Assembly: GCA_012455605.1 (NCBI GenBank)
Contig: GCA_012455605.1_3618.1
Strand: one strand, 5' to 3'
Length of the DNA: 64,000 nt
Source of the DNA: a phage
Shown: in pieces, positions 1 through 64,000 of the stretch
Numbering within the stretch: position 1 is the stretch's first letter
How the letters are laid out: each line of letters starts with the position of its first letter
Notes under the pieces: model-generated
Databases searched by the model: none
What the model was told of the DNA's origin: nothing
The model's input: the letters and a program-made list of their open reading frames with translations, nothing else
Position numbers and translations under genes: made by a program

Positions 1-957
1 ATGGCGTATTTAAAAGTTTTGATGGACGAGATTTTTGGTCGTGCAAATCAGTTAAATACCATATCGATGACCACAAATTCCCCTTCGGGATTTAAGGCAA
101 CAGGAGCCACAGTTTTCTCCACAGCAAACTTTTTGCTTGTATATGCAAAAGATCGCACCCAGAAGCCGCTTAACAAAATCTATATACCTAAAGGGTATGA
201 TACCGGATATAACAAATACCTATTAAACCCGGATGACCCTTATAAAAATTGGACGTGGTGCGGTATTGCCGATGCGTTTGCAAAGGCCAATGGCTATAAA
301 GATGCAAAAGAAGCCAAGAAAAAACTGCCTGACACATTCGATGATGAATTAGCACAATTTGCAATTGATAATGCAGAACGTGTATTTCAATCTGTTGCAA
401 TTGGTGGTGGTGCTAAAATAAAGAGAAAAGAAACTATAGAGAAGTCAAAGAAAGATAGGGATAAGGTTTATGTACATCCAAATGAGGATGTTGAAGGATT
501 TTATATCGCAAATGGTAGGCAAATGGTCTTTTACTCCAATAGGCTTTTGGAAATTGACGGTGAGATGCAACCTGCGGAACTAATAACTGATGTTTGGACA
601 GACATTAGTTGGAATGGAATAGCAAATGAAGGCGGCGTTAGTTTCAAAAATGGAAAAAAACCAGAAGCGCTTTTGAAGCGGATTTTCGAAATGTGTACGC
701 GAGAAGGCGATTTGGTATTGGATTCATTCGGTGGTTCGGGAACTACTGCTGCTGTAGCTCACAAGATGAAAAGACGTTGGATCTCCATCGAGATCGGTGA
801 TCATTGCCATACCCATATTATTCCGCGCTTGGAAAAAGTGATCGATGGGGAAGATCAAGGTGGTATTTCTAAGTCTGTAAACTGGCAAGGTGGTGGTGGC
901 TTCCGTTATTACAAACTTGCCCCGACCTTAATTGCGAAAGATAAGTCTGATCAATAA
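1..957 (+). CDS. DNA methyltransferase (N6-adenine/N4-cytosine, beta-class-like); may be 5'-truncated by the window edge
   Basis: C-terminal motif I LVLDSFGGSGTTAAVA typical of the N6_N4 MTase family; no DPPY motif seen in the 318 aa, so the gene may start upstream of the window. Confidence 0.7.
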   Translation: MAYLKVLMDEIFGRANQLNTISMTTNSPSGFKATGATVFSTANFLLVYAKDRTQKPLNKIYIPKGYDTGYNKYLLNPDDPYKNWTWCGIADAFAKANGYKDAKEAKKKLPDTFDDELAQFAIDNAERVFQSVAIGGGAKIKRKETIEKSKKDRDKVYVHPNEDVEGFYIANGRQMVFYSNRLLEIDGEMQPAELITDVWTDISWNGIANEGGVSFKNGKKPEALLKRIFEMCTREGDLVLDSFGGSGTTAAVAHKMKRRWISIEIGDHCHTHIIPRLEKVIDGEDQGGISKSVNWQGGGGFRYYKLAPTLIAKDKSDQ

Positions 958-1276
958 AGAGTACAATCAAATGATGAAACGTTATAAACCATACACTTTT
1001 GAAATCGATTTCGAACTTGACGATATGTTCACTGTAGAAGCTCAGGCAGTTGTCCAGTTGCCAGACCCGGAGTGCCGTGATTCTGATGTTGACTATTACG
1101 GATTTAGACAGATCACTGATGTGCATGTTTACCGCAACGGTGAAGAGGTGGACTTCCACCAACTGCCAAACGATATTCGCCACTCAATTTACAAACGTGC
1201 AGCTCGTGAACTAGAGTCCTATCTGGATGCAGCGACGACAGCAGCTGCATTTGCTGAAGAAGTGGGAGGTTTCTGA
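932..1276 (+). CDS. hypothetical protein
   Basis: 114 aa ORF packed between neighbours; no recognisable motif. Confidence 0.4.
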   Translation: MRKISLINKEYNQMMKRYKPYTFEIDFELDDMFTVEAQAVVQLPDPECRDSDVDYYGFRQITDVHVYRNGEEVDFHQLPNDIRHSIYKRAARELESYLDAATTAAAFAEEVGGF

Positions 1277-1674
1277 TGATTACAGGTGTGAAGATTATTC
1301 AATACCACTTAACCAAATTGGAAGATGCTGAAAAAGAGCTTGCAGAAGTTCTGAATAGTGGATATACTTTGCTATCATGCGCCTGCTCAGACACCTACGC
1401 TGTGTGGACACTTATCCGGAAGGAAGAGCCTGCGGGAATCTTGGTGCCAAACCCTAAGATCATTAGCGAGGTGGATGACTACGCTCAGGATGGCCTGCCA
1501 GAGGGCTGGGAAGTATGGGAGGGTGGTGAAAACCCTGCACCAGGTAAGTGGGTAAAATATAAACTACGTAGTGGTGCACAGTACGCTGACTACTCTGATG
1601 ACCTAGACTGGAGTCATTCTTCACCAGGATCGTCTGCAAGTTCATATGATATCGTTGCTTTTCAGGAAGAATAA
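1276..1674 (+). CDS. hypothetical protein
   Basis: 132 aa ORF; start overlaps the previous stop; no recognisable motif. Confidence 0.45.
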   Translation: MITGVKIIQYHLTKLEDAEKELAEVLNSGYTLLSCACSDTYAVWTLIRKEEPAGILVPNPKIISEVDDYAQDGLPEGWEVWEGGENPAPGKWVKYKLRSGAQYADYSDDLDWSHSSPGSSASSYDIVAFQEE

Positions 1675-1686
1675 GGAGATAGTGTT

Positions 1687-2169
1687 ATGTCAGATTTTAT
1701 GTGGAAAGTAGGTTACGCAGCTCCTGAAATGTGTGAGGCTTGCTTTGTGAAAATAGGCCGCGAGGATATCGACAAAGTGATCCTTAAGTTTCGTGATGTA
1801 GCTGTGATCGGCAACCGAGTGCTTAAGCACTTAAAGAATCTGAAGCTCACCAAAAAGAAGTTCTTCGGACTTTTCGAAGAGAAAGTTGATGCTTGGACCC
1901 ATTGCATTCAGGAAGCTAAATCTCACTACAGTGCTATCGTTACCCCAGAACGGGTAGCCAAGATGGAAGGACTCATCAACAGCACAGAGTTTGAGTGCCT
2001 AAAGGCTGCCCTTGATAGTTATCCGAAATGCCTCAAGCACTTGGACAAGTATGTAGAAAAGGATGGGGAAATGTATCTCACCCTGGATGCATACTATGAG
2101 ATGCAAGAAATTTTAAATTTAGATTTGACATTGGTATCCACTGAGTATACAATAGGTATCCGGGTTTAA
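1687..2169 (+). CDS. hypothetical protein
   Basis: 160 aa ORF with GGAG upstream; followed by an intrinsic terminator. Confidence 0.5.
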   Translation: MSDFMWKVGYAAPEMCEACFVKIGREDIDKVILKFRDVAVIGNRVLKHLKNLKLTKKKFFGLFEEKVDAWTHCIQEAKSHYSAIVTPERVAKMEGLINSTEFECLKAALDSYPKCLKHLDKYVEKDGEMYLTLDAYYEMQEILNLDLTLVSTEYTIGIRV

Positions 2170-2175
2170 CACTAG

Positions 2176-2202
2176 GCCCTGCCCGAAAGGGTGGGGCTTT
2201 TG
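2176..2202 (+). terminator. rho-independent terminator (GCCCTGCCC-GAAA-GGGTGGGGC stem-loop then T-tract)
   Basis: 9 bp stem with two G-U wobbles, GAAA tetraloop, TTTTG; near-identical copy at 13196. Confidence 0.65.
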
Positions 2203-2219
2203 CATTAGGAGACAGCAAA

Positions 2220-2984
2220 TTGAAATTTATCTATAAAGAACACTACCACAAAGGTGTTGTGTGGAGTCTATTTGACGGATCTGGCGGTGCAGTCATTGAC
2301 TGGGCAAAAGCTGGATATCTGTGCCTGTGCTTTAACGCAGAAGGTGCTGACCACGGCAGTTATGCAGAGGTGATCACCGATCATCCAAATATTCACTATG
2401 TAGATTATTGGATTGATCCATGGTTCCCTCAGGAAACTTTCTGCATGTACCCAGCTCCGGACTTTGTTCTTGCATTTCCTCCGTGCACCCACTTAGCGGT
2501 GTCAGGTGCTGCACACTTTAAGAAGAAGCTGGCTAAGGACCCGCTGATCCAGATTAATGCTGTAAAGGATGCTCGGGTTGCAGAAGAGTTGGGAGAGATT
2601 TACGATTGCCCGTGGCATGTAGAGAATCCTGTGGGTGTTATGTCCACACTGTGGCGCAAACCTGATTACCGTTTTCACCCTTCTGACTATGGCGGGTATT
2701 TACCGGAGGATGATGTAAACCCCTGGTTTCCTGAATTTATAGCTCCACGTGATGCCTATCCAAAAATAACTTGCGGCTGGATAGGTAATGGATTTATAAT
2801 CCCGGCCACAAAACCTGTCCCGCAAATAGTTGACGCGGTTAGCGGGTATTCCATGCAACACGCCAAGCTGGGTGGAAAGAGTGCAAGAACAAAGATGATT
2901 CGAAGCCTCACACCACGTGGCTGGGCAAAAGCCGTATTCTTAGCAAACGAGCCTGTAGTAAGGAGCAGAATTAATGGGAAGTAA
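2220..2984 (+). CDS. C5-cytosine methyltransferase-like protein (atypical)
   Basis: Motif I-like SLFDGSGG, motif IV-like FPPCTHLAVSGA (PC-T rather than PC-Q), ENV-like HVENPVG, in the order and spacing of C5-MTases; only 254 aa. Confidence 0.5.
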   Translation: MKFIYKEHYHKGVVWSLFDGSGGAVIDWAKAGYLCLCFNAEGADHGSYAEVITDHPNIHYVDYWIDPWFPQETFCMYPAPDFVLAFPPCTHLAVSGAAHFKKKLAKDPLIQINAVKDARVAEELGEIYDCPWHVENPVGVMSTLWRKPDYRFHPSDYGGYLPEDDVNPWFPEFIAPRDAYPKITCGWIGNGFIIPATKPVPQIVDAVSGYSMQHAKLGGKSARTKMIRSLTPRGWAKAVFLANEPVVRSRINGK

Positions 2985-5052
2985 ATTTATGGCATCTGCA
3001 TACAACCGTTTCGGTGAGCCAAACCCGAAAGCAACTAAGTATAAAAGTGGGGGAAGTGTGAAACGAGACTATCGTGATGAAAAAGAAGTTGAAACTGTAG
3101 AGACTGTTTTAGAAAATACTAAAATTGTCCCTGTCCCACAACAAAATATCGGTCTGATGGCTGCACAATATTTTGGTGTGCGATCAGCATTGTCCCAAGA
3201 AGACGGTGTGACAGTTACTGCAACATATTTCCCATATTACGACCGCTACGGAAATCTGTCAGGTTTCAAAAAGCGTGACTGGACGATTCCTAAAGAGCAA
3301 AGGGGCCATTTCTCCGTTGTTGGCATAGTAAAGGCTAACTCCCAGATGTTTGGGCAAAAGCTGTGTGCATCTTCTAACAACCGTAAGCAGATTAACGTTT
3401 GTGAGGGGGAAGGCGATGTTATTGCAGCATGGCAGGCTGCATATCAGATACAAGTAAAAGGGATTCTCACCAACGCTAAAGCCCCGGCAAAGGTGAAACA
3501 GTGGGCTAAAGAGGTCCAGGACGGGATCGATGCAGTTATCAACGGGGGTGACCTGGCAGGAAAACCCTGCCTGCCTTTTGTTGGAATTAACTGTGGATGT
3601 GCAAACGCAGTAGATACTTTTGCAAACAATGAGAAATTTATCCGTAGCTACGGAACAGTGGTCCTTGCAATGGACAACGATGCGGCTAACGAGGTAGAGA
3701 AGCAAAAACACGTTATCAAAGGTGTTGAAGCCACACATAATATTGCAGCATTTTTGATGGCTGACAACGTTTACCACGTGGAATATCCTGGCGAGGTAAA
3801 CGACCCTGATGGTGTAAAAGATATCCGTGACATGCTGAAGGCTAAAAAGCTGGAAGATATTGTAAACATGTTCCGGCATCCTGTTAAGTATGTGCCTGAT
3901 GCTGTGTCGGATTTAGAAGACTTCTCTATCGAATCTTTGCGGAAAAAGACTTCCAACGGGGTAGATATCAGCGCAGAGTTTCCAAAACTGCAAAAAATGC
4001 TAAAAGGCTTGCACAAAGGGACACTCGTAATGCTTACAGGTCCATCAGGAGGTGGTAAAACAACTGTAGCCAAAAAACTGGAACACTGTATTGCAAGATA
4101 CCTAATGGACCCGACATGTCCAAAGGCCGATGACTACGAAGAGGATGATCGTCTATGCATGATTCATCTTGAGGAGGACCCAGAGGAAGCAATTAACTCC
4201 TTGTATGCAAACCAGTTAGGGTTTGATGTTAAAGAGTTTGTTGAAGATCCTAGCCAGTTTCTAACTGATCAAGAACACGCAGAGATTCACCAATCATGGG
4301 CAAAAGCTGGAAAAATCAAAGTGTTCAAACATTTCGGATCTATTCCGGTGGACGAGTTGATTACCAAGCTTAAGCAAATGGTTTGCCTGTACCATTGCCG
4401 TTATATTGTGCTGGATCACCTGTCTATGGTAATTTCAGGGCTTAATGTTAAGGATGAGCGAAAAGAACTGGACATGGCTATGACCCAACTGGCTGCGTTT
4501 TGTAAGCAGTTTAACGTGTTTATCCTAGTGATCGCTCACCTCAAACGTACAGAGATTGTGCCTCCTAAGGACAAGGATGGTAACCCGTTACCTTTCTGGT
4601 ATCCTGTGCGAAAAGAGAATTTGCGAGGATCGGCTGGGCTTGAACAGTTGAGTTGGGTAGTCATAGGTGTTGAGGCTGAAGAAATGGTAGATCGTTCTCG
4701 TGGGCGTGTCCGTTTAGTAGGTCTTAAAAACCGTCCAGCAAAAACATTGGGTATTGCGGATACTTTGGTTATGGACCCGCATACAGGTAAGTTCCATGAT
4801 GCCAGTAATTGGTACTGGGACAAAGAAATGCAGATGTTTACAGACGGAGAAGGTGGGGAGGTTGTTTGGAGACCTCAGGCCATGTTTGAGGACCAAGAGC
4901 ATGCAGTTGTAGAAACACCTATGGGCAAGGTTGTAGCGGATAAGGTTGTAACTCCTACTATTAAGCCTGTTGACACGCAGGAAGACCTCCAGTACGATGA
5001 TCCATCCTCTGATCCGGTCCCCGGTTTTGAAGATGATGAAACACCTTTTTAA
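2974..5052 (+). CDS. DNA primase-helicase (TOPRIM primase fused to DnaB-like helicase)
   Basis: TOPRIM CEGEGD and LAMDNDAANE; Walker A GPSGGGKTT; Walker B IVLDHLS; acidic C-terminus ending EDDETPF. Confidence 0.85.
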   Translation: MGSKFMASAYNRFGEPNPKATKYKSGGSVKRDYRDEKEVETVETVLENTKIVPVPQQNIGLMAAQYFGVRSALSQEDGVTVTATYFPYYDRYGNLSGFKKRDWTIPKEQRGHFSVVGIVKANSQMFGQKLCASSNNRKQINVCEGEGDVIAAWQAAYQIQVKGILTNAKAPAKVKQWAKEVQDGIDAVINGGDLAGKPCLPFVGINCGCANAVDTFANNEKFIRSYGTVVLAMDNDAANEVEKQKHVIKGVEATHNIAAFLMADNVYHVEYPGEVNDPDGVKDIRDMLKAKKLEDIVNMFRHPVKYVPDAVSDLEDFSIESLRKKTSNGVDISAEFPKLQKMLKGLHKGTLVMLTGPSGGGKTTVAKKLEHCIARYLMDPTCPKADDYEEDDRLCMIHLEEDPEEAINSLYANQLGFDVKEFVEDPSQFLTDQEHAEIHQSWAKAGKIKVFKHFGSIPVDELITKLKQMVCLYHCRYIVLDHLSMVISGLNVKDERKELDMAMTQLAAFCKQFNVFILVIAHLKRTEIVPPKDKDGNPLPFWYPVRKENLRGSAGLEQLSWVVIGVEAEEMVDRSRGRVRLVGLKNRPAKTLGIADTLVMDPHTGKFHDASNWYWDKEMQMFTDGEGGEVVWRPQAMFEDQEHAVVETPMGKVVADKVVTPTIKPVDTQEDLQYDDPSSDPVPGFEDDETPF

Positions 5053-5110
5053 TGTTTAACAAAGAGTGGGAGGGGTAGTACAACCGCCTCCCCTTTAAGG
5101 AGAACTGTAT

Positions 5111-7540
5111 ATGAGCATGTGGTCGTTCGATTTTGAGTCATCCGGTTTGCTGGAAGACCCAGATCTTTATTATCACTGCGGTCTGTTTAAAGAGTTGAAT
5201 AAGAACCGTTTTATGCTGTTCCTTCCTCTAAATGACCGCACACACTACTCCGAGGAGGATATAGAAAAGGCTAAGAACTTCATTCTGGCAAAGAAAACTC
5301 TTTATAAAGATTTTGAAGTTCGCATAGCAGATTTTTCGGAGTTGGAAGGTTGGCTTACAGGAAATTCTGACTGGTCACCAACAGCTTTGAACTGCCATAA
5401 CTGCTACAGTTATGACTTTATGCTGATGGAAAGATTATCCGGTATTCATTTTGATATGTTCCGTGATCCTAAATGTATGGGGACTATCAACGACCACCAG
5501 GTTAACCTGTTCGATACGTTGGCAATGAGCCGAATCTTGTGGCCTGATCGCCCTTTACCGAAAGGTTGTCCGGACTCTGTATTCAACCCGGTTACTAAAA
5601 AAATGCAGCCTGTTGGTCCTCACGGCCTTATGGCATGGGGCTACGCTCTTGGTAACCAGAAAGTTCAAATTGATGACTGGCGCGATCTTCCGTTGTGGAA
5701 GTATGTGGATCGTGTATTCGAGGACGTTATCATCCAGGAGCTGCTCTGGAAAGAGCTGGTAGCGGAATCAAAAGGTGTATTCTACGGCAAATCTGACATG
5801 CAGAACTTTATGTACGATCCTGCCAAAGAGAAGCCGAAAGGATTCAAGAAGATCACCTGGAAGAACGCATTACGTCGAGGCATGCTGCAGCACTTCCTGA
5901 TGGAGCTGCAGGCCCGTCAGGGCGTATACTTCGACATAGATGGAGCTATTGCTTTACGTGACCGTTGCGATGCGTGGATGAAAGAAATCGCTGATCGTGT
6001 TGAACCACAACTGCCTTTAAAAGAACTGTCAATGTCTCAGCGGCCCAAGTTCCCTGAAAAGCCGTTTAACCAAGACGGGACAATCTCTAATAATGGTTGG
6101 AAATGGTTAAAAGATAAGCTTGGCTATCCTGTAGACATGAGCGCTTTAGAGTTCAAAGCCCCGCCTAAGAGAGCATTTACCTCTACAGGAGATGTCAGCA
6201 AGATGGGGATAAAATGGTGTGAAGAGATGGGATGCAAAGACCCCGATAAGATGGCTGATTTCTTGAGAGGCTATATTAAGGGCACTTCCACACCACACCC
6301 TTTGCCTAAAGAGTTGATGGATCAGGCAATAAGTGATCTACAGCAGAAGCGAATGCCGGACTGCAAGATACCTATGAAAATCAGCAACCAGGACGACATT
6401 AAGCGATACCTGATCAGTGCTGGCTGGCTTCCGACAATGTGGAGAACTAAGGATGTAACTAAAGACAGCAAGAAGAAAGCTTTACCTGATGCAGATGTTG
6501 ATGCACGAGTATATGCATATATGGACGAGCTTTTGGAGTCAGAGTATTGTGACCTAATTATCAACTTCTGGAACAAAACTGATGCTAAGTTCCAGACAAC
6601 CGTGCACAAGTTCCGAAGCTTTCCTAACTCCGAAAGGATTAAAAAGGAAGTATTCGGGAAAATACGTAGAAAAGCCAGGGCACTTATTACTTCTCCGCAA
6701 CTGAAAGATACGTTTGGACACCTATGCCCAAATCTTGAAAAATTGAACGGAGAGATGGCTAAAGATATCGTCTTGTGGTTATCATTGCGAAACCGCAGAT
6801 CGGTCCTTGATCCAATCAAGGAGGATAAGGTTGATACTGGTCTTCTTAATCACCCACGTTTGAAGATTGACCATAAGCTTCCTGCTAAAAGCTCTGGATT
6901 AACAAACACTTCCAGACAGAAACACAGTATTTGTGCAAACATGCCTAAACCATCTCCTAAAGTAGTTATGGGTAAAGAGATGCGTAGTCTGTGGGGTGTT
7001 CCTCCAGGATACTTTGAGATCGGTATTGACGGGTCCAACTTAGAGCAGCTTATCGGGGCTTGGGGTGCCTTTGAGTTCGACAACGGCCTGTATTACGATG
7101 TTGTAAGTAACGGAGACGCACACCAAAACAATGCTGAGGCATATACAAAAGTAGCAGGCAGAGAGGTGTCTCGTAACGACGGTAAACCTATCACGTATGG
7201 GGTTATGTATGGGGCACAAAAAGATAAAGTTGCAGATATGCTGGACATCTCTCCAGAGTTGGGACAAAGGGTAATCGATGCACTCTGGGATGCCAACCCT
7301 GGTCTTAAGGGGCGTAAAGAAGATCTGGAGAAATTCTGGGAAGCAACGGGTAAGAAGTTTATCTACTCTTTTGATGGTCATGCTATCTGGACCCGATCTA
7401 AACACTCTTTACTTAATGCATACCAACAAAATGGCGGCGCATCGTTGTGTGACTTAGTTGGGATACTCATGCACCATCAAATGGTGAAGCGTGGGTGGTA
7501 CGATGAAGGTGTTCGTCGTATTATTTATTACCATAAATAA
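5111..7540 (+). CDS. DNA polymerase, family A, with 3'-5' exonuclease domain
   Basis: Exo I FDFESSG, Exo II YSYDF; motif A-like IDGSNLEQL; motif B-like RNDGKPITYGVMYGAQ (T7 Pol-like). Confidence 0.8.
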   Translation: MSMWSFDFESSGLLEDPDLYYHCGLFKELNKNRFMLFLPLNDRTHYSEEDIEKAKNFILAKKTLYKDFEVRIADFSELEGWLTGNSDWSPTALNCHNCYSYDFMLMERLSGIHFDMFRDPKCMGTINDHQVNLFDTLAMSRILWPDRPLPKGCPDSVFNPVTKKMQPVGPHGLMAWGYALGNQKVQIDDWRDLPLWKYVDRVFEDVIIQELLWKELVAESKGVFYGKSDMQNFMYDPAKEKPKGFKKITWKNALRRGMLQHFLMELQARQGVYFDIDGAIALRDRCDAWMKEIADRVEPQLPLKELSMSQRPKFPEKPFNQDGTISNNGWKWLKDKLGYPVDMSALEFKAPPKRAFTSTGDVSKMGIKWCEEMGCKDPDKMADFLRGYIKGTSTPHPLPKELMDQAISDLQQKRMPDCKIPMKISNQDDIKRYLISAGWLPTMWRTKDVTKDSKKKALPDADVDARVYAYMDELLESEYCDLIINFWNKTDAKFQTTVHKFRSFPNSERIKKEVFGKIRRKARALITSPQLKDTFGHLCPNLEKLNGEMAKDIVLWLSLRNRRSVLDPIKEDKVDTGLLNHPRLKIDHKLPAKSSGLTNTSRQKHSICANMPKPSPKVVMGKEMRSLWGVPPGYFEIGIDGSNLEQLIGAWGAFEFDNGLYYDVVSNGDAHQNNAEAYTKVAGREVSRNDGKPITYGVMYGAQKDKVADMLDISPELGQRVIDALWDANPGLKGRKEDLEKFWEATGKKFIYSFDGHAIWTRSKHSLLNAYQQNGGASLCDLVGILMHHQMVKRGWYDEGVRRIIYYHK

Positions 7541-7674
7541 CATTGTGGCTTCGTGCAGTGATGCACGTCGAAAACCTCTTTAATTGACGGGAAGGCTAAG
7601 TTGACTTTTACACCTAAACATGGTAAAAGCTCAATATGCTAATCCGCAGCGAAGACTAAAGGGGTGTAGTTAAA

Positions 7675-8181
7675 ATGGCTAGATCAGTTGATTATCACGG
7701 ATATACCGTGTTTGATGATGGAACAATACCTTTATCGAAACGTGATCATACAACAATGTTTTGTTTTGATAATGGTCGAGGTTACCTTTGCGTAACCATG
7801 TTCATCGAAGGGAAGCAGTGCACAAAAGGTGTCCACCACTTGGTTGCCGAATGCTTTGTATCAAACCCTGATCCTGAAAGGCTCACATGGGTGAACCATA
7901 AGGACGGAAACAAATACAACAATGCATACTGGAACCTTGAATGGACCACCCCTGGTGGAAATATCAAACACGCTTATGATAATGACCTCAGAGTAAGGCC
8001 AGTCGGTGAGTATAATGCCAACGCTGTGCTGACCGAGGATGAGGTAACGGAGATTTGCGAGCTGTTACAGAGTGGTCTACGACAATGCGAGATTAGGGAT
8101 CTTGGGTACCCTTATGAGACGGTCAGAGCCATAAAGCAAAGAAGACAGTGGAAACATATCTCTAAAAACTACACCTGGTAG
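7675..8181 (+). CDS. HNH homing endonuclease (HNH_3/NUMOD-like)
   Basis: VNHKDGNKYNNAYWNLEW HNH motif; N-terminal YHGYTVFDDG; sits directly after the polymerase gene. Confidence 0.75.
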   Translation: MARSVDYHGYTVFDDGTIPLSKRDHTTMFCFDNGRGYLCVTMFIEGKQCTKGVHHLVAECFVSNPDPERLTWVNHKDGNKYNNAYWNLEWTTPGGNIKHAYDNDLRVRPVGEYNANAVLTEDEVTEICELLQSGLRQCEIRDLGYPYETVRAIKQRRQWKHISKNYTW

Positions 8182-8373
8182 TAACGTTCAGAGACTATCG
8201 AAAGCATAGCGCCAACATAAATTGGTGCGAAGAAGCGAGTAGAGTAGGCCAGCAAGTGCGGTCGAAATGGGAGGTGCCTTGGTAACAAGGTAGTGAGATA
8301 GTCCGATCCATACAGGAAACTGTATGGCTGTGCACGTAATGGTGCGGGGTAGCTTAACGACCTACCTGAACTA

Positions 8374-8730
8374 TTGGATGAGTACCAACTTCAGGTCCCT
8401 GACACACCTAAGTATAAGACTGTGTACACCTTCGACACAATCGAAGAACTGGAAGCATTTAAGGCAGAGCAGGAGGCCAAACTTCATGTGTTCGACGGTC
8501 ATAAGTACAAAAAGGCACGCAAGGATGAGGACGGAAACGAAGTGGTTGACAGAGACGGAAACACGGTGTACGATCCTATCCTGAACGATGACGGAAAGCT
8601 TGAACTTATCTGGAGCCCTGTGGGTGAAATGGTGGTGCATTGCTTCTGGCAAGCTTCTAAAATGATGGGCGTCCCGTTCCAGATCACAGGTGAATACCTG
8701 TGTGGTCGTAATTGGGGTGATTGTCACTAA
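8374..8730 (+). CDS. hypothetical protein
   Basis: 118 aa ORF; no recognisable motif. Confidence 0.4.
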   Translation: MDEYQLQVPDTPKYKTVYTFDTIEELEAFKAEQEAKLHVFDGHKYKKARKDEDGNEVVDRDGNTVYDPILNDDGKLELIWSPVGEMVVHCFWQASKMMGVPFQITGEYLCGRNWGDCH

Positions 8731-8779
8731 TGTAAACTATCAACACATGGAAGTGTTGTTGAGCAAAGAGGAGACTTTT

Positions 8780-9097
8780 ATGGTAGTAGAACCAACAAAA
8801 ACATTTACATCCATGACTATCCCTGTTATTATGCAGGTGGAGTGTGTTCAGGTATCTCAAGTGTGGCCAGGCACTAAAATCCCAACAGGGCCTGATTTCT
8901 TTCAGGTTGGGAAAGTGTACAATGTCTGGAAGGCACCAGATTGTCACCCTTTCATTAAAGAGAAGGCACCAAATTGCTACCCTTTCATCAAAGATGACCG
9001 TGGAATGCTGTGGTATCTTGGAAATGATTTGACACTGCACCTTGGGAATGCTATTATTGCAGTATTCAGACTTAACAAGAAGGAGACCGATCAATGA
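8780..9097 (+). CDS. hypothetical protein
   Basis: Start moved to the ATG at 8780 preceded by AGGAG; the track ORF from 8690 overlaps the upstream gene. Confidence 0.4.
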   Translation: MVVEPTKTFTSMTIPVIMQVECVQVSQVWPGTKIPTGPDFFQVGKVYNVWKAPDCHPFIKEKAPNCYPFIKDDRGMLWYLGNDLTLHLGNAIIAVFRLNKKETDQ

Positions 9098-9321
9098 CGA
9101 CTTTGGTTAAAGCTACCTTTGTAGAAGAAAAGATGACAGACCTGTCCTTCTTTAAAGAAGGAAAGACCTACGAGGTTTATTACGATAAAGCTCGTGCAAA
9201 CAAAATGATTAAAGACGAGGAAGGGGTTGCCTGGTATATCTCTCACCTGGCAAACGGTGAGTATCATATCTACGGAACCACTTTGCTTGCCAAGTTTGTA
9301 GTTGTTGAAGAGGACCTATGA
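9094..9321 (+). CDS. small acidic protein ending VVVEEDL
   Basis: 75 aa; C-terminal VEE-type tail as in the minus-strand small-protein family. Confidence 0.45.
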   Translation: MTTLVKATFVEEKMTDLSFFKEGKTYEVYYDKARANKMIKDEEGVAWYISHLANGEYHIYGTTLLAKFVVVEEDL

Positions 9322-9512
9322 AAGTAAAGTATCTTGCTGAAGGTATGAATAGGTATTTTACCCTTGGTGAAGAATATTGGCCCTTTACAAACAACGGCGA
9401 TGTCTACGTGAAAGATAATTTCGGCACGCCGTGGTTTCTGCACTCTAATGGGCTGGGATACTCCATTTACTGCGGTGCAGTGAACAACACAACTCTTGCA
9501 GAGTTCGTTTAG
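9318..9512 (+). CDS. hypothetical protein
   Basis: 64 aa ORF; start overlaps the previous stop. Confidence 0.35.
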   Translation: MKVKYLAEGMNRYFTLGEEYWPFTNNGDVYVKDNFGTPWFLHSNGLGYSIYCGAVNNTTLAEFV

Positions 9513-9522
9513 AGGAGGTAGG

Positions 9523-9894
9523 ATGTTAGTAAAAGGTACCCACACAGTCAAACAACGTATTGAAGTTGAGATTGATGATTGTGAGCTGAAGCATATTTTA
9601 CGGTCATGCTCCAACGTTTTGCTCCTTAGTATTCTTCAGGAGCGAGCGGAGAACGAGTTCTTAAATGCATTGGCAGGCCGTCCCGGTGACTTCTGTGTGC
9701 GTAAGCGTGGTGACAACAAGTCGTGGTTGTGGGAGATCGATGCCGACTGGGATTACCACAAAAATGAGGGTATAGATGAGCCTATTCGTGAACTGACGGA
9801 CAAAGAGATTCAGATGTACAATGAAGTTTGTCATTGGGCAACACGCCAACAAATTTACCTAGACCCTGTGTGGCTGATTGAAAATAGTCGTTGA
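9523..9894 (+). CDS. hypothetical protein
   Basis: Start moved to the ATG at 9523 with AGGAGG 6 nt upstream. Confidence 0.45.
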   Translation: MLVKGTHTVKQRIEVEIDDCELKHILRSCSNVLLLSILQERAENEFLNALAGRPGDFCVRKRGDNKSWLWEIDADWDYHKNEGIDEPIRELTDKEIQMYNEVCHWATRQQIYLDPVWLIENSR

Positions 9895-9919
9895 CAAGAA
9901 GTAAGGCTAGATGTAAGAT
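9891..9919 (+). promoter_or_regulatory. sigma70-like promoter (TTGACA-N17-TAAGAT)
   Basis: Consensus -35, 17 bp spacer, upstream of the gene at 9971. Confidence 0.45.
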
Positions 9920-9970
9920 ACTCCCCACAAACAGAGTATTGATTGTTAAATAATTAAGGAGACCTCTAAG

Positions 9971-10225
9971 ATGAAAATCATGTTGAAACCAGAATGCGTT
10001 GCAAACGACCGAGCTTTTAAAGATTGCACACTTGGCGCTACTTATGAAGCAGAGTTTTGTGAGAACCCTTTGGTAAAAGCCCTTCTGGAAGAAGGGGCCC
10101 CTTTATCACAAGAAGAGATTGATGAGCTGGAAAACTCAGCACAGTGCCTTACCTTTAAAGATGATGAAGGAGACTCTGTCTGGTGCACTGTTAATGAAGT
10201 AGTTTTTGTAAAACCTGAACATTAA
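9971..10225 (+). CDS. hypothetical protein
   Basis: 84 aa, AGGAGA ribosome-binding site. Confidence 0.45.
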   Translation: MKIMLKPECVANDRAFKDCTLGATYEAEFCENPLVKALLEEGAPLSQEEIDELENSAQCLTFKDDEGDSVWCTVNEVVFVKPEH

Positions 10226-10228
10226 TAC

Positions 10229-10257
10229 TTGACAACAGTGATAGGGCCTAATATAAT
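10229..10257 (+). promoter_or_regulatory. sigma70-like promoter (TTGACA-N17-TATAAT)
   Basis: Perfect -35 and -10 hexamers with 17 bp spacer. Confidence 0.6.
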
Positions 10258-10288
10258 GGCCCTATCAAAACGAAAGGGGACCACAGCA

Positions 10289-10561
10289 ATGACCAAACAA
10301 TATCAACGAATTAAGGCCAAGGTTAAGCCAGACTATCTGGAGAAAGACTCTGCTTTTCGGGACTGCACAGCCGACAAAGTTTACACAGGGGCCGTCCTGT
10401 TGAACGATGAACTTGAAGTAGATATTCTGGGTAAAGAGGCCACTATTAAGGACGACCAAGGCGATTATGTTTGCTGCACCACACGTGAGCTAGAAATCTT
10501 AGAATACTTCGGTGAAATCTTCACCTCTCTTGATGATTACTTAGATGATGAGGAAGCGTGA
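10289..10561 (+). CDS. hypothetical protein
   Basis: Start moved to the ATG at 10289, downstream of the consensus promoter (track ORF began inside the promoter). Confidence 0.45.
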   Translation: MTKQYQRIKAKVKPDYLEKDSAFRDCTADKVYTGAVLLNDELEVDILGKEATIKDDQGDYVCCTTRELEILEYFGEIFTSLDDYLDDEEA

Positions 10562-10950
10562 TGAAAAATATTTGGGATATCAATATCTTTGAAGCCTCTA
10601 AGCTTGATGGTGCTGATGGAGTGATTATGGTATCTGATGGCAAGGCAACACTAACTTCCGGAGATATCATCTATGCCTTGGACGAGCTGGCGCTTCTGAA
10701 ATCTACCGGTAACACTCTAGAGGAGCGTCTTCAAGGCTTCGCCTTCAAAGAAGGTACAAATACAGCCATGATGTGCACCACACGGACAGTTCAGATGGGT
10801 AACGGTGTCTATATGATTATTGCTGTGTGTCCTAAATTCAGCAACGTCAACAAAGATGATGCTGACGCGGTAAACGATGTGGTTGTTCTCTTCGTGGGTG
10901 ACGCTATGGCAGATCTGATGAATGCGGGAGAAGCAGCAAATGAAGACTGA
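10558..10950 (+). CDS. hypothetical protein
   Basis: 130 aa; ATGA start/stop overlap with the upstream gene. Confidence 0.45.
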   Translation: MMKNIWDINIFEASKLDGADGVIMVSDGKATLTSGDIIYALDELALLKSTGNTLEERLQGFAFKEGTNTAMMCTTRTVQMGNGVYMIIAVCPKFSNVNKDDADAVNDVVVLFVGDAMADLMNAGEAANED

Positions 10951-11242
10951 AAACATCACCCCAGCAGGGTTCTTAAAAGTATACCGTGAACTGCTGTATA
11001 CTACAGAGGACAGTGTTCTAGAGTATCCAGAATATCTCTTGCTGTATAAGTATCTGCAGGAGGCTGGTGAAAATCTGCCAGTTAGTGCAGAAGGCGGTCC
11101 GAACTGGGTATACAGCGCATGGAGAAAGGTTGACATTCTCCCAGACCCAGGCAAAGATATGGTAGTTTGGCAGCTTATCAACAACATCGGGATTCCAATC
11201 TTTGATGAAGCTGTTAAAATCTATTTTGAACTTGACGATTAA
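10922..11242 (+). CDS. hypothetical protein
   Basis: 106 aa ORF. Confidence 0.4.
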   Translation: MREKQQMKTENITPAGFLKVYRELLYTTEDSVLEYPEYLLLYKYLQEAGENLPVSAEGGPNWVYSAWRKVDILPDPGKDMVVWQLINNIGIPIFDEAVKIYFELDD

Positions 11243-11259
11243 TATCAGGAGACCTTAAG

Positions 11260-11505
11260 ATGACTGAAGTAGTTGCTCGCGCAGGACAGAAAGTACGTTG
11301 TGTTGAAGTAGGTTTTGGTGGCAAAGGGTGTCAAAACTTGACTCAAGGTAAGGAATACGCTGTTATCTCTGGTGGTGGCGACGAAAGTATTGTGTTCGAG
11401 GGCCACATCCTGGATGCTGAAAACTTTGAAATCTTTGACGACGATGGGGATCCGATCACCTGCCTGCTGGACGGGAATTGGGGAACTTTCGAAGTGATTG
11501 GCTAA
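11260..11505 (+). CDS. hypothetical protein
   Basis: 81 aa, AGGAGA ribosome-binding site. Confidence 0.45.
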   Translation: MTEVVARAGQKVRCVEVGFGGKGCQNLTQGKEYAVISGGGDESIVFEGHILDAENFEIFDDDGDPITCLLDGNWGTFEVIG

Positions 11506-11588
11506 CAAATACCTATTGTAATTTACAGAAGGGGATGCTAAAATAGTGTCTCCTTCTATGTTGTTCAAATAAAATCGGAGATTCCATA

Positions 11589-11954
11589 ATGGAACAAATG
11601 AACGATCAAGCGTCGGTTGCGATGAACGAGCAAGAACAACCTCAAGAATTTTTCTTAGGGTTAAGTAAAGATCAAGTGTCTCTTTTGCTAGTGCTTTCTT
11701 CTTTCATGGGAAGACTTCAGGAGCTCACACAACAACCGGAGGCTGAACAATTATTTCAGGCTCTGCGCGAAGAAGAAAAATATCGTCGTTTGGACTATGC
11801 CTTAGGTTGGGTAGCTCAACAACGAGATATGTTGATGGCCCTCTCTGGGACCACAAGTTTTGCAATGGGCCTGTTGGCTCAAGTTCAGGACAAATTAATT
11901 CAAGCAGGGTTTGCACACACGGCAAACACTAACGAAGAACAAGGAGACAAATAA
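11589..11954 (+). CDS. hypothetical protein
   Basis: 121 aa; start/stop overlap with the downstream gene. Confidence 0.45.
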   Translation: MEQMNDQASVAMNEQEQPQEFFLGLSKDQVSLLLVLSSFMGRLQELTQQPEAEQLFQALREEEKYRRLDYALGWVAQQRDMLMALSGTTSFAMGLLAQVQDKLIQAGFAHTANTNEEQGDK

Positions 11955-13180
11955 TGAGCGTTATTCAACAATTCGCTAACCCGATGAATCCGCGTGAAAC
12001 TGTTTTACTGGCTCACGGTATGATCAAGCGTGTTAGCATCAAACCTATTAAAGGGGCTGATCCTGCAACAGGTATTAAAACCACCGTGTGGCAAGGTAAG
12101 AAAATTGAATCCAGCCACACCATCTCTTTACTGATTTCTGAACTGGATTCCTCTGATAACCTGCTTCAAGGTGGCGAAGAAGTCTGGATCAGCATGGGTG
12201 ATAAGCTGCTTAAACCGGGTCATCAAGACTCTGTCTCTGTTAAGATTGATGACAAGTGGGAAACCGTAACACCAGGATGGATCGTAAATATCCCTTTGAA
12301 GGCAAACGAGCATAACGGTAAGACCTATTACAAAGGCTCACTGGCTAAGATGGTCAAGCTGGGTGCAGGAGAGGCTCCAGCAGCGACTCAGCAGCAAAAA
12401 CAGCAACAAGGTGCACAATCACAAGGCCAGAAGCAGAAACCTCAGCAGAATGCCAATCAGGACGTTTTACGCATCTATGGTGATGTGACTCAGATTGTTG
12501 GCAACGTGGTTACTGTTAATGACCACAAGATTGGCGAAGGTGCTATGGTTGTCACTGATGAGCAGCTTAAAGACCTAGTGGTAGGTGGTCGTGTTGCAGC
12601 CATTGTTGACAAAGACACTGGAAACATTATCAGTGGTTTCAAGGCCTACCCTCCTAAGGCAGAGAACGGCACTCAAGGCTCTGGTGGCAAGCGTAAATCC
12701 TCTTACGACCCTATCGGTGTGGAAACGGGGCATAGCATCAATGCGTTGCAGATCATCCTGGATCGCGGGTTTAAGGTAGACGACCCACTGGGCGTGGCTA
12801 AAACACTGCACGTAGTCACCATTGAGCTTAAGAAAGAGTATGCTCAAGCCACCAACCGAACTGAAGATGAAGTAGGTGCCAGTGTCGGTAATGCGGTGTT
12901 GAACGCTTGTCGCCGTATTGACAAGAAAACGAAAGTTGATGATTTTGCAGCGGCAATTACTGCAGAAGCAAAAGATGTCTTGACTAATCTGGCTGAGCCG
13001 TTGTACGATTGGATCAAGAACGGTGCTGGGTCAACTGACCATCAAGAACCTAAGGCTGCCAAACAGGAAGCAGCTCCACAGCAAAACACTGTAGACGCTC
13101 CTCCTGTAAATGATGGGGAAGATGACCCGATGGATCAGAATCCAGCACAGTACTCCTTTGATGATGACATCCCTTTTTAA
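11954..13180 (+). CDS. putative ssDNA-binding protein with SSB-type C-terminal tail
   Basis: Gln-rich linker and acidic C-terminus ending SFDDDIPF, identical to the E. coli SSB tip; N-terminal fold not recognised. Confidence 0.5.
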   Translation: MSVIQQFANPMNPRETVLLAHGMIKRVSIKPIKGADPATGIKTTVWQGKKIESSHTISLLISELDSSDNLLQGGEEVWISMGDKLLKPGHQDSVSVKIDDKWETVTPGWIVNIPLKANEHNGKTYYKGSLAKMVKLGAGEAPAATQQQKQQQGAQSQGQKQKPQQNANQDVLRIYGDVTQIVGNVVTVNDHKIGEGAMVVTDEQLKDLVVGGRVAAIVDKDTGNIISGFKAYPPKAENGTQGSGGKRKSSYDPIGVETGHSINALQIILDRGFKVDDPLGVAKTLHVVTIELKKEYAQATNRTEDEVGASVGNAVLNACRRIDKKTKVDDFAAAITAEAKDVLTNLAEPLYDWIKNGAGSTDHQEPKAAKQEAAPQQNTVDAPPVNDGEDDPMDQNPAQYSFDDDIPF

Positions 13181-13195
13181 CAATTAGTTAACATA

Positions 13196-13224
13196 GCCCT
13201 GCCCGAAAGGGTGGGGCATTTTTG
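13196..13224 (+). terminator. rho-independent terminator (second copy of the GCCCTGCCC-GAAA-GGGTGGGGC hairpin)
   Basis: Same stem-loop as at 2176, followed by ATTTTTG. Confidence 0.65.
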
Positions 13225-13242
13225 TATAAGGAGATCTGAAAA

Positions 13243-13659
13243 ATGACATTAGAAGATATCATTGTTAAACCTGAGAACTATGACCAATACAACCTGTCAA
13301 CTCAATCTGTAGACCTTGGATGCGCCACGGTCAGTGCGTGGCTGGTTAACGGAAAAGAGCTAGATAAATGCTTAGAAGCTCACATGTCTATTAACAAGTT
13401 TCTGGATGAAAATACGCACTGGCTTGAGGGTGCAGGAGTATATGCTTCATGGTTGGAGAGTATGGGATTCGACTACCAATCTGAAGAAGGGTGGTGGAGC
13501 TATTTAGCTATCTGCCCAGAGACGCTGAAATGCTTCATGAAATATTCTGAAGATTTGGAGTACCGGGCGGTGGTTGATAGTGCTATTGCCCGTTATAGCC
13601 GTAAACCTTTTTCCCACGACATTAAAACTGTGGAAGAATTTGTTGAAGTTTTCTGTTGA
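13243..13659 (+). CDS. hypothetical protein
   Basis: 138 aa, AGGAGA ribosome-binding site. Confidence 0.5.
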   Translation: MTLEDIIVKPENYDQYNLSTQSVDLGCATVSAWLVNGKELDKCLEAHMSINKFLDENTHWLEGAGVYASWLESMGFDYQSEEGWWSYLAICPETLKCFMKYSEDLEYRAVVDSAIARYSRKPFSHDIKTVEEFVEVFC

Positions 13660-13755
13660 CACAGGTTGAAAGGTGTGCAATTATAACTTCATATAACGGG
13701 AGGACGCGATGAACGAAGAAAACTGGGATGTATAACTAACAGGAGGCCACTGCCC

Positions 13756-13953
13756 ATGATTTATCGAATCCGTGTAAGAGAAGATGCACCAGGCTGTTAC
13801 TTTGACTGGCGTGGGTGGTGGTTTCTCCACCCAATGGATGGACTCACAGATAGAATGCTGGATGCTGCCCTTTATACAGATACCGATATAGAATATAATC
13901 TCTATCTGAAGGACGGTATAGATAACGGCCTGTTTGAAGCAATTCCTGTGTAA
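13756..13953 (+). CDS. hypothetical protein
   Basis: 65 aa, AGGAGG ribosome-binding site. Confidence 0.4.
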   Translation: MIYRIRVREDAPGCYFDWRGWWFLHPMDGLTDRMLDAALYTDTDIEYNLYLKDGIDNGLFEAIPV

Positions 13954-14021
13954 GAGACTGTGATAGCTATGTTTTATGATCTTCCTGTAGCACCACCACC
14001 TGTTGAACCCGGAGAACTAAG

Positions 14022-14447
14022 ATGACCTATGAAATGCCAAAACTGATTCGCGACGATGCCCAAAACGCTCACACCATTATTATGGGCAAACGCATGGATA
14101 TTATTTGTCATAAAGATTTCTGGGAAGGAAGTTACTTCACAGAGTATTTTGGTAAACTGGACAATGGTCTGCTGATCCAGTTCTACACCGATGCGGAAAA
14201 CAACATTCAGTGGGAGTTCGAAACTGAAGATATCCATAAACTTTTCACCTTCCTCGGTATTAAGGTTGAGGCCAAGTTTGAAGAAGGTGAGTGCGACGAT
14301 TGTGGATTCTACGAGGTAACAGATTTCTATCTTCCAAGTGGTGAGAACCTTTACTATGAAAGCCACTTCGGTAACTCCAATATGCCACAGTGCTGGGATG
14401 AGTTTTTTGAAATTGCGGAAGAGGAGCTGGCATACCGTGATTATTGA
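14022..14447 (+). CDS. hypothetical protein
   Basis: 141 aa acidic protein. Confidence 0.45.
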   Translation: MTYEMPKLIRDDAQNAHTIIMGKRMDIICHKDFWEGSYFTEYFGKLDNGLLIQFYTDAENNIQWEFETEDIHKLFTFLGIKVEAKFEEGECDDCGFYEVTDFYLPSGENLYYESHFGNSNMPQCWDEFFEIAEEELAYRDY

Positions 14448-14895
14448 TACTGTAGAGGGAGATCTAATCTCCATTTTCAAGAAAGGGTCAGGCCACATGA
14501 TCCACGGTTGTAACTGCTTTCACACAATGGGTGCAGGTATAGCGAAAGATATTGCCCGTGAGTTTCCTCAAGCACTGGCAGCCGACAAAGAGACTGCTTA
14601 TGGCAATCTAGACAAGCTGGGTATGTTTTCTTGTTGGGAGCATTTTGCCAAGAACAGGGTCGTATATGGAATCAACCTGTATACCCAGTTCTACCCAGGG
14701 CCCAATGCTGAATACTTCTCAATCATGAAAGGTTTTGAGCGAGTCAACGAGGTATTCAAAGGTGTGTCATTGCCGTTCTACATTCCTAAAATCGGATGCG
14801 GTATTGGCGGTCTAAAGTGGGAACATGTAGAAGATGTAATTAATCTTGCAACCACAGATATTGATGTGATCGTGGTGGAGTACAAAAAGTGTTGA
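14437..14895 (+). CDS. macro-domain protein (TARG1/OARD1-like ADP-ribose hydrolase candidate)
   Basis: GDLISIFKKGSGHMIHGCNCFHTMGAGIAKDIAREF resembles the TARG1 GDLF...HCIS..C.MGAGIA core; GTG start at 14437 overlaps the upstream stop. Confidence 0.6.
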   Translation: MIIDTVEGDLISIFKKGSGHMIHGCNCFHTMGAGIAKDIAREFPQALAADKETAYGNLDKLGMFSCWEHFAKNRVVYGINLYTQFYPGPNAEYFSIMKGFERVNEVFKGVSLPFYIPKIGCGIGGLKWEHVEDVINLATTDIDVIVVEYKKC

Positions 14896-14920
14896 CAGCT
14901 GACTCTTGAGGTGGTATAGT
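14892..14920 (+). promoter_or_regulatory. sigma70-like promoter (TTGACA-N17-TATAGT)
   Basis: Consensus hexamers and spacing. Confidence 0.5.
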
Positions 14921-15146
14921 CACCACAACAATTGAGAGAGGGAGCACTATGGAGACTAAAATCTTAATTCTAGCTGTGATAGATACAACCGAAGGGGCTG
15001 TGTTCGAATCTGCAGGAGGGTATTTCTACCTACCCTACGGAAAAAGAACTGCCGAACCGGGTAAAGATTCAATCATCAAAGTGTTCCCGTGTGCTTTCTG
15101 GCTGGAGATTCTGGTATAAGATTGCAGAAGATTTGGGAGAGAATTA

Positions 15147-15340
15147 TGAGAAACAAGAAAGAACTTTACTCTGGTGAGTGGATCAACGATCAACAGGTGG
15201 GAGAGGTAACCTGCTTCCGATGTTTTACCAGGTACAATCTTAAAACTGCACCAAAAAGTGTTCCAAAGACTGACGGTTATTACATAAAAGAACCTCATTG
15301 CCCAAAATGTAAATGCCGATTGTACTGGAGCAATCTGTAA
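15147..15340 (+). CDS. small Cys-rich protein (CxxC...CxxC)
   Basis: Start moved to MRNKKE; CFRC and CPKCKC pairs suggest a zinc ribbon. Confidence 0.4.
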
Positions 15341-15344
15341 AAGA

Positions 15345-15372
15345 TTGACATCTGAAAACTGCAGTGTATAAT
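15345..15372 (+). promoter_or_regulatory. sigma70-like promoter (TTGACA-N16-TATAAT)
   Basis: Consensus hexamers. Confidence 0.55.
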
Positions 15373-15403
15373 ATACGCATAAACTAACAGAGAGCGATGT
15401 ATT

Positions 15404-15595
15404 ATGGTAATTTTTAACCGGGATGGTATCATAGTTAGACAGCACCCGTTCCTTGAATACTATCAAATTGAGCAATGGTGCTACGGGGATTGCAGTCACT
15501 CTTATGGGCAAAGTTGGGGATATCGCACAGTTTTTGAATCAACAGACCTTGACAAAGTAAGACAGAAAGTTTTAGAACTTATTAACAACAAGTGA
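15404..15595 (+). CDS. hypothetical protein
   Basis: 63 aa ORF downstream of a promoter. Confidence 0.4.
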   Translation: MVIFNRDGIIVRQHPFLEYYQIEQWCYGDCSHSYGQSWGYRTVFESTDLDKVRQKVLELINNK

Positions 15596-15605
15596 GTATC
15601 GTGCC

Positions 15606-15938
15606 ATGGTAACATTGGAAAGACGTAAAGCTATCGCCGCCACACTGGCAGACATCTTTTGGGATTGCAACTTAAAAGATACTCGAAATTGTGGCGCATC
15701 TGTAGATGTATTATTCCCACGGCCCACCATTGTTGCAATGGGAAACCTGTTAAACGTAGTGTACGGAGCATGGGACAAAGAAGGTGGATTCTATATCTGG
15801 CAACCTGACTACGGAGCCTGGAAAGAGGTAAGGGGTGCGGATGACTTTGGGCCTACAGTTGCTAAGATGGATGGCTGGGAAATTTATGTTGGAAACGACA
15901 TGAAGCTGAAAGGCGAGATTGTTTACTGGTTACCTTAA
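15606..15938 (+). CDS. hypothetical protein
   Basis: 110 aa ORF. Confidence 0.45.
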   Translation: MVTLERRKAIAATLADIFWDCNLKDTRNCGASVDVLFPRPTIVAMGNLLNVVYGAWDKEGGFYIWQPDYGAWKEVRGADDFGPTVAKMDGWEIYVGNDMKLKGEIVYWLP

Positions 15939-15958
15939 GAAAGCGCAGGAGATAAAGT

Positions 15959-16204
15959 ATGAGCAAAGGGTGGACATTTGTAGACGGCGTTAAAAACATG
16001 CCTCTTGGAAAGTATATCGTAGCCATGGCAGATGAGAATGGCAATGTGGATTTCGGAGCTTGCGAGGTTGTTCTTGCAGGATCTGGTAACTATGTGGACA
16101 AAACCGGGATAATTAACGGTCAGTTCTACTTTGATCACAACCCTGTTGTAGCGTATATGGCTATGCCAGAGTTCAAGTTCCCAAAGGAGGGTGCAGATGT
16201 TTAA
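15959..16204 (+). CDS. hypothetical protein
   Basis: 81 aa, AGGAGA ribosome-binding site. Confidence 0.45.
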   Translation: MSKGWTFVDGVKNMPLGKYIVAMADENGNVDFGACEVVLAGSGNYVDKTGIINGQFYFDHNPVVAYMAMPEFKFPKEGADV

Positions 16205-16394
16205 GCTTAAATCTGCATGGAACATCGCTGTGGGGGACGAGATCCGTATCCCAGGTGGAAAGACCATTATGAAGATATCTCGTATCGAGTACGAAGGTGA
16301 TCGTGTATTTCATATCTTTGCAGAGGATGGTCGAGAAATTTATATACAGGCAGGCTCTCACATCTATATTCGTAAGAAAGGGGACGACAAATGA
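16191..16394 (+). CDS. hypothetical protein
   Basis: 67 aa, AGGAGG ribosome-binding site. Confidence 0.4.
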   Translation: MQMFKLKSAWNIAVGDEIRIPGGKTIMKISRIEYEGDRVFHIFAEDGREIYIQAGSHIYIRKKGDDK

Positions 16395-16720
16395 CAGAGA
16401 TCATCATTTCAACTGCAGGGTATGTGTTCCTGACAATCATTGCACTGACCATTCTGGTGGTGGTATATGGAATTGTTATTCTCCCTATTCTTGAGACAAT
16501 TAGTTTGTGTCGGTGTTGGAGAAAGGCTTACGGTCCACAGCCGTGGAAGGACTGGCCCCACCTGGTGCACATAGCGTTCTCTTATGCTTATGATCACGCC
16601 AGCAGTGCATGCATAACCGGGTATCACGCCCACAACTGGAGCTGGGAAGGGTTGAGGAAATGGAATGTTACAAAGACCATACCTCTGCGCATGTACAAAC
16701 CTAAAAACAAAGACAGCTAA
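16391..16720 (+). CDS. putative membrane protein
   Basis: Hydrophobic N-terminal segment VFLTIIALTILVVVYGIVILPIL. Confidence 0.45.
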   Translation: MTEIIISTAGYVFLTIIALTILVVVYGIVILPILETISLCRCWRKAYGPQPWKDWPHLVHIAFSYAYDHASSACITGYHAHNWSWEGLRKWNVTKTIPLRMYKPKNKDS

Positions 16721-16739
16721 TACTTGAAAATTCCTGGCA

Positions 16740-17300
16740 TATCAAGTATAAGGGGGATTTCTAAAATGGATTTCCTCCTTTTGATATTTCACCGGGCCGG
16801 ATATTTTAAAATTCTTAGAAAATCAGAAAATGGATCGAAAACTAAAATGGATTTTTCAGAGTAGGCGCGACAAGCTGAATAACTCATCCTATCGTTTGCA
16901 CCATATTCCAGGCCACCATTATAGATTTCCCACACATGCTAACCTCTCTCTACTAGAACTTCCTCCACTTACCCTTGACCTTCTATGGTAACAATCTAAC
17001 CGCTATCTTGAAGTTGCGGTGCAGCTTTCCAGGTACTCGATCTACTTTTCATTTCAGGGCTTGGATTTTCTGAAAATTTTTCTCGATAAATTTCTCAGTA
17101 CTCGATCTGTTTTTCGTTTTCTGAATCGGATTTTCTGGAAATCGTTCCGGCTCTCAACCTGAAATTTTGGGGACGAAATCGATTTTTCGTTTTCAGAAAT
17201 GGATTTTTAAAATTTCTATATGGGAATATTTTAGTGGATACTATTTTATAGTAAATTGTTACGGAGGGTAATTAGCGTGCTAATTAAATTTATTAAATGC
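16740..17300. repeat. non-coding direct-repeat region (AAATGGATTT and TACTCGATCT-T-rich units)
   Basis: At least 4 copies of AAATGGAT(T/C), 2-3 of (G)TACTCGATCT(A/G)TTTT, 2 of GGATTTTCTG(G)AAA; no credible ORF. Confidence 0.6.
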
Positions 17301-17355
17301 GAGGAGTTCTCATTTAGAATTTTGAATGATAATCATTCTCGTTTGCAGAATAATG

Positions 17356-17377
17356 GGCAGGCCCGGTGATTGTCTCC
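17356..17377. other. conserved element GGCAGGCCCGGTGATTGTCTCC (copy 1; variant at 17498-17512)
   Basis: 22 nt recurs exactly in inverted orientation at 26837-26858. Confidence 0.5.
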
Positions 17378-17735
17378 CGGCCCCTGCTGCCCCGGCTTGT
17401 TATTATAGTATCACACAGGACAAAGAAAGCAAGGATTTTTTGCATAAACTTTTAAATGATAATGATAACCGTTCTCATTTTATGCAGCGCCCATCCCCGG
17501 TGGTTGTCTCCCCCGTCACCGGTGCCTGTCGTCCTTTCGATAGGTATATTGTGCCACCTGGCGGGGCCGCTGTCAACACTTTTCAAAAAATTTTTCTAAC
17601 CTGATGCGCTAACCGCTGCAACCTGGCGGGGCCAGCCTGGCAGGACCTAACTGACCAGGTAGGAGAGAATGAAGGCTTGTAAACCTGGTGGGCCTATGCT
17701 ATAGGAGAAGTAACAATTGAAGAGGAGGTACAAAA

Positions 17736-17912
17736 ATGGAAGGTAATATGATCCCCCTGGAAAATGTAGCTATTAATGACGCTGAGGCTATCGCCCTGGT
17801 TGAAAAGGCTATGGCGGGAGCGTTGGAATATAAAGAAGAGTACGAAAAAATGATGGTTAACCTGGCAGGGGTGGCGGCTGGAGAATTCCGCCCAAAAAAT
17901 AATTTTAACTAA
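17736..17912 (+). CDS. small hypothetical protein (58 aa)
   Basis: ORF below the track cutoff; GAGGAGG 7 nt upstream of the ATG. Confidence 0.4.
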   Translation: MEGNMIPLENVAINDAEAIALVEKAMAGALEYKEEYEKMMVNLAGVAAGEFRPKNNFN

Positions 17913-17915
17913 TGG

Positions 17916-17944
17916 TTGACAGCTCGGACAGTTCTTGTTATTCT
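17916..17944 (+). promoter_or_regulatory. sigma70-like promoter (TTGACA-N17-TATTCT)
   Basis: Consensus -35, acceptable -10. Confidence 0.4.
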
Positions 17945-17997
17945 TATCCTCACAAGGTGAACAACACCACACTAATTAACAGAGAGGATAAAAAATC

Positions 17998-18195
17998 ATG
18001 AACGCCTACGGAATCAAAGTACGTCGCAGCACTCGCCAGGTGGTCACCGATCAAATGGTTTGCCAGGTGGATGTAACCATCAACAACGGGCAAGGCCTTT
18101 ATAAATTTCGTCGCGGTCATAGCTATACCCTGCAACAGCTTAATCGTTGCGCCCTGACAAAAGGCCAGATCAACCACTGGTTTAATAAAAAATAA
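17998..18195 (+). CDS. hypothetical protein
   Basis: 65 aa basic protein. Confidence 0.45.
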   Translation: MNAYGIKVRRSTRQVVTDQMVCQVDVTINNGQGLYKFRRGHSYTLQQLNRCALTKGQINHWFNKK

Positions 18196-18198
18196 ATA

Positions 18199-18227
18199 TT
18201 GACATATAGTCTGACACAAAATATACT
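18199..18227 (+). promoter_or_regulatory. sigma70-like promoter (TTGACA-N17-TATACT)
   Basis: Consensus hexamers. Confidence 0.55.
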
Positions 18228-18259
18228 GAAATCACAAAAGACACTAAGAGGATAAAATC

Positions 18260-18658
18260 ATGAAAACCACAACCTTTAATTTTGATAATGCCGACTTCTC
18301 TTTTTCTGATGTCAAGAACTGCCGCCGTGATCGTGGATTTTACAAGGCTTATAATCTGGTTGGCCTGGACGATGATAATAATTTGCACGAAGTAGCGGAG
18401 ATCCGGTACTATGCCGCCGCCAGCGGTAACACTAACTATTGCGTTTTTTGGATACACGACAACAAGAACAATAAGTACGGTTATACTGGCGGCAAGGCGA
18501 GCGGTCACGGTTATGATAAAGCTAACGCAGCACTTGAGAGCGCATTAAATGCTATGGGGATCACTGCCAACGGCTGGATCTATGAAGAAGAGTTTTTGTC
18601 GGCACTTGCTGACCATCTAGGCTATAAAAAGCACATTGTAACATGCGCCCACGAATAA
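18260..18658 (+). CDS. hypothetical protein
   Basis: 132 aa. Confidence 0.5.
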   Translation: MKTTTFNFDNADFSFSDVKNCRRDRGFYKAYNLVGLDDDNNLHEVAEIRYYAAASGNTNYCVFWIHDNKNNKYGYTGGKASGHGYDKANAALESALNAMGITANGWIYEEEFLSALADHLGYKKHIVTCAHE

Positions 18659-18665
18659 AAAATCA

Positions 18666-18693
18666 TTGACACGCTGCAAAATTTAAGTAAACT
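18666..18693 (+). promoter_or_regulatory. sigma70-like promoter (TTGACA-N16-TAAACT)
   Basis: Consensus -35; TAAACT -10 as in the 45 bp repeat family. Confidence 0.45.
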
Positions 18694-18741
18694 AGGCACA
18701 AAAGGCGGGAATGTTTCCCGCCAACACGAAGGAAAAAGATC

Positions 18742-19146
18742 ATGAATAAGAACGTACGCCGCATCATGAACGAACTGGCAAACGATGAAAAAATTATTGA
18801 CATGCATTTAGTCAACATTTGCCGCCGTTGTGTAACATATAACAACCGCGCCGCAAAAGCGCGTGAGATGAACGCAAAAGGCACCTTAAAGCCATTCCAG
18901 GTGGTGGTAAAGGCCATTAAAGATGTAACTAATACGGCAAACCAGGTACAGGGGAACACCAACGAGAGTACCAATATTGATCCGGCTTACATCATGAAAC
19001 GGATCCGGACCTGCAAGAACAAAGAGCAAGTGTATAATGTCATAGACTGGTTGGATTCTATGGGCGATGTGGTTTACAATAGGTTTTCTGCAGCTATCGA
19101 GATCCAGCTTGACAGGTTGGACGGTAAAGTACTGAAAACTTACTAA
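18742..19146 (+). CDS. hypothetical protein
   Basis: 134 aa. Confidence 0.5.
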   Translation: MNKNVRRIMNELANDEKIIDMHLVNICRRCVTYNNRAAKAREMNAKGTLKPFQVVVKAIKDVTNTANQVQGNTNESTNIDPAYIMKRIRTCKNKEQVYNVIDWLDSMGDVVYNRFSAAIEIQLDRLDGKVLKTY

Positions 19147-19147
19147 G

Positions 19148-19193
19148 TTTATTTTTAGATGGCCTTGACTCCAGGGCCATCAATAAAGTAAAC
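19148..19193 (+). repeat. 45 bp intergenic repeat, copy 1 (T-tract, GATGGCC hairpin around TTGACT, TAAACT)
   Basis: Near-identical copies at 19769 and 23509, structural variant at 20104. Confidence 0.6.
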
Positions 19194-19426
19194 TAATCTC
19201 AACTAAGCGAAAAAGGGGGGCTTTAAGATGAGCACTACACGCCAATACACAAAGGTAACTATTATCGTTTGCGTTGTCGGTTACATCCTGGCGCAAATGT
19301 TAATGAGTAGCGCTAACAGTTTTGCAAAATTTTTCTTAAATTTTTAATTGACAAACTAACTTAGATCGATATACTTAAACACGTAAACGGGAAAACTTCC
19401 CAGAGCACACAAAAGGAGAAAACACC

Positions 19427-19768
19427 ATGACTACTATGACCGCCGCAGAAAAAGCTATGCAGATCGCCGCGCTGAAAAAACAGATCGCAGACCTTGAGAA
19501 TAAGATCGATAACTTTGAAATCGACGAGGACAAGTACGACGAAAACTATGATGAATGGTTAGACGAGATCTACGGCGAAATCATGATCGGAAACATTTCT
19601 TTTCTTCCGTCGCGTATCCTCAAGGAGCTAGATCCTATCGCTTACCGCTGCGGATTTAGCGACTACATCGACAGCCTGGATATTGAGGACGATGAAGAAT
19701 ACCAGGAATTACAGACAGAGCTCGAAGAAGTGAAAGAAGAGCTTGCAGAACTGGAAGAAAACGAGTAA
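19427..19768 (+). CDS. highly acidic small protein
   Basis: 113 aa, very rich in D/E (DIEDDEEYQELQTELEEVKEELAELEENE). Confidence 0.5.
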   Translation: MTTMTAAEKAMQIAALKKQIADLENKIDNFEIDEDKYDENYDEWLDEIYGEIMIGNISFLPSRILKELDPIAYRCGFSDYIDSLDIEDDEEYQELQTELEEVKEELAELEENE

Positions 19769-19815
19769 ATTTATTTTTAGATGGCCTTGACTTCAGGGCC
19801 ATCAATAAAGTAAAC
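19769..19815 (+). repeat. 45 bp intergenic repeat, copy 2
   Basis: ATTTATTTTTAGATGGCCTTGACTTCAGGGCCATCAATAAAGTAAAC. Confidence 0.6.
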
Positions 19816-19857
19816 TTTAGACTGTTAACACTTAACCAATACAGAGGAGTTAAAACC

Positions 19858-20103
19858 ATGGCCGCACTAATTACCAAATATTATGCCCCTACCAACACCA
19901 AAAGCGCCCGTATCATGGTAAAAGGCTTCGGACGTAAAAAGGTTTACACCTGGGATTATGCCTTAGACACGGAAGACAACTACACCAACGCGATGACCGA
20001 TTTTATTAATGATCTGAACACGCGGATCTTAACAAATTATAAAATTACCGACATTGCTTATATAGGTGAAGGCGGGATCTGTTTTGTAGGCATTGTGAAA
20101 TAG
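19858..20103 (+). CDS. hypothetical protein
   Basis: 81 aa. Confidence 0.45.
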   Translation: MAALITKYYAPTNTKSARIMVKGFGRKKVYTWDYALDTEDNYTNAMTDFINDLNTRILTNYKITDIAYIGEGGICFVGIVK

Positions 20104-20150
20104 TTATTTTTTCGGTGGTCCTGGCTGCAGGGCCATCTATAAAGATAATT
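20104..20150 (+). repeat. 45 bp intergenic repeat, divergent copy 3 (compensated hairpin GGTCCTG/CAGGGCC)
   Basis: Same T-tract/hairpin/ATAAAG layout with a different but still pairing stem. Confidence 0.5.
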
Positions 20151-20177
20151 TATTAACACAATGAAAGGAGAAAGTAC

Positions 20178-20531
20178 ATGATCAGCGGGGCAAGTTTTAT
20201 TATTGGCGCTATTGCTACGGCTTTAATTGTAAACAAGATCCAATCTAAAAACGAAAAAGAGAGCAACGCGCTCACAGAATACCCATTTTGGGTATTCAAC
20301 GACAATGAAGACTACATTATCAAGTACAAGAATGAGAAGGGCGACCAGGTAACACCGCGACCGATCCCAGCTTACAAGATGCAAGAAACACTATACCGCC
20401 TAAAGGCTGGAGGCGCAAAAATCGTAGACTTTTGGGGATATGATTGCAAGGATCAGGAGGTTATAAAACGGCGTATCCGGGCGATTCAGGCAAATATTGA
20501 AGTTAGCAAGGGGGGAATATATGAAGATTAA
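20178..20531 (+). CDS. hypothetical protein with N-terminal hydrophobic segment
   Basis: 117 aa; N-terminus ISGASFIIGAIATALIV. Confidence 0.45.
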   Translation: MISGASFIIGAIATALIVNKIQSKNEKESNALTEYPFWVFNDNEDYIIKYKNEKGDQVTPRPIPAYKMQETLYRLKAGGAKIVDFWGYDCKDQEVIKRRIRAIQANIEVSKGGIYED

Positions 20532-20718
20532 TTTTGAGAAGATTGTAAAGCGATCTCATGATTCCGAAGAGTTGCCGGAACGCCGCCAGCGCAACAATAA
20601 ATTGAATAAGCCAAAAAGATTTGGGAAGATCTGGCGGAATCATTATGATCGTAAATTGCCGGGCCTACTTTTGGAACGTGAACGACAGGCGGAACGATAC
20701 CGCCACAAAGGCAAATAA
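20521..20718 (+). CDS. small basic protein
   Basis: Start moved to the ATG at 20521 with AAGGGGGG upstream; Arg/Lys-rich. Confidence 0.4.
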   Translation: MKINFEKIVKRSHDSEELPERRQRNNKLNKPKRFGKIWRNHYDRKLPGLLLERERQAERYRHKGK

Positions 20719-20726
20719 CAACCAAC

Positions 20727-20755
20727 GCCCCGCCATTGTGCGGGGCTTTTTATTT
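20727..20755 (+). terminator. rho-independent terminator (GCCCCGC-CATTGT-GCGGGGC then TTTTTATTT)
   Basis: Perfect 7 bp GC stem followed by a T-tract. Confidence 0.7.
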
Positions 20756-20899
20756 CTATCCTACGAATAGCGCCCCTGGTTGGCCCTGTAAGCGCCAAAA
20801 AGGCCCCACCTATGCAATCGCCCCCCTTTAACCTGAAAACATCGCTTAGGGCCGTTTTATGGCGTTAAAAATATCATTGACAGTGATTTTATTTAAAGC

Positions 20900-20927
20900 T
20901 TGACATCTTAAACAGGTTAGCTATACT
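20900..20927 (+). promoter_or_regulatory. sigma70-like promoter (TTGACA-N16-TATACT)
   Basis: Consensus hexamers; a second TTGACA lies 25 bp upstream. Confidence 0.5.
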
Positions 20928-20959
20928 AACCACATCAAAGAGAGAAAGGAGTAAACGCC

Positions 20960-21220
20960 ATGCGTAAATTAAAAAATTTTGATAAAGTTGATGTTGTCCT
21001 GAATAATTTTTACTACTGCAACAACAAGGCCATTTGGTGGCGTGATAGTTCCACCGATAAAGTCAAGGCGCGCTTTCTCCAGGGGCACTGGCAAGGCCGC
21101 CCAGTGATTAAAATCATGGGGCAATTGGTAGCGTTTAAAAATTGCCGCCGTGTTGATGACGTTGAGGAGATTTTAAACATTTTGCGCCACAATAATTTAA
21201 AAAATAGTGTTGACAAGTAA
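20960..21220 (+). CDS. hypothetical protein
   Basis: 86 aa. Confidence 0.45.
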   Translation: MRKLKNFDKVDVVLNNFYYCNNKAIWWRDSSTDKVKARFLQGHWQGRPVIKIMGQLVAFKNCRRVDDVEEILNILRHNNLKNSVDK

Positions 21221-21237
21221 ATCTCAATAAGTATAAT
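21210..21237 (+). promoter_or_regulatory. sigma70-like promoter (TTGACA-N16-TATAAT)
   Basis: Perfect hexamers overlapping the upstream stop codon. Confidence 0.55.
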
Positions 21238-21294
21238 TAAACACACAGGCGGGAAAACTTACCGCCACTAACAAAGAAAACAGGAGAAAATATC

Positions 21295-21918
21295 ATGACC
21301 ACCGTTAACATTACCACAGGTTACAATTTATCTTTCGACGTGCTGACCGACGAACAAAAAGAAAAAGCCATTGAAATGGTACGCGAAAGAGAAGAACACA
21401 GCGGGGATGACTTTTTTGCAGAAAGTGTAATTGAACACTACAAAGAATATATCTTTCCAGAGTACGGCCTTGAAGATACCGAAGTACATTGGTCCGGTTT
21501 TTGGTGCCAGGGTGACGGCGCGTCAATCAGTGCTGAAAACGTGGATTTAGAAAAATTTTTGCGTAAAGTAAAGGCCCTGACCAAGTTCCGATCAATTCGT
21601 CACTTGTTCGGCACAATGCACGATGGCGAGTTATCAGCCAGTGTTGAACGCGACAAGTACAGCCATTACAGCCATGAAAACACTGTAAGCGGGTACATTG
21701 ATACCACTTGGCTAGATCTGACCGCCAAACAAGAAAACAAAGTGGAAGACCTGGAAGAACTGATCACCGAGACGGTACGGGAGCTATCCCGCAAGGTTTA
21801 CGTAGACCTGGAGGAGGCCTATCTAGAACAGTTCACCGCAGAAAACCTGATCGGCCTTATCGAGGCCAATGATTGGCGGTTTGATGTCGATGAATATGGT
21901 GAGATGACTTTTTCATAA
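21295..21918 (+). CDS. hypothetical protein
   Basis: 207 aa acidic protein. Confidence 0.5.
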   Translation: MTTVNITTGYNLSFDVLTDEQKEKAIEMVREREEHSGDDFFAESVIEHYKEYIFPEYGLEDTEVHWSGFWCQGDGASISAENVDLEKFLRKVKALTKFRSIRHLFGTMHDGELSASVERDKYSHYSHENTVSGYIDTTWLDLTAKQENKVEDLEELITETVRELSRKVYVDLEEAYLEQFTAENLIGLIEANDWRFDVDEYGEMTFS

Positions 21919-21926
21919 ATAAAGTG

Positions 21927-21954
21927 TTGCAATAACCTAAAAACCTGCTATATT
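21927..21954 (+). promoter_or_regulatory. sigma70-like promoter (TTGCAA-N16-TATATT)
   Basis: Near-consensus hexamers. Confidence 0.4.
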
Positions 21955-22008
21955 AAAACTCAAGGGGGCAAGACGTTTGCCCCCACACAAAACAAAGAGG
22001 AAAACATC

Positions 22009-22389
22009 ATGAAAAACACTACTAAAGCTATTGACACCGTTATGTTTAACCTGGTTACATTCCGTGAAGATATGAAAGATCTTCCACGTGAAACAGTGTG
22101 CGACCATATCGAAAACTATCGCAAACTAATCAAAGAGTTGCCTTTAAAACGTGACCAGTATGCGGCTAACGCTATGCTTAACGCCATGATCAAAAAGATG
22201 ATTCAGTGTGATTTAACTCTGGCCTATGATTATGCAGGTGGTCGTTTTGCAGTATACAATCAGCCCGTGCCTGGTATGAGCACCACCGAAGAATTGCACG
22301 CGTTAAATCTGAAACAAGATGTATGGGATAACATGCCCCGCGTGGTGGTGTGGGCAGAAAGCGGAAAGATTTACGGCGATAATTTTTAA
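22009..22389 (+). CDS. hypothetical protein
   Basis: 126 aa. Confidence 0.5.
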   Translation: MKNTTKAIDTVMFNLVTFREDMKDLPRETVCDHIENYRKLIKELPLKRDQYAANAMLNAMIKKMIQCDLTLAYDYAGGRFAVYNQPVPGMSTTEELHALNLKQDVWDNMPRVVVWAESGKIYGDNF

Positions 22390-22398
22390 TCAGGCAAC

Positions 22399-22426
22399 AG
22401 GCGGCATATTTGCCGCCTTATTGTTA
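22399..22426 (+). terminator. rho-independent terminator (AGGCGGCA-TATT-TGCCGCCT then TATTGTT)
   Basis: 8 bp stem; its position argues that the downstream gene starts at 22454. Confidence 0.5.
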
Positions 22427-22453
22427 AACAGAACTGCAAAAGAGGTACATAGA

Positions 22454-22825
22454 ATGGAATTTATTATTTTGGCTGTAGTAGTTGCCTTGTTCAACGCCTG
22501 GATCGCTGGCAAGATAGGTAGATCCGCTTTTCTATGGTTTGTTATATCTATTTTCCTGGGAGTGGTTGCAACTATTGTATTGGTTATCCTTGCAATTGTT
22601 GACAAGGGGAATAATAGAAAGGGTAAAGTGTTTTCCGACCTGTATGACGCACAAACGTTTGTCAACGCCTATTATAGTGATCTTCCAGTCTCCCTACGCT
22701 GCAGCCTGGCACAACAGGTTTTTGATGAGGCTAAAACCAGAGACCAAGCCCATGAGATATGTTTAACTGAGGCGGATCGCCTATTTGAGAGGAATAGAAA
22801 ATATGTGGACCAGCCGTTTAAATAA
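22454..22825 (+). CDS. putative membrane protein
   Basis: Start moved to MEFIIL; two hydrophobic segments. Confidence 0.45.
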   Translation: MEFIILAVVVALFNAWIAGKIGRSAFLWFVISIFLGVVATIVLVILAIVDKGNNRKGKVFSDLYDAQTFVNAYYSDLPVSLRCSLAQQVFDEAKTRDQAHEICLTEADRLFERNRKYVDQPFK

Positions 22826-22935
22826 CGCCACGTTAATTAATCCCTTTAGTGAAGATTTGAAGCCAGCCGCCTGGCGTGACGGATTCAATAACGAACGCTT
22901 TATTTTCAGGCCTGATCTTGAGGAATTTTATAACA

Positions 22936-23061
22936 ATGGATCGAACAACAGCGGAGATAATTTTTCTTGTGGTGTGCGTGGTGATAGGACTCCTGGGGGC
23001 CATTGTAAACCACGTAACTGCTAACAGGAGGGAAGGGGGAGACGATGACAACCAAGGATAA
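22936..23061 (+). CDS. small putative membrane protein
   Basis: MDRTTAEIIFLVVCVVIGLLGAIV; start choice uncertain and it conflicts with the overlapping ORF 22785-23024. Confidence 0.3.
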   Translation: MDRTTAEIIFLVVCVVIGLLGAIVNHVTANRREGGDDDNQG

Positions 23062-23168
23062 GCCCCGCACCGATAAGGCGCGCCGTGCTATGGTATGGCT
23101 TGAGATCATCGCCCTTGAAATATTGTTAGGCGTAGGGATGTATTTTATCGCTGTAAGTAACTGATAAC

Positions 23169-23212
23169 GGCCCCCGATCATGGGGCCTATCTTTAAAAAA
23201 AAAAAAATTTTT
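23169..23212 (+). terminator. GC hairpin (GGCCCC-GATCAT-GGGGCC) followed by an A13 run then T5
   Basis: Stem-loop plus a 13 nt homopolymeric A tract. Confidence 0.4.
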
Positions 23213-23223
23213 CTTCCGGGGTG

Positions 23224-23251
23224 TTGCAATCCGGTCCGGAATGTGGATAAT
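23224..23251 (+). promoter_or_regulatory. sigma70-like promoter (TTGCAA-N16/17-GATAAT)
   Basis: Near-consensus hexamers. Confidence 0.4.
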
Positions 23252-23306
23252 AACAATCAACGGGGAAACATCCCCACCAACACAAAAACCAGAAAGGAGA
23301 AACAAA

Positions 23307-23507
23307 ATGAGCAACAATATCCGCGTTATTAACTTCAAAAAAGAAGAAAAAATTGCCGTGCTGATTGACGGTCAAGAAATCTTCAAGGGCGACTATGAAG
23401 ATCATCAAACGGCGATTAGTATCACTCGCGTGATTGGTTATCATAATTTCTACCCCCAAGGCGCTGAAGCAGCAGTTAAACGAATCAAAGAGATTGTAGG
23501 CCTGTAA
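23307..23507 (+). CDS. hypothetical protein
   Basis: Start moved to MSNNIRV with AAGGAGA upstream. Confidence 0.45.
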   Translation: MSNNIRVINFKKEEKIAVLIDGQEIFKGDYEDHQTAISITRVIGYHNFYPQGAEAAVKRIKEIVGL

Positions 23508-23508
23508 A

Positions 23509-23553
23509 ATTTATTTTTAGATGGCCTTGACTTCAGGGCCATCGATAAAGTAA
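23509..23553 (+). repeat. 45 bp intergenic repeat, copy 4
   Basis: ATTTATTTTTAGATGGCCTTGACTTCAGGGCCATCGATAAAGTAAAT. Confidence 0.6.
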
Positions 23554-23600
23554 ATTTAAACCCTGTTAAAATACCACGCAGTTAACAAGGAGTGATAGAC

Positions 23601-23900
23601 ATGTTTATCCAGGCTAATAATCTTTATTTCTTTGATGGTCAGATCGTAGATGGTGTGGAAGTGGAGATCACCGGGTGCCCTGGCGGTCAGGCTATGACTT
23701 TTCGGAATAATGCCTTTGATGATTCTCATATAGTTATGAGAATGGAAGTTACGAAGCTGGACGACAAGAAAACACTCATTGACTATTCCGTGAAAGATCA
23801 TCCAGACTACCACATGATCTATGGTGATTTGTGCATTGTTGACCGTGACAAGGTGAACGGCATTGTGATCGCTATTGTGAACGATGTTTTCTCAAACTAA
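23601..23900 (+). CDS. hypothetical protein
   Basis: Start moved to MFIQANN with AAGGAG upstream. Confidence 0.45.
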   Translation: MFIQANNLYFFDGQIVDGVEVEITGCPGGQAMTFRNNAFDDSHIVMRMEVTKLDDKKTLIDYSVKDHPDYHMIYGDLCIVDRDKVNGIVIAIVNDVFSN

Positions 23901-23917
23901 TTTCAACAGGTCATTTT

Positions 23918-24268
23918 ATGAAAGTCAAACTATATTACCTTAATGAGCTTAACCCCCTTGCCCAGGTCCGCGCCCTGGCTAATACCTTGATTTGTGAGAA
24001 ATCTGTATATTGTGTTGAGCTTAACGCCATGCGTGAACGTCTCAAAGGTGGTTACTTTGACATCCATGCTGCAATCAACGGCCTGAATATGGAATTTATC
24101 CGCTTACGTAACAGCAGCCGGAATCTGGCAAGAATGGAACAAGATCCGGCCCACCTTCGTAAGCTGGTTATTGAAAATCATCTGATGTTCAATGCCGAGG
24201 GTGATTATTACCATTTTCAACGAAAACGTTGGTACCGTGGCGGCAATACAGGCAAGAATGCAAAATAA
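23918..24268 (+). CDS. hypothetical protein
   Basis: 116 aa. Confidence 0.45.
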   Translation: MKVKLYYLNELNPLAQVRALANTLICEKSVYCVELNAMRERLKGGYFDIHAAINGLNMEFIRLRNSSRNLARMEQDPAHLRKLVIENHLMFNAEGDYYHFQRKRWYRGGNTGKNAK

Positions 24269-24304
24269 GGCCCCTAGCAGGTCCTGCAGCGATATAATCA
24301 CATA

Positions 24305-24337
24305 AAGGCTATGCGGTTGCATGGCCTTTATTATTTT
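24305..24337 (+). terminator. rho-independent terminator (AAGGCTATGC-GGTT-GCATGGCCTT then TATTATTTT)
   Basis: Stem-loop followed by a T-rich tract. Confidence 0.5.
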
Positions 24338-24384
24338 AGCGTTACAGCGGCCCCAAGGCGCTTAAAAATTTTTTAAAGAAGTAC

Positions 24385-24413
24385 TTGCATCAAGCCCTAC
24401 AATATGGATAATA
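24385..24413 (+). promoter_or_regulatory. sigma70-like promoter (TTGCAT-N17-GATAAT)
   Basis: Near-consensus hexamers. Confidence 0.4.
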
Positions 24414-24469
24414 GGACGTGTCAGGGGGGGAGGCCCCAATCATTAACCGGATAGATAGGAGTTAAAACC

Positions 24470-24754
24470 ATGGCTATTGTTACCGCTGGCGATGTAGTAG
24501 AAATGGAAGCAAAATACTTAAAAGCGGGTATGCATATCCTACGCAACGATCTTGAACTAGTCCTGACAATGGTTGACTATAACCCAGGGCAAGATTATCC
24601 AAGCATCGACTACTTTTTTGAGTATGTTGATGAAGAGTTGAAAGAGGATGAGGCCTATTGCGGTGAGTTCTGCAACTTCTTTTGCCCTGATGAGGTTGTA
24701 AAAGTTATCTATCAACCTGGCGTACCTTTCCCGCTGCACGCTATCAATAAATAA
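24470..24754 (+). CDS. hypothetical protein
   Basis: 94 aa acidic protein. Confidence 0.45.
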   Translation: MAIVTAGDVVEMEAKYLKAGMHILRNDLELVLTMVDYNPGQDYPSIDYFFEYVDEELKEDEAYCGEFCNFFCPDEVVKVIYQPGVPFPLHAINK

Positions 24755-24809
24755 ACCTGGCGGGGCCGAAAAGGCCCCCAATTATGAAAATAAAGAGAGG
24801 CAAATCATC

Positions 24810-25043
24810 ATGATGGAACAAATTAAACGCGCCGAGGCTATTAATGGCAACGTGATCTATTTTGTCAGCAAAAACGAAAAAGGCGTACCATATGCGGCAG
24901 TAATAGTACAACCTGACGGCGATTATTGGTTTACTGTGTACGGCGCTTATTCTTTTGGGCGTCCAGTGCATGATAAAATTTTGAAAGTAGCGAACCCTAC
25001 CGGGAAGAATATCACAGCAGAAAAATTTTTTGAAAATAGTTGA
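24810..25043 (+). CDS. hypothetical protein
   Basis: 77 aa. Confidence 0.45.
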   Translation: MMEQIKRAEAINGNVIYFVSKNEKGVPYAAVIVQPDGDYWFTVYGAYSFGRPVHDKILKVANPTGKNITAEKFFENS

Positions 25044-25067
25044 CATGACCATATAAGACTGTAATAT
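25040..25067 (+). promoter_or_regulatory. sigma70-like promoter (TTGACA-N16-TAATAT)
   Basis: Consensus -35. Confidence 0.45.
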
Positions 25068-25118
25068 ATAAATCAAAGGGGGCAACGAACCCCACCAACT
25101 ACAAAGAGGATAAAAATC

Positions 25119-25298
25119 ATGGCTATTATTGCAAAGACTGAGATCGTAGGCTTAGATTCTATTCTCCTCGCATATGAGGAAGCTATAGAAATGTATGTGG
25201 TTTCCTATGGTGAGTATATCCGTGAATATAAATCTATTGATCTGGCTTTTGAATGTTATATCCGCCAGGTTAATAAAGCGTACGATGATTATCGTTAA
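25119..25298 (+). CDS. small hypothetical protein (59 aa)
   Basis: ORF below the track cutoff; AAGAGGA upstream; fills the gap between two promoters. Confidence 0.4.
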   Translation: MAIIAKTEIVGLDSILLAYEEAIEMYVVSYGEYIREYKSIDLAFECYIRQVNKAYDDYR

Positions 25299-25304
25299 AA
25301 TAGT

Positions 25305-25333
25305 TTGACAACAGCCATCTTACAAAGCATAAT
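25305..25333 (+). promoter_or_regulatory. sigma70-like promoter (TTGACA-N17-CATAAT)
   Basis: Consensus -35. Confidence 0.45.
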
Positions 25334-25385
25334 ACATAAGGCGGTGGAATGGTCCGCCACCTGGAACAAAGAAGAGGTAAACACC

Positions 25386-25631
25386 ATGAAAAGCAATAAA
25401 GGTTATAACGGTTACAAAAACAAAACTCATTGGAATGTAAGCCTTTGGATTAATAACGACGAGTCATTGTACCGGTTGGCCCAAGACTTTATTAACGCCA
25501 ATGCTAATCGTAATGATGCGGCGCGGGATATGATGCTTTTTCTGGAGCTAACCGGACAAGATAAGACCCCGGACGGCTTCAAGTACAGCACTACGGCGAT
25601 CCGTGCCGCGATGGTTGGAATGAAACACTAA
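25386..25631 (+). CDS. hypothetical protein
   Basis: Start moved to MKSNKGY with AGAGG upstream. Confidence 0.45.
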   Translation: MKSNKGYNGYKNKTHWNVSLWINNDESLYRLAQDFINANANRNDAARDMMLFLELTGQDKTPDGFKYSTTAIRAAMVGMKH

Positions 25632-26129
25632 AAGCACATAGCCGCCTTACCCTGGGGCCGTGGTAGCGGCCCCATGAATAAGGTTACTAACAGAAGAGAA
25701 TAAACACTATGAAACAGAAATTAATCGATGCAGTGATCTTGGTTATTGCCCTGGGTATTGGCCTGATTGCAACCATGGCTAATGTGATCTTGTCTTCCAA
25801 CGGTATCGGGTGAGGTTGGCAAATGATCACTAACAAAACAGGCAAAACAGAATTTTTACGCAACTTACAGATCGGCAAGCCTGAGATCTGGCATTGCACT
25901 AAAACACCACGTGACGAAATGAAAGACTTCACCGCCACGCTACAACGGGTAAAGATATCTATCACGCAGAAAAAGGCCTTACTAGTGGTGGAAGGGGAGA
26001 TCCCCCAAACCGTTGTTATAGTTGAGCGTACAGCATAGTTTAATTTATACCGATACCCGAAAATTAACCAACAAAGCATAAACAGGCGGTTACCGCCGCA
26101 TTAAACGTAGCAGAAAGAGGCTAGACACA

Positions 26130-26414
26130 ATGAAAAAGATTATCGCAGTGGTTGCCCTGGTTGTTGGACTTAATGCGCCTGCAATGGCTAAAGAGCTGGC
26201 AAAAGAGGTTGATCTAACGGATATCCATGCCGTCAATCAAATCGGGGTTACTTATCGCTTATGCCTTGCCGCTAAAACTTTTAATGACGGCACAACAGAG
26301 TACTACGGATTCGAGGGTATCCGGTGCGGTGAGCTTGCTCGCGACCTTAAGGAAGATCCAGACCTGGAGGATCTGCCCATAACCGTGAACGGGAAAACTT
26401 ACGTGAACCGTTAA
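26130..26414 (+). CDS. putative secreted/periplasmic protein
   Basis: Signal-peptide-like N-terminus MKKIIAVVALVVGLNAPAMA. Confidence 0.5.
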   Translation: MKKIIAVVALVVGLNAPAMAKELAKEVDLTDIHAVNQIGVTYRLCLAAKTFNDGTTEYYGFEGIRCGELARDLKEDPDLEDLPITVNGKTYVNR

Positions 26415-26563
26415 CCATGAGAAAGATAATTATCACCTTGGGGATCGTGGCGGGATCGCTGGCGCTCTTTCCCCTTATGGTTAGATATGTGCTGATCGGT
26501 ATTGTCCTGGCAGTCAGTGATCTATTGGAAACGGTTGGCACCTTGTTTTAAAGAGCGGTAAAA

Positions 26564-26755
26564 ATGAATATCGAACAAGTTAGAAAGGTATTGGCGGTAC
26601 TGCGTTATCATAATCATAGAAAGGTTATAGACGATCCTGATTATGTTGATTCAAGTCTGGAAGAGGATACGCTACAAGCCATAAGTAACATGCAAGAATT
26701 GCTAAAGCGCATGACAGAGAAAAACCGACCGGACTACATAGGCGAAAAAATATAA
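26564..26755 (+). CDS. hypothetical protein
   Basis: 63 aa. Confidence 0.4.
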   Translation: MNIEQVRKVLAVLRYHNHRKVIDDPDYVDSSLEEDTLQAISNMQELLKRMTEKNRPDYIGEKI

Positions 26756-26770
26756 TATTTATAAACTACA

Positions 26771-26800
26771 AAACAGGGCTTGCTATGGTCCTGTTTTTTG
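26771..26800 (+). terminator. rho-independent terminator (AAAACAGGGC...GGTCCTGTTTT then TTTG)
   Basis: Stem-loop followed by a T-tract. Confidence 0.55.
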
Positions 26801-26815
26801 TTATACTTATTACAC

Positions 26816-26858
26816 GGCAGGCACCTGGCGACGGGTGGAGACAATCACCGGGCCTGCC
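26816..26858. other. conserved element, inverted copy (reverse complement of GGCAGGCCCGGTGATTGTCTCC) inside a GGCAGGC/GCCTGCC hairpin
   Basis: Exact 22 nt match to 17356-17377 on the opposite strand. Confidence 0.5.
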
Positions 26859-26965
26859 TGTCATATAAGAACTATAAAAACCGTTGACATCTGCCAGGTG
26901 GTGGGGTAACATTATCTTGAAGGGGCAAAAGTGCCCACACAACAACCAGAAGAGAGGAAAACATC

Positions 26966-27238
26966 ATGTCAAGCTGGATTAATCAAGAAGTCGAATCACG
27001 TTTTAATGCTATTTGGGATCTCATCGAAAAAGAGGACGGAACATCAAGCCCTTACCTCAATAATCTTGAATTCCATTTTGTGGAAGCGATGAACGCAGAA
27101 CATGATCACGAAGGTGGCGCGGATGATTTCGCTAAAGGTTATGGCTTTAACAATGCCAACGAAATGATCGAGGCGGTCGTACTCCAGGCTGAGGAAGATT
27201 ATCAATTAAAAACGCTTGAATTCTGCCGCCATAAGTAA
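26966..27238 (+). CDS. hypothetical protein
   Basis: 90 aa acidic protein, AGAGAGGA upstream. Confidence 0.45.
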   Translation: MSSWINQEVESRFNAIWDLIEKEDGTSSPYLNNLEFHFVEAMNAEHDHEGGADDFAKGYGFNNANEMIEAVVLQAEEDYQLKTLEFCRHK

Positions 27239-27298
27239 TAAGATAATGACACGGGCCAAAAGGCCCGCTAATCAGAACCGCATAAAGAGGTAAACATC

Positions 27299-27562
27299 AT
27301 GAAACGTCTTGATCAGCTCAAACTAGTTCAGTACATGGCCTACAAAGTTCTTGAAGTCCAAAAAGGTAGCAAAAAAGAGGTTTGCGAGAAAGCATATAAG
27401 ATCTTTACCCGTAAAAAAGATGATTGGATGTTACGCCAGACCAAAAAAGCCGATATCCTGGGGTACCTGGAAGAAGAGATCCGACTTGAAGAGCAAGAAG
27501 AGATCCGCCGCAGTGAAGCAGATTATCAGGCAGCTTGGGAAAACTGGATGAGTAACAAATAA
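27299..27562 (+). CDS. hypothetical protein
   Basis: 87 aa charged protein. Confidence 0.45.
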   Translation: MKRLDQLKLVQYMAYKVLEVQKGSKKEVCEKAYKIFTRKKDDWMLRQTKKADILGYLEEEIRLEEQEEIRRSEADYQAAWENWMSNK

Positions 27563-27628
27563 TACAACAAGTTGCACGATCAGGGGGCAATAAAGCCCCT
27601 TGATCACATAAAAATTATGCTATCCTTA

Positions 27629-27657
27629 TTGACAAGGATCGGCAGTTTTGCTATATT
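27629..27657 (+). promoter_or_regulatory. sigma70-like promoter (TTGACA-N17-TATATT)
   Basis: Consensus hexamers. Confidence 0.5.
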
Positions 27658-27706
27658 CTTTTTTGAAGGGAAGTTGTAAAAAAATTAACTAAGAGGTAAA
27701 AACACC

Positions 27707-28126
27707 ATGAACATTAAATCTAATAATCCGGCATATAGCTTTGATAACGCTTTTTGTCACGGCCCGGCGGCGAAAGGATTCGAAATCGATGGTAAACTAA
27801 TTATTGTCAATGTTGACGGGGAAGAGGTTGCAGTATATCCGGTGGCAGACGTAAAAAGCCGTTTACAATGCCGCATTGATGTTACCGCCTATCAGCTTGA
27901 TCCGGTCCGCATAGTTGCCCTGGTCCTGGAAGAAGAAATTAAAGCCATGCACCATAGCAACAGGTTTATTGGTGACGCCCAGGATAATATGAAGGTATGC
28001 CGCCATAAAGTTAATGAAGTGCTTAAAGAATATGGCTTTAAAGATCTGATGATCAAACGTGAGGAAAAATTCCGCTACCGTAACGACCTGGCAAATCGAA
28101 TCTATGAAATATACGAATCATTATAA
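27707..28126 (+). CDS. hypothetical protein
   Basis: 139 aa; last plus-strand gene before the convergent region. Confidence 0.5.
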   Translation: MNIKSNNPAYSFDNAFCHGPAAKGFEIDGKLIIVNVDGEEVAVYPVADVKSRLQCRIDVTAYQLDPVRIVALVLEEEIKAMHHSNRFIGDAQDNMKVCRHKVNEVLKEYGFKDLMIKREEKFRYRNDLANRIYEIYESL

Positions 28127-28144
28127 TTTCTTAACTAAACTATC

Positions 28145-28172
28145 AGGGGCTTTAAAAGGCCCCTTTCTTTTT
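28145..28172 (+). terminator. rho-independent terminator (AGGGGC-TTTAAAAG-GCCCCT then TTCTTTTTG)
   Basis: Stem-loop and T-tract closing the plus-strand block. Confidence 0.6.
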
Positions 28173-28559
28173 GTCTGTATTTCTCCTACCACAAACGGCC
28201 CAGCCTGGCAAGTGGAATAATTGACTAGCCATCAATCCCACACACTGTACAAACATACATGTAAAATAACTATTGCATAATTTTTCATTGTGTGGTAGCA
28301 GGGCCATTTTTACCCGTTTTCTCTCTCAAAATTGCACGTAATGCCGCTATTGCACAAAATTTAACCTGATGCACATCTTCAATATCTTGTCAACAACTAA
28401 AAATCTTTATAAGTCATACACTTACACACTCACAAAAGCGTGTTCTACGTGAAAAATCGAGTATAACTATAGCCGCCAGATCTCAGAATTTACGTACGCT
28501 CACCATTCTATAGTCTGCTAAGTATTTATTCCAACCATAGAATAACGGAATAGTCAATA

Positions 28560-29440
28560 CCTGCATAAAATAATTATTCGTGTAAACTGCATAACATAAA
28601 TCAGCTTATGTGTCAACATTCTTGGTAAACAGTCCGAAATTGTAATGGTAAGTTATAATAAACAGAGAAATCTTTAGTCGTCTAATGTTTACTGTACATA
28701 ACTATACTGACTGGAATCATTAGATGACTAAGAGAAAGATAAGAAATCATTAACAATGCAATTGTTTTATTCGTAACAATAAGGCAACTATGCAAACGAA
28801 TGGCATGGCGCGACGGAGTCGCGACATAATATAAAAGCAGTAACCATCACCCCCGTGATAGTTTGTCTGCAAACTATTAATCAGATCATAGTTGCCTTGT
28901 ATTTAGTTAATCATGACATAACAAGCAAGGCAACTATAGATCTTCTAATAGTTGCCCTGCTTTTATATTATGTCATCTATTGTAAACAAGTTAATTATTG
29001 TCATGCAAACGAATGTCATGGCTTATCATTTTTGAGTAAACAATCTATGCGTGAACAGTTAGCTATGTAAACTATTAGACATGTAAACTATTGAGAATGT
29101 AAACAGTAAAGGGAGTGAATAGTGATAGCGTAAACAGTCAGGCATGTCAATTATGTTCAGTGTCACCATTATGTCATATTGTGTCACAGTATGCCCAGTA
29201 TGTCAGACAAGTTTTTCTCCTCTTTGTCAAGTGCTGCATGAAAAATTTACAATCTGGTATGGTAGCATTTTTGCGGCCCTGTTTACATTCAGTTGTGTAT
29301 GTATAAGCCTTGTTGTGTGGGCGTTTAGACGTCTAGACGGTTGGAAGTCTACAGGTCAATATCTAATCTATTGGTTGCTAACTATATCCCACACAAATAG
29401 TAAGAAATATAATTGTTATGTGTGTAAACTGTAACTCATG
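28560..29440. repeat. AT-rich iteron-like region (TGTAAAC units, AAGGCAACTAT inverted repeats)
   Basis: At least 10 (A)TGTAAAC(A/T) units including three tandem at 29063-29108; AAGGCAACTAT forward at 28781 and 28927, reverse at 28888 and 28948; GCAAACGAATG(G/T)CATGG twice. Confidence 0.6.
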
Positions 29441-29699
29441 TTATCAATCCCTGTATGGATCGCCAGTGGTGCGCATAATGGGTATTATGTTAAATTGCCC
29501 GTAATGATAACAGTTCTCACAATGATAGGTATTCTCATTCAATCCCACAAGATAGGTTGCAAATGTTGTGCCACTGTGTGAACGGCCTCACCTATTAATT
29601 TGCCACACTGCCCCGATATTTGAGAATTGTTATAAGAATGAGAATGATTCCCATTTCGTCCGCCTGGCAGCACTCCAGTCGCTACCGCTCATAACAGGG

Positions 29700-30260
29700 C
29701 AGAACTAGACCCTCTTCAGATATTTCTGGCTGACTCTTCAGGTCTGTGTGGGAAAAGCCAACCTCTCCGGCGGGAAGGGGGGGTCAATTAAAAAATTTAC
29801 GGGGTATATGAAGCGCTCTTCAGGTAAGGCATGTATTATGGGATGAAACCCTCTTCAGGCAATGATATTTGTGGGTGTGATATTTGCTGGAAAGCCAGAT
29901 ATGACGGGACTCCCGGCGGGGCAGGGGTAGTACAGGAAGGGAAAATATGGGGATGTAGTTGGGGAAATTGATCAGACAGGTGGAGTATAGTATATGTTAC
30001 AAGTATGTTAAATATGGATGGTGAATATCTATAGGATTTGTGTGTAAAATCAAAGACTTAAGTGGTGTTGTGGTATTTTCTATAAATAATTCAAGTTTAA
30101 TAGGGAATATTTGTCAGAAAGGTAGGTTCAGGTTATTTAAAGTTGTATTTCAGATGCATGTTTACAGAAGCAGGTAACCCCCCTCCCCCTTCGGCTACCA
30201 TTCACCTTTTCCTCTAACTGGTACTTAAACACTTATTCAGACTCTTCAGGTTATCACCCA
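29700..30260. repeat. CTCTTCAG(G) repeat cluster with G-rich inverted repeats
   Basis: Copies at 29712, 29735, 29816, 29851, 30242 (a sixth at 30890); CGGCGGGAAGGGGGGG near 29770 versus CCCCCCTCCCCCTTCGGC near 30178. Confidence 0.55.
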
Positions 30261-30601
30261 TATATCATATGGCAGTGACTGGTGTCCTCAGGCCCCTCTT
30301 TCGTCACCCGTCCGCTTCGCCATGCTAATGCCATAGCCAGTGGTTCGGTTGTTCACCCTGTTCACTCAGGTGTATCTCCATACCCCTTCAAACCGAAGAG
30401 AACAGAAAACCCGAATTACTCGGTAAAAGAAAAGAGAAGAACTTAATTTTATCAGGATAGGCAAGAATGTCAAGGCATGACTGCTCACTAAACAAGCAAA
30501 CAGTCATGTGTGGGAGGTAAGTGATTGTGGTGGTAGGAAATTTAGTTGAAAGATGTGTTATAGGTGCTCCCAGCACTTTTAGCCGGGCAGCTAGTTGTGT
30601 G

Positions 30602-30817
30602 TCAGTCCAGCGGTTCATCCCCTACTTCACTGAAATCGATGTTCATGGTCTCCTCCCAACCATCGATCTCAGCACAAGAGTGGAGATCTTTAGGACTTAC
30701 TCCCAAAGCCTCAGCAACAGCGTCTATATTTAACACCTCTGGCAGGTATGATTCATCGAATTCAAGGTAAATCAGGCCACGAGTGTTGTCAGCTCCACCA
30801 AATATTTCTATCTTCAT
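30602..30817 (-). CDS. hypothetical acidic protein
   Basis: 71 aa; last gene of the minus-strand block. Confidence 0.4.
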   Translation of the reverse strand: MKIEIFGGADNTRGLIYLEFDESYLPEVLNIDAVAEALGVSPKDLHSCAEIDGWEETMNIDFSEVGDEPLD

Positions 30818-30938
30818 AAAATCTCCTCTGGAAATGAGAGTGTGAACTGGGTTTTATACGTTCCAATACGTTGGAATTATGCACGTTTGCCTCTTCAGGC
30901 CATGCTTTAGCATGAGGAACCTGTGTGGGCTCGGTGCT

Positions 30939-31352
30939 TCATAGTCTACCACCTCTGAACTCTTCGTGCTCCGGCATGATAGAGAACCAGATATCTACGA
31001 TGTCTTCCCACGTTAGGTCATCAGCCTCAGGATCTACCTGGAGCGAAGATGGAGAATATTCAGAATCGAAGTTTTCCTCTTTCACTGGCTCAGCCAAGGG
31101 ACATATAGTCACTCCTTTGGATGTCTCTTCAGATGCATGTGTGTTTATCATGTTCCACCCGTGAGTATTCCGGCAACAGCCGCTATGGACGTAATGATCA
31201 TCAGGATCACCACTAAAACTTCGGACAATGTTCTCATTGTGTATCCTATATTCTCTAAACGATGTGTGGATAATATCACGAGGGCGGTAATGTGTCAACA
31301 GAAACGCCGCGAGGGTTTGGTTAAAATCCGAGCGTATGGTGATTTGGGTCAA
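30939..31352 (-). CDS. hypothetical protein
   Basis: 137 aa. Confidence 0.45.
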   Translation of the reverse strand: MTQITIRSDFNQTLAAFLLTHYRPRDIIHTSFREYRIHNENIVRSFSGDPDDHYVHSGCCRNTHGWNMINTHASEETSKGVTICPLAEPVKEENFDSEYSPSSLQVDPEADDLTWEDIVDIWFSIMPEHEEFRGGRL

Positions 31353-31511
31353 AACGGACGTGCGTTCTCGCTACGCTCGAAAGAGAGACTTGTTTGTAGA
31401 AAGCTCTTAAACGCTCTGTAACGAGATTAACTACCAGAGGTATGCAATCGTGCACCAGATAAAGAAAAGGACGCCATAGAGCGTCCTAGGTGTCTTAAAT
31501 TTGATATTTTG

Positions 31512-31823
31512 CTATACCCACGAGGGCTTATCAAGGTTGGAGTAGCTGAAAGGTGTCAAAAGGTGACTGTCAAAATCTCTCAAACTATCCAGATCTTTTT
31601 CCTCGTCCTGACACCATCTGTGCCTACATTTATTGTTGTAGTGCATAGAATGCATAGCGTTCTGCAACTTAACAGGCACAAGTGATTCGGGAGTAGATAG
31701 TATTGTTGGGTATGCCAGAACCACTTCAAACAGTGGAAACACATCGAAACTAAAGTCTACCTCTGCAGAGGTTGATGGCATGTAGGAGTATTTAGCCGCC
31801 TTTGTAGACATAATCCACCTCAC
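31512..31823 (-). CDS. hypothetical protein
   Basis: 103 aa. Confidence 0.4.
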   Translation of the reverse strand: MRWIMSTKAAKYSYMPSTSAEVDFSFDVFPLFEVVLAYPTILSTPESLVPVKLQNAMHSMHYNNKCRHRWCQDEEKDLDSLRDFDSHLLTPFSYSNLDKPSWV

Positions 31824-32146
31824 ACAGGTTTGATAATACCTTTACCGAATAACTCTTCGTATCTAATCTTATCCGGATCCCACTCCTGGATAATTTCGAA
31901 GACAATATCCAACCCTGGGATAATCACTTCTCCAGTGTCAAGTTTGGCAAGAACAAAACCAGAAGGTTGAATGGTTTCCCAGTTGCGACGATTGGAATAG
32001 AAGACCTCGAAAATATCACCGACCTTGATCTGTTGATCAAGATGTTCAAGGTTCTCTTTCATGTAGACGCAGCGTATTTTTCGTGCAGGCCATAGACCAC
32101 CTGCATCACGTTCATTCAATTCTTTTACAGTGATCGGTATACCCAT
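31820..32146 (-). CDS. hypothetical protein
   Basis: 108 aa; start/stop overlap with the downstream gene. Confidence 0.45.
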   Translation of the reverse strand: MGIPITVKELNERDAGGLWPARKIRCVYMKENLEHLDQQIKVGDIFEVFYSNRRNWETIQPSGFVLAKLDTGEVIIPGLDIVFEIIQEWDPDKIRYEELFGKGIIKPV

Positions 32147-32201
32147 CTCAAATCTCCTTCATAGATAGTAAAAAGAGGGGCCCAAGCCCCTCTCTTTGTC
32201 A

Positions 32202-32507
32202 TTATTCTACAGAGCGTTTGAACAGAATGTCTGCCTCGGACATGTGCTCAACCTCTTCTTCGATTTTAGCTCGACGTTTTTCAGCCTCATATCGAATATC
32301 GAACTCGGTAGCCACCAGAGATTTGATGAATTTAGGAGAATACAGATGATCCTGCTTCTCAACAAGAATGATATCCTTGATGGCATCTTTCAGATCTTTA
32401 ATCTGAAGTTGGAGTTCCACCAGTTCTTCGATTGTTTTGCGAAGGCGATCACGCTCTGCAGTGTCAGAAGGAAGAGAGGTGAACAGTTCAACTTTAGATT
32501 TAGCCAT
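32202..32507 (-). CDS. hypothetical charged, probably coiled-coil protein
   Basis: 101 aa, E/K/R-rich. Confidence 0.45.
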   Translation of the reverse strand: MAKSKVELFTSLPSDTAERDRLRKTIEELVELQLQIKDLKDAIKDIILVEKQDHLYSPKFIKSLVATEFDIRYEAEKRRAKIEEEVEHMSEADILFKRSVE

Positions 32508-32535
32508 AGTAAGAGTCTCCTTATGTTGTTTTAAA

Positions 32536-32853
32536 TTAACGTTCTACAAAAATACCGTTCAGTTCAATAACCAGGAATTTCTGGTCTTCACTATCGTCTC
32601 GTGCCAGCACCTCACAGACGTATCGGTCATCCCCATCATCATCGCAGTCAAATACAAGACTGAGGACTTTATCATGGTAAACCTTCGCCACTACCGCCTC
32701 GTAAGTATTGCCGATTGTGAATCCAAGATAATCTCCGATGCATTTGACAACAACATGGTCTCCAGCATTTAAGTCAATCTTCGTCATTACTGCGCTCCTT
32801 GGGTAATAATACTGTATGTAAAACTTTAACCAGAGATGTGAATAACGCCCCAA
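32536..32853 (-). CDS. hypothetical protein
   Basis: 105 aa. Confidence 0.45.
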   Translation of the reverse strand: MGRYSHLWLKFYIQYYYPRSAVMTKIDLNAGDHVVVKCIGDYLGFTIGNTYEAVVAKVYHDKVLSLVFDCDDDGDDRYVCEVLARDDSEDQKFLVIELNGIFVER

Positions 32854-32942
32854 AACACACCGATAGCGCTAAAACAGACAAGGCCATCATTAAAGCTTCA
32901 GTAAAATCAGTCATTCCTCACCTCTTGTTAGTCACTATACTA

Positions 32943-33206
32943 TCATTTATCCTCGCCGTCAAGAACTTTTTTAAATCTTTCAGGTATATCACCCGTTCTT
33001 AGATAGTTCATGACCTCACAAGGTTCCCACTTGAATTTCTTACAGAGCAGGGCGGCTGAGATTGTTTCATTGCGAAAAGAAAGGATATTAATATCCCACT
33101 CTGAGAACCCCAACTTCCGAAGGGTAGCTACAGAAATCCTCACCGCAACCCAGCAGCAAAAACATGCAACAAACGCCACTGCTACAACCCACATCGGGAT
33201 GTTCAT
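32943..33206 (-). CDS. putative membrane protein
   Basis: N-terminal hydrophobic segment MWVVAVAFVACFCCWVAV. Confidence 0.4.
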   Translation of the reverse strand: MNIPMWVVAVAFVACFCCWVAVRISVATLRKLGFSEWDINILSFRNETISAALLCKKFKWEPCEVMNYLRTGDIPERFKKVLDGEDK

Positions 33207-33295
33207 ATAAGCACCTTACTGAAATACAAGACATAGGGTTAAGGTTACTGACCAGCAAATAATTAACAGTGCCGTTGCAACCTTGGCAAGATTTA

Positions 33296-33583
33296 TCATA
33301 GTGCCTCTAAGATTTCATACCCTTCGGGTCGGAATACAAGCCACTCCGTGGCTCCGTTTGGTCGATATGCTTTATACAAAACAACCTGATCTCGGCACAT
33401 GCACATAGCTACATAGTTTTCATCCACACCTGCAGCCTGCATTGCATCTTCTTCTCCGGCAACTGCTTTGCTTACAACCTCCTTGGTAGGCAGGTGTGCG
33501 ATCAGCTCGTCACCATCATTAATTCCAAAATGGCTGAGTTCTCCATTGGTATCTTTAATCTTAATCTTAACCAGATCTTTCAT
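33296..33583 (-). CDS. small acidic protein (C-terminal YEILEAL)
   Basis: Member of the small acidic-tail family. Confidence 0.45.
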   Translation of the reverse strand: MKDLVKIKIKDTNGELSHFGINDGDELIAHLPTKEVVSKAVAGEEDAMQAAGVDENYVAMCMCRDQVVLYKAYRPNGATEWLVFRPEGYEILEAL

Positions 33584-33912
33584 TAGTCTTCCTCCAGGTT
33601 CAAAGGTCCTAAGATTTCATATGCCAGATTAGAAGTTACCAGAGGGTCTTCTGCGTCTTTAGTATTATACCACCCGTGAATAACCAGAGTCCCACTTTGT
33701 TTCATGTCCAACTGGAACTCTTCTGCCGTTTCCTCATCCAGCTCCAAGATTTCCATAAGGTATTTGATGTTAGGGAGGTATGCAGCTGTTACAGTCCCCT
33801 CTACCAGACCTTCAGGCCAACCTACATCTGGATGACAAGTAGGAACCAGGTTGGTCAGCTTAATGGTGTACGCTTTTTCTGCACGAGCCTTCAGTAACGG
33901 GTCAATCTTCAT
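33583..33912 (-). CDS. small acidic protein (C-terminal YEIL...LEED)
   Basis: Start/stop overlap with neighbours; acidic-tail family. Confidence 0.45.
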   Translation of the reverse strand: MKIDPLLKARAEKAYTIKLTNLVPTCHPDVGWPEGLVEGTVTAAYLPNIKYLMEILELDEETAEEFQLDMKQSGTLVIHGWYNTKDAEDPLVTSNLAYEILGPLNLEED

Positions 33913-34262
33913 TATTCGTCCTCCTCTTCGGTACCTGCTTCCAGTAATAAGTTAAGAATATCTTCTGCACAAGGTTCATAGAACTCTTGGCCTTCATTAT
34001 CGATGATTTTGTAGTCATCTCCACGAATAATCAGGGGATCACTCTCAAAATTATCGAGACCTTTAACAACGACAACACGATCGATTGCCATCATTGTAAG
34101 AACTTTATCGACATCTTCCTCTGCTACACCATACTGCAGCAGAATGTCTTTGGTAGGAGGAACAGCATCCACCACAACGCCGTTACCAAAACCTTCTGGA
34201 AGTTTAGCTAAAATATCTTCCGGAACCACATTCACATCAAAACCGGTAATTTCTACTTTCAT
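33912..34262 (-). CDS. small acidic protein
   Basis: 116 aa with acidic C-terminus; weak similarity to 34263 and 35688. Confidence 0.45.
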   Translation of the reverse strand: MKVEITGFDVNVVPEDILAKLPEGFGNGVVVDAVPPTKDILLQYGVAEEDVDKVLTMMAIDRVVVVKGLDNFESDPLIIRGDDYKIIDNEGQEFYEPCAEDILNLLLEAGTEEEDE

Positions 34263-34523
34263 TTACAGCACCTCTTCGTCAACTACTTCATAAAAATGGC
34301 CTGGGATTGCAATAGCGTTCTCACCTTCACCTACAAACACAGTTCCGTCAAGAATCAACATCATAAGAATTTCTGTAATATCCTCTTCCGGAACGTTGCC
34401 AAAACCTTTAATCAGCTCGTAGGTTGGAATATTTACCTCTAAGATGTCACCATCTTTAGAACGGAAATCAACACCGTCCTGAATCTCTGCCGTTTCAAGG
34501 TTTTTCAATTTAATCTTCATCAA
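34263..34523 (-). CDS. small acidic protein (C-terminal YEVVDEEVL)
   Basis: Acidic-tail family. Confidence 0.45.
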   Translation of the reverse strand: MMKIKLKNLETAEIQDGVDFRSKDGDILEVNIPTYELIKGFGNVPEEDITEILMMLILDGTVFVGEGENAIAIPGHFYEVVDEEVL

Positions 34524-34600
34524 TCGGTCCCCCTGTCTTATTAAGATGAAGGTATTATTTCACACAGGGTTGGCGTTGTCAACACCTGTGTGCAAGAAAA

Positions 34601-34996
34601 TTACTGAAACAGTGCGGATAAATTACCTTCTGGTGGGAACTTATCTGCCAAAAACGGTGTTAGCACAGTAGCCTTCTGAAGATCTGGGGTCCACTCGTTG
34701 TTCAGAACATCCCAGTAGTACGCAATGTTGCTGTGTGGGTGCCGCATTACGAACTTTTTCCCTTCGTAGTCATCTGAAACCTCTACAGAAGAAATAACAA
34801 CAGAATCTTCAAGGGTTTCTTCATAGAAAGATCCACCTTCAAATTTCCAACGAGATGCAAGAGCCCCTGCCTTGAACGCTGCAGATAACGGACTGTCGGC
34901 AAGAACATACATTTCTTGCACTCTGTCGCTGCGATCTTTGCTTCTTACGTTGTATACAGTATCTGAGCTATACTCAACACGGTATAGGCTTACCAT
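34601..34996 (-). CDS. hypothetical protein, paralog of 36808-37206
   Basis: Shared HP.S...YW......WTP core between the two 131-132 aa proteins. Confidence 0.5.
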   Translation of the reverse strand: MVSLYRVEYSSDTVYNVRSKDRSDRVQEMYVLADSPLSAAFKAGALASRWKFEGGSFYEETLEDSVVISSVEVSDDYEGKKFVMRHPHSNIAYYWDVLNNEWTPDLQKATVLTPFLADKFPPEGNLSALFQ

Positions 34997-35355
34997 TACC
35001 GCACCTCCTCAATAACTTCCACATCTGAACCTACCACAAATGCAAAAGGACAGGTTTCATGAAAGATATCCGGATCGCCGCCAAGCTTGCTAACAATTTC
35101 TCCACCACTAATAAACACAAGCTCACCGATATTCATCAGATTGCTGAAATAGTACCCATAATGATTAAAGAATGCAGCAGGGTCAGGTAGACTAGTAGCC
35201 TCAAGCACTACATCGGTTGAGGTTACTTTCTTATCATAACCTCTCGCCTTTTGAGATGCAAGATCTGCAGAATCCTCAGGCGACCGGAGATGCACAGGAA
35301 TTGTTTCACCAATAAAGCGTACTTTCATATTATCACCCAACAACCATAGCTTCAA
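34996..35355 (-). CDS. small acidic protein (C-terminal DVEVIEEVR)
   Basis: Acidic-tail family. Confidence 0.45.
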   Translation of the reverse strand: MKLWLLGDNMKVRFIGETIPVHLRSPEDSADLASQKARGYDKKVTSTDVVLEATSLPDPAAFFNHYGYYFSNLMNIGELVFISGGEIVSKLGGDPDIFHETCPFAFVVGSDVEVIEEVR

Positions 35356-35596
35356 AAGGAGTCATGAACGAATAAACGGCATCATCATCTGCTTCAGGGA
35401 ATGCTCCCAAAGACTTCATATCCGAGCCCTTGACAAATACAAGGTTTTGATCAAAGGCTTCTTGGGGGTCAATCCGATACATATTTCGTAAAATATCGCT
35501 TACCTCCTCATCAAGAGGTGAGTATGCTGTGCACGTTTTTCCGATCAAGCTTTGAGAATCAGGGTATCCACCTGAAGTTTTAAAATAAACAATCAT
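35333..35596 (-). CDS. hypothetical protein
   Basis: 87 aa. Confidence 0.4.
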   Translation of the reverse strand: MIVYFKTSGGYPDSQSLIGKTCTAYSPLDEEVSDILRNMYRIDPQEAFDQNLVFVKGSDMKSLGAFPEADDDAVYSFMTPFEAMVVG

Positions 35597-35687
35597 ATAG
35601 TATCACCTCTGGTAAGAGATTGGGACTCCTTTCCCACAAATAATTACAAATCTTCCTTAGCGAGGAAGTATGCTAATCCAAGCAGGA

Positions 35688-35957
35688 TTATTCCTCTACA
35701 ATCTCATACACATCGGGAGTTACAATCAACTCTTCTCCGTTACCCGGTGCAACAAACACCACCAAACCTTCAGGTGTGTGCTTTTTAGCCATCTCGATAA
35801 CATCTTCTCGCAGAGCTGGCTCCATCAGATCAAAACCTTCACCTAGGGCATCACGAACCACCTTCATATAGTCCACTGGTTGTGCTTCAACAATCATGCC
35901 TTCAACCAGTCCACAATTTTTGTCTGCCAGCTCAGTTTGGAATAATTTAATTTTCAT
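35688..35957 (-). CDS. small acidic protein (C-terminal VYEIVEE)
   Basis: Acidic-tail family. Confidence 0.45.
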   Translation of the reverse strand: MKIKLFQTELADKNCGLVEGMIVEAQPVDYMKVVRDALGEGFDLMEPALREDVIEMAKKHTPEGLVVFVAPGNGEELIVTPDVYEIVEE

Positions 35958-36094
35958 TTAGAGGTCTCCTCAATTATTTGATATTAATAGCCGTAACCTA
36001 ACACATTAACTACAACTGCGATTGCAAACATAATTTCAAAGCATGCAATCTCTACATTTGGGACTAATTTCTTAATCACACCCATTGTAGCACC

Positions 36095-36415
36095 TCATTC
36101 TCCAAAGTCAATCTTTACTTTGCCTTTCCCCTTACCTTTCTTTCCACCGCATTTAGCCAGCTGACGTGCTGCAACATCTACCATACGGTCAGTTGCCTCG
36201 TAAGCATCACTGCCTTTAGCCTTGGCAATAACTTCTTTTCCAGAATTGTCAAAAATGAACGCCATAACTTCCTGGTGATCATTTTCAACTTTTACACTCA
36301 CACGTGCATAGTTAACAGAGGGATGTAAACGCTCCAGCTTGGACATTTTGCGGGAAATAAAAGATACCATACCTTCTGTGATTTCTACATTGTTGCCAGT
36401 GATTTCAATTTGCAT
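36095..36415 (-). CDS. hpf: ribosome hibernation promoting factor (HPF/RaiA) homolog
   Basis: MQIEITGNNVEITEGM...KLERL...VSVKVEN...KGSDAYEATDRMVDVAARQLAK follows the bacterial HPF/YfiA pattern along its length. Confidence 0.75.
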   Translation of the reverse strand: MQIEITGNNVEITEGMVSFISRKMSKLERLHPSVNYARVSVKVENDHQEVMAFIFDNSGKEVIAKAKGSDAYEATDRMVDVAARQLAKCGGKKGKGKGKVKIDFGE

Positions 36416-36499
36416 AACGTGTTCCTTTTAAGGAAGAGGGAATAACTATCTCTCTTTGAAAACAATGATACTAAATCTGAAGCGTTGTGTCAACAGTTT

Positions 36500-36790
36500 T
36501 TACAGCTTGTTGTCGATAGTTTTTAAAATATCCACAGCAAGATCTGCCATTTTTCGAACATACTCTGCAAACTCAACAGGATCCTTGATCAAAGAATTCA
36601 CAGGGTCGTACCCTAGAGCGTTTAAAATGGCTGCAGCATCTACAACCTTCTCATCATTTGCGAAGATCTCTCCGTCAAACTTGTAGGTCCATTTTGAGTC
36701 AACCTTAGCAGAGCAGGGTTTGTCCATGCTTGTTACACCATCGTCTTTAAACTCTCCTGCGTTATCAATATTTAGAATTAAATCCATCAT
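36500..36790 (-). CDS. hypothetical acidic protein
   Basis: 96 aa. Confidence 0.45.
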   Translation of the reverse strand: MMDLILNIDNAGEFKDDGVTSMDKPCSAKVDSKWTYKFDGEIFANDEKVVDAAAILNALGYDPVNSLIKDPVEFAEYVRKMADLAVDILKTIDNKL

Positions 36791-36807
36791 GGTGACACCT
36801 CACTGTT

Positions 36808-37206
36808 TCAGTTTAGCTTTTCTTCAACAACCCCATAACTTGGGGCAGAGTCAAGAGCTTTCTGGTTTAAAAGTGGCGTAGCAGAATCTGCAAACGGTGT
36901 CCAAGTTTTTGTTCTGGCATTCCAGTAATGCTTCACTCTGGAGTCTGGATGCACTATAACAAAAACTTTTTCACTTGTCAACACATTAATTTCTTCTACA
37001 CCCTTGCTGATAATTTCTCCGTCATAGCCCCCAGTCTGGTATCCTTCGTACCAGGTTCTTGCATAGGCATAGCCAGCCTGCCAGCATGCAGCCTCCTCCG
37101 AGGTGGAGACTACGTAGAAGTCTTTCTCAAATTCTGGAATACGCCCTTGCTTTACGCTCCAAGCCCCGCGAATTTTCATTGTAACTTTAAACAGTTTATT
37201 TTTCAC
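36808..37206 (-). CDS. hypothetical protein, paralog of 34601-34996
   Basis: Shared VIVHPDSRVKHYWNARTKTWTP-type core. Confidence 0.5.
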   Translation of the reverse strand: MKNKLFKVTMKIRGAWSVKQGRIPEFEKDFYVVSTSEEAACWQAGYAYARTWYEGYQTGGYDGEIISKGVEEINVLTSEKVFVIVHPDSRVKHYWNARTKTWTPFADSATPLLNQKALDSAPSYGVVEEKLN

Positions 37207-37218
37207 AACGGTTACCCA

Positions 37219-37473
37219 TCACAGCTCTACAATATCTGCATCTGACCCTACCCCAAAGGCATAGTAGGACTCTTCCCCGAAATAATATTCAGGTGCACCA
37301 GCGGTGATCAGGTCTGATCCCAAGATAAACACCACGTTGTGGCCTACATAACTGTGATGTTGCCGCACAGGATCATCCCACGGCAACCCTTCAAAGTATA
37401 CCGCAGGAACGACCTTTCCATTCAGGAAGGATTGTCCCAAGTAGACGTTAGAATCAAGAATTTTAACCTTCAT
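37219..37473 (-). CDS. small protein of the MKVK-LD family (C-terminal DADIVEL)
   Basis: Paralogous to 37463 and 41016 (MKVK.LDS..Y.GQ...GKV, LI.AGA). Confidence 0.5.
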   Translation of the reverse strand: MKVKILDSNVYLGQSFLNGKVVPAVYFEGLPWDDPVRQHHSYVGHNVVFILGSDLITAGAPEYYFGEESYYAFGVGSDADIVEL

Positions 37474-37690
37474 GATCGTCCTCCACTACCTCTACATCCT
37501 CACCTAGGGCAAAGTTATAGGTCCACTGACTGTCAAAGCATTCCTGAGATGCACCAGCGGCAATAAGATCTGCTCCTTTTATTTTTAAAAGGTCAGGGTA
37601 ATCTTCGTTAGGGACAGCAGTAAACACTTTTCCTACTAAAGGCTCCTGACCAATATAGAAGCTTGAATCTAAAACTTTAACTTTCATCAA
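37463..37690 (-). CDS. small protein of the MKVK-LD family (C-terminal DVEVVEDD)
   Basis: Tandem paralog of 37219. Confidence 0.5.
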   Translation of the reverse strand: MMKVKVLDSSFYIGQEPLVGKVFTAVPNEDYPDLLKIKGADLIAAGASQECFDSQWTYNFALGEDVEVVEDDHEG

Positions 37691-37974
37691 CGGTCTCCAT
37701 CAGGTGGTTGTGGGACGTAAACACTGTTACGAATATCGTCAGCAGTGTAGTAATAAGTGGTTCCAACCCTGTCTCGGGCTGCAATGTACTCTGCTATACC
37801 AATAAGTGCCATTGATTTGGTGGCGTATCTTCCCAACTCGTTAGCTCCCCAGTAGAATTTAGACCAGTAGGGAATAAGACCGAACAAATATACCTTTTGA
37901 CGAACTTCCCAGTAAGTGCCTTTTCCGACAAGTTTAAACTCTACTTCACTACTGTTAATCTTTTTCATTATCAA
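37687..37974 (-). CDS. hypothetical protein
   Basis: 95 aa. Confidence 0.45.
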   Translation of the reverse strand: MIMKKINSSEVEFKLVGKGTYWEVRQKVYLFGLIPYWSKFYWGANELGRYATKSMALIGIAEYIAARDRVGTTYYYTADDIRNSVYVPQPPDGDR

Positions 37975-38267
37975 TCTCCCTCTACCGTGGTCGGATTGTC
38001 AGTAAGAAATTGAGCATTGGCTGGAGGCACGCCTGACATTTTCCACACAACCATAAGTTTGTAACCAGGCACTCTATTAAGTGCAGATCGAGTAGAGTTT
38101 GTGCACGTATACTTTCGCTTTCCAAACCCGTTCTCCATCATAATCCAGTACCCAGTATCTTTGTCACCAGGTATCGGTAGACCACCTTCATCAACCCACT
38201 GAATGGACCACGGCACGATGGCTACAGCTTTATATTTAAACTTTTTAAACCACTCAAAAAGTTTCAT
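37971..38267 (-). CDS. hypothetical protein
   Basis: 98 aa. Confidence 0.45.
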   Translation of the reverse strand: MKLFEWFKKFKYKAVAIVPWSIQWVDEGGLPIPGDKDTGYWIMMENGFGKRKYTCTNSTRSALNRVPGYKLMVVWKMSGVPPANAQFLTDNPTTVEGD

Positions 38268-38452
38268 AATTCAGCCTCGCTTGGCAACTCTTCTACCTTA
38301 ACATGCCGAAAAGTGTTACCGTAATGGTTGATCCATGACATCAGCTCGCTTTCTTGCTCTTCCTCTGGGATGAACTCTCGAATGCTGACAAGTTTTAAGA
38401 AAACCCAATCACAATCTGCACCCATTCTACCAGACAGGCAATAGTGCTTCAT
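38264..38452 (-). CDS. hypothetical protein
   Basis: 62 aa. Confidence 0.35.
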   Translation of the reverse strand: MKHYCLSGRMGADCDWVFLKLVSIREFIPEEEQESELMSWINHYGNTFRHVKVEELPSEAEL

Positions 38453-38470
38453 AAAACCCTCCTGCCTGGT

Positions 38471-38665
38471 TTAGAATATTGCTTCTTCCATTGCGCCTGA
38501 GAGCAACAAAGAGGTGATCTGGCTAACATTCATCTCAGACTCTACTTCCTCCCCTTTGAAAGGTTCGCGGCAGAATAGGACTGTTTCAGGACTTTTACTT
38601 CGAACAATATAATACAAATCATTCAATGTGTTGTAGTAATAAGTGTTAAAACGTAAGTTTTTCAT
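38471..38665 (-). CDS. hypothetical protein
   Basis: 64 aa. Confidence 0.35.
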   Translation of the reverse strand: MKNLRFNTYYYNTLNDLYYIVRSKSPETVLFCREPFKGEEVESEMNVSQITSLLLSGAMEEAIF

Positions 38666-38949
38666 TTTCTAGTCCTCTTCTTAGATTTTTGGGGAGAAAC
38701 GCTTTCTGCAATACGAGACAGACGTTCTTCTGAAGCCTTACCTACTCCAGGTTTTTTAAGTGGATTATCTTTATGACCACAATCCAACTGGATATTGGAT
38801 ACCTCTCCAACTTTGTAAGTCAATTCTAGTAAAAGGTTGTCGTCCTTGTCAAATGTTTTTACGATAAATTTTTTATCGTTCTCCTGAACTTCATATCTGG
38901 TACCTGCAGTATACAGCATGGTGCCATCAGCATAGGATATCCAGATCAT
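38662..38949 (-). CDS. hypothetical protein
   Basis: 95 aa. Confidence 0.45.
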   Translation of the reverse strand: MIWISYADGTMLYTAGTRYEVQENDKKFIVKTFDKDDNLLLELTYKVGEVSNIQLDCGHKDNPLKKPGVGKASEERLSRIAESVSPQKSKKRTRK

Positions 38950-39293
38950 TGAGCCTCCTTTTGCTGCAACAGCATTAACTCTTTGTTAGAGATCTTTACT
39001 GCTGTTTTTATTGTTCCATCTTCACGAAACCACGACCAGAACTCTACAGTGTCACCACTATCAAGTAAAGCATGCCCATGGTAAAAATCTTTGTCCTTAG
39101 ACAGTTTCTCATCTATATCTGCATCAACACATTCGTGATCCATAGCATTTTGCCTGAACGCATCGGTTATGCCAATGCACGCCTTGCTCTCAAGACTGGT
39201 ATATCCGATATCTTTTAATTCAGTTTCCCAAGTCCAGTACCCTATAAAAGCTAAAACAGCTACCCACAGTAATAACGTTTTAATCTTTGGCAT
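38946..39293 (-). CDS. putative secreted or membrane-anchored protein
   Basis: N-terminal MPKIKTLLLWVAVLAFIGYWTW. Confidence 0.45.
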   Translation of the reverse strand: MPKIKTLLLWVAVLAFIGYWTWETELKDIGYTSLESKACIGITDAFRQNAMDHECVDADIDEKLSKDKDFYHGHALLDSGDTVEFWSWFREDGTIKTAVKISNKELMLLQQKEAQ

Positions 39294-39355
39294 TCTCTCT
39301 ACCTCTCTCTTAGTTTATTTCACTATGGCACATCCTTTGTGCCATATCTCAACTA

Positions 39356-39826
39356 CTACTTAAATAGTAGTTCAAAATAGTGCAAAATTAACAGAAGTTG
39401 AACTACACCTAGTGCAACGGCGAGTATGTTAATCTTAGAATCGAAAAACTTCTTAACTTTTACTCTAAAAGGTTCCTTAATGTCCTTTACGATCCTATCT
39501 ATAGATGACCTCATATCTCTGATTACCATCCTGAACATTAAAGACGGATGCTCCCCCATCTCTGTAACGGAATCGAAAACATACTCTCTTCGGTCATAAG
39601 GGCCGCCAGCTCTGCGTATTAACCTCTCCACAGAGACCTCGAACGTCACACCTGTAACGTAATCATCTATAACAAGTCGTGACGGGTCTTTACCTTTACT
39701 ATCAAGAGGTATCAAAGTTATCTTTCCAGATTTTGTTAAAATTTCCCCTTTTTCAAGCAAGGTGTACCAATGCTCTCTGCCAAGACTGTTGAGGCACGTT
39801 TTTACATATTTAACAAACATCGTCAC
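39356..39826 (-). CDS. hypothetical protein with C-terminal hydrophobic segment
   Basis: 156 aa; ends ILAVALGVVQLLLILHYF. Confidence 0.45.
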   Translation of the reverse strand: MTMFVKYVKTCLNSLGREHWYTLLEKGEILTKSGKITLIPLDSKGKDPSRLVIDDYVTGVTFEVSVERLIRRAGGPYDRREYVFDSVTEMGEHPSLMFRMVIRDMRSSIDRIVKDIKEPFRVKVKKFFDSKINILAVALGVVQLLLILHYFELLFK

Positions 39827-40026
39827 CCCTCATCGCACGTCTGATATAACCACTCTATAAAATCTTGATACCATTCGCCCTCTGAGCGCTCCGTAGGCCA
39901 ATAATCTTCACCCTCTCGTGCATTAAAATCTGAGTATTCAACTTTCCACTCCTTTACCAGCTCGTGGAGAAGGTTTTCAGCCTGCTCTAAAGATTTATTT
40001 TTTACCATTGCTGTCTCCTTTTTCAA
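39823..40026 (-). CDS. hypothetical protein
   Basis: 67 aa. Confidence 0.4.
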   Translation of the reverse strand: MKKETAMVKNKSLEQAENLLHELVKEWKVEYSDFNAREGEDYWPTERSEGEWYQDFIEWLYQTCDEG

Positions 40027-40227
40027 GATAGTTATACATCAGAACTGCACCACCTAAGATGGCTACCAGTAACAATATCCCAGATAGCATCTCAATAAAC
40101 ATGGCTTGAAACACTGGAAGGTCTCCCTAAATTAACGCACCATTTTAAATACATGCTCTTTTCCCATAAAGGTGCCTGGCTAAGATCTGCGTAGAACGCA
40201 ATCTCTTTAAGAACAGTATAGATAGTT

Positions 40228-40455
40228 TTAGGTGCGGTCTCCATCCCTACTCTCCTTCCTGATATTCTTGTAGTAATCAACTAGGCACATTATTACGATG
40301 AAGATAACAACAGGCCAAAAAGGTGCAGCAGTGATGATGGTGATAAAATCATCAAACTTCACCCTTCGTCTGGACACGATGCATACACCTGTCAAGAATA
40401 CCGCTGTTATAACGGATATTACCAGGTAACCTATTAACACAACATTTATACTCAT
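40228..40455 (-). CDS. putative membrane protein
   Basis: Two hydrophobic segments. Confidence 0.4.
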   Translation of the reverse strand: MSINVVLIGYLVISVITAVFLTGVCIVSRRRVKFDDFITIITAAPFWPVVIFIVIMCLVDYYKNIRKESRDGDRT

Positions 40456-40485
40456 TAGCCTTCCCTTTATAGGTTAAATTGTATA

Positions 40486-41019
40486 CTACAGATGGTTGCT
40501 TATGGTGTCAAGAAAAGTATCCCGTTCTTTCTTGGAGTTTTCACAGGTGTAGCTGAAAAACATATCTAGAATAACCTTATTGATATATTCCAGCTCCTCC
40601 GTGTTCAGGTACTTAGCAGGATCTACAATGACATCCCAAGTCTCATACAGACCGCACTCATGATACCCCCAACGCTGCTCAATTGTCAAGCTGAGCGGCA
40701 AATCTTTACCGTCACAAACAACCTTCCATCTACAAATGCTGGTATCTGGGCGCAACTGTGTACGGTATACCTGTACAAAATCCAATCTGAATTTGAGGTA
40801 CTCGTCATACAATTTAAGCACAAAGCTCTCAATTTGTGGAGACACTTTTGCAGCAAACTGTGCGTATTTATACTTGCACTGGATGATCTTTCTGCGTTTC
40901 GCAGTTAAATTTTTTGCAGCCAGTTGTTCTTCAGTATATCTCCATCTACGATCAACAAACGCAACAGGGTCTTTGTCCCCATAGAGGTCTTCCCAGTTAA
41001 TAAGAAGCATACCTGTCAC
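40486..41019 (-). CDS. hypothetical protein
   Basis: 177 aa. Confidence 0.5.
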   Translation of the reverse strand: MTGMLLINWEDLYGDKDPVAFVDRRWRYTEEQLAAKNLTAKRRKIIQCKYKYAQFAAKVSPQIESFVLKLYDEYLKFRLDFVQVYRTQLRPDTSICRWKVVCDGKDLPLSLTIEQRWGYHECGLYETWDVIVDPAKYLNTEELEYINKVILDMFFSYTCENSKKERDTFLDTISNHL

Positions 41020-41249
41020 TCCTCCACAACTTCAAGGCCTTTGCCGCCTCGTTCTGGTAGATTACTTAAAGATAGGTAATATGTATAGTCAGGAGAGATC
41101 CTGCCAGACTCTGCACCTGCAGCTAATAAATCTTTTCCCTTAACCATGACAACATTATCGTTTGCAGATAGCCGTTTTGCTTCCACAATTTTACCAATGC
41201 AGTCAACCAAAGAAGGGTACCCTAAATCTGTAAGAAATTTAACTTTCAT
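41016..41249 (-). CDS. small protein of the MKVK-LD family (C-terminal LEVVEE)
   Basis: Paralog of 37219 and 37463. Confidence 0.5.
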   Translation of the reverse strand: MKVKFLTDLGYPSLVDCIGKIVEAKRLSANDNVVMVKGKDLLAAGAESGRISPDYTYYLSLSNLPERGGKGLEVVEE

Positions 41250-41288
41250 GCTACCTCCTACTTCTACCGTCCCTGGTAAGATAAATTA

Positions 41289-41687
41289 TTACTGAACAGA
41301 GCGCGGAGCCGGGAAGGATAACTCTTCTAAAGAGAAGATTTCATTTCCCACAATCCATGTTGCCGGATCATCCGGGTTGACTGGATAGATAATCATCACC
41401 TCGTCCGTGCTACATACCCGCTTTTTACCTGTAGAGTTATCAGCAACTAGCATACGAGGCTCTTCAGAGATACACAGGTATCCGCCACGTCCAACTGTCC
41501 CTTCTACAGGGTCCTGGCCTTTTATTACGATGATTATCTTCTCTCCTGAGACGATATTACCTTGCACACTAACAGTTTGACCAACTTTAGATGTGCCGAA
41601 CTTGGTGGTTTCAAACATTAAATCTCGAATTACTGTTGCATAGTCTCCAGACACTTTCTTACCTTCTTTAGTGATCTCAATCTTCAT
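41289..41687 (-). CDS. hypothetical protein
   Basis: 132 aa. Confidence 0.45.
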   Translation of the reverse strand: MKIEITKEGKKVSGDYATVIRDLMFETTKFGTSKVGQTVSVQGNIVSGEKIIIVIKGQDPVEGTVGRGGYLCISEEPRMLVADNSTGKKRVCSTDEVMIIYPVNPDDPATWIVGNEIFSLEELSFPAPRSVQ

Positions 41688-41959
41688 ACACTGGGCTCCT
41701 TAAATGAATCTATATAGTCAATTAAATCCCAAGCATCCCTATGGCCTGTCATAGGGTATACTTCTCCGAGAGGGATCATAGCAATAAGTCTATCAAAAAC
41801 CCAGTCTGGACGCAACATTTTATGGTGATATTCCCACTCACCTTCCACAGATTTTTTCTGAGTGATCAGGATCTCTGTGTAGTGTTTCGCCTGTCTTGAG
41901 TAGATTGAAAATGACTTGTACATAAATGACCCCCTCTTGTTGAAAACAACAATACACAA
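41684..41959 (-). CDS. hypothetical protein
   Basis: 91 aa. Confidence 0.4.
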   Translation of the reverse strand: MCIVVFNKRGSFMYKSFSIYSRQAKHYTEILITQKKSVEGEWEYHHKMLRPDWVFDRLIAMIPLGEVYPMTGHRDAWDLIDYIDSFKEPSV

Positions 41960-42313
41960 CTACCAGGTTACTGTCAAGTAGGCAACCGTATTATTTTTCT
42001 CTGGGGAGATGCCAACAACATCTACCTGCAGACCTCCTGCCCTTAAATCTCCAACAATGTGCGGGAAGTAATCTGAGAGATGCGAGGGTAGATTTATCGA
42101 AAATCCGCACCCCAGAAAGCCTGCTAACGCTTTATTTTGTATCTCCCCCACAATCGCATCATAAATGGAGTTAAGCTCGTCAGGAAGCGTTACAGGACGT
42201 TTTAGCGCTAACTGGTGTAATTTGTCCTTAGCACTCATTTTCATTTCAGGTCTACCTCTGGAGGTGCCAACCACATAAATGGCGGCAGGTCTAAACGGTT
42301 CTTCTTGTCCCAC
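41960..42313 (-). CDS. hypothetical protein
   Basis: 117 aa. Confidence 0.4.
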   Translation of the reverse strand: MGQEEPFRPAAIYVVGTSRGRPEMKMSAKDKLHQLALKRPVTLPDELNSIYDAIVGEIQNKALAGFLGCGFSINLPSHLSDYFPHIVGDLRAGGLQVDVVGISPEKNNTVAYLTVTW

Positions 42314-42774
42314 ACAAAATATGCATATGCTTGCCCGTCAGTTCTGCCATTCGATTGGAATGATGGACGCTTAGATATTGTGATCACAGTGGTAGGTGCA
42401 TTATCAAGCCACCATTCAAATCTGGCTTTGCTTTCCAAAAAATTAAGACGCAAAAGCATAATAACTACGTCAGCATCTTTCAACGCCTTGTCTACAAACT
42501 CACGAGCCAGGCTGTACGGTGGGTTGGTGATAATACAGTCAACATGGTTGTATTCTGTATTCAGATAGTCAACACCTTCTTGGATTTCTCCCCATGCAGA
42601 TCCTAACGGCATACGGGAGTAGAACACACCTGAGGCGCTATTCCTGCAAGGCTCTAGGTAGGTCCAGTCTTCTGGGAACGGAATAAGGTCATACAGCCCT
42701 TCTGCACACCACTCCGGTGTCACATACTCATCGTAGGCGTTACGTTGTTCATCAGGTTTTCTAGCACAAGTCAT
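42241..42774 (-). CDS. small N6-adenine methyltransferase-like protein
   Basis: YVTPEW...YLEPCRNSASGVFY then DCIITNPPYS (motif IV NPPY); 177 aa. Confidence 0.55.
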   Translation of the reverse strand: MTCARKPDEQRNAYDEYVTPEWCAEGLYDLIPFPEDWTYLEPCRNSASGVFYSRMPLGSAWGEIQEGVDYLNTEYNHVDCIITNPPYSLAREFVDKALKDADVVIMLLRLNFLESKARFEWWLDNAPTTVITISKRPSFQSNGRTDGQAYAYFVWDKKNRLDLPPFMWLAPPEVDLK

Positions 42775-42785
42775 GCAAATCTCCA

Positions 42786-42814
42786 GATCATAAAAGCCCT
42801 CCGAAGAGGGCTTT
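42786..42814 (-). terminator. rho-independent terminator on the minus strand (AGCCCTC-TTCG-GAGGGCT then UUUUAUG)
   Basis: Stem-loop between the ClpP-like gene and the downstream methyltransferase. Confidence 0.5.
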
Positions 42815-42825
42815 AGAATTAATGT

Positions 42826-43875
42826 TTAAGCTTCTTCGACAATTCCTGCACCCAGGATTTTTTCATTGAGCTCTTTTGCTGTTTTAATAATATTGTCCAC
42901 CAGACGCTTGCGGGTCTTATCTTTAACCTGAACTTCTTCACCTCCGTTCAGGGTGGTTTTCAATTGGGACAAAATGTCCTGAAGCTCTACCACAGAGAAC
43001 CGCTGCAGATCTTCCGAGGTAATCTCACCCAGTGCAATCTTAATGGTCTCACCGCTCTCCATCTGCAGATTCAGGAACACAGTGTGAACATCACCTTTCA
43101 TACCATTTGCTTTTGCAGACTCAACAGCATGAACCAGCTCGTCCAGAGATGTGCATTGGTGAATCTCTGGCAGGCCTGCTTCACCTAGCACGCCTTCTTC
43201 ATCACTTTTTGCCAAAAGCTTTTTCGGTTTCTGTCCATTCTGAATGCGCTGAATGTTTTCATCGTCCAGAATAATAGCACCAGTTCGAGATGCCAGCTCT
43301 TCCCCATCTAACCACACTTCGCCGCCAGCTGTGATGGATGCGATCTCATCTTCTGTTAGCACTCCACCGTAGTATTTTTCGATCAGGCGTTCAAAACGTT
43401 TCTTCCAGTAGTTGACCTGGGTATTCATGTTCACACCGTTACCATAGGTGCCACCTTGATAGTAGTGGAACATAAATTCTGTGTCCGGAGCCACAGTTCG
43501 TTCTTTGCAACCCAGCCATAAGATTGTTCCTGCCGAGCAGCACATCCCTTCAGCGTGTACAACAACGCTTGCCTGAGACTCGCGGAATGCCTGCAAATAC
43601 GCCATAGCGATGTGAACGCAACCACCAGGACTGTTAATAATCACCCGAATGCTTTCTTCCGGCTGAGCCATACGGATCGTCTGCAGACGAGACATATGAT
43701 CTTGTAAGTCTTCCAAATCGTCGATATAAAGAACGTGGTCAACAACAGGTGTTGGGTAGCTGTATGTTTCCATAATACCACCCGGCATACCGAACATTTT
43801 ATTACTCATAGGTTCGAAACCGTTCTGTTTTTCTTTCGTGCCGTGTACCATGGTGCTGCGATGTGTTAAATTCAT
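42826..43875 (-). CDS. ClpP-family serine protease-like protein
   Basis: INSPGGCVHIAMAY and GMCCSAGTIL resemble the ClpP INSPGG and catalytic-Ser motifs. Confidence 0.6.
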   Translation of the reverse strand: MNLTHRSTMVHGTKEKQNGFEPMSNKMFGMPGGIMETYSYPTPVVDHVLYIDDLEDLQDHMSRLQTIRMAQPEESIRVIINSPGGCVHIAMAYLQAFRESQASVVVHAEGMCCSAGTILWLGCKERTVAPDTEFMFHYYQGGTYGNGVNMNTQVNYWKKRFERLIEKYYGGVLTEDEIASITAGGEVWLDGEELASRTGAIILDDENIQRIQNGQKPKKLLAKSDEEGVLGEAGLPEIHQCTSLDELVHAVESAKANGMKGDVHTVFLNLQMESGETIKIALGEITSEDLQRFSVVELQDILSQLKTTLNGGEEVQVKDKTRKRLVDNIIKTAKELNEKILGAGIVEEA

Positions 43876-43935
43876 GAGAAATCCTTAATATTGGAAGTTG
43901 AAAGCTGTTTATTTAAACCTGATTCACATTTACCT

Positions 43936-44247
43936 TTATTTAGCAATCACTATGGAATACTTACGATTGTCAGAAGCATCACAGCTCAGTGATTGCCAGT
44001 CTACCACATACCACGTATCATTGTCAACAATTACTTTATCGCCTGTTCTGTAGCAGGTGCTGCTTTCAATAATCCGAGACTCGATAAAGAATCTGTGTCG
44101 GCGCTCACGTAGCAACGCTAAGTTGATTATATTACCACCACTGTCCTTGATCCATACATTCTTGGATCCTTTATATGCCAGAATTGTCTCGCCGTTATAG
44201 ACAAACAGGCAGTATATTTTATTCAGTTTCTCTTGTACTGTAGCCAT
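43936..44247 (-). CDS. hypothetical protein
   Basis: 103 aa. Confidence 0.45.
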   Translation of the reverse strand: MATVQEKLNKIYCLFVYNGETILAYKGSKNVWIKDSGGNIINLALLRERRHRFFIESRIIESSTCYRTGDKVIVDNDTWYVVDWQSLSCDASDNRKYSIVIAK

Positions 44248-44345
44248 ACTATCTCCTTCTCCTTGTCCGATAATAATATCTAAAGCTTACCTGTTTGTCA
44301 ACAAATGTTTTAGATATCTAAGGGTGGAATAACCACCCTTCTGTG

Positions 44346-45134
44346 TTACTCGGAAACAGGGGTCCAAATATGATTTGCACGATCCTCAATAAGATTGAGT
44401 GCAATCTGACGACCCAATCCGGAACGAACGACATCGTCTGGACTATCAAAGCTGATCATTCCAACCTCAGGATCTGGATGACGAGTAAAGAAATCCGTCA
44501 CCCATGCAAGTCCAGATTTACCAGGGATGTCACGTTGGCTATTATCGCCCATGATTACAAGGGTGGCCTGATCAGAGATCCTTGTGATAATTGACAACAT
44601 TTCTTCAGGGTTAGTTTGCTGTGCCTCGTCAATCAGGACAAAGCATCGCTCATCGAAACTACGACCACGAATGCTTTCAACCTCACAAATCTCGATACGG
44701 CTGTTCTGACCATCTCCCAGCATTGCGGCAAAAGCACCTTTGCCAACACGACGACAAATAGTGTCCATCATGCTTCGAAGATAAGGCCACAGTTTCTGCA
44801 TTGCATTACCGGGTTTAAATCCTGAAGTCTTTCCTGTCTGAACGTAAGGACGTGCAACAATGATCTTATCAATCTCGTTCTTACGCAGAAGATCACCTGC
44901 ATATGCAGATGCCATGAATGTCTTACCGGATCCAAACACACCGTTTACAATAATAATCTTACGTGACCCTAGATAATCAAGATACTTTTGCTGCTTCTTA
45001 TTCATTGGTCGGAGAGCTGGAGCGGTGTGCTCTCGTTCGTCAGCAAATTTCTCAGCAGCCTTACGCAGGCGATCAGATTTGCGAGCCTCTCTAGCTTCAT
45101 CACGCATGCGTTTTGTTTCTTTAGCTCGACCCAT
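44346..45134 (-). CDS. phoH: PhoH-like ATPase
   Basis: Walker A GVFGSGKTFMA; Walker B-like VLIDEAQQ; size and layout typical of phage PhoH. Confidence 0.8.
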   Translation of the reverse strand: MGRAKETKRMRDEAREARKSDRLRKAAEKFADEREHTAPALRPMNKKQQKYLDYLGSRKIIIVNGVFGSGKTFMASAYAGDLLRKNEIDKIIVARPYVQTGKTSGFKPGNAMQKLWPYLRSMMDTICRRVGKGAFAAMLGDGQNSRIEICEVESIRGRSFDERCFVLIDEAQQTNPEEMLSIITRISDQATLVIMGDNSQRDIPGKSGLAWVTDFFTRHPDPEVGMISFDSPDDVVRSGLGRQIALNLIEDRANHIWTPVSE

Positions 45135-45172
45135 GTTGGGACTCCTTTCAGATTGAGATGTGCCAAGTACTT

Positions 45173-45523
45173 TTACTGCAACAGTTTTTCAATAGCCGCT
45201 TCCATGCTGCTTGCAACAGCCTGAACTCGGATATTCATCTCTTCTTGGTGGATCAGCTCCTTAAGCTCTTTAATGGTAAATTCTTTAGAGAAACCTTCCA
45301 CCATAATCTTGTGTAAGGCTTCTTGCGTGCCTACTTGCAAGAACTTTTCCAGTTTGTTGGCAGAGGCTTCTAAATCAGCCCGAATACGAGGGTCATCTGT
45401 GCGATTCAGCATTAGGCGTAAGCCATCAAGATTAGTAGAAATAGCGTCTGCATGTTGAGTAACTAACCGTGGCAAAATGAGATCTACAAACTTATTAGCC
45501 AAATCGATACGTTCTTGTGTCAC
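45173..45523 (-). CDS. hypothetical protein
   Basis: 116 aa; GTG start overlapping the upstream stop (GTGA). Confidence 0.45.
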   Translation of the reverse strand: MTQERIDLANKFVDLILPRLVTQHADAISTNLDGLRLMLNRTDDPRIRADLEASANKLEKFLQVGTQEALHKIMVEGFSKEFTIKELKELIHQEEMNIRVQAVASSMEAAIEKLLQ

Positions 45524-45633
45524 TGTTGCACCCCCTCTTCATCCTCATGATATTTCTTTTCACGCTTGTGTTTTTTCTTAAGCTCAAGCGCAATTTCTTT
45601 TTTGTACGCCTTCTTCAAGGCTTTTTTAGCCAT
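45520..45633 (-). CDS. small lysine-rich protein (37 aa)
   Basis: ORF below the track cutoff; GGAGGAGG upstream; sits between a consensus promoter and the next gene. Confidence 0.4.
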   Translation of the reverse strand: MAKKALKKAYKKEIALELKKKHKREKKYHEDEEGVQQ

Positions 45634-45664
45634 TTGGCACCTCCTCCGCTTTCATTTTACGATA

Positions 45665-45694
45665 ATTATACCTATCTAAACAAAACTTTGTCAA
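45665..45694 (-). promoter_or_regulatory. sigma70-like promoter on the minus strand (TTGACA-N18-TATAAT)
   Basis: Perfect hexamers read on the reverse strand just downstream of the nrdG stop. Confidence 0.5.
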
Positions 45695-45697
45695 CAA

Positions 45698-46171
45698 CTA
45701 GTCTACCTGAACCCAACCGCCTGGTACTTTTTTAAACATTCTTTGGTTATCACTGCCTCGGAACGGTTTCTTGGTTGGTAAATCTTTTACATACTTACCG
45801 TCAATGATGATATCAGCCAGTTTAAGAACATCACTAGAGATATGGTCAAATGTGAACCCAGTATATACAAGAATAGTTTTCTTGTCACCAAATTTTTCCT
45901 TAATTTTCTCCATCAAGCTAATAATATCTGGCTCATTATAGTATGCTAAGGGTTCTCCCCCCAGCAGAGAGATACCGCACACAGATGGGTTATCTAAATC
46001 TGACAAGATTTTTTGTAAATCTTCTTCAGTGAACTCTCTCCCCTTATCTTTTGACCAAAATGCCTGATTAAAGCAACCAGGGCAAGCGTGTGGGCACCCA
46101 GATACCCACAAGGCAGTTCTAATACCTGGCCCTTCGGTGTAAGATATTTCTGCGTATCCGACAATATTCAT
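45698..46171 (-). CDS. nrdG: anaerobic ribonucleotide reductase activating protein NrdG (radical SAM)
   Basis: CPHACPGCFN radical-SAM cysteine motif; start set at MNIVGY, whose ATG overlaps the upstream small ORF's TGA. Confidence 0.85.
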   Translation of the reverse strand: MNIVGYAEISYTEGPGIRTALWVSGCPHACPGCFNQAFWSKDKGREFTEEDLQKILSDLDNPSVCGISLLGGEPLAYYNEPDIISLMEKIKEKFGDKKTILVYTGFTFDHISSDVLKLADIIIDGKYVKDLPTKKPFRGSDNQRMFKKVPGGWVQVD

Positions 46172-46284
46172 AGATACTCCGCATCGCATTCAGGGCAATG
46201 CCAAATAAAATCGTCCAGTGCCTTGCACCAACGAAGATTGCAACGACAACCGCACTTGCAAATTTTATAAATACCTGTAGACAT
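46168..46284 (-). CDS. small Cys-rich protein (38 aa), translationally coupled to nrdG
   Basis: MSTGIYKICKCGCRCNLRWCKALDDFIWHCPECDAEYL; AGGAGG 6 nt upstream; ATGA overlap with nrdG. Confidence 0.4.
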   Translation of the reverse strand: MSTGIYKICKCGCRCNLRWCKALDDFIWHCPECDAEYL

Positions 46285-46345
46285 ACTGTACCTCCTAGCT
46301 CGCTGTGCCAACAATATGCCACATCCTTGTGGATTTTGTCAAGTA

Positions 46346-48469
46346 TCAGCAACCACAACTTCCGTAGTGCTTAACCCGTTCTATAACTTCCGCTTGCTTA
46401 CCTTTATTGTAAGGACGGGAGTTTGGACTAGACAGGTACCCGGATACACGTCTGATCACACTGATCGTTCCCTCTTCATGGTTTCCACACTCTGGGCATA
46501 CAAAGCCTTTAGCTGTTGCACTAAACTCACCAGAGAAACCACACTTGAGACATTTATCCACAGGTTGGTTAATACCAAAATACATAATGTGTTTATACCC
46601 GAAGTCAACAAGAGCCTCTAAAGCATCTAAATTGTTTTTCAGATTTGGTGTCTCTACGTATCCGATGTTGCCGCCAGAGGAGATCATAGCAAAACCCTCC
46701 TCATACTCCCACTTATCAAAAGGAGAGCTATTGATCCACACTGGCTGATGGAAACTGTTGGTGAGATATTCATGCTCGTGCTTCAACACTTCAGGATATT
46801 CACGATCCAGACAGGTTGCAGCTTTATAGCATAGACTCTCAGAAGGGGTGCCGTACAAGCTAAACGCTAGTCTACTTTCCTTCTTGTATCGCTCACAAGC
46901 ATCTCTCATGTGCTGAAGTATTCCAAGAGCTAAAGCCTTGTCACCCTCCCTGCCCAAAATCTGACAGGTTTCATACACACCAATATACCCAATACTGATG
47001 GAAGCGTACCCGTCATAGAAGAGTTTATCAATACTCTCTTCAGGATCCAGGCGAGCAAGAGCGCCTTCACACCACATGATAGGGTTCTGCCCTGCTTTGG
47101 TGCCTTTCAGACGGTTAACCCTTACAAGGTGAGCTTCATATGCCAAATCCAGATACTCGTCAAGAACGGCAAAGAAATCAACACCTTCCGTCTTAGCTTT
47201 TGCCGCAATCATTGGCAGGTTAAGACTAACAACACCCAAGTTGAATCTGCCGAGGTATTTCTCCTCACCTGTTTCCAAGTCATTGTATTTGCTAAGAAAA
47301 CTCCGGCAACCCATGCTCGTTACTTTGCCATCTGTCGAGCCTGTCACTTTACGATTTAGTGGAACAGAAACAAAGTCAGGATAAATCCGCTCTGCAGAGC
47401 ATTCCAGAGCTAATCGTTTCAAATCATAGTTGGGATCTCCAGGGCTCATGTTGACACCCTCTTCTAGGAAGAACAGCACTTTAGGGAACACAGGTGTGAT
47501 ACGTTCTTCACCAAGACCCATTTTGTGGACTTTCAAATAGTTTTTGGTAATCATTCTACCAAAGACCGAGGTATCCAGTCCTAAACTTAATGTGATGAAT
47601 GGAGTTTGCCCGTTGACAGAGGTTAACGTATTGATTTGATAGAGCAAAGTCTGCATGCTGTCAAATACGTCTTTATCTGTCATTTGCATTGCAACAGTCT
47701 CAGCATCTGGCAACCAATGTTCCTGGCAAAATTTAAGGTTCTTCTCATAGGTTGCTTCAGCATACTGTGCCAGATAATGATCAATATGGCTCATAGTCTG
47801 ACCACCATATTGAGCACTAGCTACCGCACTAGAGATTTGGCTAAGGATTGTTGTTGCAACCCCTATTGACTTCGGCTTACTGACATGGGCGTTACCAATG
47901 TTGAATCCGTTTTCCAACATATCTGGATAATTTACTAAACAACAGTTTGTTAACGGACTGATCAAATAGTCAAGGTCATGCACATGGATGAAGCCTTTAT
48001 TGTGCTCTTCGGAGACACGGTCTGGCAGGATCTGTGTCGATGCAAGGTGTTTGCTAAGGATGCCTGCAAGCAGGTCACGATGAGTGTGTACATGATTGGT
48101 AGGCTTATTTGCGTTTTCTTTTGTAAATTCATCACAAGTGCGATCCAGGAAGCCACTAATATCTGCAAGCAGTTTTCCACCTGCCTCTCTGTTATTATCT
48201 CTTGTCTGCCTATACTGGATGTATTCTCTGGCTGCACATTTTAAACCCATATCCATAAGAGCGTCTTCAACAAGGATATGGATATTTTTTACAGAGATCG
48301 TGCACTGGTCGGTTGGTAGATTGTTAGCAACAACTTCATTAACCGCGCAGGCGATCCGGTAAGCTTCTTCTTCAGTATGTCCAGACTCAAGTAAGGCGGA
48401 CTCTGCCGCCTTGATCACCTTAATTCCGTTATAGAACTCTTCTCTACCGTCCCGTTTTACAACTTTCAC
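46346..48469 (-). CDS. nrdD: anaerobic ribonucleotide reductase NrdD (class III)
   Basis: N-terminal ATP-cone; C-terminal Zn ribbon CLKCG...CPECG and glycyl-radical motif RRVSGYL. Confidence 0.9.
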   Translation of the reverse strand: MKVVKRDGREEFYNGIKVIKAAESALLESGHTEEEAYRIACAVNEVVANNLPTDQCTISVKNIHILVEDALMDMGLKCAAREYIQYRQTRDNNREAGGKLLADISGFLDRTCDEFTKENANKPTNHVHTHRDLLAGILSKHLASTQILPDRVSEEHNKGFIHVHDLDYLISPLTNCCLVNYPDMLENGFNIGNAHVSKPKSIGVATTILSQISSAVASAQYGGQTMSHIDHYLAQYAEATYEKNLKFCQEHWLPDAETVAMQMTDKDVFDSMQTLLYQINTLTSVNGQTPFITLSLGLDTSVFGRMITKNYLKVHKMGLGEERITPVFPKVLFFLEEGVNMSPGDPNYDLKRLALECSAERIYPDFVSVPLNRKVTGSTDGKVTSMGCRSFLSKYNDLETGEEKYLGRFNLGVVSLNLPMIAAKAKTEGVDFFAVLDEYLDLAYEAHLVRVNRLKGTKAGQNPIMWCEGALARLDPEESIDKLFYDGYASISIGYIGVYETCQILGREGDKALALGILQHMRDACERYKKESRLAFSLYGTPSESLCYKAATCLDREYPEVLKHEHEYLTNSFHQPVWINSSPFDKWEYEEGFAMISSGGNIGYVETPNLKNNLDALEALVDFGYKHIMYFGINQPVDKCLKCGFSGEFSATAKGFVCPECGNHEEGTISVIRRVSGYLSSPNSRPYNKGKQAEVIERVKHYGSCGC

Positions 48470-48744
48470 TTTTTCTCTCCAAAACCATTCTTAACAAAAG
48501 AGATGAAATCGTCGGCACCGCCTATATGGACACTGTCAAGATCGCTTTCTAAGAAGATCTGCGGCAACGTTCTGGGGACAATTGGACTGCACTTCTCAAT
48601 AAGCTCTTCTTTTGTGTAGCCCTCGCCAAGTGTCTTATATACAAAAGGCAGACCTTTGCTGATTGCAAATTCTTTTGCTCTGACACAATGTGGGCAGTTA
48701 TCCTTACCGTAAATGATGATGAAAAAAGATTTTTCGCAGCTCAT
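48466..48744 (-). CDS. glutaredoxin/NrdH-like redoxin
   Basis: CPHC active-site motif near the N-terminus, 92 aa. Confidence 0.75.
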   Translation of the reverse strand: MSCEKSFFIIIYGKDNCPHCVRAKEFAISKGLPFVYKTLGEGYTKEELIEKCSPIVPRTLPQIFLESDLDSVHIGGADDFISFVKNGFGEKK

Positions 48745-48747
48745 ATA

Positions 48748-49836
48748 TTAAAACTCCCAAATTTCTTCTTCAGCGTCGTTAACAGTTGTGTTGACGCGGT
48801 AGTCAGTGTTCGACATTTCTTGGTTCGCCGTCTGTTGTAATGAAGGTTTCATCCACACCTGCATAAACGGTAGCGGGTCCTTTGTTGGCGGCACAAAGTC
48901 TTTGTCGATGTCGTAGTAATCATAAATCGGTGAGCAGTTATAGTCAACCCACTCTTTAAGCAACGGTGAGTTAAGACCTATAATCGCTCTTCCTTCGCTG
49001 AAAATATAGTCACTCCAACCGTACTCTTTGGTTCGTACTTCATCAAGAATCTCTTTTAACTCCCCCTTTATCTCAAGGAAGCTTTTCTCCCATGCGGGAT
49101 CATTAAGCAAGATATCAATGATGGCAAAATCACCTTTCGAATGTAGCATTTCGTCAAGCATGATTTTTTGAACAAGCTGCGCCACCTGAACAAAGATACC
49201 CTGTTCAGCTACTGCGAAAGTGCATGCAAAACTTGCAATAAACTCAATACTTTCCAGAGCTAAAAGCGCAAAAAGCGCTCTAAGAATGCATTTCCGCACA
49301 ATATCTTCTTCAACACTAGAAGGATCCAGGCGGTATTTTGCACCAATAACCTCAAGCTCTTGCATGTATTTGACAATAACGCCGGATCTGCTCAGAACGT
49401 TTTGGTTTTCCTGAATCTCTTCTATAATCTCACGGGCATTGGGGAGGCATTGTCTAACAATCTCTGAGTAAGTTAGTGCGTGAAGAACTTCAATCTCTGA
49501 CTGTTTCATCAATAGAGTGAAAAGCTCACTATTAGTGATGAATGGTGAAAAGAGGCAGATGATCGATCTTGCCGCAACGCTATCAGCCTCCCATTGCCAC
49601 ATCAAGGTCTGCACCATCACGTCATAAGTTGACTTTGAGCATGTTACAAAATCTGAAATAGATTGCGACAAATCCACTTCATCCTCTGCCCAATCTTGCT
49701 CTTTTTGTTTTTTGTATAGTTCAAACAGTTGTGGATATTTTTTGTTGATAGAGTCGTACATACCCATTTGCTGTCCCAGAAACAGCGGATAGTCACCAGT
49801 TTTATGAGCGGTGTTCTCAGCATTAAATACAGCCAT
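48748..49836 (-). CDS. nrdB: ribonucleotide reductase beta subunit NrdB (class I)
   Basis: Di-iron ligand pattern and typical C-terminal tail; start moved to MAVFNAEN to avoid overlapping nrdA. Confidence 0.85.
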   Translation of the reverse strand: MAVFNAENTAHKTGDYPLFLGQQMGMYDSINKKYPQLFELYKKQKEQDWAEDEVDLSQSISDFVTCSKSTYDVMVQTLMWQWEADSVAARSIICLFSPFITNSELFTLLMKQSEIEVLHALTYSEIVRQCLPNAREIIEEIQENQNVLSRSGVIVKYMQELEVIGAKYRLDPSSVEEDIVRKCILRALFALLALESIEFIASFACTFAVAEQGIFVQVAQLVQKIMLDEMLHSKGDFAIIDILLNDPAWEKSFLEIKGELKEILDEVRTKEYGWSDYIFSEGRAIIGLNSPLLKEWVDYNCSPIYDYYDIDKDFVPPTKDPLPFMQVWMKPSLQQTANQEMSNTDYRVNTTVNDAEEEIWEF

Positions 49837-49874
49837 TATTCTACCTCTAAAATGGGGCCGAAGCCCCTTTAAAA

Positions 49875-52190
49875 TTATAGTGCACAGCTTTCGCAATACG
49901 GATCTTCAACTGAACTATCTGCAATCAAAGGATAGTTCTTTCTGGTTTCATCTTCAGCCTGTTTCTTGGCATGAAGTTCCTCTGCCAAGGAGTCACCAGC
50001 ACCAACCCTAGAGTTTAAATAATACCATGTCTTCATCCCGAATTTAGTGGCACGGATAAGGTACCCTAACTGCTCCTTCATTGAAATTTTACCATCTTTC
50101 AACTTGGTGTAGTCTATGTATAAATCCGCGCTGATTGCCTGACCTGTGAATTTTTGAATCACGGCATACATATCGATCATGTCGTTAGTATCAACGTCCC
50201 AAGCCGAGGTGTAATACTCTTTCAACTCATCATAGTCAGGAACGATAAACAGCACCTGCCCTTGTGGCGACTTTTTAAAGATAATGTGCTCACGGACAGG
50301 ATAAACCCCGTTAGTGGTGTTTGTTGCCAGCGAAGAGCTTTCATTAGGCATATATGCTTCAAGAACGCTATTACGTAGCCCACCATTCTCAATGATTTCT
50401 TTACGTAACCCTTCCCAATCCTGTTTAAGAGAAGGATCTTTCACCACGCTATCGACCTCTTTGTTATAGGTGTCGATTGGTAACCAACCTTCTGGATATT
50501 TTGTTTTATGCATCCACTCGCAGACACCACGCTCTTTTGCCAACCGTAAACTTGCCTTATGCAAGCTGTAGCTGTGAAGTTCTGCAAGATCGTGAACGAG
50601 CTGTTTACTTTCAGGAGACCCGTAAGTAACCTTGTGGCTGGCAATAAAATGTGCAACATTGGTAAGGCCAACCCCGATGGATCTGCGTTTTTTAACTGTG
50701 CTTTCCATATTTTCATACGGATATGTCATGATTTCCATAACATTGTCAATCATAAGCACCGTATAGTATGCAACATCCTCATACTCCTCTGGAGTAACCC
50801 TCCCAGCTACAAGAGATGACAGGAAGCACAATGCAACCTCTCCATCATCAGCATCGTACTTGAAGATATTACGCATATCTGAATAGCCTTTTGTCGGGAG
50901 GGCTATTTCTGCACACAGGTTGCTTGAATAGATCACATCTTTAAAAGGTGTATGTCTATTCATCTCATCTGTCCAGTATACGTACAGCCTTCCCACCTCA
51001 GTGCGCTGCGTGATCAGTTCAACAGCAAGATCTCTAGCTCGGATCCATGTTTTAGGAATACTGTCATCTTTAGCAATACGATCAACCTCTGCATCAAACT
51101 CCTCCATAGACATGGTGAAGATACCCTCATGCAGTTGAGGCGCGTGCTTATAAGAAACAAGCATCCAATCTAAATTCTTAGCCACACGGTTGATAAACGA
51201 CCTATTAATACCGATGGAGTAGTCCATGGTGTTGATTCTTTTTGAAGCAACAGTCATAGGGTTTCTCAAACGGATTAGCTCATCAATCTGCGGGTCCAGT
51301 GCAAGGAATGATACTGTTGCAGAACCACCACGTGATTGTTGTCTGTTCTCCTTAACCCCAGCATCAATACCTCGATAATATGGAATCTTACCCATATGTT
51401 TAATAGTGTTACCACGAACACCATCGCCTGCAGATCTTGAGGATAAGTAGTAGCCGATACCTGCTTGGTTAACCGTCATTGTGTACGCAACTTCACGTGC
51501 CACACCAATAGATTTTGCTGTATCGTCAGCTTTTATTACACAACAAGATGCATACCCTGTCTTACCTGTGCGCAGCCCGTTTAAGTACGGTGTTGGGGCA
51601 TTGATCTTTAAGTCGGACAGATAAGTGTATAATTTTACAACATCGTTGATACGACGTTCTTTCGGCATATTCTTCATGACAGCCATTGCTATCCCCATAA
51701 ACATCATCTGGGGAGATTCAAACAAGGTGTCTTTAAGAGTATCCTTGATCCCGTATTTGTCGCGAAACTGTTTAAGGACTGCATAGCCATAACCGAGATC
51801 TTTACTGTGGTCAATAACAGCGCCTAAAGTGTTTAGCTCGGTAAAGCTATAACCCATATCCTCCCAATAACCTTTCTCAACCATGTCATTGTAAAATGAT
51901 GGTAAGGAAGGGATCTTTGTAAACCCTCCAAAAGCCTCTTTATAGATCTGACCAATAAGAACACGACCAGCCATACGGGAATGTGCTTCGTCTTTACGGC
52001 TAACACAAGAGTCTATAATAGCTTGGTTAACTTCTTTGGTTGTACATCCATCATACAACCGCTTGTAGGCATCCAGTGCAATATGTGACCAATTGCCGTT
52101 ACCATCGTCACCGAAAATAGCTGCCTTATTTAAACGTTCTGGATCGAATGCCACTTCACATCCGTTGCTTTTAATTACCTTGGTGATCAA
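49875..52190 (-). CDS. nrdA: ribonucleotide reductase alpha subunit NrdA (class I)
   Basis: N-terminal ATP-cone; NLCAEIALP active-site motif; C-terminal CESC pair. Confidence 0.9.
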   Translation of the reverse strand: MITKVIKSNGCEVAFDPERLNKAAIFGDDGNGNWSHIALDAYKRLYDGCTTKEVNQAIIDSCVSRKDEAHSRMAGRVLIGQIYKEAFGGFTKIPSLPSFYNDMVEKGYWEDMGYSFTELNTLGAVIDHSKDLGYGYAVLKQFRDKYGIKDTLKDTLFESPQMMFMGIAMAVMKNMPKERRINDVVKLYTYLSDLKINAPTPYLNGLRTGKTGYASCCVIKADDTAKSIGVAREVAYTMTVNQAGIGYYLSSRSAGDGVRGNTIKHMGKIPYYRGIDAGVKENRQQSRGGSATVSFLALDPQIDELIRLRNPMTVASKRINTMDYSIGINRSFINRVAKNLDWMLVSYKHAPQLHEGIFTMSMEEFDAEVDRIAKDDSIPKTWIRARDLAVELITQRTEVGRLYVYWTDEMNRHTPFKDVIYSSNLCAEIALPTKGYSDMRNIFKYDADDGEVALCFLSSLVAGRVTPEEYEDVAYYTVLMIDNVMEIMTYPYENMESTVKKRRSIGVGLTNVAHFIASHKVTYGSPESKQLVHDLAELHSYSLHKASLRLAKERGVCEWMHKTKYPEGWLPIDTYNKEVDSVVKDPSLKQDWEGLRKEIIENGGLRNSVLEAYMPNESSSLATNTTNGVYPVREHIIFKKSPQGQVLFIVPDYDELKEYYTSAWDVDTNDMIDMYAVIQKFTGQAISADLYIDYTKLKDGKISMKEQLGYLIRATKFGMKTWYYLNSRVGAGDSLAEELHAKKQAEDETRKNYPLIADSSVEDPYCESCAL

Positions 52191-52495
52191 TTTGCTTCCT
52201 CCACTTCACTAACGTATTTATCAAGGCAGGTATCAGTATCTTGCTGGATAAAAGTATCCTCTTCTACAGAGATATTTATAATTTTACCTGTATACTCGTC
52301 ATAATAGACATCATCATACATTTTAATATCGTTTGTCAGGCCATTGAACCAAAGCCAACCAACATACTCTGCCCGACTTGCAAAACCAAGATCCTTCCAC
52401 TTGGAGTTATGACTCATCTTCACCACCTTAGCTTTCAATACCGAATAATTTTTCCAGGCGATGCAGATCTTCAAAATTGAAAGGTTCATCAACAA
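52187..52495 (-). CDS. hypothetical protein
   Basis: 102 aa; true start may be internal. Confidence 0.4.
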   Translation of the reverse strand: MLMNLSILKICIAWKNYSVLKAKVVKMSHNSKWKDLGFASRAEYVGWLWFNGLTNDIKMYDDVYYDEYTGKIINISVEEDTFIQQDTDTCLDKYVSEVEEAN

Positions 52496-52889
52496 TATGA
52501 ATATCTTCAGCCTTTTCAGATTGTTTTGTATACTTTCTTACATTAACACGATCTTCTACAGGGATATCATACGGGAGATCTTGAACAAGCATTGCCTCAC
52601 CAGGTGCTTTATCTACATCTAAAATATCTACACCGTTATACATTTGTGGGTATCTAAAGTCTGCACGCATGACACCAGCAAATACATCTGCCTTTCGATA
52701 ATGTGTTGGCTTATTTTTGCATCGAACGTTTTTTCCACGAAGAACATCAATACTTTTTAAATCAAACCCTACGGCAAAGAGTGCAGCTCGGAGACCGTTT
52801 CGTGTGCGAACGTTAAACCCGGGGACGGTAGATAGAAAATCTAAAGTAACTGAAATAAATGTCTTTTTAGGAATCATAACATTACTCAT
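52428..52889 (-). CDS. hypothetical protein
   Basis: Start moved to MSNVMIPKK with GGAGA upstream, compatible with the promoter at 52930; no confident motif. Confidence 0.4.
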   Translation of the reverse strand: MSNVMIPKKTFISVTLDFLSTVPGFNVRTRNGLRAALFAVGFDLKSIDVLRGKNVRCKNKPTHYRKADVFAGVMRADFRYPQMYNGVDILDVDKAPGEAMLVQDLPYDIPVEDRVNVRKYTKQSEKAEDIHIVDEPFNFEDLHRLEKLFGIES

Positions 52890-52929
52890 ATCTGTCTCCA
52901 TTTCTGGCTCACCAACAAAGTGAGCCATT

Positions 52930-52958
52930 ATTATAGATTATCTAATACTATTAGTCAA
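52930..52958 (-). promoter_or_regulatory. sigma70-like promoter on the minus strand (TTGACT-N17-TATAAT)
   Basis: Near-perfect hexamers read on the reverse strand. Confidence 0.5.
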
Positions 52959-52987
52959 CACAAAAGTTACCTATCGCTGTGATAGGA

Positions 52988-53971
52988 TTAACCTTTCACG
53001 AAGTGGTTATTAAGCAGTTGTCTGTGCTGAACCCACCCACAAAAGTTGGCAGACCAGAATTTACCATCACGGTCTTGATGGGTTACACCTTCCTGCCAAG
53101 TACTGATGTCTTGTGTGATTTCACATGAAGACAGGTAGTAGTTTAAACGTTCCATTGCGTTATCGTGATCCATAGGTGTTGCCTGGTGCTCGTAAGGGCT
53201 TGCATGAATACGATCCCCACCAATCAATTTTTTAGCCACACTATCTGCCTTTTCAAACGTGCTGTCAATATTTCGATAAGATACTTGTGCACAGCAACTA
53301 GCACTGATAGACAGAGCTTCTTTAGTATCGAGAATGCAGAGCTTTCCTTCTGTGTCACGTACAGCGTAGTTAAACTCTCCGTCCAAATAAACGTGCTCTA
53401 CATATGGGGTGTGCCATTGACCCGGTTTAAGGATTTCAGGAGTGCTATTCTCAAGAGCCTCCCACATACAATTAGCTAACATCTGAATCGTAGGATCCGC
53501 ATCGTGCCAGCAACGGAGGTGGAAAAAATTATTCCACTCGGTGCTTGTTACAACTGTTTTCATGCGCTGGAACGGCTCCACTAAGCGGTTACATACTTGC
53601 TTATGGTAACCAGCAAGGGCGAACTTCTCTGCATGCCAAGCGGCGTTTTTTGCAGCTTCTTTCCAAAACTCTTCAGGAGTTAGCTCCATGTCAGTGTACT
53701 CTACACGGATCTTTTGATCGTGTTCCCCACCATCTTCCATTCCTCGCTTATTTACACCGAAGCGAACTGGCATTGCCGGATTCTCCACAATCTGTTGCAG
53801 CATCTTGCCGACAGGTACTGCACGGGAAGACATGGCGTTTCGGCTGAACACTCGGTGCGTCATAAGCTCTGAGTGAATAATTCGAGGATACTCTAGTTCA
53901 AAAGTGGTGATACGCTTACCTTTCTCGGAAATGCTGTCAGCAATAATCTTTGCAGTGCACAGTTTTAGCAT
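52988..53971 (-). CDS. thyX: ThyX-like FAD-dependent thymidylate synthase
   Basis: MTHRVFSRNAMSSRA resembles the ThyX RHR-x7-S signature (first Arg replaced by Thr); neighbours are nucleotide-metabolism genes. Confidence 0.55.
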   Translation of the reverse strand: MLKLCTAKIIADSISEKGKRITTFELEYPRIIHSELMTHRVFSRNAMSSRAVPVGKMLQQIVENPAMPVRFGVNKRGMEDGGEHDQKIRVEYTDMELTPEEFWKEAAKNAAWHAEKFALAGYHKQVCNRLVEPFQRMKTVVTSTEWNNFFHLRCWHDADPTIQMLANCMWEALENSTPEILKPGQWHTPYVEHVYLDGEFNYAVRDTEGKLCILDTKEALSISASCCAQVSYRNIDSTFEKADSVAKKLIGGDRIHASPYEHQATPMDHDNAMERLNYYLSSCEITQDISTWQEGVTHQDRDGKFWSANFCGWVQHRQLLNNHFVKG

Positions 53972-54171
53972 TATTTAGCTCTCCTTGTTTTAATTTTGGA
54001 AATTTCGTCTGGGTTTATGTTGGCCTTAAATGCAAGGTATCTGTTGAACATGTCAGAGCACATATCTTGGGTGATCCTAGAGGCATACACTAGCTTACCT
54101 CCTAGATCATACACCTCTAGCCAGTCACCGTATCTGACTACAGGATCGCCACCTTTAGAACATCTGCCCAT
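53971..54171 (-). CDS. hypothetical protein
   Basis: 66 aa. Confidence 0.4.
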   Translation of the reverse strand: MGRCSKGGDPVVRYGDWLEVYDLGGKLVYASRITQDMCSDMFNRYLAFKANINPDEISKIKTRRAK

Positions 54172-54172
54172 T

Positions 54173-54766
54173 TCAAATACCTTCTAAAAATTTTCCTATT
54201 TTATACCAGCTATTAGCGGTATAGTCAACACTGACCTTTAACTCCTCGAATTGCTCATAAGGCGTATCTTTTAGGATTTTAATAACTTCAGGTCGTGAAG
54301 CGAATTGGTTCAGGTATTCATGCCTGTCGTCAATTATAACATCTACAGCCACATTCCCTTTGAAATGTGTGGCGTAGAAGCCGTGGCCCTGGGTGTGATC
54401 GTCCAGATCCATAAAATCACTGGTCCAACGCTTTAAGAACCTTGATTTAGATGCAAGGTGACCTTTCTTGCATACCGAGATAAATGCAAGCTTGTGACCA
54501 CGAGCCACCAAATCTTTCATAACCTCAATAGCCCCCTCTTCAGGCTTAAGGAAGTCGTAGAGGAACGGATCACTCCAGAAATCAAAAGGTCCTATGATGT
54601 TTTCTTTGGGACGATCAGGCCAATACTTTGACAGATCGTAATACATTAGCCCATTAGAAGGTTTAGCTACTGTCTTACTGGCTGGACCATACAAACGCTC
54701 CAACCACTCCCACCATGCTGTTCCTGAATCTACCAGTGTCAGATCTACATCAATTCCGATTAACAT
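54173..54766 (-). CDS. HAD-family phosphatase, putative 5'-deoxyribonucleotidase
   Basis: N-terminal IGIDVDLTLVD matches the HAD DxDx(T/V) motif; sits next to the dNMP kinase. Confidence 0.55.
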   Translation of the reverse strand: MLIGIDVDLTLVDSGTAWWEWLERLYGPASKTVAKPSNGLMYYDLSKYWPDRPKENIIGPFDFWSDPFLYDFLKPEEGAIEVMKDLVARGHKLAFISVCKKGHLASKSRFLKRWTSDFMDLDDHTQGHGFYATHFKGNVAVDVIIDDRHEYLNQFASRPEVIKILKDTPYEQFEELKVSVDYTANSWYKIGKFLEGI

Positions 54767-55374
54767 TCTTCTTGGGCCTCTTTAGCATCAATATACTTGC
54801 ACACAATCTCCGATGCACACTCCCAAGGTGCACCTTCAGGGTTTACAACATCAAACTCAACCCCTTTTATTCCGTTCTTTTCCAGACTTAGATAGGTTCT
54901 GGAATCATTTCCCCAGTCATATCCTGCACGGTGAATACGGAACAACAACAGATCTCCACCTGTGCTGTATGCGTACTCGCTAAGGCATGCCAGCTCCTCT
55001 TTGAATCCCCCATCGGAGTAAACAATAACCCCTTTACCTTCAGGGAAATCTTTCTTCAAAGATGCGACTGCGGCTTTACCGAAAGCATCTTCACCAAAGA
55101 TAGGTTTAATCAGATTTTCACTACAATGGATCATCCATTCTCGCGGAGAAACATGCTTGCCGTCTATCATTAAGAAAGGGCAAGGCTCTTCTTTGTAGTG
55201 GCGGTCATAAAGTGCATTCCAGAGTTGAGGAGTTACACCAGCTGCCTTAATTGCCACACTGAAGAGCATTTCCTTAACCTCACGGTGGTGTGAGTTAGGA
55301 ATAGCTTCCAACAAGAGATCTGCAATGTGATCCTTACCACTGCTGGGTGGGGCGTTAAGAACAATAATATCCAT
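54760..55374 (-). CDS. deoxynucleoside monophosphate kinase-like
   Basis: P-loop-like N-terminus IVLNAPPSSGKDHIADLL, similar to phage dNMP kinases. Confidence 0.6.
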   Translation of the reverse strand: MDIIVLNAPPSSGKDHIADLLLEAIPNSHHREVKEMLFSVAIKAAGVTPQLWNALYDRHYKEEPCPFLMIDGKHVSPREWMIHCSENLIKPIFGEDAFGKAAVASLKKDFPEGKGVIVYSDGGFKEELACLSEYAYSTGGDLLLFRIHRAGYDWGNDSRTYLSLEKNGIKGVEFDVVNPEGAPWECASEIVCKYIDAKEAQEEC

Positions 55375-55577
55375 TAAAAACCTCCGTGGTATTCTTCAAC
55401 TGCATCAATAATACTTTTACACTTATCTACCAGCTCGTTAGCCACTACAGCATCGTCTTCCCAAACAGCCTCCTCAATCTGATCAAGCAATGATCGCATC
55501 TTACTCATCATTTCTGGGATAAAGTTTTCTGAAAAGCTGTCTGGAATTGTTAACTCTAGTGTCATTTCGGTCTCCAA
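55374..55577 (-). CDS. hypothetical acidic protein
   Basis: 67 aa. Confidence 0.4.
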   Translation of the reverse strand: METEMTLELTIPDSFSENFIPEMMSKMRSLLDQIEEAVWEDDAVVANELVDKCKSIIDAVEEYHGGF

Positions 55578-55592
55578 TCATACTATGCGTTA

Positions 55593-56051
55593 TTAGAAGT
55601 TTGTTTTTACACGTCCCTTCTCATCAACCTCGTTGTTAGCTAAAAGCGTTACAAAGTCTGTGAAACGAACATGAAGAACCCTTTTCTTATCAAGGTATCC
55701 TAAAGCCACCCCTGAGAAATTTAGCATCAAAGGGGCTAAAGAAGCTCTGGCACTGAAATGCTGTTGTTCTACCCTTCCAACACCCTTAGTGTAGGATGGG
55801 TTAAGATTGTAAGTTCTGAATCCCAGTTTTGTTGGAGCTTTAGAATTAAAAACGACTTTATAGCGTTTCTTACTCAACTTATGCTCCAGGATAAGCATTC
55901 CCTTATCACCTTTGATAAGTTGAAAATCTGTAAAGTGCTCTTTTAAGACGAAAGGTAGTGCCAGTCCCATCGCCTGTCCTCTTTGTACCGCTGTCTCACC
56001 AAAAGCTTTTGCATCAGTAAGTTCTTTGGTCAAGTCTATGCTTTTGATCAT
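55593..56051 (-). CDS. hypothetical protein
   Basis: 152 aa. Confidence 0.45.
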   Translation of the reverse strand: MIKSIDLTKELTDAKAFGETAVQRGQAMGLALPFVLKEHFTDFQLIKGDKGMLILEHKLSKKRYKVVFNSKAPTKLGFRTYNLNPSYTKGVGRVEQQHFSARASLAPLMLNFSGVALGYLDKKRVLHVRFTDFVTLLANNEVDEKGRVKTNF

Positions 56052-56862
56052 ACCTGGTCTCCAAAATGTATTGTAGTTCTTTCTTACCTATACTCTTCAT
56101 TCCAGCAGTCTTACCTGCTTCTTCTTGAAAAGAAGAATAGCATTCAGCAAACACTCTGTCAACACCGTTAACTAAAGATTTTATGAAATATGTTGATTCT
56201 TCAGATTTTGGGTCATCATCCCCCAATACTTTTCCAGCATTATACCCAACACGTCTTACACAGAAGTCGTAGTCATCTGGTGTGCTAAAAGAAAATAACT
56301 TATTCTCTCCAATCTCTACAGGATCCCTATTGCACGCCTTTTTCTCCCAAATTTGGAAAACACATGGCACGTCATAAGGTTTGCCATTAAGTAAAAACGA
56401 ATTCTTAGGGCACCTTTCGCTGTAGACAAGGTGCATCGACATGTCCAGTTTGTTTGCAAAAAATATTTTTTCAAATGTCCGTGGCAAGATGAAGGCTATA
56501 GCCCCTCCAAGCTCTAGCAATGATGCACAATGGTTAAAGAATTTGCAAGCTAAGGATGAATTCTTGCCAAATGGTGGGTTACCTATGAAGACATCTGCCT
56601 TGGGATGCACCTCCAAGAAGTTTGCCTGAATGCACGGTGTTGGTCCTTCAAATTCAGGATCTGGTACTAAATCGTACGACAGTATCTCTGAAAATAGTTT
56701 TGAAAAAGAACCCCTTCCAGCAGAAGGCTCAACGTATGCACAATTCCCATACTTATCTTTTACTTTACCAACAAGATATTCTGCATACTCAGGGTTTGTG
56801 TAGTATTTGTCGTTGGACTCTTTCTTGCTCAAAGTGCCTCCAAAAGGAAAAGGGAGGCGCAA
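56014..56862 (-). CDS. N6-adenine DNA methyltransferase (gamma-class, M.TaqI-like motif order)
   Basis: YYTNPEYAEYLV (TP motif), YVEPSAGRGSF (motif I), DVFIGNPPFG (motif IV). Confidence 0.7.
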   Translation of the reverse strand: MRLPFPFGGTLSKKESNDKYYTNPEYAEYLVGKVKDKYGNCAYVEPSAGRGSFSKLFSEILSYDLVPDPEFEGPTPCIQANFLEVHPKADVFIGNPPFGKNSSLACKFFNHCASLLELGGAIAFILPRTFEKIFFANKLDMSMHLVYSERCPKNSFLLNGKPYDVPCVFQIWEKKACNRDPVEIGENKLFSFSTPDDYDFCVRRVGYNAGKVLGDDDPKSEESTYFIKSLVNGVDRVFAECYSSFQEEAGKTAGMKSIGKKELQYILETRYDQKHRLDQRTY

Positions 56863-56877
56863 GCCTCCCTATAATTG

Positions 56878-57861
56878 TTAGATTATCTGAATCAGGGTAT
56901 TTTTCATTTCTTCTCTGGTGCGGATGTTGTTACGGTCACGAACAACAGATCCACAACCTTCGCAGCGGTATGTTTTAAATGCACTCAGTTGAGTATATGC
57001 CAAAGCTTCTTCCTCGTGAAGGTGTTCTCCACCACATCGTGGGCAACGAACCTTTGGCTCCTCGTCCTGGTAGTACAATGACATGTTTGGGTGCTGCTTA
57101 GCAAACGGGCGAGCCAGCAAATACAGTCCTTCCAGAGACAGGATATCACCAACATTATACTCCCGCATCTGTTTAAATGCCTCAAGATCGCCATGGACAC
57201 ACTTGATCCACATTTCAAATGTGTGATCAATCAGTTTCTGTCGGGCCAGTTGGAAGTATTTGCATGCATACTCCAAAGTGTTTGCATTCAAACGGAATGC
57301 CTTCTTGATCATTTTAAGGGTGTCAACCTCTTTGTAGGGGCTTGTTGGAGGCAACCCGTGAAATGCAAATCGTTGGTTGGCCCACCCGCAGTCAAAACCT
57401 GAATTGTGGGCTACTGCGACATCGCATTTATCCAGATAATACCACAAATCCTGAATCAATTCGAGATCATTGTGAATATCCTCATCCCACATTTTGTAAT
57501 CGGGAAGAGCGCAGTCAACCACACTAGGGCTGTCTAACCACTTACCTGCGAAAGTTAGCATATAAGGCATAACTTCAATACCACAGGTTTGAATGTTGGT
57601 CTTATAGTGCCCAAAGAACCAGCCGTTTGTTGGGGATGTCTCTGTATCATACACCCAAACTTTAGCGCCTTTGTGCTCTTCAAGGAAGCGCTCCGTTGCT
57701 TCTCCTACAATCTCTGACATATTCTCTTGTGCACGTTTAAGCTGTAGTCGGATCCAGCTCTCACGTGACTCACGACCTAAAAATTCACGAGCAATTTGTC
57801 TATTAGTGTATCCCTGTTGCTTTAGTGTTAAAATTTGCTCAAGAGTTAACTTTGTCATCAT
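56878..57861 (-). CDS. DEDD-family 3'-5' exonuclease with N-terminal HTH and C-terminal zinc ribbon
   Basis: Exo I VYDTETS, Exo II AHNSGFDCGW; N-terminal GYTNRQIAREF HTH-like; C-terminal CPRCGG...CEGCGS. Confidence 0.65.
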   Translation of the reverse strand: MMTKLTLEQILTLKQQGYTNRQIAREFLGRESRESWIRLQLKRAQENMSEIVGEATERFLEEHKGAKVWVYDTETSPTNGWFFGHYKTNIQTCGIEVMPYMLTFAGKWLDSPSVVDCALPDYKMWDEDIHNDLELIQDLWYYLDKCDVAVAHNSGFDCGWANQRFAFHGLPPTSPYKEVDTLKMIKKAFRLNANTLEYACKYFQLARQKLIDHTFEMWIKCVHGDLEAFKQMREYNVGDILSLEGLYLLARPFAKQHPNMSLYYQDEEPKVRCPRCGGEHLHEEEALAYTQLSAFKTYRCEGCGSVVRDRNNIRTREEMKNTLIQII

Positions 57862-57873
57862 CGTTAAGATTCC

Positions 57874-58095
57874 TTAGTAAAACTGAAGAATGTCTTTTAA
57901 AGCGAAGTCACGATATTCGCCCTTGTCTACATCGAAGGCACGCATCAACCACTGCTCTTCTTTATGATACTCTGTAGAACCAAACCATAAATTAGGCTCA
58001 GTAACGCAGCGATCTGCAACAACACCTTTCCAGTTACGGTATTTCATCCTGATCAGGACCGAGTCGCAAGGATTGAATACCTTTTTCATCCCCAT
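57874..58095 (-). CDS. hypothetical protein
   Basis: 73 aa. Confidence 0.4.
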   Translation of the reverse strand: MGMKKVFNPCDSVLIRMKYRNWKGVVADRCVTEPNLWFGSTEYHKEEQWLMRAFDVDKGEYRDFALKDILQFY

Positions 58096-58639
58096 AGAAA
58101 TCTCTCTCCTCAGTTTTCTTTATAAACTCCTGCATGTAGAACTCAATAGCCTCATGCTTGGTGCACTCCGGATCAATGACAAGATTGAGATCTGATTCTG
58201 CTCGTGCAATAATCGTAGCTTTAGAGCATCGCCTCAAGAACTTTGTCATATCATCTCTGTAGTTTTTGTGGAGCGGGAAGTCGCTGTAGTCTTTCTCCAA
58301 ATAGTCAGCAATCCGGCGCAACGCCTCTGATAAACTGCAATCTGTATACTCGTTACAGTATTTCATCCAGTATTTAAGCACATACCCCTCAAAGGTATTA
58401 GTGCATTGAGACAAAACACCCCTGCAACGACCAGTCAGATGATCATGATCTAAACAAGGCTTACGAAGTGGCTCGCACAAGATCGGATCAAGACCATCCT
58501 GCTCCTCTGACAATTCTTTTCGAAAGTTGGCTATGTCCTTAGAATCTTTTAACCACCCGTTATGAACTGGGGCTTTGACAGCTTTCTTTCTTATTTTACG
58601 CTTTGCGATAATCCCTCCAGATGAGCCCTGCCTATCCAA
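58034..58639 (-). CDS. recombination endonuclease VII-like
   Basis: CLDHDHLTGRCRGVLSQCTN matches the Endo VII zinc/HxDH core. Confidence 0.7.
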   Translation of the reverse strand: MDRQGSSGGIIAKRKIRKKAVKAPVHNGWLKDSKDIANFRKELSEEQDGLDPILCEPLRKPCLDHDHLTGRCRGVLSQCTNTFEGYVLKYWMKYCNEYTDCSLSEALRRIADYLEKDYSDFPLHKNYRDDMTKFLRRCSKATIIARAESDLNLVIDPECTKHEAIEFYMQEFIKKTEERDFYGDEKGIQSLRLGPDQDEIP

Positions 58640-59220
58640 TAAGCATCTGCGAGATCGGCCTTACCTTGTACCAAATTGATCCCGTCTAGGAACCCAGGTT
58701 CAGATACTTCGCAGGCCTTAACCATCAACTTTTTATCCATTGTAACAGGTTTCTTCACAGTATGCTCTTTACCTGTCTTTTTGTCAAGCTTTTTCTTCTC
58801 CTCAAAAGCAAGTTCTTCAGGAAGATGACTACGAGCAAACTTTTTGGCAGTTGTTGGTGTCACTGTGTGGACCTTAAACAGGCCGTCATTTTCACAATCA
58901 GCTAAGGCATCCCAAAGCATAATTTCAAGACCGTAAAACAACCCAGCCAGTTCACGTGTGGCATCCCCGCGTGATCCAAAGGAAAGCCCTTCCATAACCA
59001 CGGTGTCAACGTGATGCGTGTGGATATAATATCTGACCTGTTTGCAGATCCAGTCAATACGCTCAGCAGCTGTTGCAAAAGAAACCGTCCCTGGTTTCTT
59101 CTCTTTTGCAGATGAGCTTTGAGTTCGTAACACAACCTTATGAACAGGCTTTCCATCGTCCCATACAACGCAAGCTGTGTGTGTCAACGACTGGTCTATG
59201 GATAATAGACGCTCTCTCAT
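58591..59220 (-). CDS. RuvC-like Holliday junction resolvase
   Basis: LSIDQSLTHTACVVWD (first Asp), VVMEG (Glu), DAYWIGRAHLE (C-terminal Asp) in RuvC-like order. Confidence 0.55.
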   Translation of the reverse strand: MRERLLSIDQSLTHTACVVWDDGKPVHKVVLRTQSSSAKEKKPGTVSFATAAERIDWICKQVRYYIHTHHVDTVVMEGLSFGSRGDATRELAGLFYGLEIMLWDALADCENDGLFKVHTVTPTTAKKFARSHLPEELAFEEKKKLDKKTGKEHTVKKPVTMDKKLMVKACEVSEPGFLDGINLVQGKADLADAYWIGRAHLEGLSQSVK

Positions 59221-59552
59221 GCTTCCTCATCCTCCTCTCCTTCATCAGGAGCATAAGCCTTATCTTTGAACAAGACGAGAGAGCAAAGCTTAACATCTGT
59301 TTCCACACTGGTGAACATGCATAACCGCTCGCCCTCAATCAACTCACAATCCTCTTTTAAAACAGCAGACCATACACGGTCATCTGCGTAATCATCTGTG
59401 TACAGGATGTATGAAATAGTGTCATCTTCATACAACCGCCACATACCTGTGGCAACAATAAATGTATTTTTTGTTTTAATGGTCCCTGTTGTATGATCAT
59501 CCTCAAAAACAGCTTCCATAATTGCACTATCTACAGAATTTTTAGTCATCAA
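59217..59552 (-). CDS. hypothetical protein
   Basis: 111 aa. Confidence 0.45.
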   Translation of the reverse strand: MMTKNSVDSAIMEAVFEDDHTTGTIKTKNTFIVATGMWRLYEDDTISYILYTDDYADDRVWSAVLKEDCELIEGERLCMFTSVETDVKLCSLVLFKDKAYAPDEGEEDEEA

Positions 59553-60688
59553 ATTGCTCCAACATTTCTAAGAACGTTAACAAGTTTTGTTTGATCATTG
59601 AATGTTCGCTTCATATACAAACAGTCAAAAATTATACTCATCCATTGACCTACGGAAATTCTACGATCAACACCATTGAAGTCAGTATACTTAACAACAC
59701 CTTTCGGGAACCACTTCTTGTACTGATCAATAATAGCCACCCACATCTCCTTTGGAGTGCTGCACTGAGACAGTAGGTAGAATGCTGAGGCATCCCCGAA
59801 CTTACCCTTACCGATAAGTCCTTGATACGGCTTGATGTTGTCAGCAGAGTCACCACACAGCATTTGGTATCCGAAGAACAGCATTCCGTAACCACCAACC
59901 TCTCCATTAGGCTTCATGAAGATGTTACCCATACCGTTATCGATCAGCATAGGGGTTTCCCTTACAAAATCTCCCTTATCGTTTCGCATGGGATCGAACA
60001 CAAGCCCCGGTAGTGTTCTTTGGTCCTTATCAATAGAGATAATAAACTTGTTGAACTTACCTGTTTTTTGGTAGTGGTTCCAACCTTCAAATTGCTGGAT
60101 AGCTAACCAGTCATCAGCCTCTATACCGTTGATCACTTGAGCATTATACTGCTTTTGGAGATACTGTCTTGCATCTCCAAGCAGCAGTGGTCGAAGAGTA
60201 TTGTTACGGTTGGCTTTATATCTTTCCGGCATGGGAAGATCTAGTCTGAAATTACCTGTGCCCCCAAGTACCCCCACGCACCGATCTTCCGGAATACCGA
60301 GATAATTAAGGACTGCATTAGCTTTACACTTAATTGTGTGCAAGCAGTTCTCTACAGGATCAGGGGTTTGGATATCCAAGACATCGAAATCTTCCCGTGT
60401 CCACGGAATAAACTCCTTGCCAGCCTTTTTACATGCAGCTTCACGGTTGGTATTCTCAGCTTTTAACCAACCACCAACGGTGTTCTTCTGCCGCCCCCAG
60501 AACTCTGTTCGTGTTTTAAACATCTTCTTACGTCCGGAGGCTTTGTGTGTTACCTCAATTGTCCTTTTTTCACAACTTGCTGCAGCTTGATATGCAACCT
60601 GATCGAAGTCATAATAAACTATAGCGTCAGGTTCAAGAAGATCAGCCAGACAATCTATGGACTCAATAAGTGGATATTCTCTACTCAA
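59549..60688 (-). CDS. 5'-3' exonuclease / flap endonuclease (FEN family)
   Basis: YKANR, GIEADD and H3TH GDSADNIKPYQGLIGKG motifs. Confidence 0.85.
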   Translation of the reverse strand: MSREYPLIESIDCLADLLEPDAIVYYDFDQVAYQAAASCEKRTIEVTHKASGRKKMFKTRTEFWGRQKNTVGGWLKAENTNREAACKKAGKEFIPWTREDFDVLDIQTPDPVENCLHTIKCKANAVLNYLGIPEDRCVGVLGGTGNFRLDLPMPERYKANRNNTLRPLLLGDARQYLQKQYNAQVINGIEADDWLAIQQFEGWNHYQKTGKFNKFIISIDKDQRTLPGLVFDPMRNDKGDFVRETPMLIDNGMGNIFMKPNGEVGGYGMLFFGYQMLCGDSADNIKPYQGLIGKGKFGDASAFYLLSQCSTPKEMWVAIIDQYKKWFPKGVVKYTDFNGVDRRISVGQWMSIIFDCLYMKRTFNDQTKLVNVLRNVGAI

Positions 60689-60989
60689 AGACCCTCCTGT
60701 TAGTTATTCTGCAAGATGGTTGGATGCTGTAATGGAATGCATCATCACTTTCTGCAATAAGTGACTCAACATCCCAATACTTTTCAAAAAGGAACGGATT
60801 AGAACCCCAGTGATGAGTTATTTTCATCAAGGAGTCTGGTATCAGATAACCAGAGATCTTAACTACATCGCCAGGTTGAATTGTGTTTTCATGAAGGTTG
60901 CTTGCCTTCTTCAGGATCATACCTTTATGATTCTCGTTTGCATACAACTGGACAATATCTTTATCTTCAACAATAAAAATTTTAAGCAT
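60681..60989 (-). CDS. hypothetical protein
   Basis: 102 aa. Confidence 0.45.
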   Translation of the reverse strand: MLKIFIVEDKDIVQLYANENHKGMILKKASNLHENTIQPGDVVKISGYLIPDSLMKITHHWGSNPFLFEKYWDVESLIAESDDAFHYSIQPSCRITNRRVFE

Positions 60990-61048
60990 ATCTAGTTCTC
61001 CTGGTTTATAAATATCTGAACGATAATATCAGATTAATAACACTTTTG

Positions 61049-61342
61049 TCAAGACTTTTTAGTCTTTCTTGGAGAGCTTTTTGTTGATCTTTTCCTTTTG
61101 TGGTAGATTCCAAGTGCAGCGTTTTCTTGGGCGCACGTTTTAACAGTTCTCAGACAAGAACTTTCAGCTTTAGGCAGGTTTAACTCCCACCAACCAAGCC
61201 AGTAAAGTTCTGATTCAGACAACTGCTCAGATTCAGCCTTCCGATACAAGGCTTGCATACCTCTGATGATATCGTCCAGAGGTGTATCGAATACAAAAGC
61301 TGTCTTATCGAATTTCTCTTTTACAGGTCTCTTAGCCATCAA
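61049..61342 (-). CDS. hypothetical basic protein
   Basis: 97 aa with Lys/Arg-rich C-terminus. Confidence 0.45.
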   Translation of the reverse strand: MMAKRPVKEKFDKTAFVFDTPLDDIIRGMQALYRKAESEQLSESELYWLGWWELNLPKAESSCLRTVKTCAQENAALGIYHKRKRSTKSSPRKTKKS

Positions 61343-61847
61343 GGTAACCCTCTATCCACGAAAAGTCAGTCTTCCATTCTGGAACTTTACTAAGCTCACG
61401 CCACTCTGCAAAGCAGTCTCGGTAATACGCCTCTGCCATACCTTTAGTGATCTTATTCACCTTAGCCAACTGATTAACTGCCTGAGCATACTTTCCACGG
61501 ATATTTGCTAACCCAGGATGCACCGATGTGTGACAATCTGGGCATAATGCTATCAGTCCGACAAGCCGGATCACTCCCTCTTCGAAAGTGTAAAGTTCAT
61601 GACACTCCACTGGGTGTTTGCTGCCTTTACCGCCGCACACCTCACAGGTGTAGTTGGCTTCTCTATAGCACTTCTTGCGGATCTTATCCCACTCACTCTT
61701 CTTCACAGCGTTTCGGAGGTTATTATACCAAGCTGTTTCTGGGATCAGTTGCACAATAAGCCTTCGTTCAGACTTCATTAAACGTCCGTCTTCCACGTGT
61801 TCTCCCTCATTCAAAGAAATGGGTGCGAGGGCAGGAACCTGCCTCAC
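61332..61847 (-). CDS. HNH endonuclease (McrA-like zinc-binding HNH)
   Basis: CEVCGG...ECHELY...LCPDCHTSVH pattern. Confidence 0.6.
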   Translation of the reverse strand: MRQVPALAPISLNEGEHVEDGRLMKSERRLIVQLIPETAWYNNLRNAVKKSEWDKIRKKCYREANYTCEVCGGKGSKHPVECHELYTFEEGVIRLVGLIALCPDCHTSVHPGLANIRGKYAQAVNQLAKVNKITKGMAEAYYRDCFAEWRELSKVPEWKTDFSWIEGYLDG

Positions 61848-62076
61848 CTTGTTTCACAAGCTCGTAGAGCTCACCTTGGCTTGTCTCATAAAGGCAAATA
61901 CGTTTACCATTGTCACGATATACATCGACAATATACGCTGTTTCACCTGCAAACACGACACCACAGGCCAGACATGCCGCCATGAACAAAATTGCCAACA
62001 GAAAATCTTTCATGGTTAAACCCCCTCAAACATTTTATGAGGTAACAATACCACGTCCGTGTGGTTATGTCAATGA

Positions 62077-62838
62077 TCAATCCTCAACACAAGGTCTTGG
62101 ATAGCCTCTGGATAACTTCCACTCAGTTAGTGACATCCCTCCGTAGAGACAGTTTACTTCCCAAGACTTTCTTGCACAAACTGCCTCCCACCACGGATTT
62201 AGCCACTTCCTGTCGTTGAAGCATCTTAAGTTTCTTCCTTTGTTATCTCGTGCCCTCCAACAGGTATCTTTCTTAGACCAATCAATACCTGGCAGGATAT
62301 TATTCTTGTGCGGGTTTGGAACTATCTTTAAAGCCTCTTCCGGGTTGGCTATTGACCATTCAACCCTAGACTTAGCCTCTTCGAAAGTGTCAAAATCTCC
62401 CAACCTAACATTTACCCTATTTATCCTTCTACTTGCCCTCCACTTACCCTCTCTTTTCAGCCATACCACACCAGTCACTGTAGAGGTGTTATTGCTTTGC
62501 ACATTTTCCAAGGCTCTCTTACAGTAGTTATCCCAAGGCTTCAACATTTGAAGGTTTTCTATCTTGTCTACAGGCACTCCGTTAGTAGAATTTTTCTTAG
62601 AGACGATATGATCGATATGCCAAGTATCTGTGACACATCCGTAAAACATGTCAAAAATTTCCCTATGTCTGCCACGTTTAACATTTGTCAGCTTATTGTA
62701 CACTTGGAAATATCCAGTCTTTTTGTTGTAGTGTCCAGCCCTATTTCCATTCCTACTGTAGCCAGGTTTCCAAAAGATTAGATCACCATCCTTGTACCAA
62801 TAAGGATAGTAATCATTAAAAAAGAAATGTATCTTCAT
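62077..62838 (-). CDS. HNH homing endonuclease with AP2-like domain
   Basis: WHIDHIVSKKNSTNG...NLQML HNH_3 motif; GVVWLKREGKWRA AP2-like segment. Confidence 0.7.
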   Translation of the reverse strand: MKIHFFFNDYYPYWYKDGDLIFWKPGYSRNGNRAGHYNKKTGYFQVYNKLTNVKRGRHREIFDMFYGCVTDTWHIDHIVSKKNSTNGVPVDKIENLQMLKPWDNYCKRALENVQSNNTSTVTGVVWLKREGKWRASRRINRVNVRLGDFDTFEEAKSRVEWSIANPEEALKIVPNPHKNNILPGIDWSKKDTCWRARDNKGRNLRCFNDRKWLNPWWEAVCARKSWEVNCLYGGMSLTEWKLSRGYPRPCVED

Positions 62839-62892
62839 ATCTCAACACACCTCTGGTGTAGAAAGGTAGGCGAGTGGCCTACCTTTTGATCA

Positions 62893-63390
62893 TTAATCCA
62901 GAACAACACCTCCAAACTCTACAAATTTCTTAAGCAACTTGTCAATGGTTTTTGGATTTTGGTCGTACTGGTTGTATGGGAACGAAGCCCAAATATTTGA
63001 GGTCTTACGTATAGCAGATTTAATATGACCGTTATCTATGTCTTCAAGTGCTTTACGTTCCCTGATCAACTGGATTGCCCACTTATCCTGGCTATCTGGT
63101 CCAAAATCCGGCAACTTAAGCTGTTTTTTGTAGTGTTCCCAGTATTTGACAAGAAATTGATATTTACCGCAGGCTGTAGTTCTTTGCCCTTTTGAGTTAA
63201 ACACTTTACCAGGGCGACCGTTTGCAAAAGGGTGCGTAGAAAAATCTGTAAAGATTTCAGGTTTTCCGTCCATCCCGTATGCTACAACATCGTATCCTCC
63301 ACATTTGGTGGCAGGGTGGGTTGTTGTTCCCTCTGCCCAGCCAATAAGATCCAAGAAAGCTTTTCGTTGAATATTTTTATCAAGTTTCAT
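62893..63390 (-). CDS. endolysin, lambda R-type lytic transglycosylase
   Basis: QRKAFLD..GWAEGT, GGYDV, CGKYQFL..YW..YKKQL, NIWASFP align with lambda R along the whole length. Confidence 0.85.
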   Translation of the reverse strand: MKLDKNIQRKAFLDLIGWAEGTTTHPATKCGGYDVVAYGMDGKPEIFTDFSTHPFANGRPGKVFNSKGQRTTACGKYQFLVKYWEHYKKQLKLPDFGPDSQDKWAIQLIRERKALEDIDNGHIKSAIRKTSNIWASFPYNQYDQNPKTIDKLLKKFVEFGGVVLD

Positions 63391-63458
63391 TTTTCATACT
63401 CTCCAGTTTACTCATAACTAACCCGATCAACAACACTGCATAGTGTGGTTATGTAGGT

Positions 63459-63488
63459 GCCAATTGAAAAAACCTTCATTCAATTGGC
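63459..63488. other. perfect 10 bp inverted repeat (GCCAATTGAA-N10-TTCAATTGGC)
   Basis: Between the ligase stop and the lysozyme start; no U-tract, so more likely an operator or processing site than a terminator. Confidence 0.35.
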
Positions 63489-63515
63489 TACCGTTACCTA
63501 CTAAACCTTCCTACA

Positions 63516-64000
63516 TCATTCCAGAACCTCCCAAGTATCTGGGTTAACATTTCGGACGCAGATACCGACAGGGAATTGGTAGTTGTTGTCTTCTGTCCTT
63601 GCTTGATATTTGAAGGTGACAAACTTGCCGATCATTTCCTGCATCCTGTCATAGCTACGCTCCTCGTGCGTGCCTTTCATCTTCATTTTAACAACAACAC
63701 CTTCCTTGTCAACACAGATAAGAACACCTTCATCATTCTTATCTTTCTCAACGTCAATAACTTTCACCTCTGCGTCGTTGAACTTTTTCCATTTCAATGC
63801 TTCAGATGTTCGCTGACCATACTCATATTTACCACAGAAGTTACGCATAATGGTACCTTCATATCCTTCAGACATAAATATACCAACAGACTCTTCGCAC
63901 CGATCAACCGTATATGCAAGCTCTGCGTCAACAACCTTGATATGGTCAAGCATCAGAGTGGTAACGGTATCCTCTGCATCCATAAGATCCTTGCAGCGTC
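63516..64000 (-). CDS. ATP-dependent DNA ligase, C-terminal part (continues beyond the window)
   Basis: SEGYEGTIMR (motif IV EGxxxK/R-like) and ALKWKKF (motif V-like) then an OB-like tail; the adenylation KxDG motif would lie past position 64000. Confidence 0.55.
   Translation of the reverse strand, partial: RCKDLMDAEDTVTTLMLDHIKVVDAELAYTVDRCEESVGIFMSEGYEGTIMRNFCGKYEYGQRTSEALKWKKFNDAEVKVIDVEKDKNDEGVLICVDKEGVVVKMKMKGTHEERSYDRMQEMIGKFVTFKYQARTEDNNYQFPVGICVRNVNPDTWEVLE

What the first reader, a model, noticed from the sequence alone, without database searches (positions are those of the whole stretch)
17736..28126. Host-takeover-like module: about 25 small genes, mostly with their own consensus promoter and intrinsic terminator
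Strong TTGACA-N16/17-TATAAT-like promoters precede most genes and GC hairpin/T-tract terminators follow many. Products are mostly 60-140 aa and include a highly acidic protein (19427-19768, possible DNA mimic), a signal-peptide protein (26130-26414) and small membrane proteins. This monocistronic organisation resembles early host-takeover modules of large virulent phages.
Basis: partly seen in the sequence, partly recalled or inferred. Interest (0 to 1): 0.55.

Follow-up and report, generated by a model that had tools for sequence, protein, structure and literature searches.

The report
Shufflable small-gene array in rV5-like phage
This is the known block of about 30 small non-structural genes of unknown function in an rV5-like E. 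coli phage; about half have a host-type promoter, and many sit behind a reusable promoter-hairpin-ribosome-site cassette where genes are swapped between related phages, much like the regulatory cassettes of T4-type phages.

Summary
The window is an rV5-like (Vequintavirus) coliphage, and 17736-28126 corresponds to rV5 ORFs 164-196/197. The 2013 rV5 paper already annotated sigma70 promoters and terminators here.

- There are 30 plus-strand ORFs of 34-207 aa, all in PHROG families of unknown function.
- Strong sigma70 promoters are real: 11 on the coding strand, 0 on the other, 1.7 expected.
- Only about 15 of 30 genes have their own promoter, and only about 6 intrinsic terminators are credible.
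- Similar promoters cover both non-structural arms of the window.

Most "GC hairpins" are not terminators. They lie between the -10 element and the ribosome-binding site, have no T tract, and end 19-35 nt before the ATG.

Together with the promoter and ribosome-binding site, the hairpin forms an ~85-nt cassette. A covariance model built only from a Phapecoctavirus array finds it 7 times in the window, all inside this block. In a complete relative genome all hits also fall in the homologous block. Covariation and plus-strand G-U pairs support an RNA hairpin.

Gene-sized indels between relatives break inside these cassettes. That makes this a PeSL-like hyperplastic accessory-gene array.

Early expression and host take-over remain inferred. 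The DNA-mimic idea found no support.

The parts
17736..28126 (+). Array of 30 small ORFs (34-207 aa), equivalent to rV5 ORFs 164-196/197. It forms the distal end of the leftward early/middle arm.
   Evidence: each of the 29 ORFs scanned matches a PHROG of unknown function
18660..18743 (+). Promoter-hairpin-RBS cassette: TTGACA-16-TAAACT, an 8-bp GC hairpin at 18704-18722, then SD.
   Evidence: covariance model R1 49.4 bits, E 2.5e-8; hairpin -14.6 kcal/mol, z -3.9
19338..19426 (+). Promoter-hairpin-RBS cassette upstream of the acidic-protein gene.
   Evidence: R1 E 3e-4; 11/12 promoter; weak hairpin
21204..21294 (+). Promoter-hairpin-RBS cassette (12/12 promoter) upstream of the 207-aa gene.
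   Evidence: R1 37.2 bits, E 1.2e-5; hairpin z -4.3
21921..22005 (+). Promoter (9/12)-hairpin-RBS cassette.
   Evidence: R1 E 8.5e-4; hairpin -15.9 kcal/mol, z -4.0
25034..25117 (+). Promoter-hairpin-RBS cassette. Homology with phage JEP1 ends at its -35 hexamer.
   Evidence: R1 E 2e-5; breakpoint
25297..25382 (+). Promoter-hairpin-RBS cassette. It is a recombination junction in rV5, PDX and ime.
   Evidence: R1 E 4.2e-5
26878..26962 (+). Promoter-hairpin-RBS cassette (rV5 P168).
   Evidence: R1 E 0.026; hairpin z -2.5
19145..19195 (+). 51-nt palindromic promoter cassette, copy 1. It has an AT-rich UP-like run, and its -35 TTGACT lies in the loop of GATGGCC/GGCCATC, followed by TAAACT.
   Evidence: (D1)
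19767..19817 (+). 51-nt palindromic promoter cassette, copy 2. Recombination with copy 1 accounts for the loss of genes 19228 and 19427 in phages ime and L009.
   Evidence: fold -20.3 kcal/mol, z -6.1
23507..23557 (+). 51-nt palindromic promoter cassette, copy 3.
20101..20151 (+). Degenerate fourth copy of the 51-nt cassette (73% identity; the -35 is lost).
   Evidence: D1
17916..17944 (+). Sigma70 promoter without a hairpin (rV5 P195A).
18199..18227 (+). Sigma70 promoter without a hairpin (rV5 P195).
20900..20927 (+). Sigma70 promoter (rV5 P186).
27629..27657 (+). Sigma70 promoter with extended -10 (rV5 P164).
23224..23275 (+). 9/12 promoter plus the GGGG/CCCC 5' hairpin (23262-23275). The loop is hypervariable between relatives.
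24762..24778 (+). RBS-proximal GC hairpin with no recognisable promoter, 31 nt before the ATG.
25653..25674 (+). RBS-proximal GC hairpin with no promoter. It belongs to the inserted gene module 25401-25691.
26085..26097 (+). RBS-proximal GC hairpin with no promoter.
27252..27267 (+). RBS-proximal GC hairpin with no promoter. The adjacent 35 nt (27268-27302) is duplicated around the extra ORF166 in rV5 and ime.
20727..20746 (+). Strong intrinsic terminator (7 GC pairs followed by TTTTTATTT).
22399..22418 (+). Weak terminator (rV5 t184) that is also an RBS-proximal hairpin. The genes after it have no promoter of their own.
23169..23187 (+). Terminator-like hairpin (rV5 t181) with a weak T tail.
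24302..24331 (+). Intrinsic terminator (rV5 t177).
26770..26807 (+). Terminator overlapped by a promoter: the -35 TTGCTA lies in the loop, the T tract serves as the spacer, and TATACT is the -10.
   Evidence: compared with the promoter-coupled terminators
28145..28164 (+). Terminator that closes the array (rV5 t164).
20521..20718 (+). Basic 65-aa protein, a homologue of T7 gp1.1.
   Evidence: Pfam PF08200, E 1.1e-10
19427..19768 (+). Acidic 113-aa protein (net charge -26) with a helix/beta-hairpin/helix model. It is absent from phage ime.
25386..25631 (+). DUF7249 protein. The gene is absent from rV5 and replaced by other genes in ime, PDX and JEP1.
26130..26414 (+). 94-aa protein with a Sec-type signal peptide.
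   Evidence: read directly from the sequence

Best explanation
The region is the hyperplastic accessory-gene array at the far end of the early/middle arm of an rV5-like phage. That arm runs from the rIIB gene through the helicase and DNA polymerase genes to this block.

About 30 small, non-structural and individually dispensable genes are expressed by unmodified host RNA polymerase from about 15 sigma70 promoters. Transcripts are ended or attenuated by about 6 intrinsic terminators.

Many genes sit behind a portable ~85-nt expression cassette. It consists of a sigma70 promoter, a short GC hairpin that starts about 4-5 nt into the transcript, an A-rich unstructured linker, and a strong Shine-Dalgarno sequence.

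I infer that the hairpin acts at the RNA level. It would be a 5'-terminal (and, for read-through transcripts, intercistronic) stabiliser and insulator that keeps the ribosome site open whatever lies upstream.

The repeated cassettes, the 51-nt palindromic promoter and the near-identical RBS regions also serve as patches of homology. Recombination at these patches inserts, deletes and swaps genes within and between Vequintavirus, Phapecoctavirus and Justusliebigvirus.

Shown: the anatomy, the cassette family and where it is confined, hairpin covariation, and indel junctions inside cassettes.

Inferred: promoter activity, early timing, the stabiliser role, and host take-over or anti-defence functions of the products.
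For: IDENTITY AND PRIOR ANNOTATION.
- The block is 95-96% identical to SophiaRose, FFH2 and rV5.
- rV5 Table S4 lists 9 of its 33 promoters and 4 of its 20 terminators in this 10 kb.

PROMOTERS.
- Strand-specific excess: 11 against 0, with 1.7 expected.

HAIRPINS.
- Hairpins between the -10 and the SD are confined to this block. Promoters elsewhere in the window have short hairpin-free leaders.
- Thirteen hairpins end 19-35 nt before an ATG.
- The SD is left unpaired in every fold.

CASSETTE FAMILY.
- Model R1 was built only from the Phapecoctavirus anhysbys array.
- It finds 7 cassettes in the window, all on the plus strand and all inside 18.6-27.0 kb.
- In the complete PDX genome all 8 hits lie in the homologous block.
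- Justusliebigvirus alia gives 17 hits and phage PsgM04F 19.

STRUCTURE.
- 91.6% of cells are paired.
- 30 double-change cells against 10.5 +/- 2.4 in shuffles (0 of 500 reach it); slid controls give about 0.
- One pair splits GC:CG 30:20, and G-U pairs occur on the plus strand.

SHUFFLING.
- Phage ime lacks 19195-19769, with a single hybrid 51-nt cassette at the junction.
- rV5 lacks 25401-25691, which is flanked by 32-nt RBS repeats.
- The extra ORF166 in rV5 is flanked by 35-nt repeats.
- Homology with JEP1 and PDX ends inside promoters.
- Copies of the 51-nt cassette within one genome share the same variants, which indicates concerted evolution.
- JEP1's replacement genes match Phapecoctavirus, Justusliebigvirus and Av-05 at 88-94%.
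- Outside the genus only about 10% of the block is conserved.

NON-STRUCTURAL STATUS.
-.
Against: - There is no transcript mapping or timing data for any rV5-like phage, so promoter use, transcription start sites and 'early' timing rest on sequence alone.
- The same sigma70 promoter type also precedes replication genes, so timing may be early and middle, or continuous.
- Covariation comes largely from paralogous cassettes that fall into a few subtypes, and from an alignment fitted to the model. The number of independent events is therefore smaller than the cell counts suggest.
- Orthologous comparisons among 8 close genomes show few informative stem changes and a few disruptive ones.
- Five RBS-proximal hairpins have no promoter, so they cannot be 5'-terminal stabilisers of a primary transcript.
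- Half of the indels (23903-24257, 26426-26560) have no obvious repeat at the junction.
- No gene product has an assigned function.
Confidence: 0.62

Rival explanations
1. One reading: a dedicated early host-takeover module of monocistronic genes, each with its own consensus promoter and intrinsic terminator. Its products (a DNA mimic, membrane and secreted proteins) would shut down or remodel the host.
For: - Strong strand-specific sigma70 promoters.
- A homologue of T7 gp1.1.
- Acidic, signal-peptide and small membrane proteins are present.
- The genes are non-structural.
Against: - Only about half of the genes have a promoter, and only about 6 terminators are credible.
- Most hairpins are leaders, not terminators.
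- Promoter density is similar over the replication arms.
- The acidic protein has no fold match to known DNA mimics and is missing from a viable relative.
- No host target is known.
Confidence: 0.3
2. The GC hairpins are transcription attenuators or weak terminators on the plus strand. They would trim read-through from upstream promoters and so set graded expression along the array.
For: - They are GC-rich stems of 5-9 bp located between genes.
- 22399 is listed as terminator t184 in rV5 and lies at the same RBS-proximal position.
- Promoter-coupled terminators are now reported to be common in bacteria, and 26770 fits that design.
Against: - Twelve of the 13 RBS-proximal hairpins are followed by A-rich sequence with 0-3 T in 10 nt. 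Without a U tract, intrinsic termination in E. coli is inefficient (established knowledge).
- In promoter-bearing cassettes the hairpin lies downstream of the start site, so it would also attenuate its own gene.
Confidence: 0.15
3. The hairpins work on the minus strand. They would act as terminators or insulators that stop antisense transcription entering from the convergent replication arm at 31-64 kb.
For: Seven of the 13 RBS-proximal hairpins have 6 T in the 10 nt that follow them on the minus strand, for example TTTTGTGCCT and TTGAGTTTTA. The scan lists several of them as minus-strand terminator-like sites.
Against: - G-U pairs occur on the plus strand (15 cells over four pairs, 11 of them at two pairs). 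These would be C-A mismatches on the minus strand.
- The T-rich minus-strand tails are simply the A-rich initial transcribed region of the plus strand, and they are rarely uninterrupted.
- The strong terminator at 28145 (rV5 t164) and a 2.5-3 kb non-coding gap already separate the two arms.
Confidence: 0.08
4. The hairpins, or the GATGGCC/GGCCATC palindrome, are binding sites for a phage regulator. This could be an operator or translational repressor that shuts the array off, or a nut/put-like site that modifies RNA polymerase.
For: - Their position is fixed relative to the promoter and RBS.
- The 24-bp palindrome overlaps the -35 in three copies that are 94-100% identical.
- The flank CACATAGGGCGG is strongly conserved in Phapecoctavirus cassettes.
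- Terminator palindromes can double as transcription-factor sites (section list).
Against: - Stem sequences, loop sizes and loop sequences differ widely among cassettes. This fits a generic structural role better than specific recognition.
- No DNA- or RNA-binding protein was identified in the block.
Confidence: 0.12

Closest known systems
PeSL (promoter-early stem-loop) cassettes of the hyperplastic regions of T4-type phages (Arbiol et al. 2010, PMC2839356; Comeau et al. 2014, PMC4122927)
   Same: - Arrays of small, mostly ORFan, non-essential genes.
- Each gene is preceded by a repeated cassette combining a strong sigma70-like promoter with a GC stem-loop (often GGGG...CCCC) and a Shine-Dalgarno sequence.
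- Gene-sized indels and replacements between close relatives have crossovers inside the cassettes.
- rV5's neighbouring ORFs 205, 206, 209 and 210 have homologues in RB49, phi1 and JSE, and its GenBank record notes an RB49 homologue for ORF167, which lies inside the block.
   Different: - The order of the elements differs. In RB49/phi1 the stem-loop is an effective terminator placed upstream of an AT-rich stretch and the promoter. Here the hairpin lies downstream of the -10, inside the leader, and has no U tract. In the 51-nt element the hairpin encloses the -35.
- The phage lineage is unrelated (Vequintavirinae and Stephanstirmvirinae).
- There is no sequence similarity to T4-type PeSLs.
- Mini-circle formation was not tested.
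Early region of phage T7 (class I genes 0.3-1.3)
   Same: - Small host-directed genes are transcribed by host RNA polymerase from consensus promoters.
- RNA hairpins between genes shape discrete stable mRNAs.
- A gp1.1 homologue is present.
   Different: - T7 uses three clustered promoters, one terminator and long RNase III sites (established knowledge).
- This block has about 15 dispersed promoters and short 5-9 bp hairpins, which are too short for RNase III.
- Only the 51-nt palindrome (about 18 bp) approaches RNase III size.
Promoter-coupled terminators (Fletcher et al. 2026 preprint, 10.64898/2026.08.19.745784)
   Same: In 26770-26807, stem-loop DNA supplies the -35, the T tract is the spacer and a -10 follows directly. 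In the 51-nt cassette the -35 also lies within a stem-loop.
   Different: The 51-nt cassette has no T tract after the stem. The main cassette family has its hairpin after the start site, not before it.
5'-terminal stem-loop mRNA stabilisers (for example the ompA leader; established knowledge, not tested here)
   Same: A stable hairpin lies within a few nucleotides of the predicted 5' end, followed by an unstructured ribosome-binding region.
   Different: - Start sites are only predicted here.
- Four to six unpaired 5' nucleotides would be borderline for protection.
- Five of the hairpins have no promoter.

Membership tests
rV5-like small-gene block (rV5 ORFs 164-196/197, genus Vequintavirus) | Nucleotide identity and synteny with rV5 and its relatives | tested here: met
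   95-96% identity over 100% of the block to SophiaRose, A6-1 and FFH2. It is colinear with rV5 ORFs 164-196/197.
PeSL regulatory cassettes (T4-type phages) | A repeated intergenic cassette combining a strong sigma70-like promoter with a stem-loop, located in a region rich in small non-essential genes | tested here: met
   Seven covariance-model cassettes plus 3-4 copies of the 51-nt cassette, all confined to the block.
PeSL regulatory cassettes (T4-type phages) | The stem-loop is an effective terminator placed upstream of the promoter (order: SL, AT-rich stretch, -35, -10, SD) | tested here: not met
   The hairpin lies between the -10 and the SD and has no T tract.
PeSL regulatory cassettes (T4-type phages) | Indels or replacements between close relatives with crossovers inside the cassettes | tested here: met
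   The hybrid cassette in ime; 32-nt and 35-nt repeat junctions in rV5; breakpoints at the -35 hexamers for JEP1 and PDX.
PeSL regulatory cassettes (T4-type phages) | Formation of encapsidated mini-circles by recombination between cassettes | not testable with these tools
   Requires inverse PCR on infected cells or virions.
PeSL regulatory cassettes (T4-type phages) | Sequence homology to the T4-type PeSL consensus | not tested
   No T4-type PeSL sequences were fetched. The model built here hit only rV5-like and phAPEC8-like contigs.
Early host-takeover module (T4/T5/T7 sense) | Transcription in the first minutes of infection | not testable with these tools
   No time-resolved data were found. 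Only host-type promoters argue for it.
Early host-takeover module (T4/T5/T7 sense) | Products that inhibit or redirect host functions | tested here: inconclusive
   Pfam gives only Phage_1_1 and DUF7249. The two AlphaFold models have no PDB fold match.
DNA-mimic proteins (Ocr/ArdA-like), for 19427-19768 | A fold or charge pattern that mimics B-DNA, with similarity to a known mimic | tested here: not met
   The protein is highly acidic. The pLDDT-90 model is helix/beta-hairpin/helix, and its best PDB hit is prefoldin beta at E 1.9. There are no sequence hits. Acidity alone is not diagnostic.
Intrinsic (Rho-independent) terminators, for the RBS-proximal hairpins | A GC-rich stem immediately followed by a U tract | tested here: not met
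   0-3 T in the 10 nt after the stem for 12 of 13 hairpins. The linker is 53% A and 11% T.

The most novel reading that the evidence does not exclude
The ~85-nt promoter / 5'-hairpin / A-rich linker / SD unit may be an undescribed family of 'plug-and-play' expression cassettes shared by Vequintavirinae and Stephanstirmvirinae phages.

On this reading its RNA hairpin protects and insulates each accessory-gene mRNA, possibly against phage-induced RNase E activity, since rV5 encodes a putative Srd homologue. The cassette itself would be the vehicle that moves genes between phage subfamilies.

The 51-nt palindromic promoter would be a second cassette type that may also act as an RNA processing site.
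Probability: 0.3. Interest if true: 0.6.

Novelty: new variant of a known kind. Interest (0 to 1): 0.4.

Why it matters

Four things are added here.
- Most of the "terminators" are conserved leader hairpins.
- Together with the promoter and ribosome-binding site, the hairpin forms a recognisable cassette family. The family is confined genome-wide to this array and is shared by two phage subfamilies.
- Gene gain, loss and replacement occur at these cassettes.
- The modular-shuffling principle known from T4-type phages therefore extends to an unrelated group of therapeutic E. coli phages, with a different cassette design.

This has practical uses.
- The cassettes mark the accessory genes most likely to determine host range or counter host defences.
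- They mark natural "landing pads" for engineering these phages.
- They are compact, context-insulated expression parts.
- The role of the hairpin could be settled with a simple reporter and half-life experiment.

Tried and rejected
- Rfam: no family at gathering thresholds in the whole window. Only a chance-level hit appeared in 16.6-17.8 kb at E <= 1.
- tRNA scan: none found.
- Product names in some GenBank records are unsupported: acetyltransferase, phosphonoacetaldehyde hydrolase, YeeU-like antitoxin, FtsK-like translocase, Rel homology domain. Pfam does not support any of them. For the two proteins tested, 21295-21918 and 19427-19768, PDB sequence and fold searches also found nothing.
- AlphaFold models of the 207-aa and the acidic 113-aa proteins were confident (pLDDT 87 and 90) but gave no fold match below E 0.7. 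No function could be assigned.
- rV5 late-promoter motif TGGTAAAATA: only two one-mismatch matches in the block. I rejected it as a driver of these genes.
- A 15-mer from the Phapecoctavirus cassette searched in IMG/VR returned 21 contigs. The model confirmed cassettes only in L018, a 149.5-kb contig with multiple strong cassette hits like the phAPEC8-like arrays. The rest were chance matches.
- I considered that the block adjoins a physical genome end, so that it would be injected first. Record start points near it are inconsistent and carry no terminal-repeat annotation, so this stays unresolved.
- I considered that the 22-nt perfect inverted repeat (17356/26837) marks an invertible segment. 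I rejected this because all seven relatives are colinear.
- Orthologous stem covariation among 8 close genomes was too sparse to be decisive. Paralogous cassettes from several genera were used instead.
- The PADLOC library was not used, because it models defence proteins rather than anti-defence proteins.

Full report
**What the window is.**
- The 10.4-kb stretch is 95-96% identical over its full length to Vequintavirus phages (SophiaRose, A6-1, FFH2, rV5 derivatives). 294 phage records match it.
- It corresponds to rV5 ORFs 164-196/197.
- In the window's orientation, plus-strand genes run from 1 to 28126. These include the genes for a putative helicase, methyltransferase, AAA ATPase, family-A DNA polymerase and endonuclease VII, followed by small ORFs.
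- They converge on a minus-strand arm at about 30.6-64 kb that carries ribonucleotide reductase, thymidylate synthase and other replication and nucleotide-metabolism genes.
- A 2.5-3 kb non-coding gap separates the two arms.
- The rV5 genome paper (PMC3606486) assigned ORFs 10-1-238-164 to one transcription unit. Its Table S4 lists promoters P164, P168, P174, P185, P186, P192, P194, P195 and P195A and terminators t164, t177, t181 and t184 inside this block. That is 9 of 33 promoters and 4 of 20 terminators in 7% of the genome.
- The block and its sigma70 signals are therefore already in the literature.

**Checking the observation: genes.**
- I count 30 plus-strand ORFs with Shine-Dalgarno sequences, 34-207 aa, median 83.5 aa.
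- Each of the 29 ORFs scanned matches a PHROG family of unknown function at E 1e-26 to 1e-96. The 34-aa ORF 25709-25813 was not scanned.
- Pfam recognises only Phage_1_1 (T7 gp1.1; 20521-20718, E 1e-10) and DUF7249 (25386-25631).

**Checking the observation: promoters.**
- Promoters scoring at least 10/12 number 11 on the plus strand and 0 on the minus strand, against 1.69 +/- 1.29 in dinucleotide shuffles.
- Ten of the 11 are intergenic. Five more genes have 9/12 promoters.
- About 15 of 30 genes therefore have their own promoter.
- The same kind of coding-strand-specific promoter occurs at 0.66/kb in 1-16.7 kb and 0.76/kb on the minus strand of 31-64 kb, against 1.06/kb here. Consensus promoters are a property of both non-structural arms, not a signature of this block.

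**Checking the observation: terminators.**
- Only six plus-strand hairpins have T-rich tails: 20727, 22399, 23169, 24302, 26770 and 28145.

**What the other hairpins are.**
- Reading every intergenic spacer showed that most GC hairpins lie between the -10 hexamer and the Shine-Dalgarno sequence.
- They start about 10-11 nt after the -10, which is about +4/+5 of the predicted transcript.
- They are followed by an A-rich linker (53% A, 11% T) rather than a T tract.
- Thirteen hairpins end 19-35 nt before an ATG.
- In RNA folds the hairpin forms and the ribosome site stays unpaired. z-scores range from -1.1 to -4.3, with 9 of the 13 at or below -1.98.
- Promoters elsewhere in the window have short leaders without such hairpins.
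- Spacers in the block are long and uniform: median 76 nt, against 10 nt for the upstream genes of the same arm (computed from the coordinates).

**A cassette family.**
- The syntenic small-gene array of Phapecoctavirus anhysbys belongs to a different subfamily, Stephanstirmvirinae. It shows the same design much more regularly.
- In 18-20 of its 28 spacers the order is TTGACA, 16-17 nt, TAAnnT, GTATCACATAG, hairpin, linker, SD.
- A covariance model built only from those 18 spacers finds seven cassettes in the window: 18660, 19338, 21204, 21921, 25034 and 25297 at E <= 1e-3, and 26878 at E 0.026.
- All seven are on the plus strand and inside the block. Nothing outside the block scores better than E 0.1 in the 64 kb.
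- In the complete 138-kb genome of phage PDX all eight hits fall in the homologous block.
- Justusliebigvirus alia has 17 hits and phage PsgM04F has 19.
- Unrelated IMG/VR contigs have none.
- On 63 aligned cassettes, 91.6% of stem cells pair. Thirty cells carry changes on both sides, against 10.5 +/- 2.4 in shuffles (0 of 500). Slid controls give about 0. One pair splits GC:CG 30:20, and G-U pairs occur on the plus strand.
- Caveats: many cassettes are paralogues of a few subtypes, and the alignment is fitted to the model. Even so, the result supports a hairpin selected in the plus-strand RNA.

**A second repeat.**
- A 51-nt near-palindrome is present in three copies plus one degenerate copy, only in this block.
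- It reads AAATTTATTTTTA-GATGGCC-TTGACTyCA-GGGCCATC-AATAAAG-TAAACT.
- Its -35 hexamer lies in the loop of the stem and is TTGACT or the consensus TTGACA in different phages.
- Copies within one genome share the same variants, which indicates gene conversion between them.
- As RNA it folds to -20.3 kcal/mol, z -6.1.

**Gene turnover at the cassettes.** I compared seven relatives.
- Phage ime, and the IMG/VR contig L009, lack 19195-19769 (the 39-aa membrane-protein gene and the acidic-protein gene). They carry a single hybrid 51-nt cassette at the junction.
- rV5 lacks 25401-25691 (the DUF7249 gene). The junction falls in a 32-nt RBS/ATG repeat.
- rV5 and ime carry an extra ORF166 flanked by a 35-nt repeat equal to 27268-27302.
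- Homology with JEP1 ends at the -35 of the 25040 promoter, and homology with PDX ends at the 25305 promoter.
- Other indels (23903-24257; 26426-26560; a 354-nt insertion replacing 26757-26795) have no obvious repeat at the junction.
- JEP1's replacement genes come with high-scoring cassettes and match Phapecoctavirus, Justusliebigvirus and Av-05 at 88-94%.
- Outside the genus only about 10% of the block is conserved at the DNA level.
- Homologues of single genes occur in jumbo phages (DNA matches covering the 207-aa gene region) and in ~50-kb phages such as U136B (the 26966 protein).
- In rV5, the neighbouring ORFs 205, 206, 209 and 210 have homologues in RB49, phi1 and JSE, and the GenBank record notes an RB49 homologue for ORF167 inside the block.

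**Interpretation.**
- The block is a hyperplastic accessory-gene array. The closest known system is the PeSL cassettes of T4-type phages. Those are strong sigma70 promoters combined with stem-loops in regions rich in small non-essential genes, where recombination between cassettes shuffles genes.
- The design differs. In RB49/phi1 the stem-loop is a terminator upstream of the promoter. Here it is a leader hairpin downstream of the start site, or it encloses the -35.
- I therefore treat this as working like PeSLs but as a distinct variant, not a member of that family.
- My best inference for the hairpin is an RNA-level stabiliser and insulator that keeps the ribosome site accessible. From established knowledge, 5'-terminal hairpins protect E. 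coli mRNAs. rV5 is reported to encode a putative Srd homologue.
- This role is untested. Five promoter-less hairpins must act differently, for example as intercistronic processing barriers.
- Rivals are attenuators, minus-strand terminators and regulator-binding sites. They are weakened respectively by the missing U tracts, by plus-strand G-U pairs, and by the diversity of stems and loops.
- The terminator at 26770 has a -35 in its loop, its T tract as the spacer and a TATACT -10. It matches the "promoter-coupled terminator" design of a 2026 preprint.

- Nothing contradicts early, host-directed function. The genes are non-structural, none of rV5 gp164-199 is marked with virion mass-spectrometry evidence, the promoters are host-type, and a T7 early-gene homologue is present.
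- Nothing demonstrates it either. I found no transcriptomic data for this phage group.
- Confident AlphaFold models of the 207-aa protein (pLDDT 87) and the acidic protein (pLDDT 90) have no PDB fold match. The DNA-mimic suggestion rests on charge alone, and that gene is absent from a viable relative.

**Verdict.**
- The block itself is already known. The cassette family and its role in gene shuffling appear undescribed in the literature I could search. They amount to a new variant of a known kind.
- Interest is moderate.

Noticed in passing
window 28130-30500 (extending to about 31130): The non-coding gap between the convergent arms is the 'non-coding' box in the rV5 paper. CTCTTCAGR occurs 7 times on the plus strand within 29712-31133 (11 in the window against 1.3 expected). 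TGTAAACWR occurs 7 times within 28581-29431. There is a 16-nt tandem repeat at 29065-29104 and an 18-nt perfect inverted repeat at 28823/28957. GC content dips to 0.38. It could be an origin, a packaging site or a regulatory region. Several GenBank records start their numbering near here.
   Followed up: partly
window 16721-17735: A 1-kb stretch without credible ORFs lies just upstream of the array. It has roughly 65-nt tandem-like repeats at 17026-17210 and a minus-strand sigma70 promoter at 17576-17548 pointing into it. Phapecoctavirus anhysbys has an analogous non-coding stretch with an annotated repeat_region and a minus-strand small CDS before its array. Rfam gives no match.
   Followed up: partly
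window 17335-17450 (-), 17462-17580 (-), 26776-26890 (+): Three paralogous units each combine a promoter-like sequence with a conserved core GGAGACAAYCACCGGG inside a GGCAGGC/GCCTGCC-type stem. Two of them share a 22-nt perfect inverted repeat (17356-17377 and 26837-26858). They could be small RNA genes. The folds are only weakly better than shuffles (z -1.2 to -2.7). All relatives are colinear, so this is not an inversion system.
   Followed up: partly
window 26770-26807: The terminator hairpin has a loop that supplies a -35 (TTGCTA), a T tract that serves as the spacer, and a TATACT -10 directly after it. The variant sequence in rV5_ev168 keeps the same design, with TTGACT in the loop.
   Followed up: partly
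window 1-16700 and 31000-64000: Consensus sigma70 promoters (at least 10/12) are almost exclusively on the coding strand of both arms: 11 against 1 and 25 against 5. This includes promoters in front of replication and nucleotide-metabolism genes. It fits the suggestion in the rV5 paper that host RNA polymerase is not reprogrammed for these genes.
   Followed up: partly
L005 (phage JEP1) 12300-13960: In place of window 25046-26558, JEP1 carries a mosaic of different small genes. Pieces of it are 88-94% identical to Phapecoctavirus, Justusliebigvirus and Av-05. This indicates recent gene flow between phage subfamilies.
   Followed up: partly
window 25709-25813: A 34-aa hydrophobic ORF (MKQKLIDAVILVIALGIGLIATMANVILSSNGIG) is conserved in rV5 (ORF173), and a similar sequence lies in the Phapecoctavirus anhysbys array. 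It falls below the 35-aa cut-off of my ORF listing.
   Followed up: no

What the first reader, a model, noticed from the sequence alone, without database searches (positions are those of the whole stretch)
19148..23553. Family of four 45 bp intergenic elements with a compensated hairpin around a -35-like hexamer
Copies at 19148, 19769 and 23509 are near-identical (T-tract, GATGGCC-TTGACTTCAG-GGCCATC, AATAAAGTAAAC); the copy at 20104 has a different stem (GGTCCTG/CAGGGCC) that still pairs, indicating selection for structure. Each sits immediately after a stop codon. The T-tract precedes rather than follows the hairpin, so these are not canonical terminators; TTGACT-N18-TAAACT could make them UP-element promoters carrying an operator-like inverted repeat.
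Basis: seen in the sequence. Interest (0 to 1): 0.5.

Follow-up and report, generated by a model that had tools for sequence, protein, structure and literature searches.

The report
Promoter-bearing RNA hairpin repeats between phage genes
Four copies of a 49-base element between early genes of an rV5-like E. coli phage fold, as RNA, into a conserved 20-base-pair hairpin, three of them also carrying a promoter-like sequence, and they mark where small gene cassettes are lost, gained and passed to another phage group; it is a new example of a known kind of phage regulatory cassette, not a new mechanism.

Summary
The window is an rV5-like phage (Vequintavirus). It holds exactly four copies, and no further copy was found in the rest of the rV5 genome.

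The whole element is therefore a 20-bp interrupted hairpin: a 10-bp AU lower stem starting in the upstream stop codon, a 2x3 internal loop, a 10-bp GC upper stem and a tetraloop.

Pairing is kept by G.U wobbles that work only on the coding strand, and by compensatory changes in four lower-stem pairs. This points to selection on an RNA structure, not on a protein operator.

Copies 1-3 rank among the best promoter-like sites in the window. The divergent copy at 20102 is not promoter-like. The hairpin is what all four share.

The repeats are recombination junctions. Three relatives lack the 622-bp cassette between copies 1 and 2. A phi92-like phage acquired the promoter-ORF-element cassette at 96% identity, with the element's -10 in register with the resident promoter's -10.

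Closest known kinds are the PeSL promoter/stem-loop cassettes of T4-like phages and, in architecture, the T7 early RNase III sites.

Best reading: a composite promoter plus an mRNA processing or stabilising hairpin. The processing step is inferred, not shown.

The parts
19146..19194 (+). Element copy 1. Lower stem 19146-19155 / 19185-19194; internal loop TA / AAT; upper stem 19158-19167 / 19172-19181; tetraloop ACTC. Promoter-like -35 TTGACT at 19165-19170 and -10 TAAACT at 19189-19194.
   Evidence: dG -25, z -6.6; 89.5 bits; promoter matrix rank 30 of 127,840.
19768..19816 (+). Element copy 2, with the same anatomy and tetraloop ACTT. -35 at 19787-19792 and -10 at 19811-19816. The base pair at the foot of the stem is an A.C mismatch in this copy.
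   Evidence: dG -20.9, z -5.9; 86.9 bits; rank 21.
20102..20150 (+). Element copy 4, the divergent one. Lower stem AGTTATTTTT / AAAGATAATT; upper stem GGTGGTCCTG / CAGGGCCATC with two G.U pairs; tetraloop GCTG. It has no credible -35 (CTGGCT).
   Evidence: + strand dG -22.4, z -5.0; - strand only -8.1, z -1.2; 79.8 bits; promoter score 0.8, rank 1977.
23508..23556 (+). Element copy 3, tetraloop ACTT. -35 at 23527-23532 and -10 TAAATT at 23551-23556. The pair at the foot of the stem is A-U, where copy 1 has G-C.
   Evidence: dG -24.7, z -6.4; 85.3 bits; rank 31.
19195..19816 (+). 622-bp variable cassette: the ORF193-like gene, promoter P192, the ORF192-like gene and one element copy. It is bounded by the direct repeats copy 1 and copy 2 and is absent from phiWec189, ECP26 and ime, which carry one hybrid element instead.
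   Evidence: gene tables; blastn: homology 18000-19194, then 19757 or 19770 onward; hybrid element with copy-1 5' flank and copy-2 3' flank.
19347..19814 (+). Segment found at 96% identity in the phi92-like phage KKE7M (Justusliebigvirus). It runs from promoter P192 through the ORF192-like gene to the 3' end of element copy 2.
19348..19375 (+). Promoter P192 (TTGACA-N16-TATACT), followed by a 5'UTR hairpin. It starts the predicted operon ORF192 - copy 2 - ORF191 - copy 4 - ORF190 - ORF189.
   Evidence: 11 of 12 matches; annotated P192 in rV5.
18666..18693 (+). Promoter-like site TTGACA-N16-TAAACT upstream of the ORF194-like gene, whose transcript would read into copy 1. It shares AAGTAAACT with the element.
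   Evidence: score 20.6.
20727..20746 (+). Canonical intrinsic terminator (GCCCCGC..GCGGGGC followed by TTTTTATTTC). It is the first terminator-like site downstream of copies 2 and 4, which places those copies inside one predicted operon.

Best explanation
The four elements are PeSL-like composite intergenic cassette boundaries of rV5-like phages. One 49-nt sequence is read in two ways.

(1) As RNA. Early transcripts that read through from upstream sigma70 promoters fold the element into a 20-bp interrupted hairpin: a 10-bp AU lower stem that begins in the upstream stop codon, a 2x3 internal loop, a 10-bp GC upper stem and a tetraloop. All four copies share this feature and it is the one under selection. 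Its most likely job is to punctuate the polycistronic early mRNA. Host RNase III would cleave at or near the internal loop, as at the T7 early sites. That would leave the GC hairpin as a 3' stabiliser on the upstream cistron and free the downstream one.

(2) As DNA. Copies 1-3 also carry a moderate sigma70 promoter: T-rich upstream region, TTGACT, an 18-bp spacer and TAAAYT. It can restart transcription about 35 nt before the next gene.

(3) As near-identical direct repeats that share their -10 region with ordinary early promoters, the elements are substrates for homologous recombination. This deletes, inserts and exports promoter-to-promoter gene cassettes.

Shown here: the structure, its strand bias and compensation, the promoter-likeness of three of the four copies, and the recombination junctions. 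Inferred: that the region is transcribed through, that RNase III cleaves it, and that the promoter fires.
For: Structure:
- All four copies fold identically on the + strand, with z from -5.0 to -6.6. The - strand folds worse, and for copy 4 not significantly.
- Across 41 distinct sequences from 16 sources, 98.9% of pair cells are paired. Shuffles give 93.6% and slid partners give 36-56%. Four lower-stem pairs change on both sides, and the covariation score is 0.220 against 0.129, with 0 of 500 shuffles reaching it.
- The three upper-stem differences of copy 4 all fall among the 4 of 10 5'-arm positions where a transition keeps pairing (my count; about 0.03 by chance).
- In copy-4 orthologues the candidate -10 decays from GATAAT to GATAGT to GACAGT while the 5' arm compensates. 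There, structure rather than promoter is what is preserved.

Operon position:
- Copies 2 and 4 lie between P192 (19348) and the first canonical terminator (20727). All copies sit between closely spaced same-strand ORFs.

RNase III likeness:
- T7 early sites fetched and folded here have the same plan: a lower stem starting at the upstream stop codon, an internal loop, a 9-10 bp GC-rich upper stem containing G.U, and a tetraloop.
- E. coli RNase III substrates are typically two helical turns long. Internal loops restrict cleavage to one strand and leave protective 3' hairpins (PMC1540722 and PMC3867540).
- The second and third pairs below the loop are U-A and U.G in copies 1-3, as in T7 R1.1. 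UA/UG is the canonical distal box.

Promoter: (PhagePromoter annotation in phage Gotham).

Recombination. Variants shared between copies of one genome indicate concerted evolution.

Independent analogue:
- A non-homologous consensus promoter, TTGACA-N17-CATAAT, sits inside a 25-bp hairpin right after a stop codon in phi92- and phAPEC8-like phages.
- It is 100% paired in 7 sequences, two pairs changed on both sides, and the rest of the variation within the hairpin lies in the loop or keeps pairing.
Against: - There are no RNA-end data. Transcription through the elements, cleavage and initiation are all inferred.
- Relatives are 90-100% identical, with no intermediates. The covariation therefore rests on few events, and the copies undergo gene conversion.
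- The covariance-model alignment is fitted to the structure, which flatters the pair counts.
- A few orthologues carry C.A or A.C mismatches in the lower stem. One genome (Gotham, copy 1) has a deletion that destroys the upper stem.
- The register of the RNase III proximal and distal boxes is my reconstruction, because the paper's figures were not available.
- Copy 4 has C-G where copies 1-3 have the U.G of the presumed distal box.
- The ribosome terminating at the stop codon inside the lower stem would transiently melt that stem.
- The 18-bp spacer and the TAAACT -10 make at best a moderate promoter.
Confidence: 0.5

Rival explanations
1. RNA element only. The hairpin is an mRNA processing or stability signal, and the promoter resemblance of copies 1-3 is a relic of descent from a promoter, or an accident of AT-rich arms, with no initiation in vivo.
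For: Copy 4 keeps the hairpin without a promoter. An upstream promoter-like site precedes copies 1, 2 and 4, and no canonical terminator precedes any copy; upstream of copy 3 there are only a weak terminator-like hairpin (23169-23187) and a weak promoter-like site (23224-23251). The 18-bp spacer and weak -10 score below 11 of the 12 training promoters (13-15 against 17.7-24; the twelfth scores 13.7).
Against: TTGAC, including the two loop bases A and C, is invariant in 33 of the 34 distinct copy 1-3 sequences, while the other two loop bases vary freely. The -10 part is identical to that of ordinary promoters. In KKE7M the element replaces the only promoter in front of the resident gene's 5'UTR hairpin, in exact register.
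Confidence: 0.2
2. Transcription attenuator or terminator plus promoter, as proposed for the stem-loops of PeSLs. The hairpin would stop or reduce read-through from upstream, and each downstream gene would rely on the element's own promoter.
For: PeSL stem-loops were reported to lower downstream lacZ expression like a strong terminator (PMC2839356). In the window, a non-homologous element at 26770-26807 does combine a canonical terminator with a -35 in its loop.
Against: No U-run follows either the upper or the full hairpin on either strand. The 3' flank is AAUAAAG or UAAUCUC, UUUAGAC, UUAAACC and UUAUUAAC. ARNold-type annotations of rV5 and Alma do not call them. Copy 4 has no promoter to restart transcription for ORF190/189, and the canonical terminator of that operon lies further on at 20727.
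Confidence: 0.12
3. One reading: a sigma70/UP promoter whose inverted repeat is an operator for a phage or host dimeric DNA-binding regulator.
For: A 7-bp inverted repeat overlaps the -35 in copies 1-3. The 3' arm and ATAAAG are the same in nearly every copy.
Against: In copy 4 the left half-site differs at 2 of 7 positions (3 of the 10 positions of the 5' arm) while the right arm is unchanged. Every change keeps RNA-type wobble pairing rather than DNA symmetry. The pairing extends 10 bp further, into the T-tract and -10 region, with compensatory changes. Copy 4 has no promoter to regulate.
Confidence: 0.08
4. Functionless repeated palindrome: a small selfish or hitch-hiking repeat kept similar by gene conversion, whose only effect is to provide homology for recombination.
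For: There are only four copies, clustered within 4.4 kb. Variants are shared between copies of the same genome. Junctions of the deletion and of the transfer lie in the element.
Against: Copy 4 has diverged at about 13 of 49 positions, yet all six changed pairs still pair. Orthologues of copy 4 show stepwise compensation, A-U to G.U to G-C and U-A to C-G. All four copies are present in every Vequintavirus locus examined that retains the cassette; phiWec189, ECP26 and ime have three, and Gotham's copy 1 carries a deletion.
Confidence: 0.08

Closest known systems
PeSLs (promoter-early stem-loops) of T4-like phages RB49/phi1, T4/PST and KVP40/nt-1 (Arbiol et al. 2010, PMC2839356; Comeau et al. 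2014, PMC4122927)
   Same: Both are composite intergenic motifs. The upstream stop codon lies in an AT-rich stretch, followed by a sigma70-type early promoter, a stem-loop that can overlap the -35 and contains G-T pairs, then an SD and start codon. Both sit in a region of small ORFans. Gene cassettes are present or absent between two copies, leaving a single hybrid copy, and both mediate exchange between phages.
   Different: These elements occur in a different phage subfamily, and I found no published description of them (the rV5 paper and its supplements do not list them); one GenBank record carries an automatic promoter prediction over two copies. There are only four homologous copies rather than dozens of heterogeneous ones. 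The promoter is sub-consensus and absent from one copy. The stem-loop is a 20-bp two-part hairpin that engulfs the upstream T-rich region and the -10, and it shows compensatory evolution. Nothing suggests termination. Promoter activity, terminator activity and mini-circles were not testable here.
Phage T7 early RNase III processing signals (R0.3, R0.5, R1, R1.1, R1.3)
   Same: Both are families of similar hairpins between early cistrons of a polycistronic transcript, starting at the upstream stop codon. Both have an AU-rich lower stem, an internal loop, a 9-10 bp GC-rich upper stem with G.U pairs, and a tetraloop. Both have U-A/U.G next to the loop-closing pair (PMC1540722 and PMC3867540).
   Different: There is no sequence homology. 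The internal loop is smaller (2x3) and the lower stem longer and more regular, so cleavage of both strands is possible. The host promoter sits inside the hairpin rather than a phage promoter beside it. Cleavage is untested.
Promoter-in-hairpin element of phi92- and phAPEC8-like phages (KKE7M L022:4468-4529 and orthologues), found during this work
   Same: It sits immediately after a stop codon. The -35 lies at the top of the 5' arm and loop, and the -10 in the 3' arm of the lower stem. It has about 25 bp with an interruption, and pairing is kept by compensatory changes.
   Different: It is not homologous. It carries a consensus promoter (TTGACA-N17-CATAAT), an 8-nt loop, and one copy per genome. 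I found no published description of it either.

Membership tests
PeSL (promoter-early stem-loop cassette) | Sigma70-type early promoter (-35, -10, AT-rich upstream) inside the motif | tested here: inconclusive
   Copies 1-3 have TTGACT-N18-TAAAYT (9 of 12 matches) and rank 21-31 of 127,840 positions with a matrix built from the phage's own promoters. Copy 4 has CTGGCT-N17-GATAAT, score 0.8 and rank 1977. The feature is met by three copies and not by the fourth.
PeSL (promoter-early stem-loop cassette) | Stable stem-loop adjacent to or overlapping the promoter | tested here: met
   A 20-bp hairpin overlaps the -35, the spacer and the -10 in all four copies, with z from -5.0 to -6.6.
PeSL (promoter-early stem-loop cassette) | Begins at the stop codon of the upstream gene and ends with the SD and start codon of the next; lies among small ORFans of a plastic early region | tested here: met
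   Flanking ORFs are 39-134 aa hypothetical proteins.
PeSL (promoter-early stem-loop cassette) | Indels or replacements of gene cassettes between related phages with junctions inside the motifs | tested here: met
   The 622-bp cassette is absent from phiWec189, ECP26 and ime, which carry a hybrid element. The promoter-to-promoter cassette was inserted into the KKE7M promoter.
PeSL (promoter-early stem-loop cassette) | Demonstrated promoter and terminator/attenuator activity; mini-circle formation | not testable with these tools
   Requires reporter fusions and inverse PCR.
E. coli RNase III processing signal (T7 early type) | Double-helical hairpin of about two turns (about 20-22 bp) | tested here: met
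   10 + 10 bp separated by a 2x3 internal loop. The criterion comes from PMC1540722 and PMC3867540.
E. coli RNase III processing signal (T7 early type) | Internal loop or mismatch at the target site about 11 bp from the loop end, giving single-strand cleavage and a 3' hairpin | tested here: met
   The internal loop begins directly below the 10-bp upper stem, as in the T7 sites folded. This tests architecture only.
E. coli RNase III processing signal (T7 early type) | Favourable distal box (UA/UG) and no G-C pair at proximal-box positions 2 and 4 | tested here: inconclusive
   Copies 1-3 have U-A then U.G below the loop-closing pair, A-U at the presumed proximal-box position 2, and a mismatch at position 4. 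Copy 4 has C-G and G.U at the corresponding places. I inferred the register from the text of PMC1540722 and the R1.1 fold, because the figures were not available.
E. coli RNase III processing signal (T7 early type) | Cleavage by RNase III in vitro or rnc-dependent ends in vivo | not testable with these tools
   No transcript-end data for any Vequintavirus were found in the library.
Intrinsic (Rho-independent) terminator | GC-rich hairpin immediately followed by a U-run | tested here: not met
   The terminator scan does not call the elements on either strand. The 3' flanks are A-rich or mixed. They are not annotated as terminators in rV5 or Alma.
Operator for a dimeric DNA-binding protein | Two-fold symmetric half-sites conserved on both arms as double-stranded DNA | tested here: not met
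   The copy-4 class differs on the 5' arm only. Its changes keep G.U pairing on one strand and give C.A mismatches on the other.
Any curated RNA family (Rfam 15) | Match at the gathering threshold | tested here: not met
   No hit in the whole window.

The most novel reading that the evidence does not exclude
One 49-nt sequence acts as a portable gene-cassette punctuation mark with two overlapping codes. In DNA it is a host-type promoter. In read-through RNA it is an RNase III site whose cut falls a few nucleotides upstream of that promoter's start. Read-through and newly initiated mRNAs of the downstream gene would then get nearly the same 5' end, while the upstream mRNA gets a protective 3' hairpin. 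The same design evolved independently in phi92- and phAPEC8-like phages, and it travels between phage subfamilies together with the genes it delimits.
Probability: 0.2. Interest if true: 0.55.

Novelty: new member of a known kind. Interest (0 to 1): 0.35.

Why it matters
rV5-like phages are widely isolated therapy and biocontrol candidates, and their early regions are annotated almost entirely as hypothetical proteins with no transcript map. If confirmed, these elements would have four consequences:
- They would extend PeSL-type modular shuffling beyond T4-like phages, with a dated example of transfer between subfamilies (Vequintavirinae to Stephanstirmvirinae, 96% identity).
- They would give a concrete, testable case of a promoter embedded in a selected RNA hairpin.
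- They would predict where early polycistronic mRNAs are cut.
- They would offer natural, compact insulator/promoter parts for phage engineering.

The finding is an incremental addition to phage gene-regulation biology, not a new principle.

Tried and rejected
- Rfam scan of the whole window found nothing.
- The 'repeat_region' annotated in phage isim lies inside a CDS and is not this element.
- The rV5 genome paper and its supplementary promoter/terminator tables do not contain the element. The rV5 GenBank record annotates nothing there.
- Further copies or more distant relatives were sought for deeper covariation:
  - blastn against phages finds only Vequintavirus plus KKE7M.
  - E. coli genomes give no match.
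  - Pattern scans of IMG/VR and of metagenomes give only a few more Vequintavirus contigs. The other pattern hits are chance and fail the covariance model.
  - Homologues of the flanking proteins ORF191 and ORF185 jump from at least 90% to at most 47% identity with no conserved context.
- No transcriptome or transcript-end-mapping paper for a Vequintavirus was found.
- Canonical terminator was rejected because there is no U-run.
- Cruciform or Endo VII target was judged less likely. The minus strand of copy 4 would carry three C.A mismatches in the upper stem.
- Integron attC-like site was rejected from the sequence. The ends read GTTTA...TAAAC, the opposite order to the attC R''/R' cores. The copies are near-identical rather than similar only in structure, and ordinary homologous recombination explains the junctions. 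No integrase search was run.
- MITE-like element: no target-site duplication is evident, and the copies always abut a stop codon. This was not pursued further.
- nut/put-type antitermination sites were considered, but two copies lie 335 nt apart in one operon and neither is promoter-proximal. This was not pursued.

Full report
**Context**

The window is 95-96% identical to rV5-like E. coli phages (Vequintavirus: A6-1, APECc02, rV5_ev, FFH2). Genes run on the + strand from 1 to about 29,970 and on the - strand from about 30,390 to the end.

The finding lies in the early region, roughly 14-30 kb. This region consists of small hypothetical ORFs separated by short intergenic regions. Most of those regions hold a near-consensus sigma70 promoter followed 8-13 nt later by a GC-rich hairpin in the 5'UTR.

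**Observation**

- A covariance model built from the four copies was run with filters off. It finds only these four in the window, at 80-90 bits on the + strand. The same loci score 30-40 bits on the - strand, and the next hit scores 17.8 bits.
- The model finds nothing in the remaining ~74 kb of the rV5 genome.
- blastn finds the element in 121 phage records. All are Vequintavirus, with three blastn-detectable copies each, except one copy in the phi92-like phage KKE7M.
- It is absent from 5,426 E. coli genomes. In IMG/VR and metagenomes it occurs only on a few more Vequintavirus contigs.

**Anatomy**

The element is a single 49-nt hairpin made of:
- a lower stem AGUUUAUUUU/AAAGUAAACU of 10 bp, whose first base or bases belong to the upstream stop codon;
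- an internal loop UA/AAU;
- an upper stem GAUGGCCUUG/CAGGGCCAUC of 10 bp;
- a tetraloop ACUY.

Free energy is -21 to -25 kcal/mol, with z from -5.0 to -6.6, and none of 200 shuffles folds as well. The '-35' TTGACT spans the top of the 5' arm and the loop. The '-10' TAAACT is the end of the 3' arm.

**Is the structure selected, and on which strand?**

Copy 4 differs from copy 2 at about 13 of 49 positions. All six changed pairs still pair.
- Two lower-stem pairs are swapped on both sides (U-A/A-U to A-U/U-A).
- One lower-stem pair is G.U.
- The three upper-stem changes are all on the 5' arm (A to G, C to U, U to C). They give G.U, U.G and C-G.
- Only 4 of the 10 positions on that arm tolerate a transition. 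Three hits out of three has a chance of about 0.03. This is my count from the sequence.

On the - strand these same changes become C.A mismatches. Copy 4 then no longer folds significantly (-8.1 kcal/mol, z -1.2).

Across 53 hits (41 distinct sequences) from 16 sources:
- 98.9% of pair cells are paired, against 93.6% in shuffles and 36-56% with slid partners;
- four lower-stem pairs show changes on both sides, including U-A to C-G and A-U to G.U to G-C among copy-4 orthologues;
- the covariation score is 0.220 against 0.129, with 0 of 500 shuffles reaching it.

With metagenome copies added (48 distinct sequences), variation falls mainly in loop positions 3-4 (2-4 in the copy-4 class), one internal-loop base, and the covarying foot of the stem (one lower-stem column also shows uncompensated changes).

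Caveats:
- The relatives are at least 90% identical.
- Copies exchange variants within a genome. The loop variant ACAC and the GCTTATT variant, for example, are shared by copies in V18 and slur12.
- The alignment is fitted to the model.
- A few orthologues carry C.A mismatches.
- One genome has a deletion in copy 1.

**Promoter reading**

Evidence for a promoter in copies 1-3:
- The consensus scan gives 9 of 12 matches (TTGACT-N18-TAAAYT) for copies 1-3.
- A matrix trained on 12 of the phage's own strongest promoter-like sites ranks copies 1, 2 and 3 at 30th, 21st and 31st of 127,840 positions. Their scores are 13-15, against 17.7-24 for eleven of the training promoters and 13.7 for the twelfth. 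Copy 4 scores 0.8, rank 1977.
- The -10 part, AAGTAAACT, is shared with the ordinary promoter at 18666 and with promoters of phi92-like phages. UAB_1 has TTGCAA-N16-TAAACT preceded by the same AATAAAG.
- TTGAC is invariant in 33 of the 34 distinct copy 1-3 sequences, while the neighbouring loop bases vary.
- The automatic annotation of phage Gotham calls copies 2 and 3 promoters, using PhagePromoter.

Evidence that the promoter is not the shared feature:
- The rV5 paper lists 33 promoters and 20 terminators, but these elements are not among them.
- In copy-4 orthologues the candidate -10 drifts from GATAAT to GATAGT to GACAGT, in step with compensating changes on the other arm.

I conclude that a promoter is plausible for three copies but is not what the family shares.

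**Operon position**

- Copies 2 and 4 lie between promoter P192 (19348) and the first canonical terminator (20727).
- Copy 1 follows the ORF194-like gene, which is driven from the promoter at 18666.
- Copy 3 lies between the ORF179-like and ORF178-like genes.
- No copy is followed by a U-run.

The hairpin would therefore exist only in RNA that reads through from upstream. A transcript started at the element's own promoter would begin after it.

**Recombination**

- phiWec189, ECP26 and ime lack the ORF193-P192-ORF192 segment. They carry one hybrid element with the copy-1 5' flank and the copy-2 3' flank. The junction of the 622-bp deletion lies inside the repeat.
- KKE7M (Justusliebigvirus, a different subfamily) carries window 19347-19814 at 96% identity.
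- Relatives without that insert show how it entered. Phage muut has a plain promoter, TTGACA-AGATAACTAAAATCAG-TAAACT-ATATTCATTAA-hairpin. KKE7M has the resident -35 and spacer joined to the -10 of P192. At the other end, the element's TAAATT sits exactly where the resident TAAACT was. UAB_1 has a different ORF in the same slot, again flanked by promoters.

The exchanged unit therefore runs from -10 to -10. This is recombination between promoter sequences.

**Comparison with known systems**

PeSLs of T4-like phages are defined as an upstream stop codon in an AT-rich stretch, a sigma70 early promoter, a stem-loop that may overlap the -35 and contains G-T pairs, and an SD and start codon. They lie among ORFans, and cassette indels and exchange occur through recombination between copies (PMC2839356 and PMC4122927). 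Every sequence-level criterion is met here, except that one copy lacks the promoter. The activities could not be tested.

The PeSL stem-loop was interpreted as a terminator. Here the lack of any U-run argues against that.

The architecture instead matches the five T7 early RNase III signals, which I fetched and folded. They have a lower stem from the upstream stop codon, an internal loop, a 9-10 bp GC-rich upper stem with G.U pairs, and a tetraloop.

E. coli RNase III substrates typically span two helical turns. Internal loops limit cutting to one strand and leave protective 3' hairpins. An 11-bp distance to the loop is the minimum, and UA/UG is the optimal distal box. Copies 1-3 have U-A/U.G in the position that R1.1 has, and no G-C pair at the presumed inhibitory proximal-box positions. 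The register is my inference.

**Independent analogue**

In KKE7M and its phi92- and phAPEC8-like relatives, a non-homologous consensus promoter (TTGACA-N17-CATAAT) sits inside a 25-bp interrupted hairpin that starts right after a stop codon.
- Free energy is -27.5 kcal/mol, z -6.2.
- In seven phages with 84-100% identity, all 175 pair cells are paired.
- Two pairs changed on both sides (G-C to A-U).
- The remaining variation within the hairpin is in the loop or keeps pairing.

In the window itself, 26770-26807 is a canonical terminator whose loop holds a -35 (TTGCTA), followed by an extended -10. Embedding a promoter in a hairpin is thus a recurring design in these phages.

**Verdict**

The promoter idea is partly right, for three of the four copies. 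The operator idea is not supported.

The best-supported account is a PeSL-like composite. It consists of a selected RNA hairpin that most likely serves mRNA processing or stabilisation by RNase III (inferred), a moderate promoter in three copies (inferred), and a demonstrated role as a recombination junction for gene cassettes.

It is a new member of a known kind and is of moderate interest.

Noticed in passing
window 17900-27700 (e.g. 18666-18730, 19348-19408, 21210-21275, 21927-21990, 25040-25100, 25305-25370); also L022 (KKE7M) throughout: Most early intergenic regions follow one plan: a near-consensus sigma70 promoter, then 8-13 nt later a GC-rich hairpin without a U-run in the 5'UTR, then the SD. 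In the phi92-like phage the hairpin is a repeated family (GGCGGGAAATGGTTTCCCGCC). This is probably a 5'-end stabiliser or another PeSL subclass.
   Followed up: partly
window 26770-26807 (+): A canonical terminator hairpin (AAAACAGGGC-TTGCTATG-GTCCTGTTTT plus a T-run). Its loop holds a -35-like TTGCTA and its T-run is the spacer of an extended -10 (TGTTATACT). It is a true overlapping terminator/promoter, not homologous to the finding.
   Followed up: partly
L022:4468-4529 (KKE7M) and orthologues L095-L100: A non-homologous consensus promoter (TTGACA-N17-CATAAT) is embedded in a 25-bp interrupted hairpin directly after a stop codon. It is conserved in Justusliebigvirus and Phapecoctavirus with two compensatory G-C/A-U changes.
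   Followed up: yes
window 28127-29143: About 1 kb without ORFs, close to the point where the two transcription directions converge. It contains GTAAACAGTC four times, a 20-nt repeat twice and a 34-nt repeat twice. These look like iterons, so this may be an origin or a regulatory region. It probably corresponds to the 'non-coding' box of the rV5 map.
   Followed up: partly
window 17026-17207: Three direct repeats with 65-73 nt spacing (ATCT.TTTTC.TTT...GGATTTT) lie in a 334-nt non-coding gap. One of them overlaps a long hairpin at 17165-17198.
   Followed up: no
window 23200-23215: A run of 13 A followed by T5 lies in the intergenic region upstream of the ORF179-like gene, after a GC hairpin at 23169-23187.
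   Followed up: no
phage collection, records MG0656xx: Seventeen GenBank records named 'Campylobacter phage' with host C. jejuni are about 94% identical to E. coli rV5-like phages. Others match phi92-like phages. The host labels look doubtful.
   Followed up: no
L034 / L021 (rV5 ORFs 205, 206, 209, 210, 231); window about 14000-16000 and upstream: Several rV5 early ORFs are annotated as similar to hypothetical proteins of RB49, the T4-like phage in which PeSLs were defined. This hints at cassette traffic between these phage groups.
   Followed up: no
L002:4380-4445 (Gotham copy 1) and L030:5330-5402 (Alma copy 4): One genome has a 6-nt deletion that removes part of the upper-stem 3' arm. Another has single-base insertions on both arms. 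These are either real decay of individual copies or assembly errors at a hairpin.
   Followed up: no

What the first reader, a model, noticed from the sequence alone, without database searches (positions are those of the whole stretch)
29700..30900. Cluster of six CTCTTCAG(G) motifs flanked by G-rich inverted repeats
CTCTTCAG(G) occurs at 29712, 29735, 29816, 29851, 30242 and 30890, all in the same orientation, within non-coding DNA. The cluster lies between near-inverted G-rich segments (CGGCGGGAAGGGGGGG near 29770 and CCCCCCTCCCCCTTCGGC near 30178). This may be a recognition array for a site-specific protein such as a terminase small subunit (pac site), a recombinase or a regulator.
Basis: seen in the sequence. 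Interest (0 to 1): 0.55.

Follow-up and report, generated by a model that had tools for sequence, protein, structure and literature searches.

The report
Oriented repeat array beside phage genome end
The CTCTTCAGG cluster is a real, strongly conserved, one-directional array of short DNA signals lying just inside one physical end of rV5-like phage genomes, next to a terminal repeat that carries a copy of the host's chromosome-resolution (dif) site, so it is most likely a DNA-packaging or end-processing signal like the repeats that flank the ends of phage T7.

Summary
The window is an rV5-like coliphage (Vequintavirus). The motif cluster is real. There are 7 same-strand copies in 1.4 kb. It is the most clustered 8-mer in the window, and no simulation matched it. 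It lies in the gene-free stretch where two gene arms converge. The core C[T/A/C]CTT[C/T]AGG is kept, always in this orientation, in close relatives, in a divergent metagenomic clade, and in Septuagintavirus-like, Seunavirus, Certrevirus and Avunavirus phages whose flanks no longer align.

The decisive context is the genome end. A close relative (EdH4) was deposited with an exact 459-bp direct terminal repeat that maps to window 29206-29664. The array begins 48-70 bp outside its right boundary. T7 has the same layout: a 160-bp terminal repeat flanked by same-strand arrays of CCTAAAG. That heptamer is the reverse complement of the CTTTAGG variant found in several genera here.

Best reading (about 0.4): a terminal-repeat-flanking packaging or concatemer-processing signal.

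Found in passing: the terminal repeat contains a near-perfect host dif site (both Xer arms identical, central spacer changed). This is conserved across the whole subfamily and was not found described in the library searched.

The parts
29712..29719 (+). Motif copy 1 (CTCTTCAGa). This is the least conserved copy, lying in a variable segment just outside the terminal-repeat boundary.
   Evidence: Position. It is degenerate in L003 and bov10K2. It lies 48 bp from the boundary at 29664.
29734..29742 (+). Motif copy 2 (CTCTTCAGG), followed 2 nt later by TGTGTGGG.
   Evidence: It is kept in close relatives and L003. The same ggctgaCTCTTCAGGtc context occurs in Cronobacter phage GAP31.
29816..29824 (+). 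Motif copy 3 (CTCTTCAGG).
   Evidence: It is present in most close relatives.
29851..29859 (+). Motif copy 4 (CTCTTCAGG), next to the paired GATATTTG boxes. Its orthologue is recognisable in clade B and in Septuagintavirus-like phages.
   Evidence: (invariant in 16 sequences).
30242..30250 (+). Motif copy 5 (CTCTTCAGG), inside the candidate minus-strand RNA gene. It sits in an unpaired, length-variable segment.
   Evidence: The 26-nt segment carrying it is absent in clade-B members L023, L028, L029 and L033.
30891..30899 (+). Motif copy 6 (CTCTTCAGG), 74 nt upstream of the start codon of the 71-aa minus-strand gene.
   Evidence: A copy in the same position is found in clade B (L004 10224, L029 8827).
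31125..31132 (+). Motif copy 7 (CTCTTCAGa), inside an ORF and present in only some relatives.
29206..29664 (.). Equivalent of the 459-bp direct terminal repeat, that is, the physical genome ends or concatemer junction of close relatives.
   Evidence: The EdH4 record has exactly identical 459-bp ends, which map to window 29664 and 29206. Korf et al. 2019 report '458 bp' terminal redundancies. The bov10K2 record opens at 29665. The end of the ECP2303 record extrapolates to 29206 (H46). The block is 94-96% conserved between hypervariable flanks.
29468..29495 (+). Mimic of the host dif (XerC/XerD) site, GGTGCGCATAA-TGGGTA-TTATGTTAAAT, inside the terminal repeat.
29042..29137 (+). A different repeat family, (A)TGTAAAC / GTRAACAG with 16-bp spacing, just outside the other (left) boundary of the terminal repeat.
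   Evidence: family D1; 6 of 8 window hits lie in the non-coding region. The stretch is hypervariable among relatives.
29768..29783 (+). G-run 1 (CGGCGGGAAGGGGGGG). A second G-run lies at 29913-29927. Similar GGCGGG(N)AGG runs recur in other lineages.
   Evidence: (family D18).
29864..29886 (+). Paired GATATTTG boxes that accompany copy 4. The pair is conserved in clade B and in Septuagintavirus-like phages.
29964..30163 (.). AT-rich stretch (about 30% G+C). It is the least stable 200-bp duplex in the whole window.
30176..30438 (-). Candidate structured non-coding RNA of about 260 nt.
   Evidence: 98-99% conserved. The promoter is conserved in clade B. The consensus fold is 98% paired with 8 compensated pairs, against 0-2 in slid controls. 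No Rfam family matches.
30446..30473 (-). Sigma-70 promoter with an extended -10 element (TTGACA-16-TGaTAAAAT) driving that RNA.

Best explanation
The CTCTTCAGG copies form an oriented array of short recognition sites. The core is C[T/A/C]CTT[C/T]AGG, within a weak context of about 20 bp. The array sits on the unique-sequence side of one boundary of the phage's short direct terminal repeat. In the replicating concatemer it therefore lies immediately beside the junction at which genomes are cut and packaged.

The most likely function is to mark the genome end. The sites would bind the packaging machinery (small terminase subunit or an accessory end-processing factor). Their single polarity would tell the motor where the junction is and in which direction to cut and package. 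This is the role proposed for the CCTAAAG arrays (SRL/SRR) that flank the T7 terminal repeat.

Shown here: the array is non-random. It is under selection across at least five genera. It has a fixed polarity and a fixed side relative to the Xer site. It adjoins the terminal-repeat boundary of a close relative. T7 has the same layout with a near-identical heptamer.

Inferred, not shown: that terminase is the reader of the motif, and that virion ends in this particular phage lie at 29206 and 29664.
For: Conservation with diverged flanks is seen at several depths. All 14 close relatives and L003 keep 4-6 + copies and none on the other strand. The clade-B metagenomic phages share only about 75-80% patches but keep 3-7 + copies. 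Septuagintavirus-like LTH01 and A7_1 carry CTCTTTAGG or CTCTTCAGG. PVP-SE1 has five copies (CACTTCAGG x3, CTCTTTAGG, CTCTTCAGG). CB7 has two CTCTTTAGG copies 21 bp apart. GAP31 has CTCTTCAGG, CCCTTCAGG and CACTTCAGG. Av-05 has CCTTCAGAGAT x3.

Polarity is strict. Within 3 kb of the Xer site in 7 phages of 5 genera there are 33 copies on the XerD-arm side, all on the + strand. There are 0 on the opposite strand there, and only 2 on the other side, both flipped.

Genome-end evidence: Korf et al. 2019 state that vequintaviruses EdH4 and HdK5 have 458-bp terminal redundancies. The EdH4 record has exact 459-bp direct repeats at its ends, mapping to window 29664 and 29206. The bov10K2 record opens at 29665. 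The end of the ECP2303 record extrapolates to 29206. CheckV flagged a terminal repeat in another vequintavirus. The array starts 48-70 bp from that boundary.

T7 reference: the 160-bp terminal repeat is followed by 8 exact same-strand CCTAAAG copies at 175-338 and preceded by copies at 39671 and 39700 (one reads CCTAAAGAG). None lie on the other strand. CCTAAAG(AG) is the reverse complement of CTCTTTAGG.
Against: PhageTerm analyses by others called vequintaviruses 'circular permutated' or headful/pac with partial permutation. Fixed ends are therefore not agreed upon.

The terminal-repeat evidence is one sentence in one paper plus the structure and endpoints of deposited records. No reads were analysed here.

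The large terminase gene is about 45 kb away in rV5, and no small subunit was identified.

Copies at +578, +1227 and +1461 bp from the boundary are far for a packaging signal.

The array is on one side of the repeat only and absent from the repeat itself, unlike T7.

The function of the T7 heptamer arrays is, to my knowledge, not firmly established, so the analogy transfers an architecture rather than a proven mechanism.
Confidence: 0.4

Rival explanations
1. Polar element functionally coupled to the Xer/dif site. The oriented sites would load or orient a translocase towards the XerD arm (KOPS/FtsK logic). Alternatively they would bind a protein that blocks replication forks or RNA polymerase in one direction (Tus-Ter or roadblock logic) at the point where the two gene arms and the GC skew converge.
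For: The array is always on the XerD-arm side and always has the same polarity. The only two copies on the other side are flipped. The first copy lies 244-406 bp from the Xer site in 6 of 7 phages. The region is the convergence point of transcription and the cumulative GC-skew maximum. No intrinsic terminators were reported there by the rV5 authors.
Against: The motif is not KOPS (GGGNAGGG) and not a Ter core. KOPS-like G-runs nearby point the wrong way. Clade B keeps the array although its Xer-like site has a badly diverged right arm. The distance to the Xer site varies up to 930 bp (CB7). No candidate binding protein is conserved next to the region. Linkage to the Xer site is equally explained if both simply sit at the genome end.
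Confidence: 0.15
2. Iteron-like binding sites of a replication initiator at a transcription-primed origin. The arrangement would be a promoter, a structured RNA ending in a G-run, an easily melted AT-rich DNA stretch, and then the binding sites, as at T7/T4 origins or ColE1.
For: There is a strong conserved extended -10 promoter and a conserved RNA of about 260 nt. The least stable 200 bp of the window lies directly downstream of it. Other iteron-like repeats are present. Clade B has two perfect DnaA boxes and tandem iterons. The phage has a T7-like polymerase and primase-helicase.
Against: The region is where the gene arms converge, so forks leaving it would meet transcription head-on. The RNA and the AT-rich module were found only in Vequintavirus (clades A and B), whereas the motif is subfamily-wide. 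Spacing is irregular. The putative initiator-like gp075 is genus-restricted and lies 40 kb away. The window has no DnaA-box cluster.
Confidence: 0.12
3. RNA-level or transcription signal. On the minus strand the motif reads CCUGAAGAG at the end of the right gene arm, as the loop or stem of small hairpins, terminators or processing sites. Alternatively, on the plus strand it is an upstream box of promoters for antisense transcripts.
For: In GAP31 one copy forms GGAGCC-UGAAGA-GGCUCC followed by a U-run, which is a canonical minus-strand terminator (my reading of the sequence). Several copies are followed by hairpins. TAnnnT hexamers occur 8-10 nt downstream on the + strand in 7 of 23 flank clusters, against about 1.7 expected. 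The motif has a partial resemblance to boxA (CGCTCTTCA at 29813; boxA consensus recalled from memory).
Against: No stem or spacing is shared by all copies. The terminator scan found none at the window's copies. No Rfam family matches, including hammerhead, despite CUGAAGAG resembling CUGANGA. The copy inside the RNA gene is dispensable in part of clade B. Distances to -10-like elements are not conserved between orthologous copies.
Confidence: 0.1
4. No function. The copies would be leftovers of local duplications or of codon-driven word bias.
For: The four copies elsewhere in the window and those in rV5 coding DNA follow sense-strand purine bias. Some copies sit at indel boundaries.
Against: The exact core is retained with unalignable flanks across five genera, with strict polarity. 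The cluster statistics argue against chance.
Confidence: 0.02

Closest known systems
Short-repeat arrays (SRL/SRR, heptamer CCTAAAG) flanking the 160-bp terminal repeat of phage T7
   Same: Both have a short exact direct terminal repeat with same-strand arrays of a 7-9-bp word directly adjoining it on the unique side. The word is nearly the same: T7 CCTAAAG(AG) against CCTGAAGAG or CCTAAAGAG here, read on the strand running towards the right end. Spacing is irregular, and variants occur among copies.
   Different: T7 has arrays on both sides and three copies inside the repeat. Here the array is on one side only, none lies inside the repeat, and a different repeat (TGTAAAC) lies on the other side. 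The phages are unrelated in morphology and size (podovirus of 40 kb against myovirus of about 137 kb). Here the repeat also carries a Xer site.
Phage P1 pac site with the nearby loxP/Cre cyclisation site
   Same: In both, a packaging-start signal made of repeated short oligomers lies next to a site-specific recombination site that ends up duplicated at the ends of virion DNA and can circularise it (P1 facts recalled from memory).
   Different: P1 packages by the headful mechanism and encodes its own recombinase. Its pac site lies inside the terminase gene and its hexamers are palindromic. Here the recombinase would be the host's XerCD, the site lies in every terminal repeat, and the repeats are asymmetric.
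Bacterial dif/XerCD with KOPS and Ter polar sequences; plasmid cer/psi sites
   Same: A 28-bp Xer site with 11-bp arms and a 6-bp spacer lies at the convergence of skew and transcription, with polar short motifs pointing at it.
   Different: The motif is neither KOPS nor Ter. There are no cer/psi-type accessory sequences abutting the XerC arm. The replicon is a virulent phage, and no prophage copy was found in 5,426 E. coli genomes.
Iterons and DnaA boxes of plasmid and phage origins
   Same: Both are asymmetric 9-bp cores repeated in one orientation in non-coding DNA near an AT-rich stretch.
   Different: Here there is no adjacent initiator gene, no helical phasing, and the location is a convergence point and genome end.

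Membership tests
T7-type terminal-repeat-flanking short-repeat array (packaging / end-processing signal) | The genome has a short, exact direct terminal repeat with fixed ends. | tested here: inconclusive
   The EdH4 record has 459-bp exact repeats at both ends, and a paper states this. Endpoints of other records coincide with the boundaries. However, PhageTerm reports by others say permuted or headful. The window itself is a continuous sequence, so its own ends cannot be seen.
T7-type terminal-repeat-flanking short-repeat array (packaging / end-processing signal) | A same-orientation array of a short word lies directly adjoining the repeat on the unique side. | tested here: met
   Copies lie at +48, +70, +152 and +187 bp from the boundary at 29664, all on the + strand. 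T7 copies lie 15-180 bp from its repeat.
T7-type terminal-repeat-flanking short-repeat array (packaging / end-processing signal) | The heptamer is CCTAAAG. | tested here: inconclusive
   The window has CCTGAAG (one transition away). CB7, LTH01 and PVP-SE1 have exactly CCTAAAG(AG).
T7-type terminal-repeat-flanking short-repeat array (packaging / end-processing signal) | Arrays lie on both sides of the repeat and copies lie within it. | tested here: not met
   There are no copies in 29206-29664 or to the left of it. The left flank has a different repeat.
T7-type terminal-repeat-flanking short-repeat array (packaging / end-processing signal) | The array is required in cis for concatemer cutting or packaging and is bound by terminase. 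| not testable with these tools
   This needs genetics, EMSA or end mapping.
Headful pac site (P22 / SPP1 / P1 type) | The site lies in or next to the small-terminase gene. | tested here: not met
   The large terminase gene is at rV5 58027-60872, about 45 kb from the array.
Headful pac site (P22 / SPP1 / P1 type) | Virion DNA is circularly permuted with a packaging series starting at the site. | not testable with these tools
   The literature is contradictory.
Xer recombination core site (dif / cer / psi); considered for the CTCTTCAGG motif itself | Two 11-bp XerC/XerD arms are separated by 6-8 bp. | tested here: not met
   The motif has no such structure. The true Xer site is the separate element at 29468-29495.
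KOPS (FtsK-orienting polar sequence) | The sequence is GGGNAGGG, skewed genome-wide and switching orientation at dif. | tested here: not met
   The word is different and the array is local rather than genome-wide. Only the polarity towards the Xer site is shared.
Iteron-type or DnaA-dependent replication origin | Phased direct repeats lie next to an initiator gene, with a DnaA-box cluster and an AT-rich unwinding element. | tested here: inconclusive
   An AT-rich element is present. There is no phasing, no adjacent initiator and no DnaA-box cluster in the window. DnaA boxes occur only in clade B.
Known RNA families (including hammerhead ribozyme and boxA/nut) | A match to a curated covariance model, or the defining core plus helices. 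| tested here: not met
   An Rfam E-value search of 27500-32000 on both strands gave only chance-level hits.

The most novel reading that the evidence does not exclude
CCTRAAG-type oriented arrays may be a genome-end signal shared by unrelated enterobacterial phages with short terminal repeats (T7-like podoviruses and the whole rV5-like myovirus subfamily). The signal would be read by a common factor, either a host protein or a convergent terminase domain. In rV5-like phages it would work together with a host-dif mimic placed inside each terminal repeat. Host XerCD would then circularise the injected linear genome by recombining its two ends. This would be a P1 Cre-lox-like step run entirely on a hijacked host enzyme in a strictly virulent phage.
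Probability: 0.2. Interest if true: 0.85.

Novelty: new variant of a known kind. Interest (0 to 1): 0.68.

Why it matters
The 2.4-kb 'non-coding' box of rV5 has been unexplained since the genome paper. This work assigns it a structure: terminal repeat, flanking repeat arrays, a Xer site and a candidate RNA.

If the array is the end-recognition signal, it gives a testable packaging signal for a phage subfamily widely used in therapy and biocontrol. It also shows where these genomes should be opened for annotation and engineering. Finally, it links these phages to the old and still unresolved question of what the T7 CCTAAAG arrays do.

The dif mimic inside the terminal repeat would extend exploitation of the host Xer system from small filamentous, microvirus and tailless integrating elements to large virulent tailed phages. 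The purpose would also differ: circularisation or decatenation rather than integration.

Tried and rejected
- **Hammerhead ribozyme.** CUGAAGAG resembles CUGANGA, but Rfam gave no hit and no helices fit.
- **boxA/nut.** Only the CUCUU pentamer is shared, and the location at operon ends is wrong.
- **Lambda boxB-like CCU-GAAG-AGG mini-hairpins.** These form for only a minority of copies.
- **Anticodon-loop mimic of tRNA-Leu(CAG).** No consistent stems were found.
- **Sigma-32, sigma-E, sigma-28, MotA-box-type or sigma-70 -35 roles.** Spacings to -10-like hexamers are inconsistent. There is only a weak TAnnnT enrichment.
- **KOPS.** Rejected.
- **DnaA boxes.** Rejected.
- **Tus-Ter similarity of the TGTAAAC repeats.** The core is not matched.
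- **'DNA translocase FtsK' annotation of the 87-aa neighbour in APCEc02.** Pfam, PDB and PHROGs give no support.
- **The 71-aa neighbour with an HTH-like segment as the binder.** It is only 40% identical in clade B, with a changed putative recognition helix. The AlphaFold model had pLDDT 52 and was unusable. It has no homologue at this position in other genera.
- **gp075 'replication initiation protein' as the binder.** It is genus-restricted.
- **Prophage or plasmid carriage.** Only the 46-nt dif match was found in 5,426 E. coli genomes.
- **Assembly break points as pac evidence.** I first attributed them to homopolymers or variable repeats. They were later explained by the terminal-repeat boundaries.
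- **One literature search and two others.** These returned mostly noise.

Full report
**Identity and setting.**
The 2.6 kb around the finding is 90-96% identical to 121-122 phage records. Nearly all are Escherichia phages of the genus Vequintavirus: rV5, FV3, FFH2, Murica, LL12. Plus-strand ORFs run from 1 to 28126. Minus-strand ORFs run from 64000 down to 30602. Both converge on an ORF-poor stretch at 28170-30600. Carefully annotated relatives leave this stretch empty. The rV5 genome paper drew it as a grey 'non-coding' box, noted that the expected terminators were not found there, and placed a GC-skew change in it. The window's cumulative GC skew peaks there. No tRNA and no Rfam family is present.

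**The observation.**
CTCTTCAG is on the + strand at 29712, 29734, 29816, 29851, 30242, 30891 and also 31125.
- The window holds 12 hits against 2.33 expected.
- CTCTTCAGG gives 8 hits against 0.6 expected.
- In a scan of every 8-mer on both strands, this is the most clustered word in the window. None of 60 simulations reached five copies in 540 bp.
- In the complete rV5 genome 6 of 17 and 5 of 9 occurrences lie in 1.4 kb. All coding occurrences follow sense-strand purine bias.

The G-rich segments are real, but only two copies lie between them.

**Selection on the motif.**
- All 14 close relatives and a more distant IMG/VR phage (L003) keep 4-6 copies on the + strand and none on the other.
- A divergent metagenomic clade ('clade B': L004, L021, L023, L028, L029, L032, L036, L038) aligns to the window only in 75-80% patches. 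It still carries 3-7 CTCTTCAGG copies, all +.
- The core recurs in the syntenic gene-free region of Septuagintavirus-like phages (CTCTTTAGG or CTCTTCAGG).
- It also recurs in Seunavirus PVP-SE1 (five copies in 390 bp), GAP31, Certrevirus CB7 (two copies 21 bp apart) and, as CCTTCAGAGAT, Avunavirus Av-05.
- From 23 flank clusters the extended consensus is roughly T-W-n-G-n-n-n-G-n-CTCTTYAGG-Y-n-A.
- One copy lies in a 26-nt segment that is present or absent among clade-B phages. Sequences directly after some copies differ between close relatives. The copies therefore behave as autonomous DNA sites rather than parts of a larger folded unit.

**A host dif mimic next door.**
Window 29468-29495 reads GGTGCGCATAA-TGGGTA-TTATGTTAAAT.
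- It matches E. coli dif with both 11-bp arms identical. The only two differences are in the 6-bp spacer.
- A 421-nt query around it hits exactly one place in 5,274 of 5,426 E. coli genomes, over 46 nt only. No genome carries the phage flanks.
- The site is invariant in close relatives.
- Dif-like sites occur in unannotated DNA of Cronobacter, Salmonella, Pectobacterium, Enterobacter and other phages of the same subfamily.
- In four further genera examined, the site lies in the same kind of convergent gene-free region in the same orientation.
- Phage spacers are CGTGTA, GGTGTA, GTTGTA, TGGGTA and TAGGTA, against host TGTATA.
- Clade B has only a degenerate version.
- Within 3 kb of the Xer site in seven phages, 33 motif copies lie on the XerD-arm side, all on the + strand. 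None is in the other orientation there. The only two copies on the other side are flipped.

**The genome end.**
- Korf et al. [quoted passage not shown]
- The EdH4 record begins and ends with an exact 459-bp direct repeat. Its first base maps to window 29664 and its last to 29206.
- The dif mimic is inside this repeat (one search shows two places in EdH4).
- Independent records open or close at the same points: bov10K2 at 29665, and ECP2303 by extrapolation at 29206.
- The block 29206-29664 is 94-96% conserved between hypervariable flanks.
- The CTCTTCAGG array thus starts 48-70 bp outside one boundary. A different repeat family (TGTAAAC/GTRAACAG, 29042-29137) lies just outside the other boundary.

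**Comparison with T7.**
In the T7 reference, the 160-bp terminal repeat is followed by eight exact same-strand CCTAAAG copies (175-338). It is preceded by copies at 39671 and 39700, one reading CCTAAAGAG. None lies on the other strand. Read towards the right genome end, the array here is CCTGAAGAG. In CB7, LTH01 and PVP-SE1 it is CCTAAAGAG. The architecture, and nearly the word itself, are the same.

**Interpretation.**
I therefore rank first (about 0.4) a terminal-repeat-flanking signal for recognising and processing the concatemer junction during packaging.

Weaknesses of this reading:
- Other groups' PhageTerm calls were 'permuted' or 'headful'.
- The large terminase gene is 45 kb away.
- Copies extend up to 1.4 kb from the boundary.
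- The array is one-sided.
- The function of the T7 arrays is, as far as I know, itself unproven.

Rivals:
- A polar element working with the Xer site (translocase guide, fork or RNA-polymerase barrier): 0.15.
- Origin iterons: 0.12. This is supported by a conserved promoter-RNA-AT-rich module. It is weakened because that module is genus-limited and the site is a convergence point.
- RNA or promoter signals: 0.10.
- Chance: 0.02.

**What could not be found.**
No binding protein was identified.
- Neighbouring small proteins have no known family.
- They are not conserved between genera.
- The only HTH-like neighbour is 40% identical in clade B and gave an unusable model.

No paper in the library links dif or Xer with virulent tailed phages or with rV5-like phages.

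Noticed in passing
window 29468-29495 (+), inside 29206-29664: This is a near-perfect mimic of the host dif site. Both XerC and XerD arms are identical to E. coli dif and the spacer is TGGGTA instead of TGTATA. It lies inside the 459-bp terminal repeat, so every virion DNA would carry two direct copies. It is conserved by position and orientation in all Vequintavirinae genera examined, always with an NNNGTA spacer unlike the host's. This suggests XerCD-mediated circularisation or Topo IV recruitment while avoiding integration. No paper in the library describes it.
   Followed up: partly
window 30176-30473 (-): This is the most conserved block of the region (98-99%, above the flanking genes). 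A strong extended -10 promoter, conserved in clade B with different bases, drives a structured RNA of about 260 nt. Its 5' CU-rich leader pairs with a 3' G-run. The fold shows 8 compensated pairs and 98% pairing against about 55% in slid controls. No Rfam family matches. Its core CTGAGTGAACAGnGTGAACAnCC contains two GTGAACA repeats 10 nt apart, so DNA-level constraint is also possible.
   Followed up: partly
window 29964-30163: This is the least stable 200-bp duplex of the 64-kb window (about 30% G+C). It lies directly downstream of the RNA's 3' end and contains a T4-late-promoter-like TATAAATA. The layout is origin-like (promoter, RNA, unwinding element).
   Followed up: partly
window 28237, 29314, 29388, 29745, 30507, 30922 and six other sites: TGTGTGGG occurs 12 times against 2.0 expected, and its strand follows the sense strand of each arm. 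It often lies 2-33 nt after a CTCTTCAGG copy, and also does so in PVP-SE1, GAP31, CB7 and clade B. At 21982 and 26934 it is the 3' half of a 5'-UTR hairpin.
   Followed up: partly
window 29042-29200 and 28774-28974: These are hypervariable stretches of TGTAAAC/GTRAACAG repeats with 16-bp spacing, ATGTCA repeats, and 18-19-nt inverted repeats. They lie just outside the left boundary of the terminal repeat. Among relatives only about 60% of columns are conserved.
   Followed up: partly
L029 (OLOT01000016.1, oriented) about 5980-6460, 5620-5760, 6880-6940, 7260-7990: The clade-B version of the region carries two perfect DnaA boxes (TGTGGATAA, 22 nt apart), three tandem GTGTGGAAACAGYTGCAGG iterons, GC-rich palindromic MITE-like inserts, and an HNH endonuclease ORF inserted right after a motif copy. 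The region is an insertion hot spot.
   Followed up: no
window 27707-28126 (+): The 139-aa protein that ends the left arm is about 90% identical in Phapecoctavirus phages (phAPEC8, ESCO13; L005). Those phages lack this non-coding region at that position. This suggests recent exchange between subfamilies.
   Followed up: no
window 29772, 29919 (+) and 30181 (-): FtsK KOPS words (GGGNAGGG) lie inside the G-runs and converge on the AT-rich stretch rather than on the dif mimic. The window holds 10 against 4.7 expected.
   Followed up: no
MZ311864.1 (Escherichia phage LNA4), record 147137-147165 of 147613: A dif-like site lies about 450 bp from the end of this record. The phage is not a Vequintavirus (genus not checked). 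This hints that a Xer site close to the genome end extends beyond Vequintavirus.
   Followed up: no
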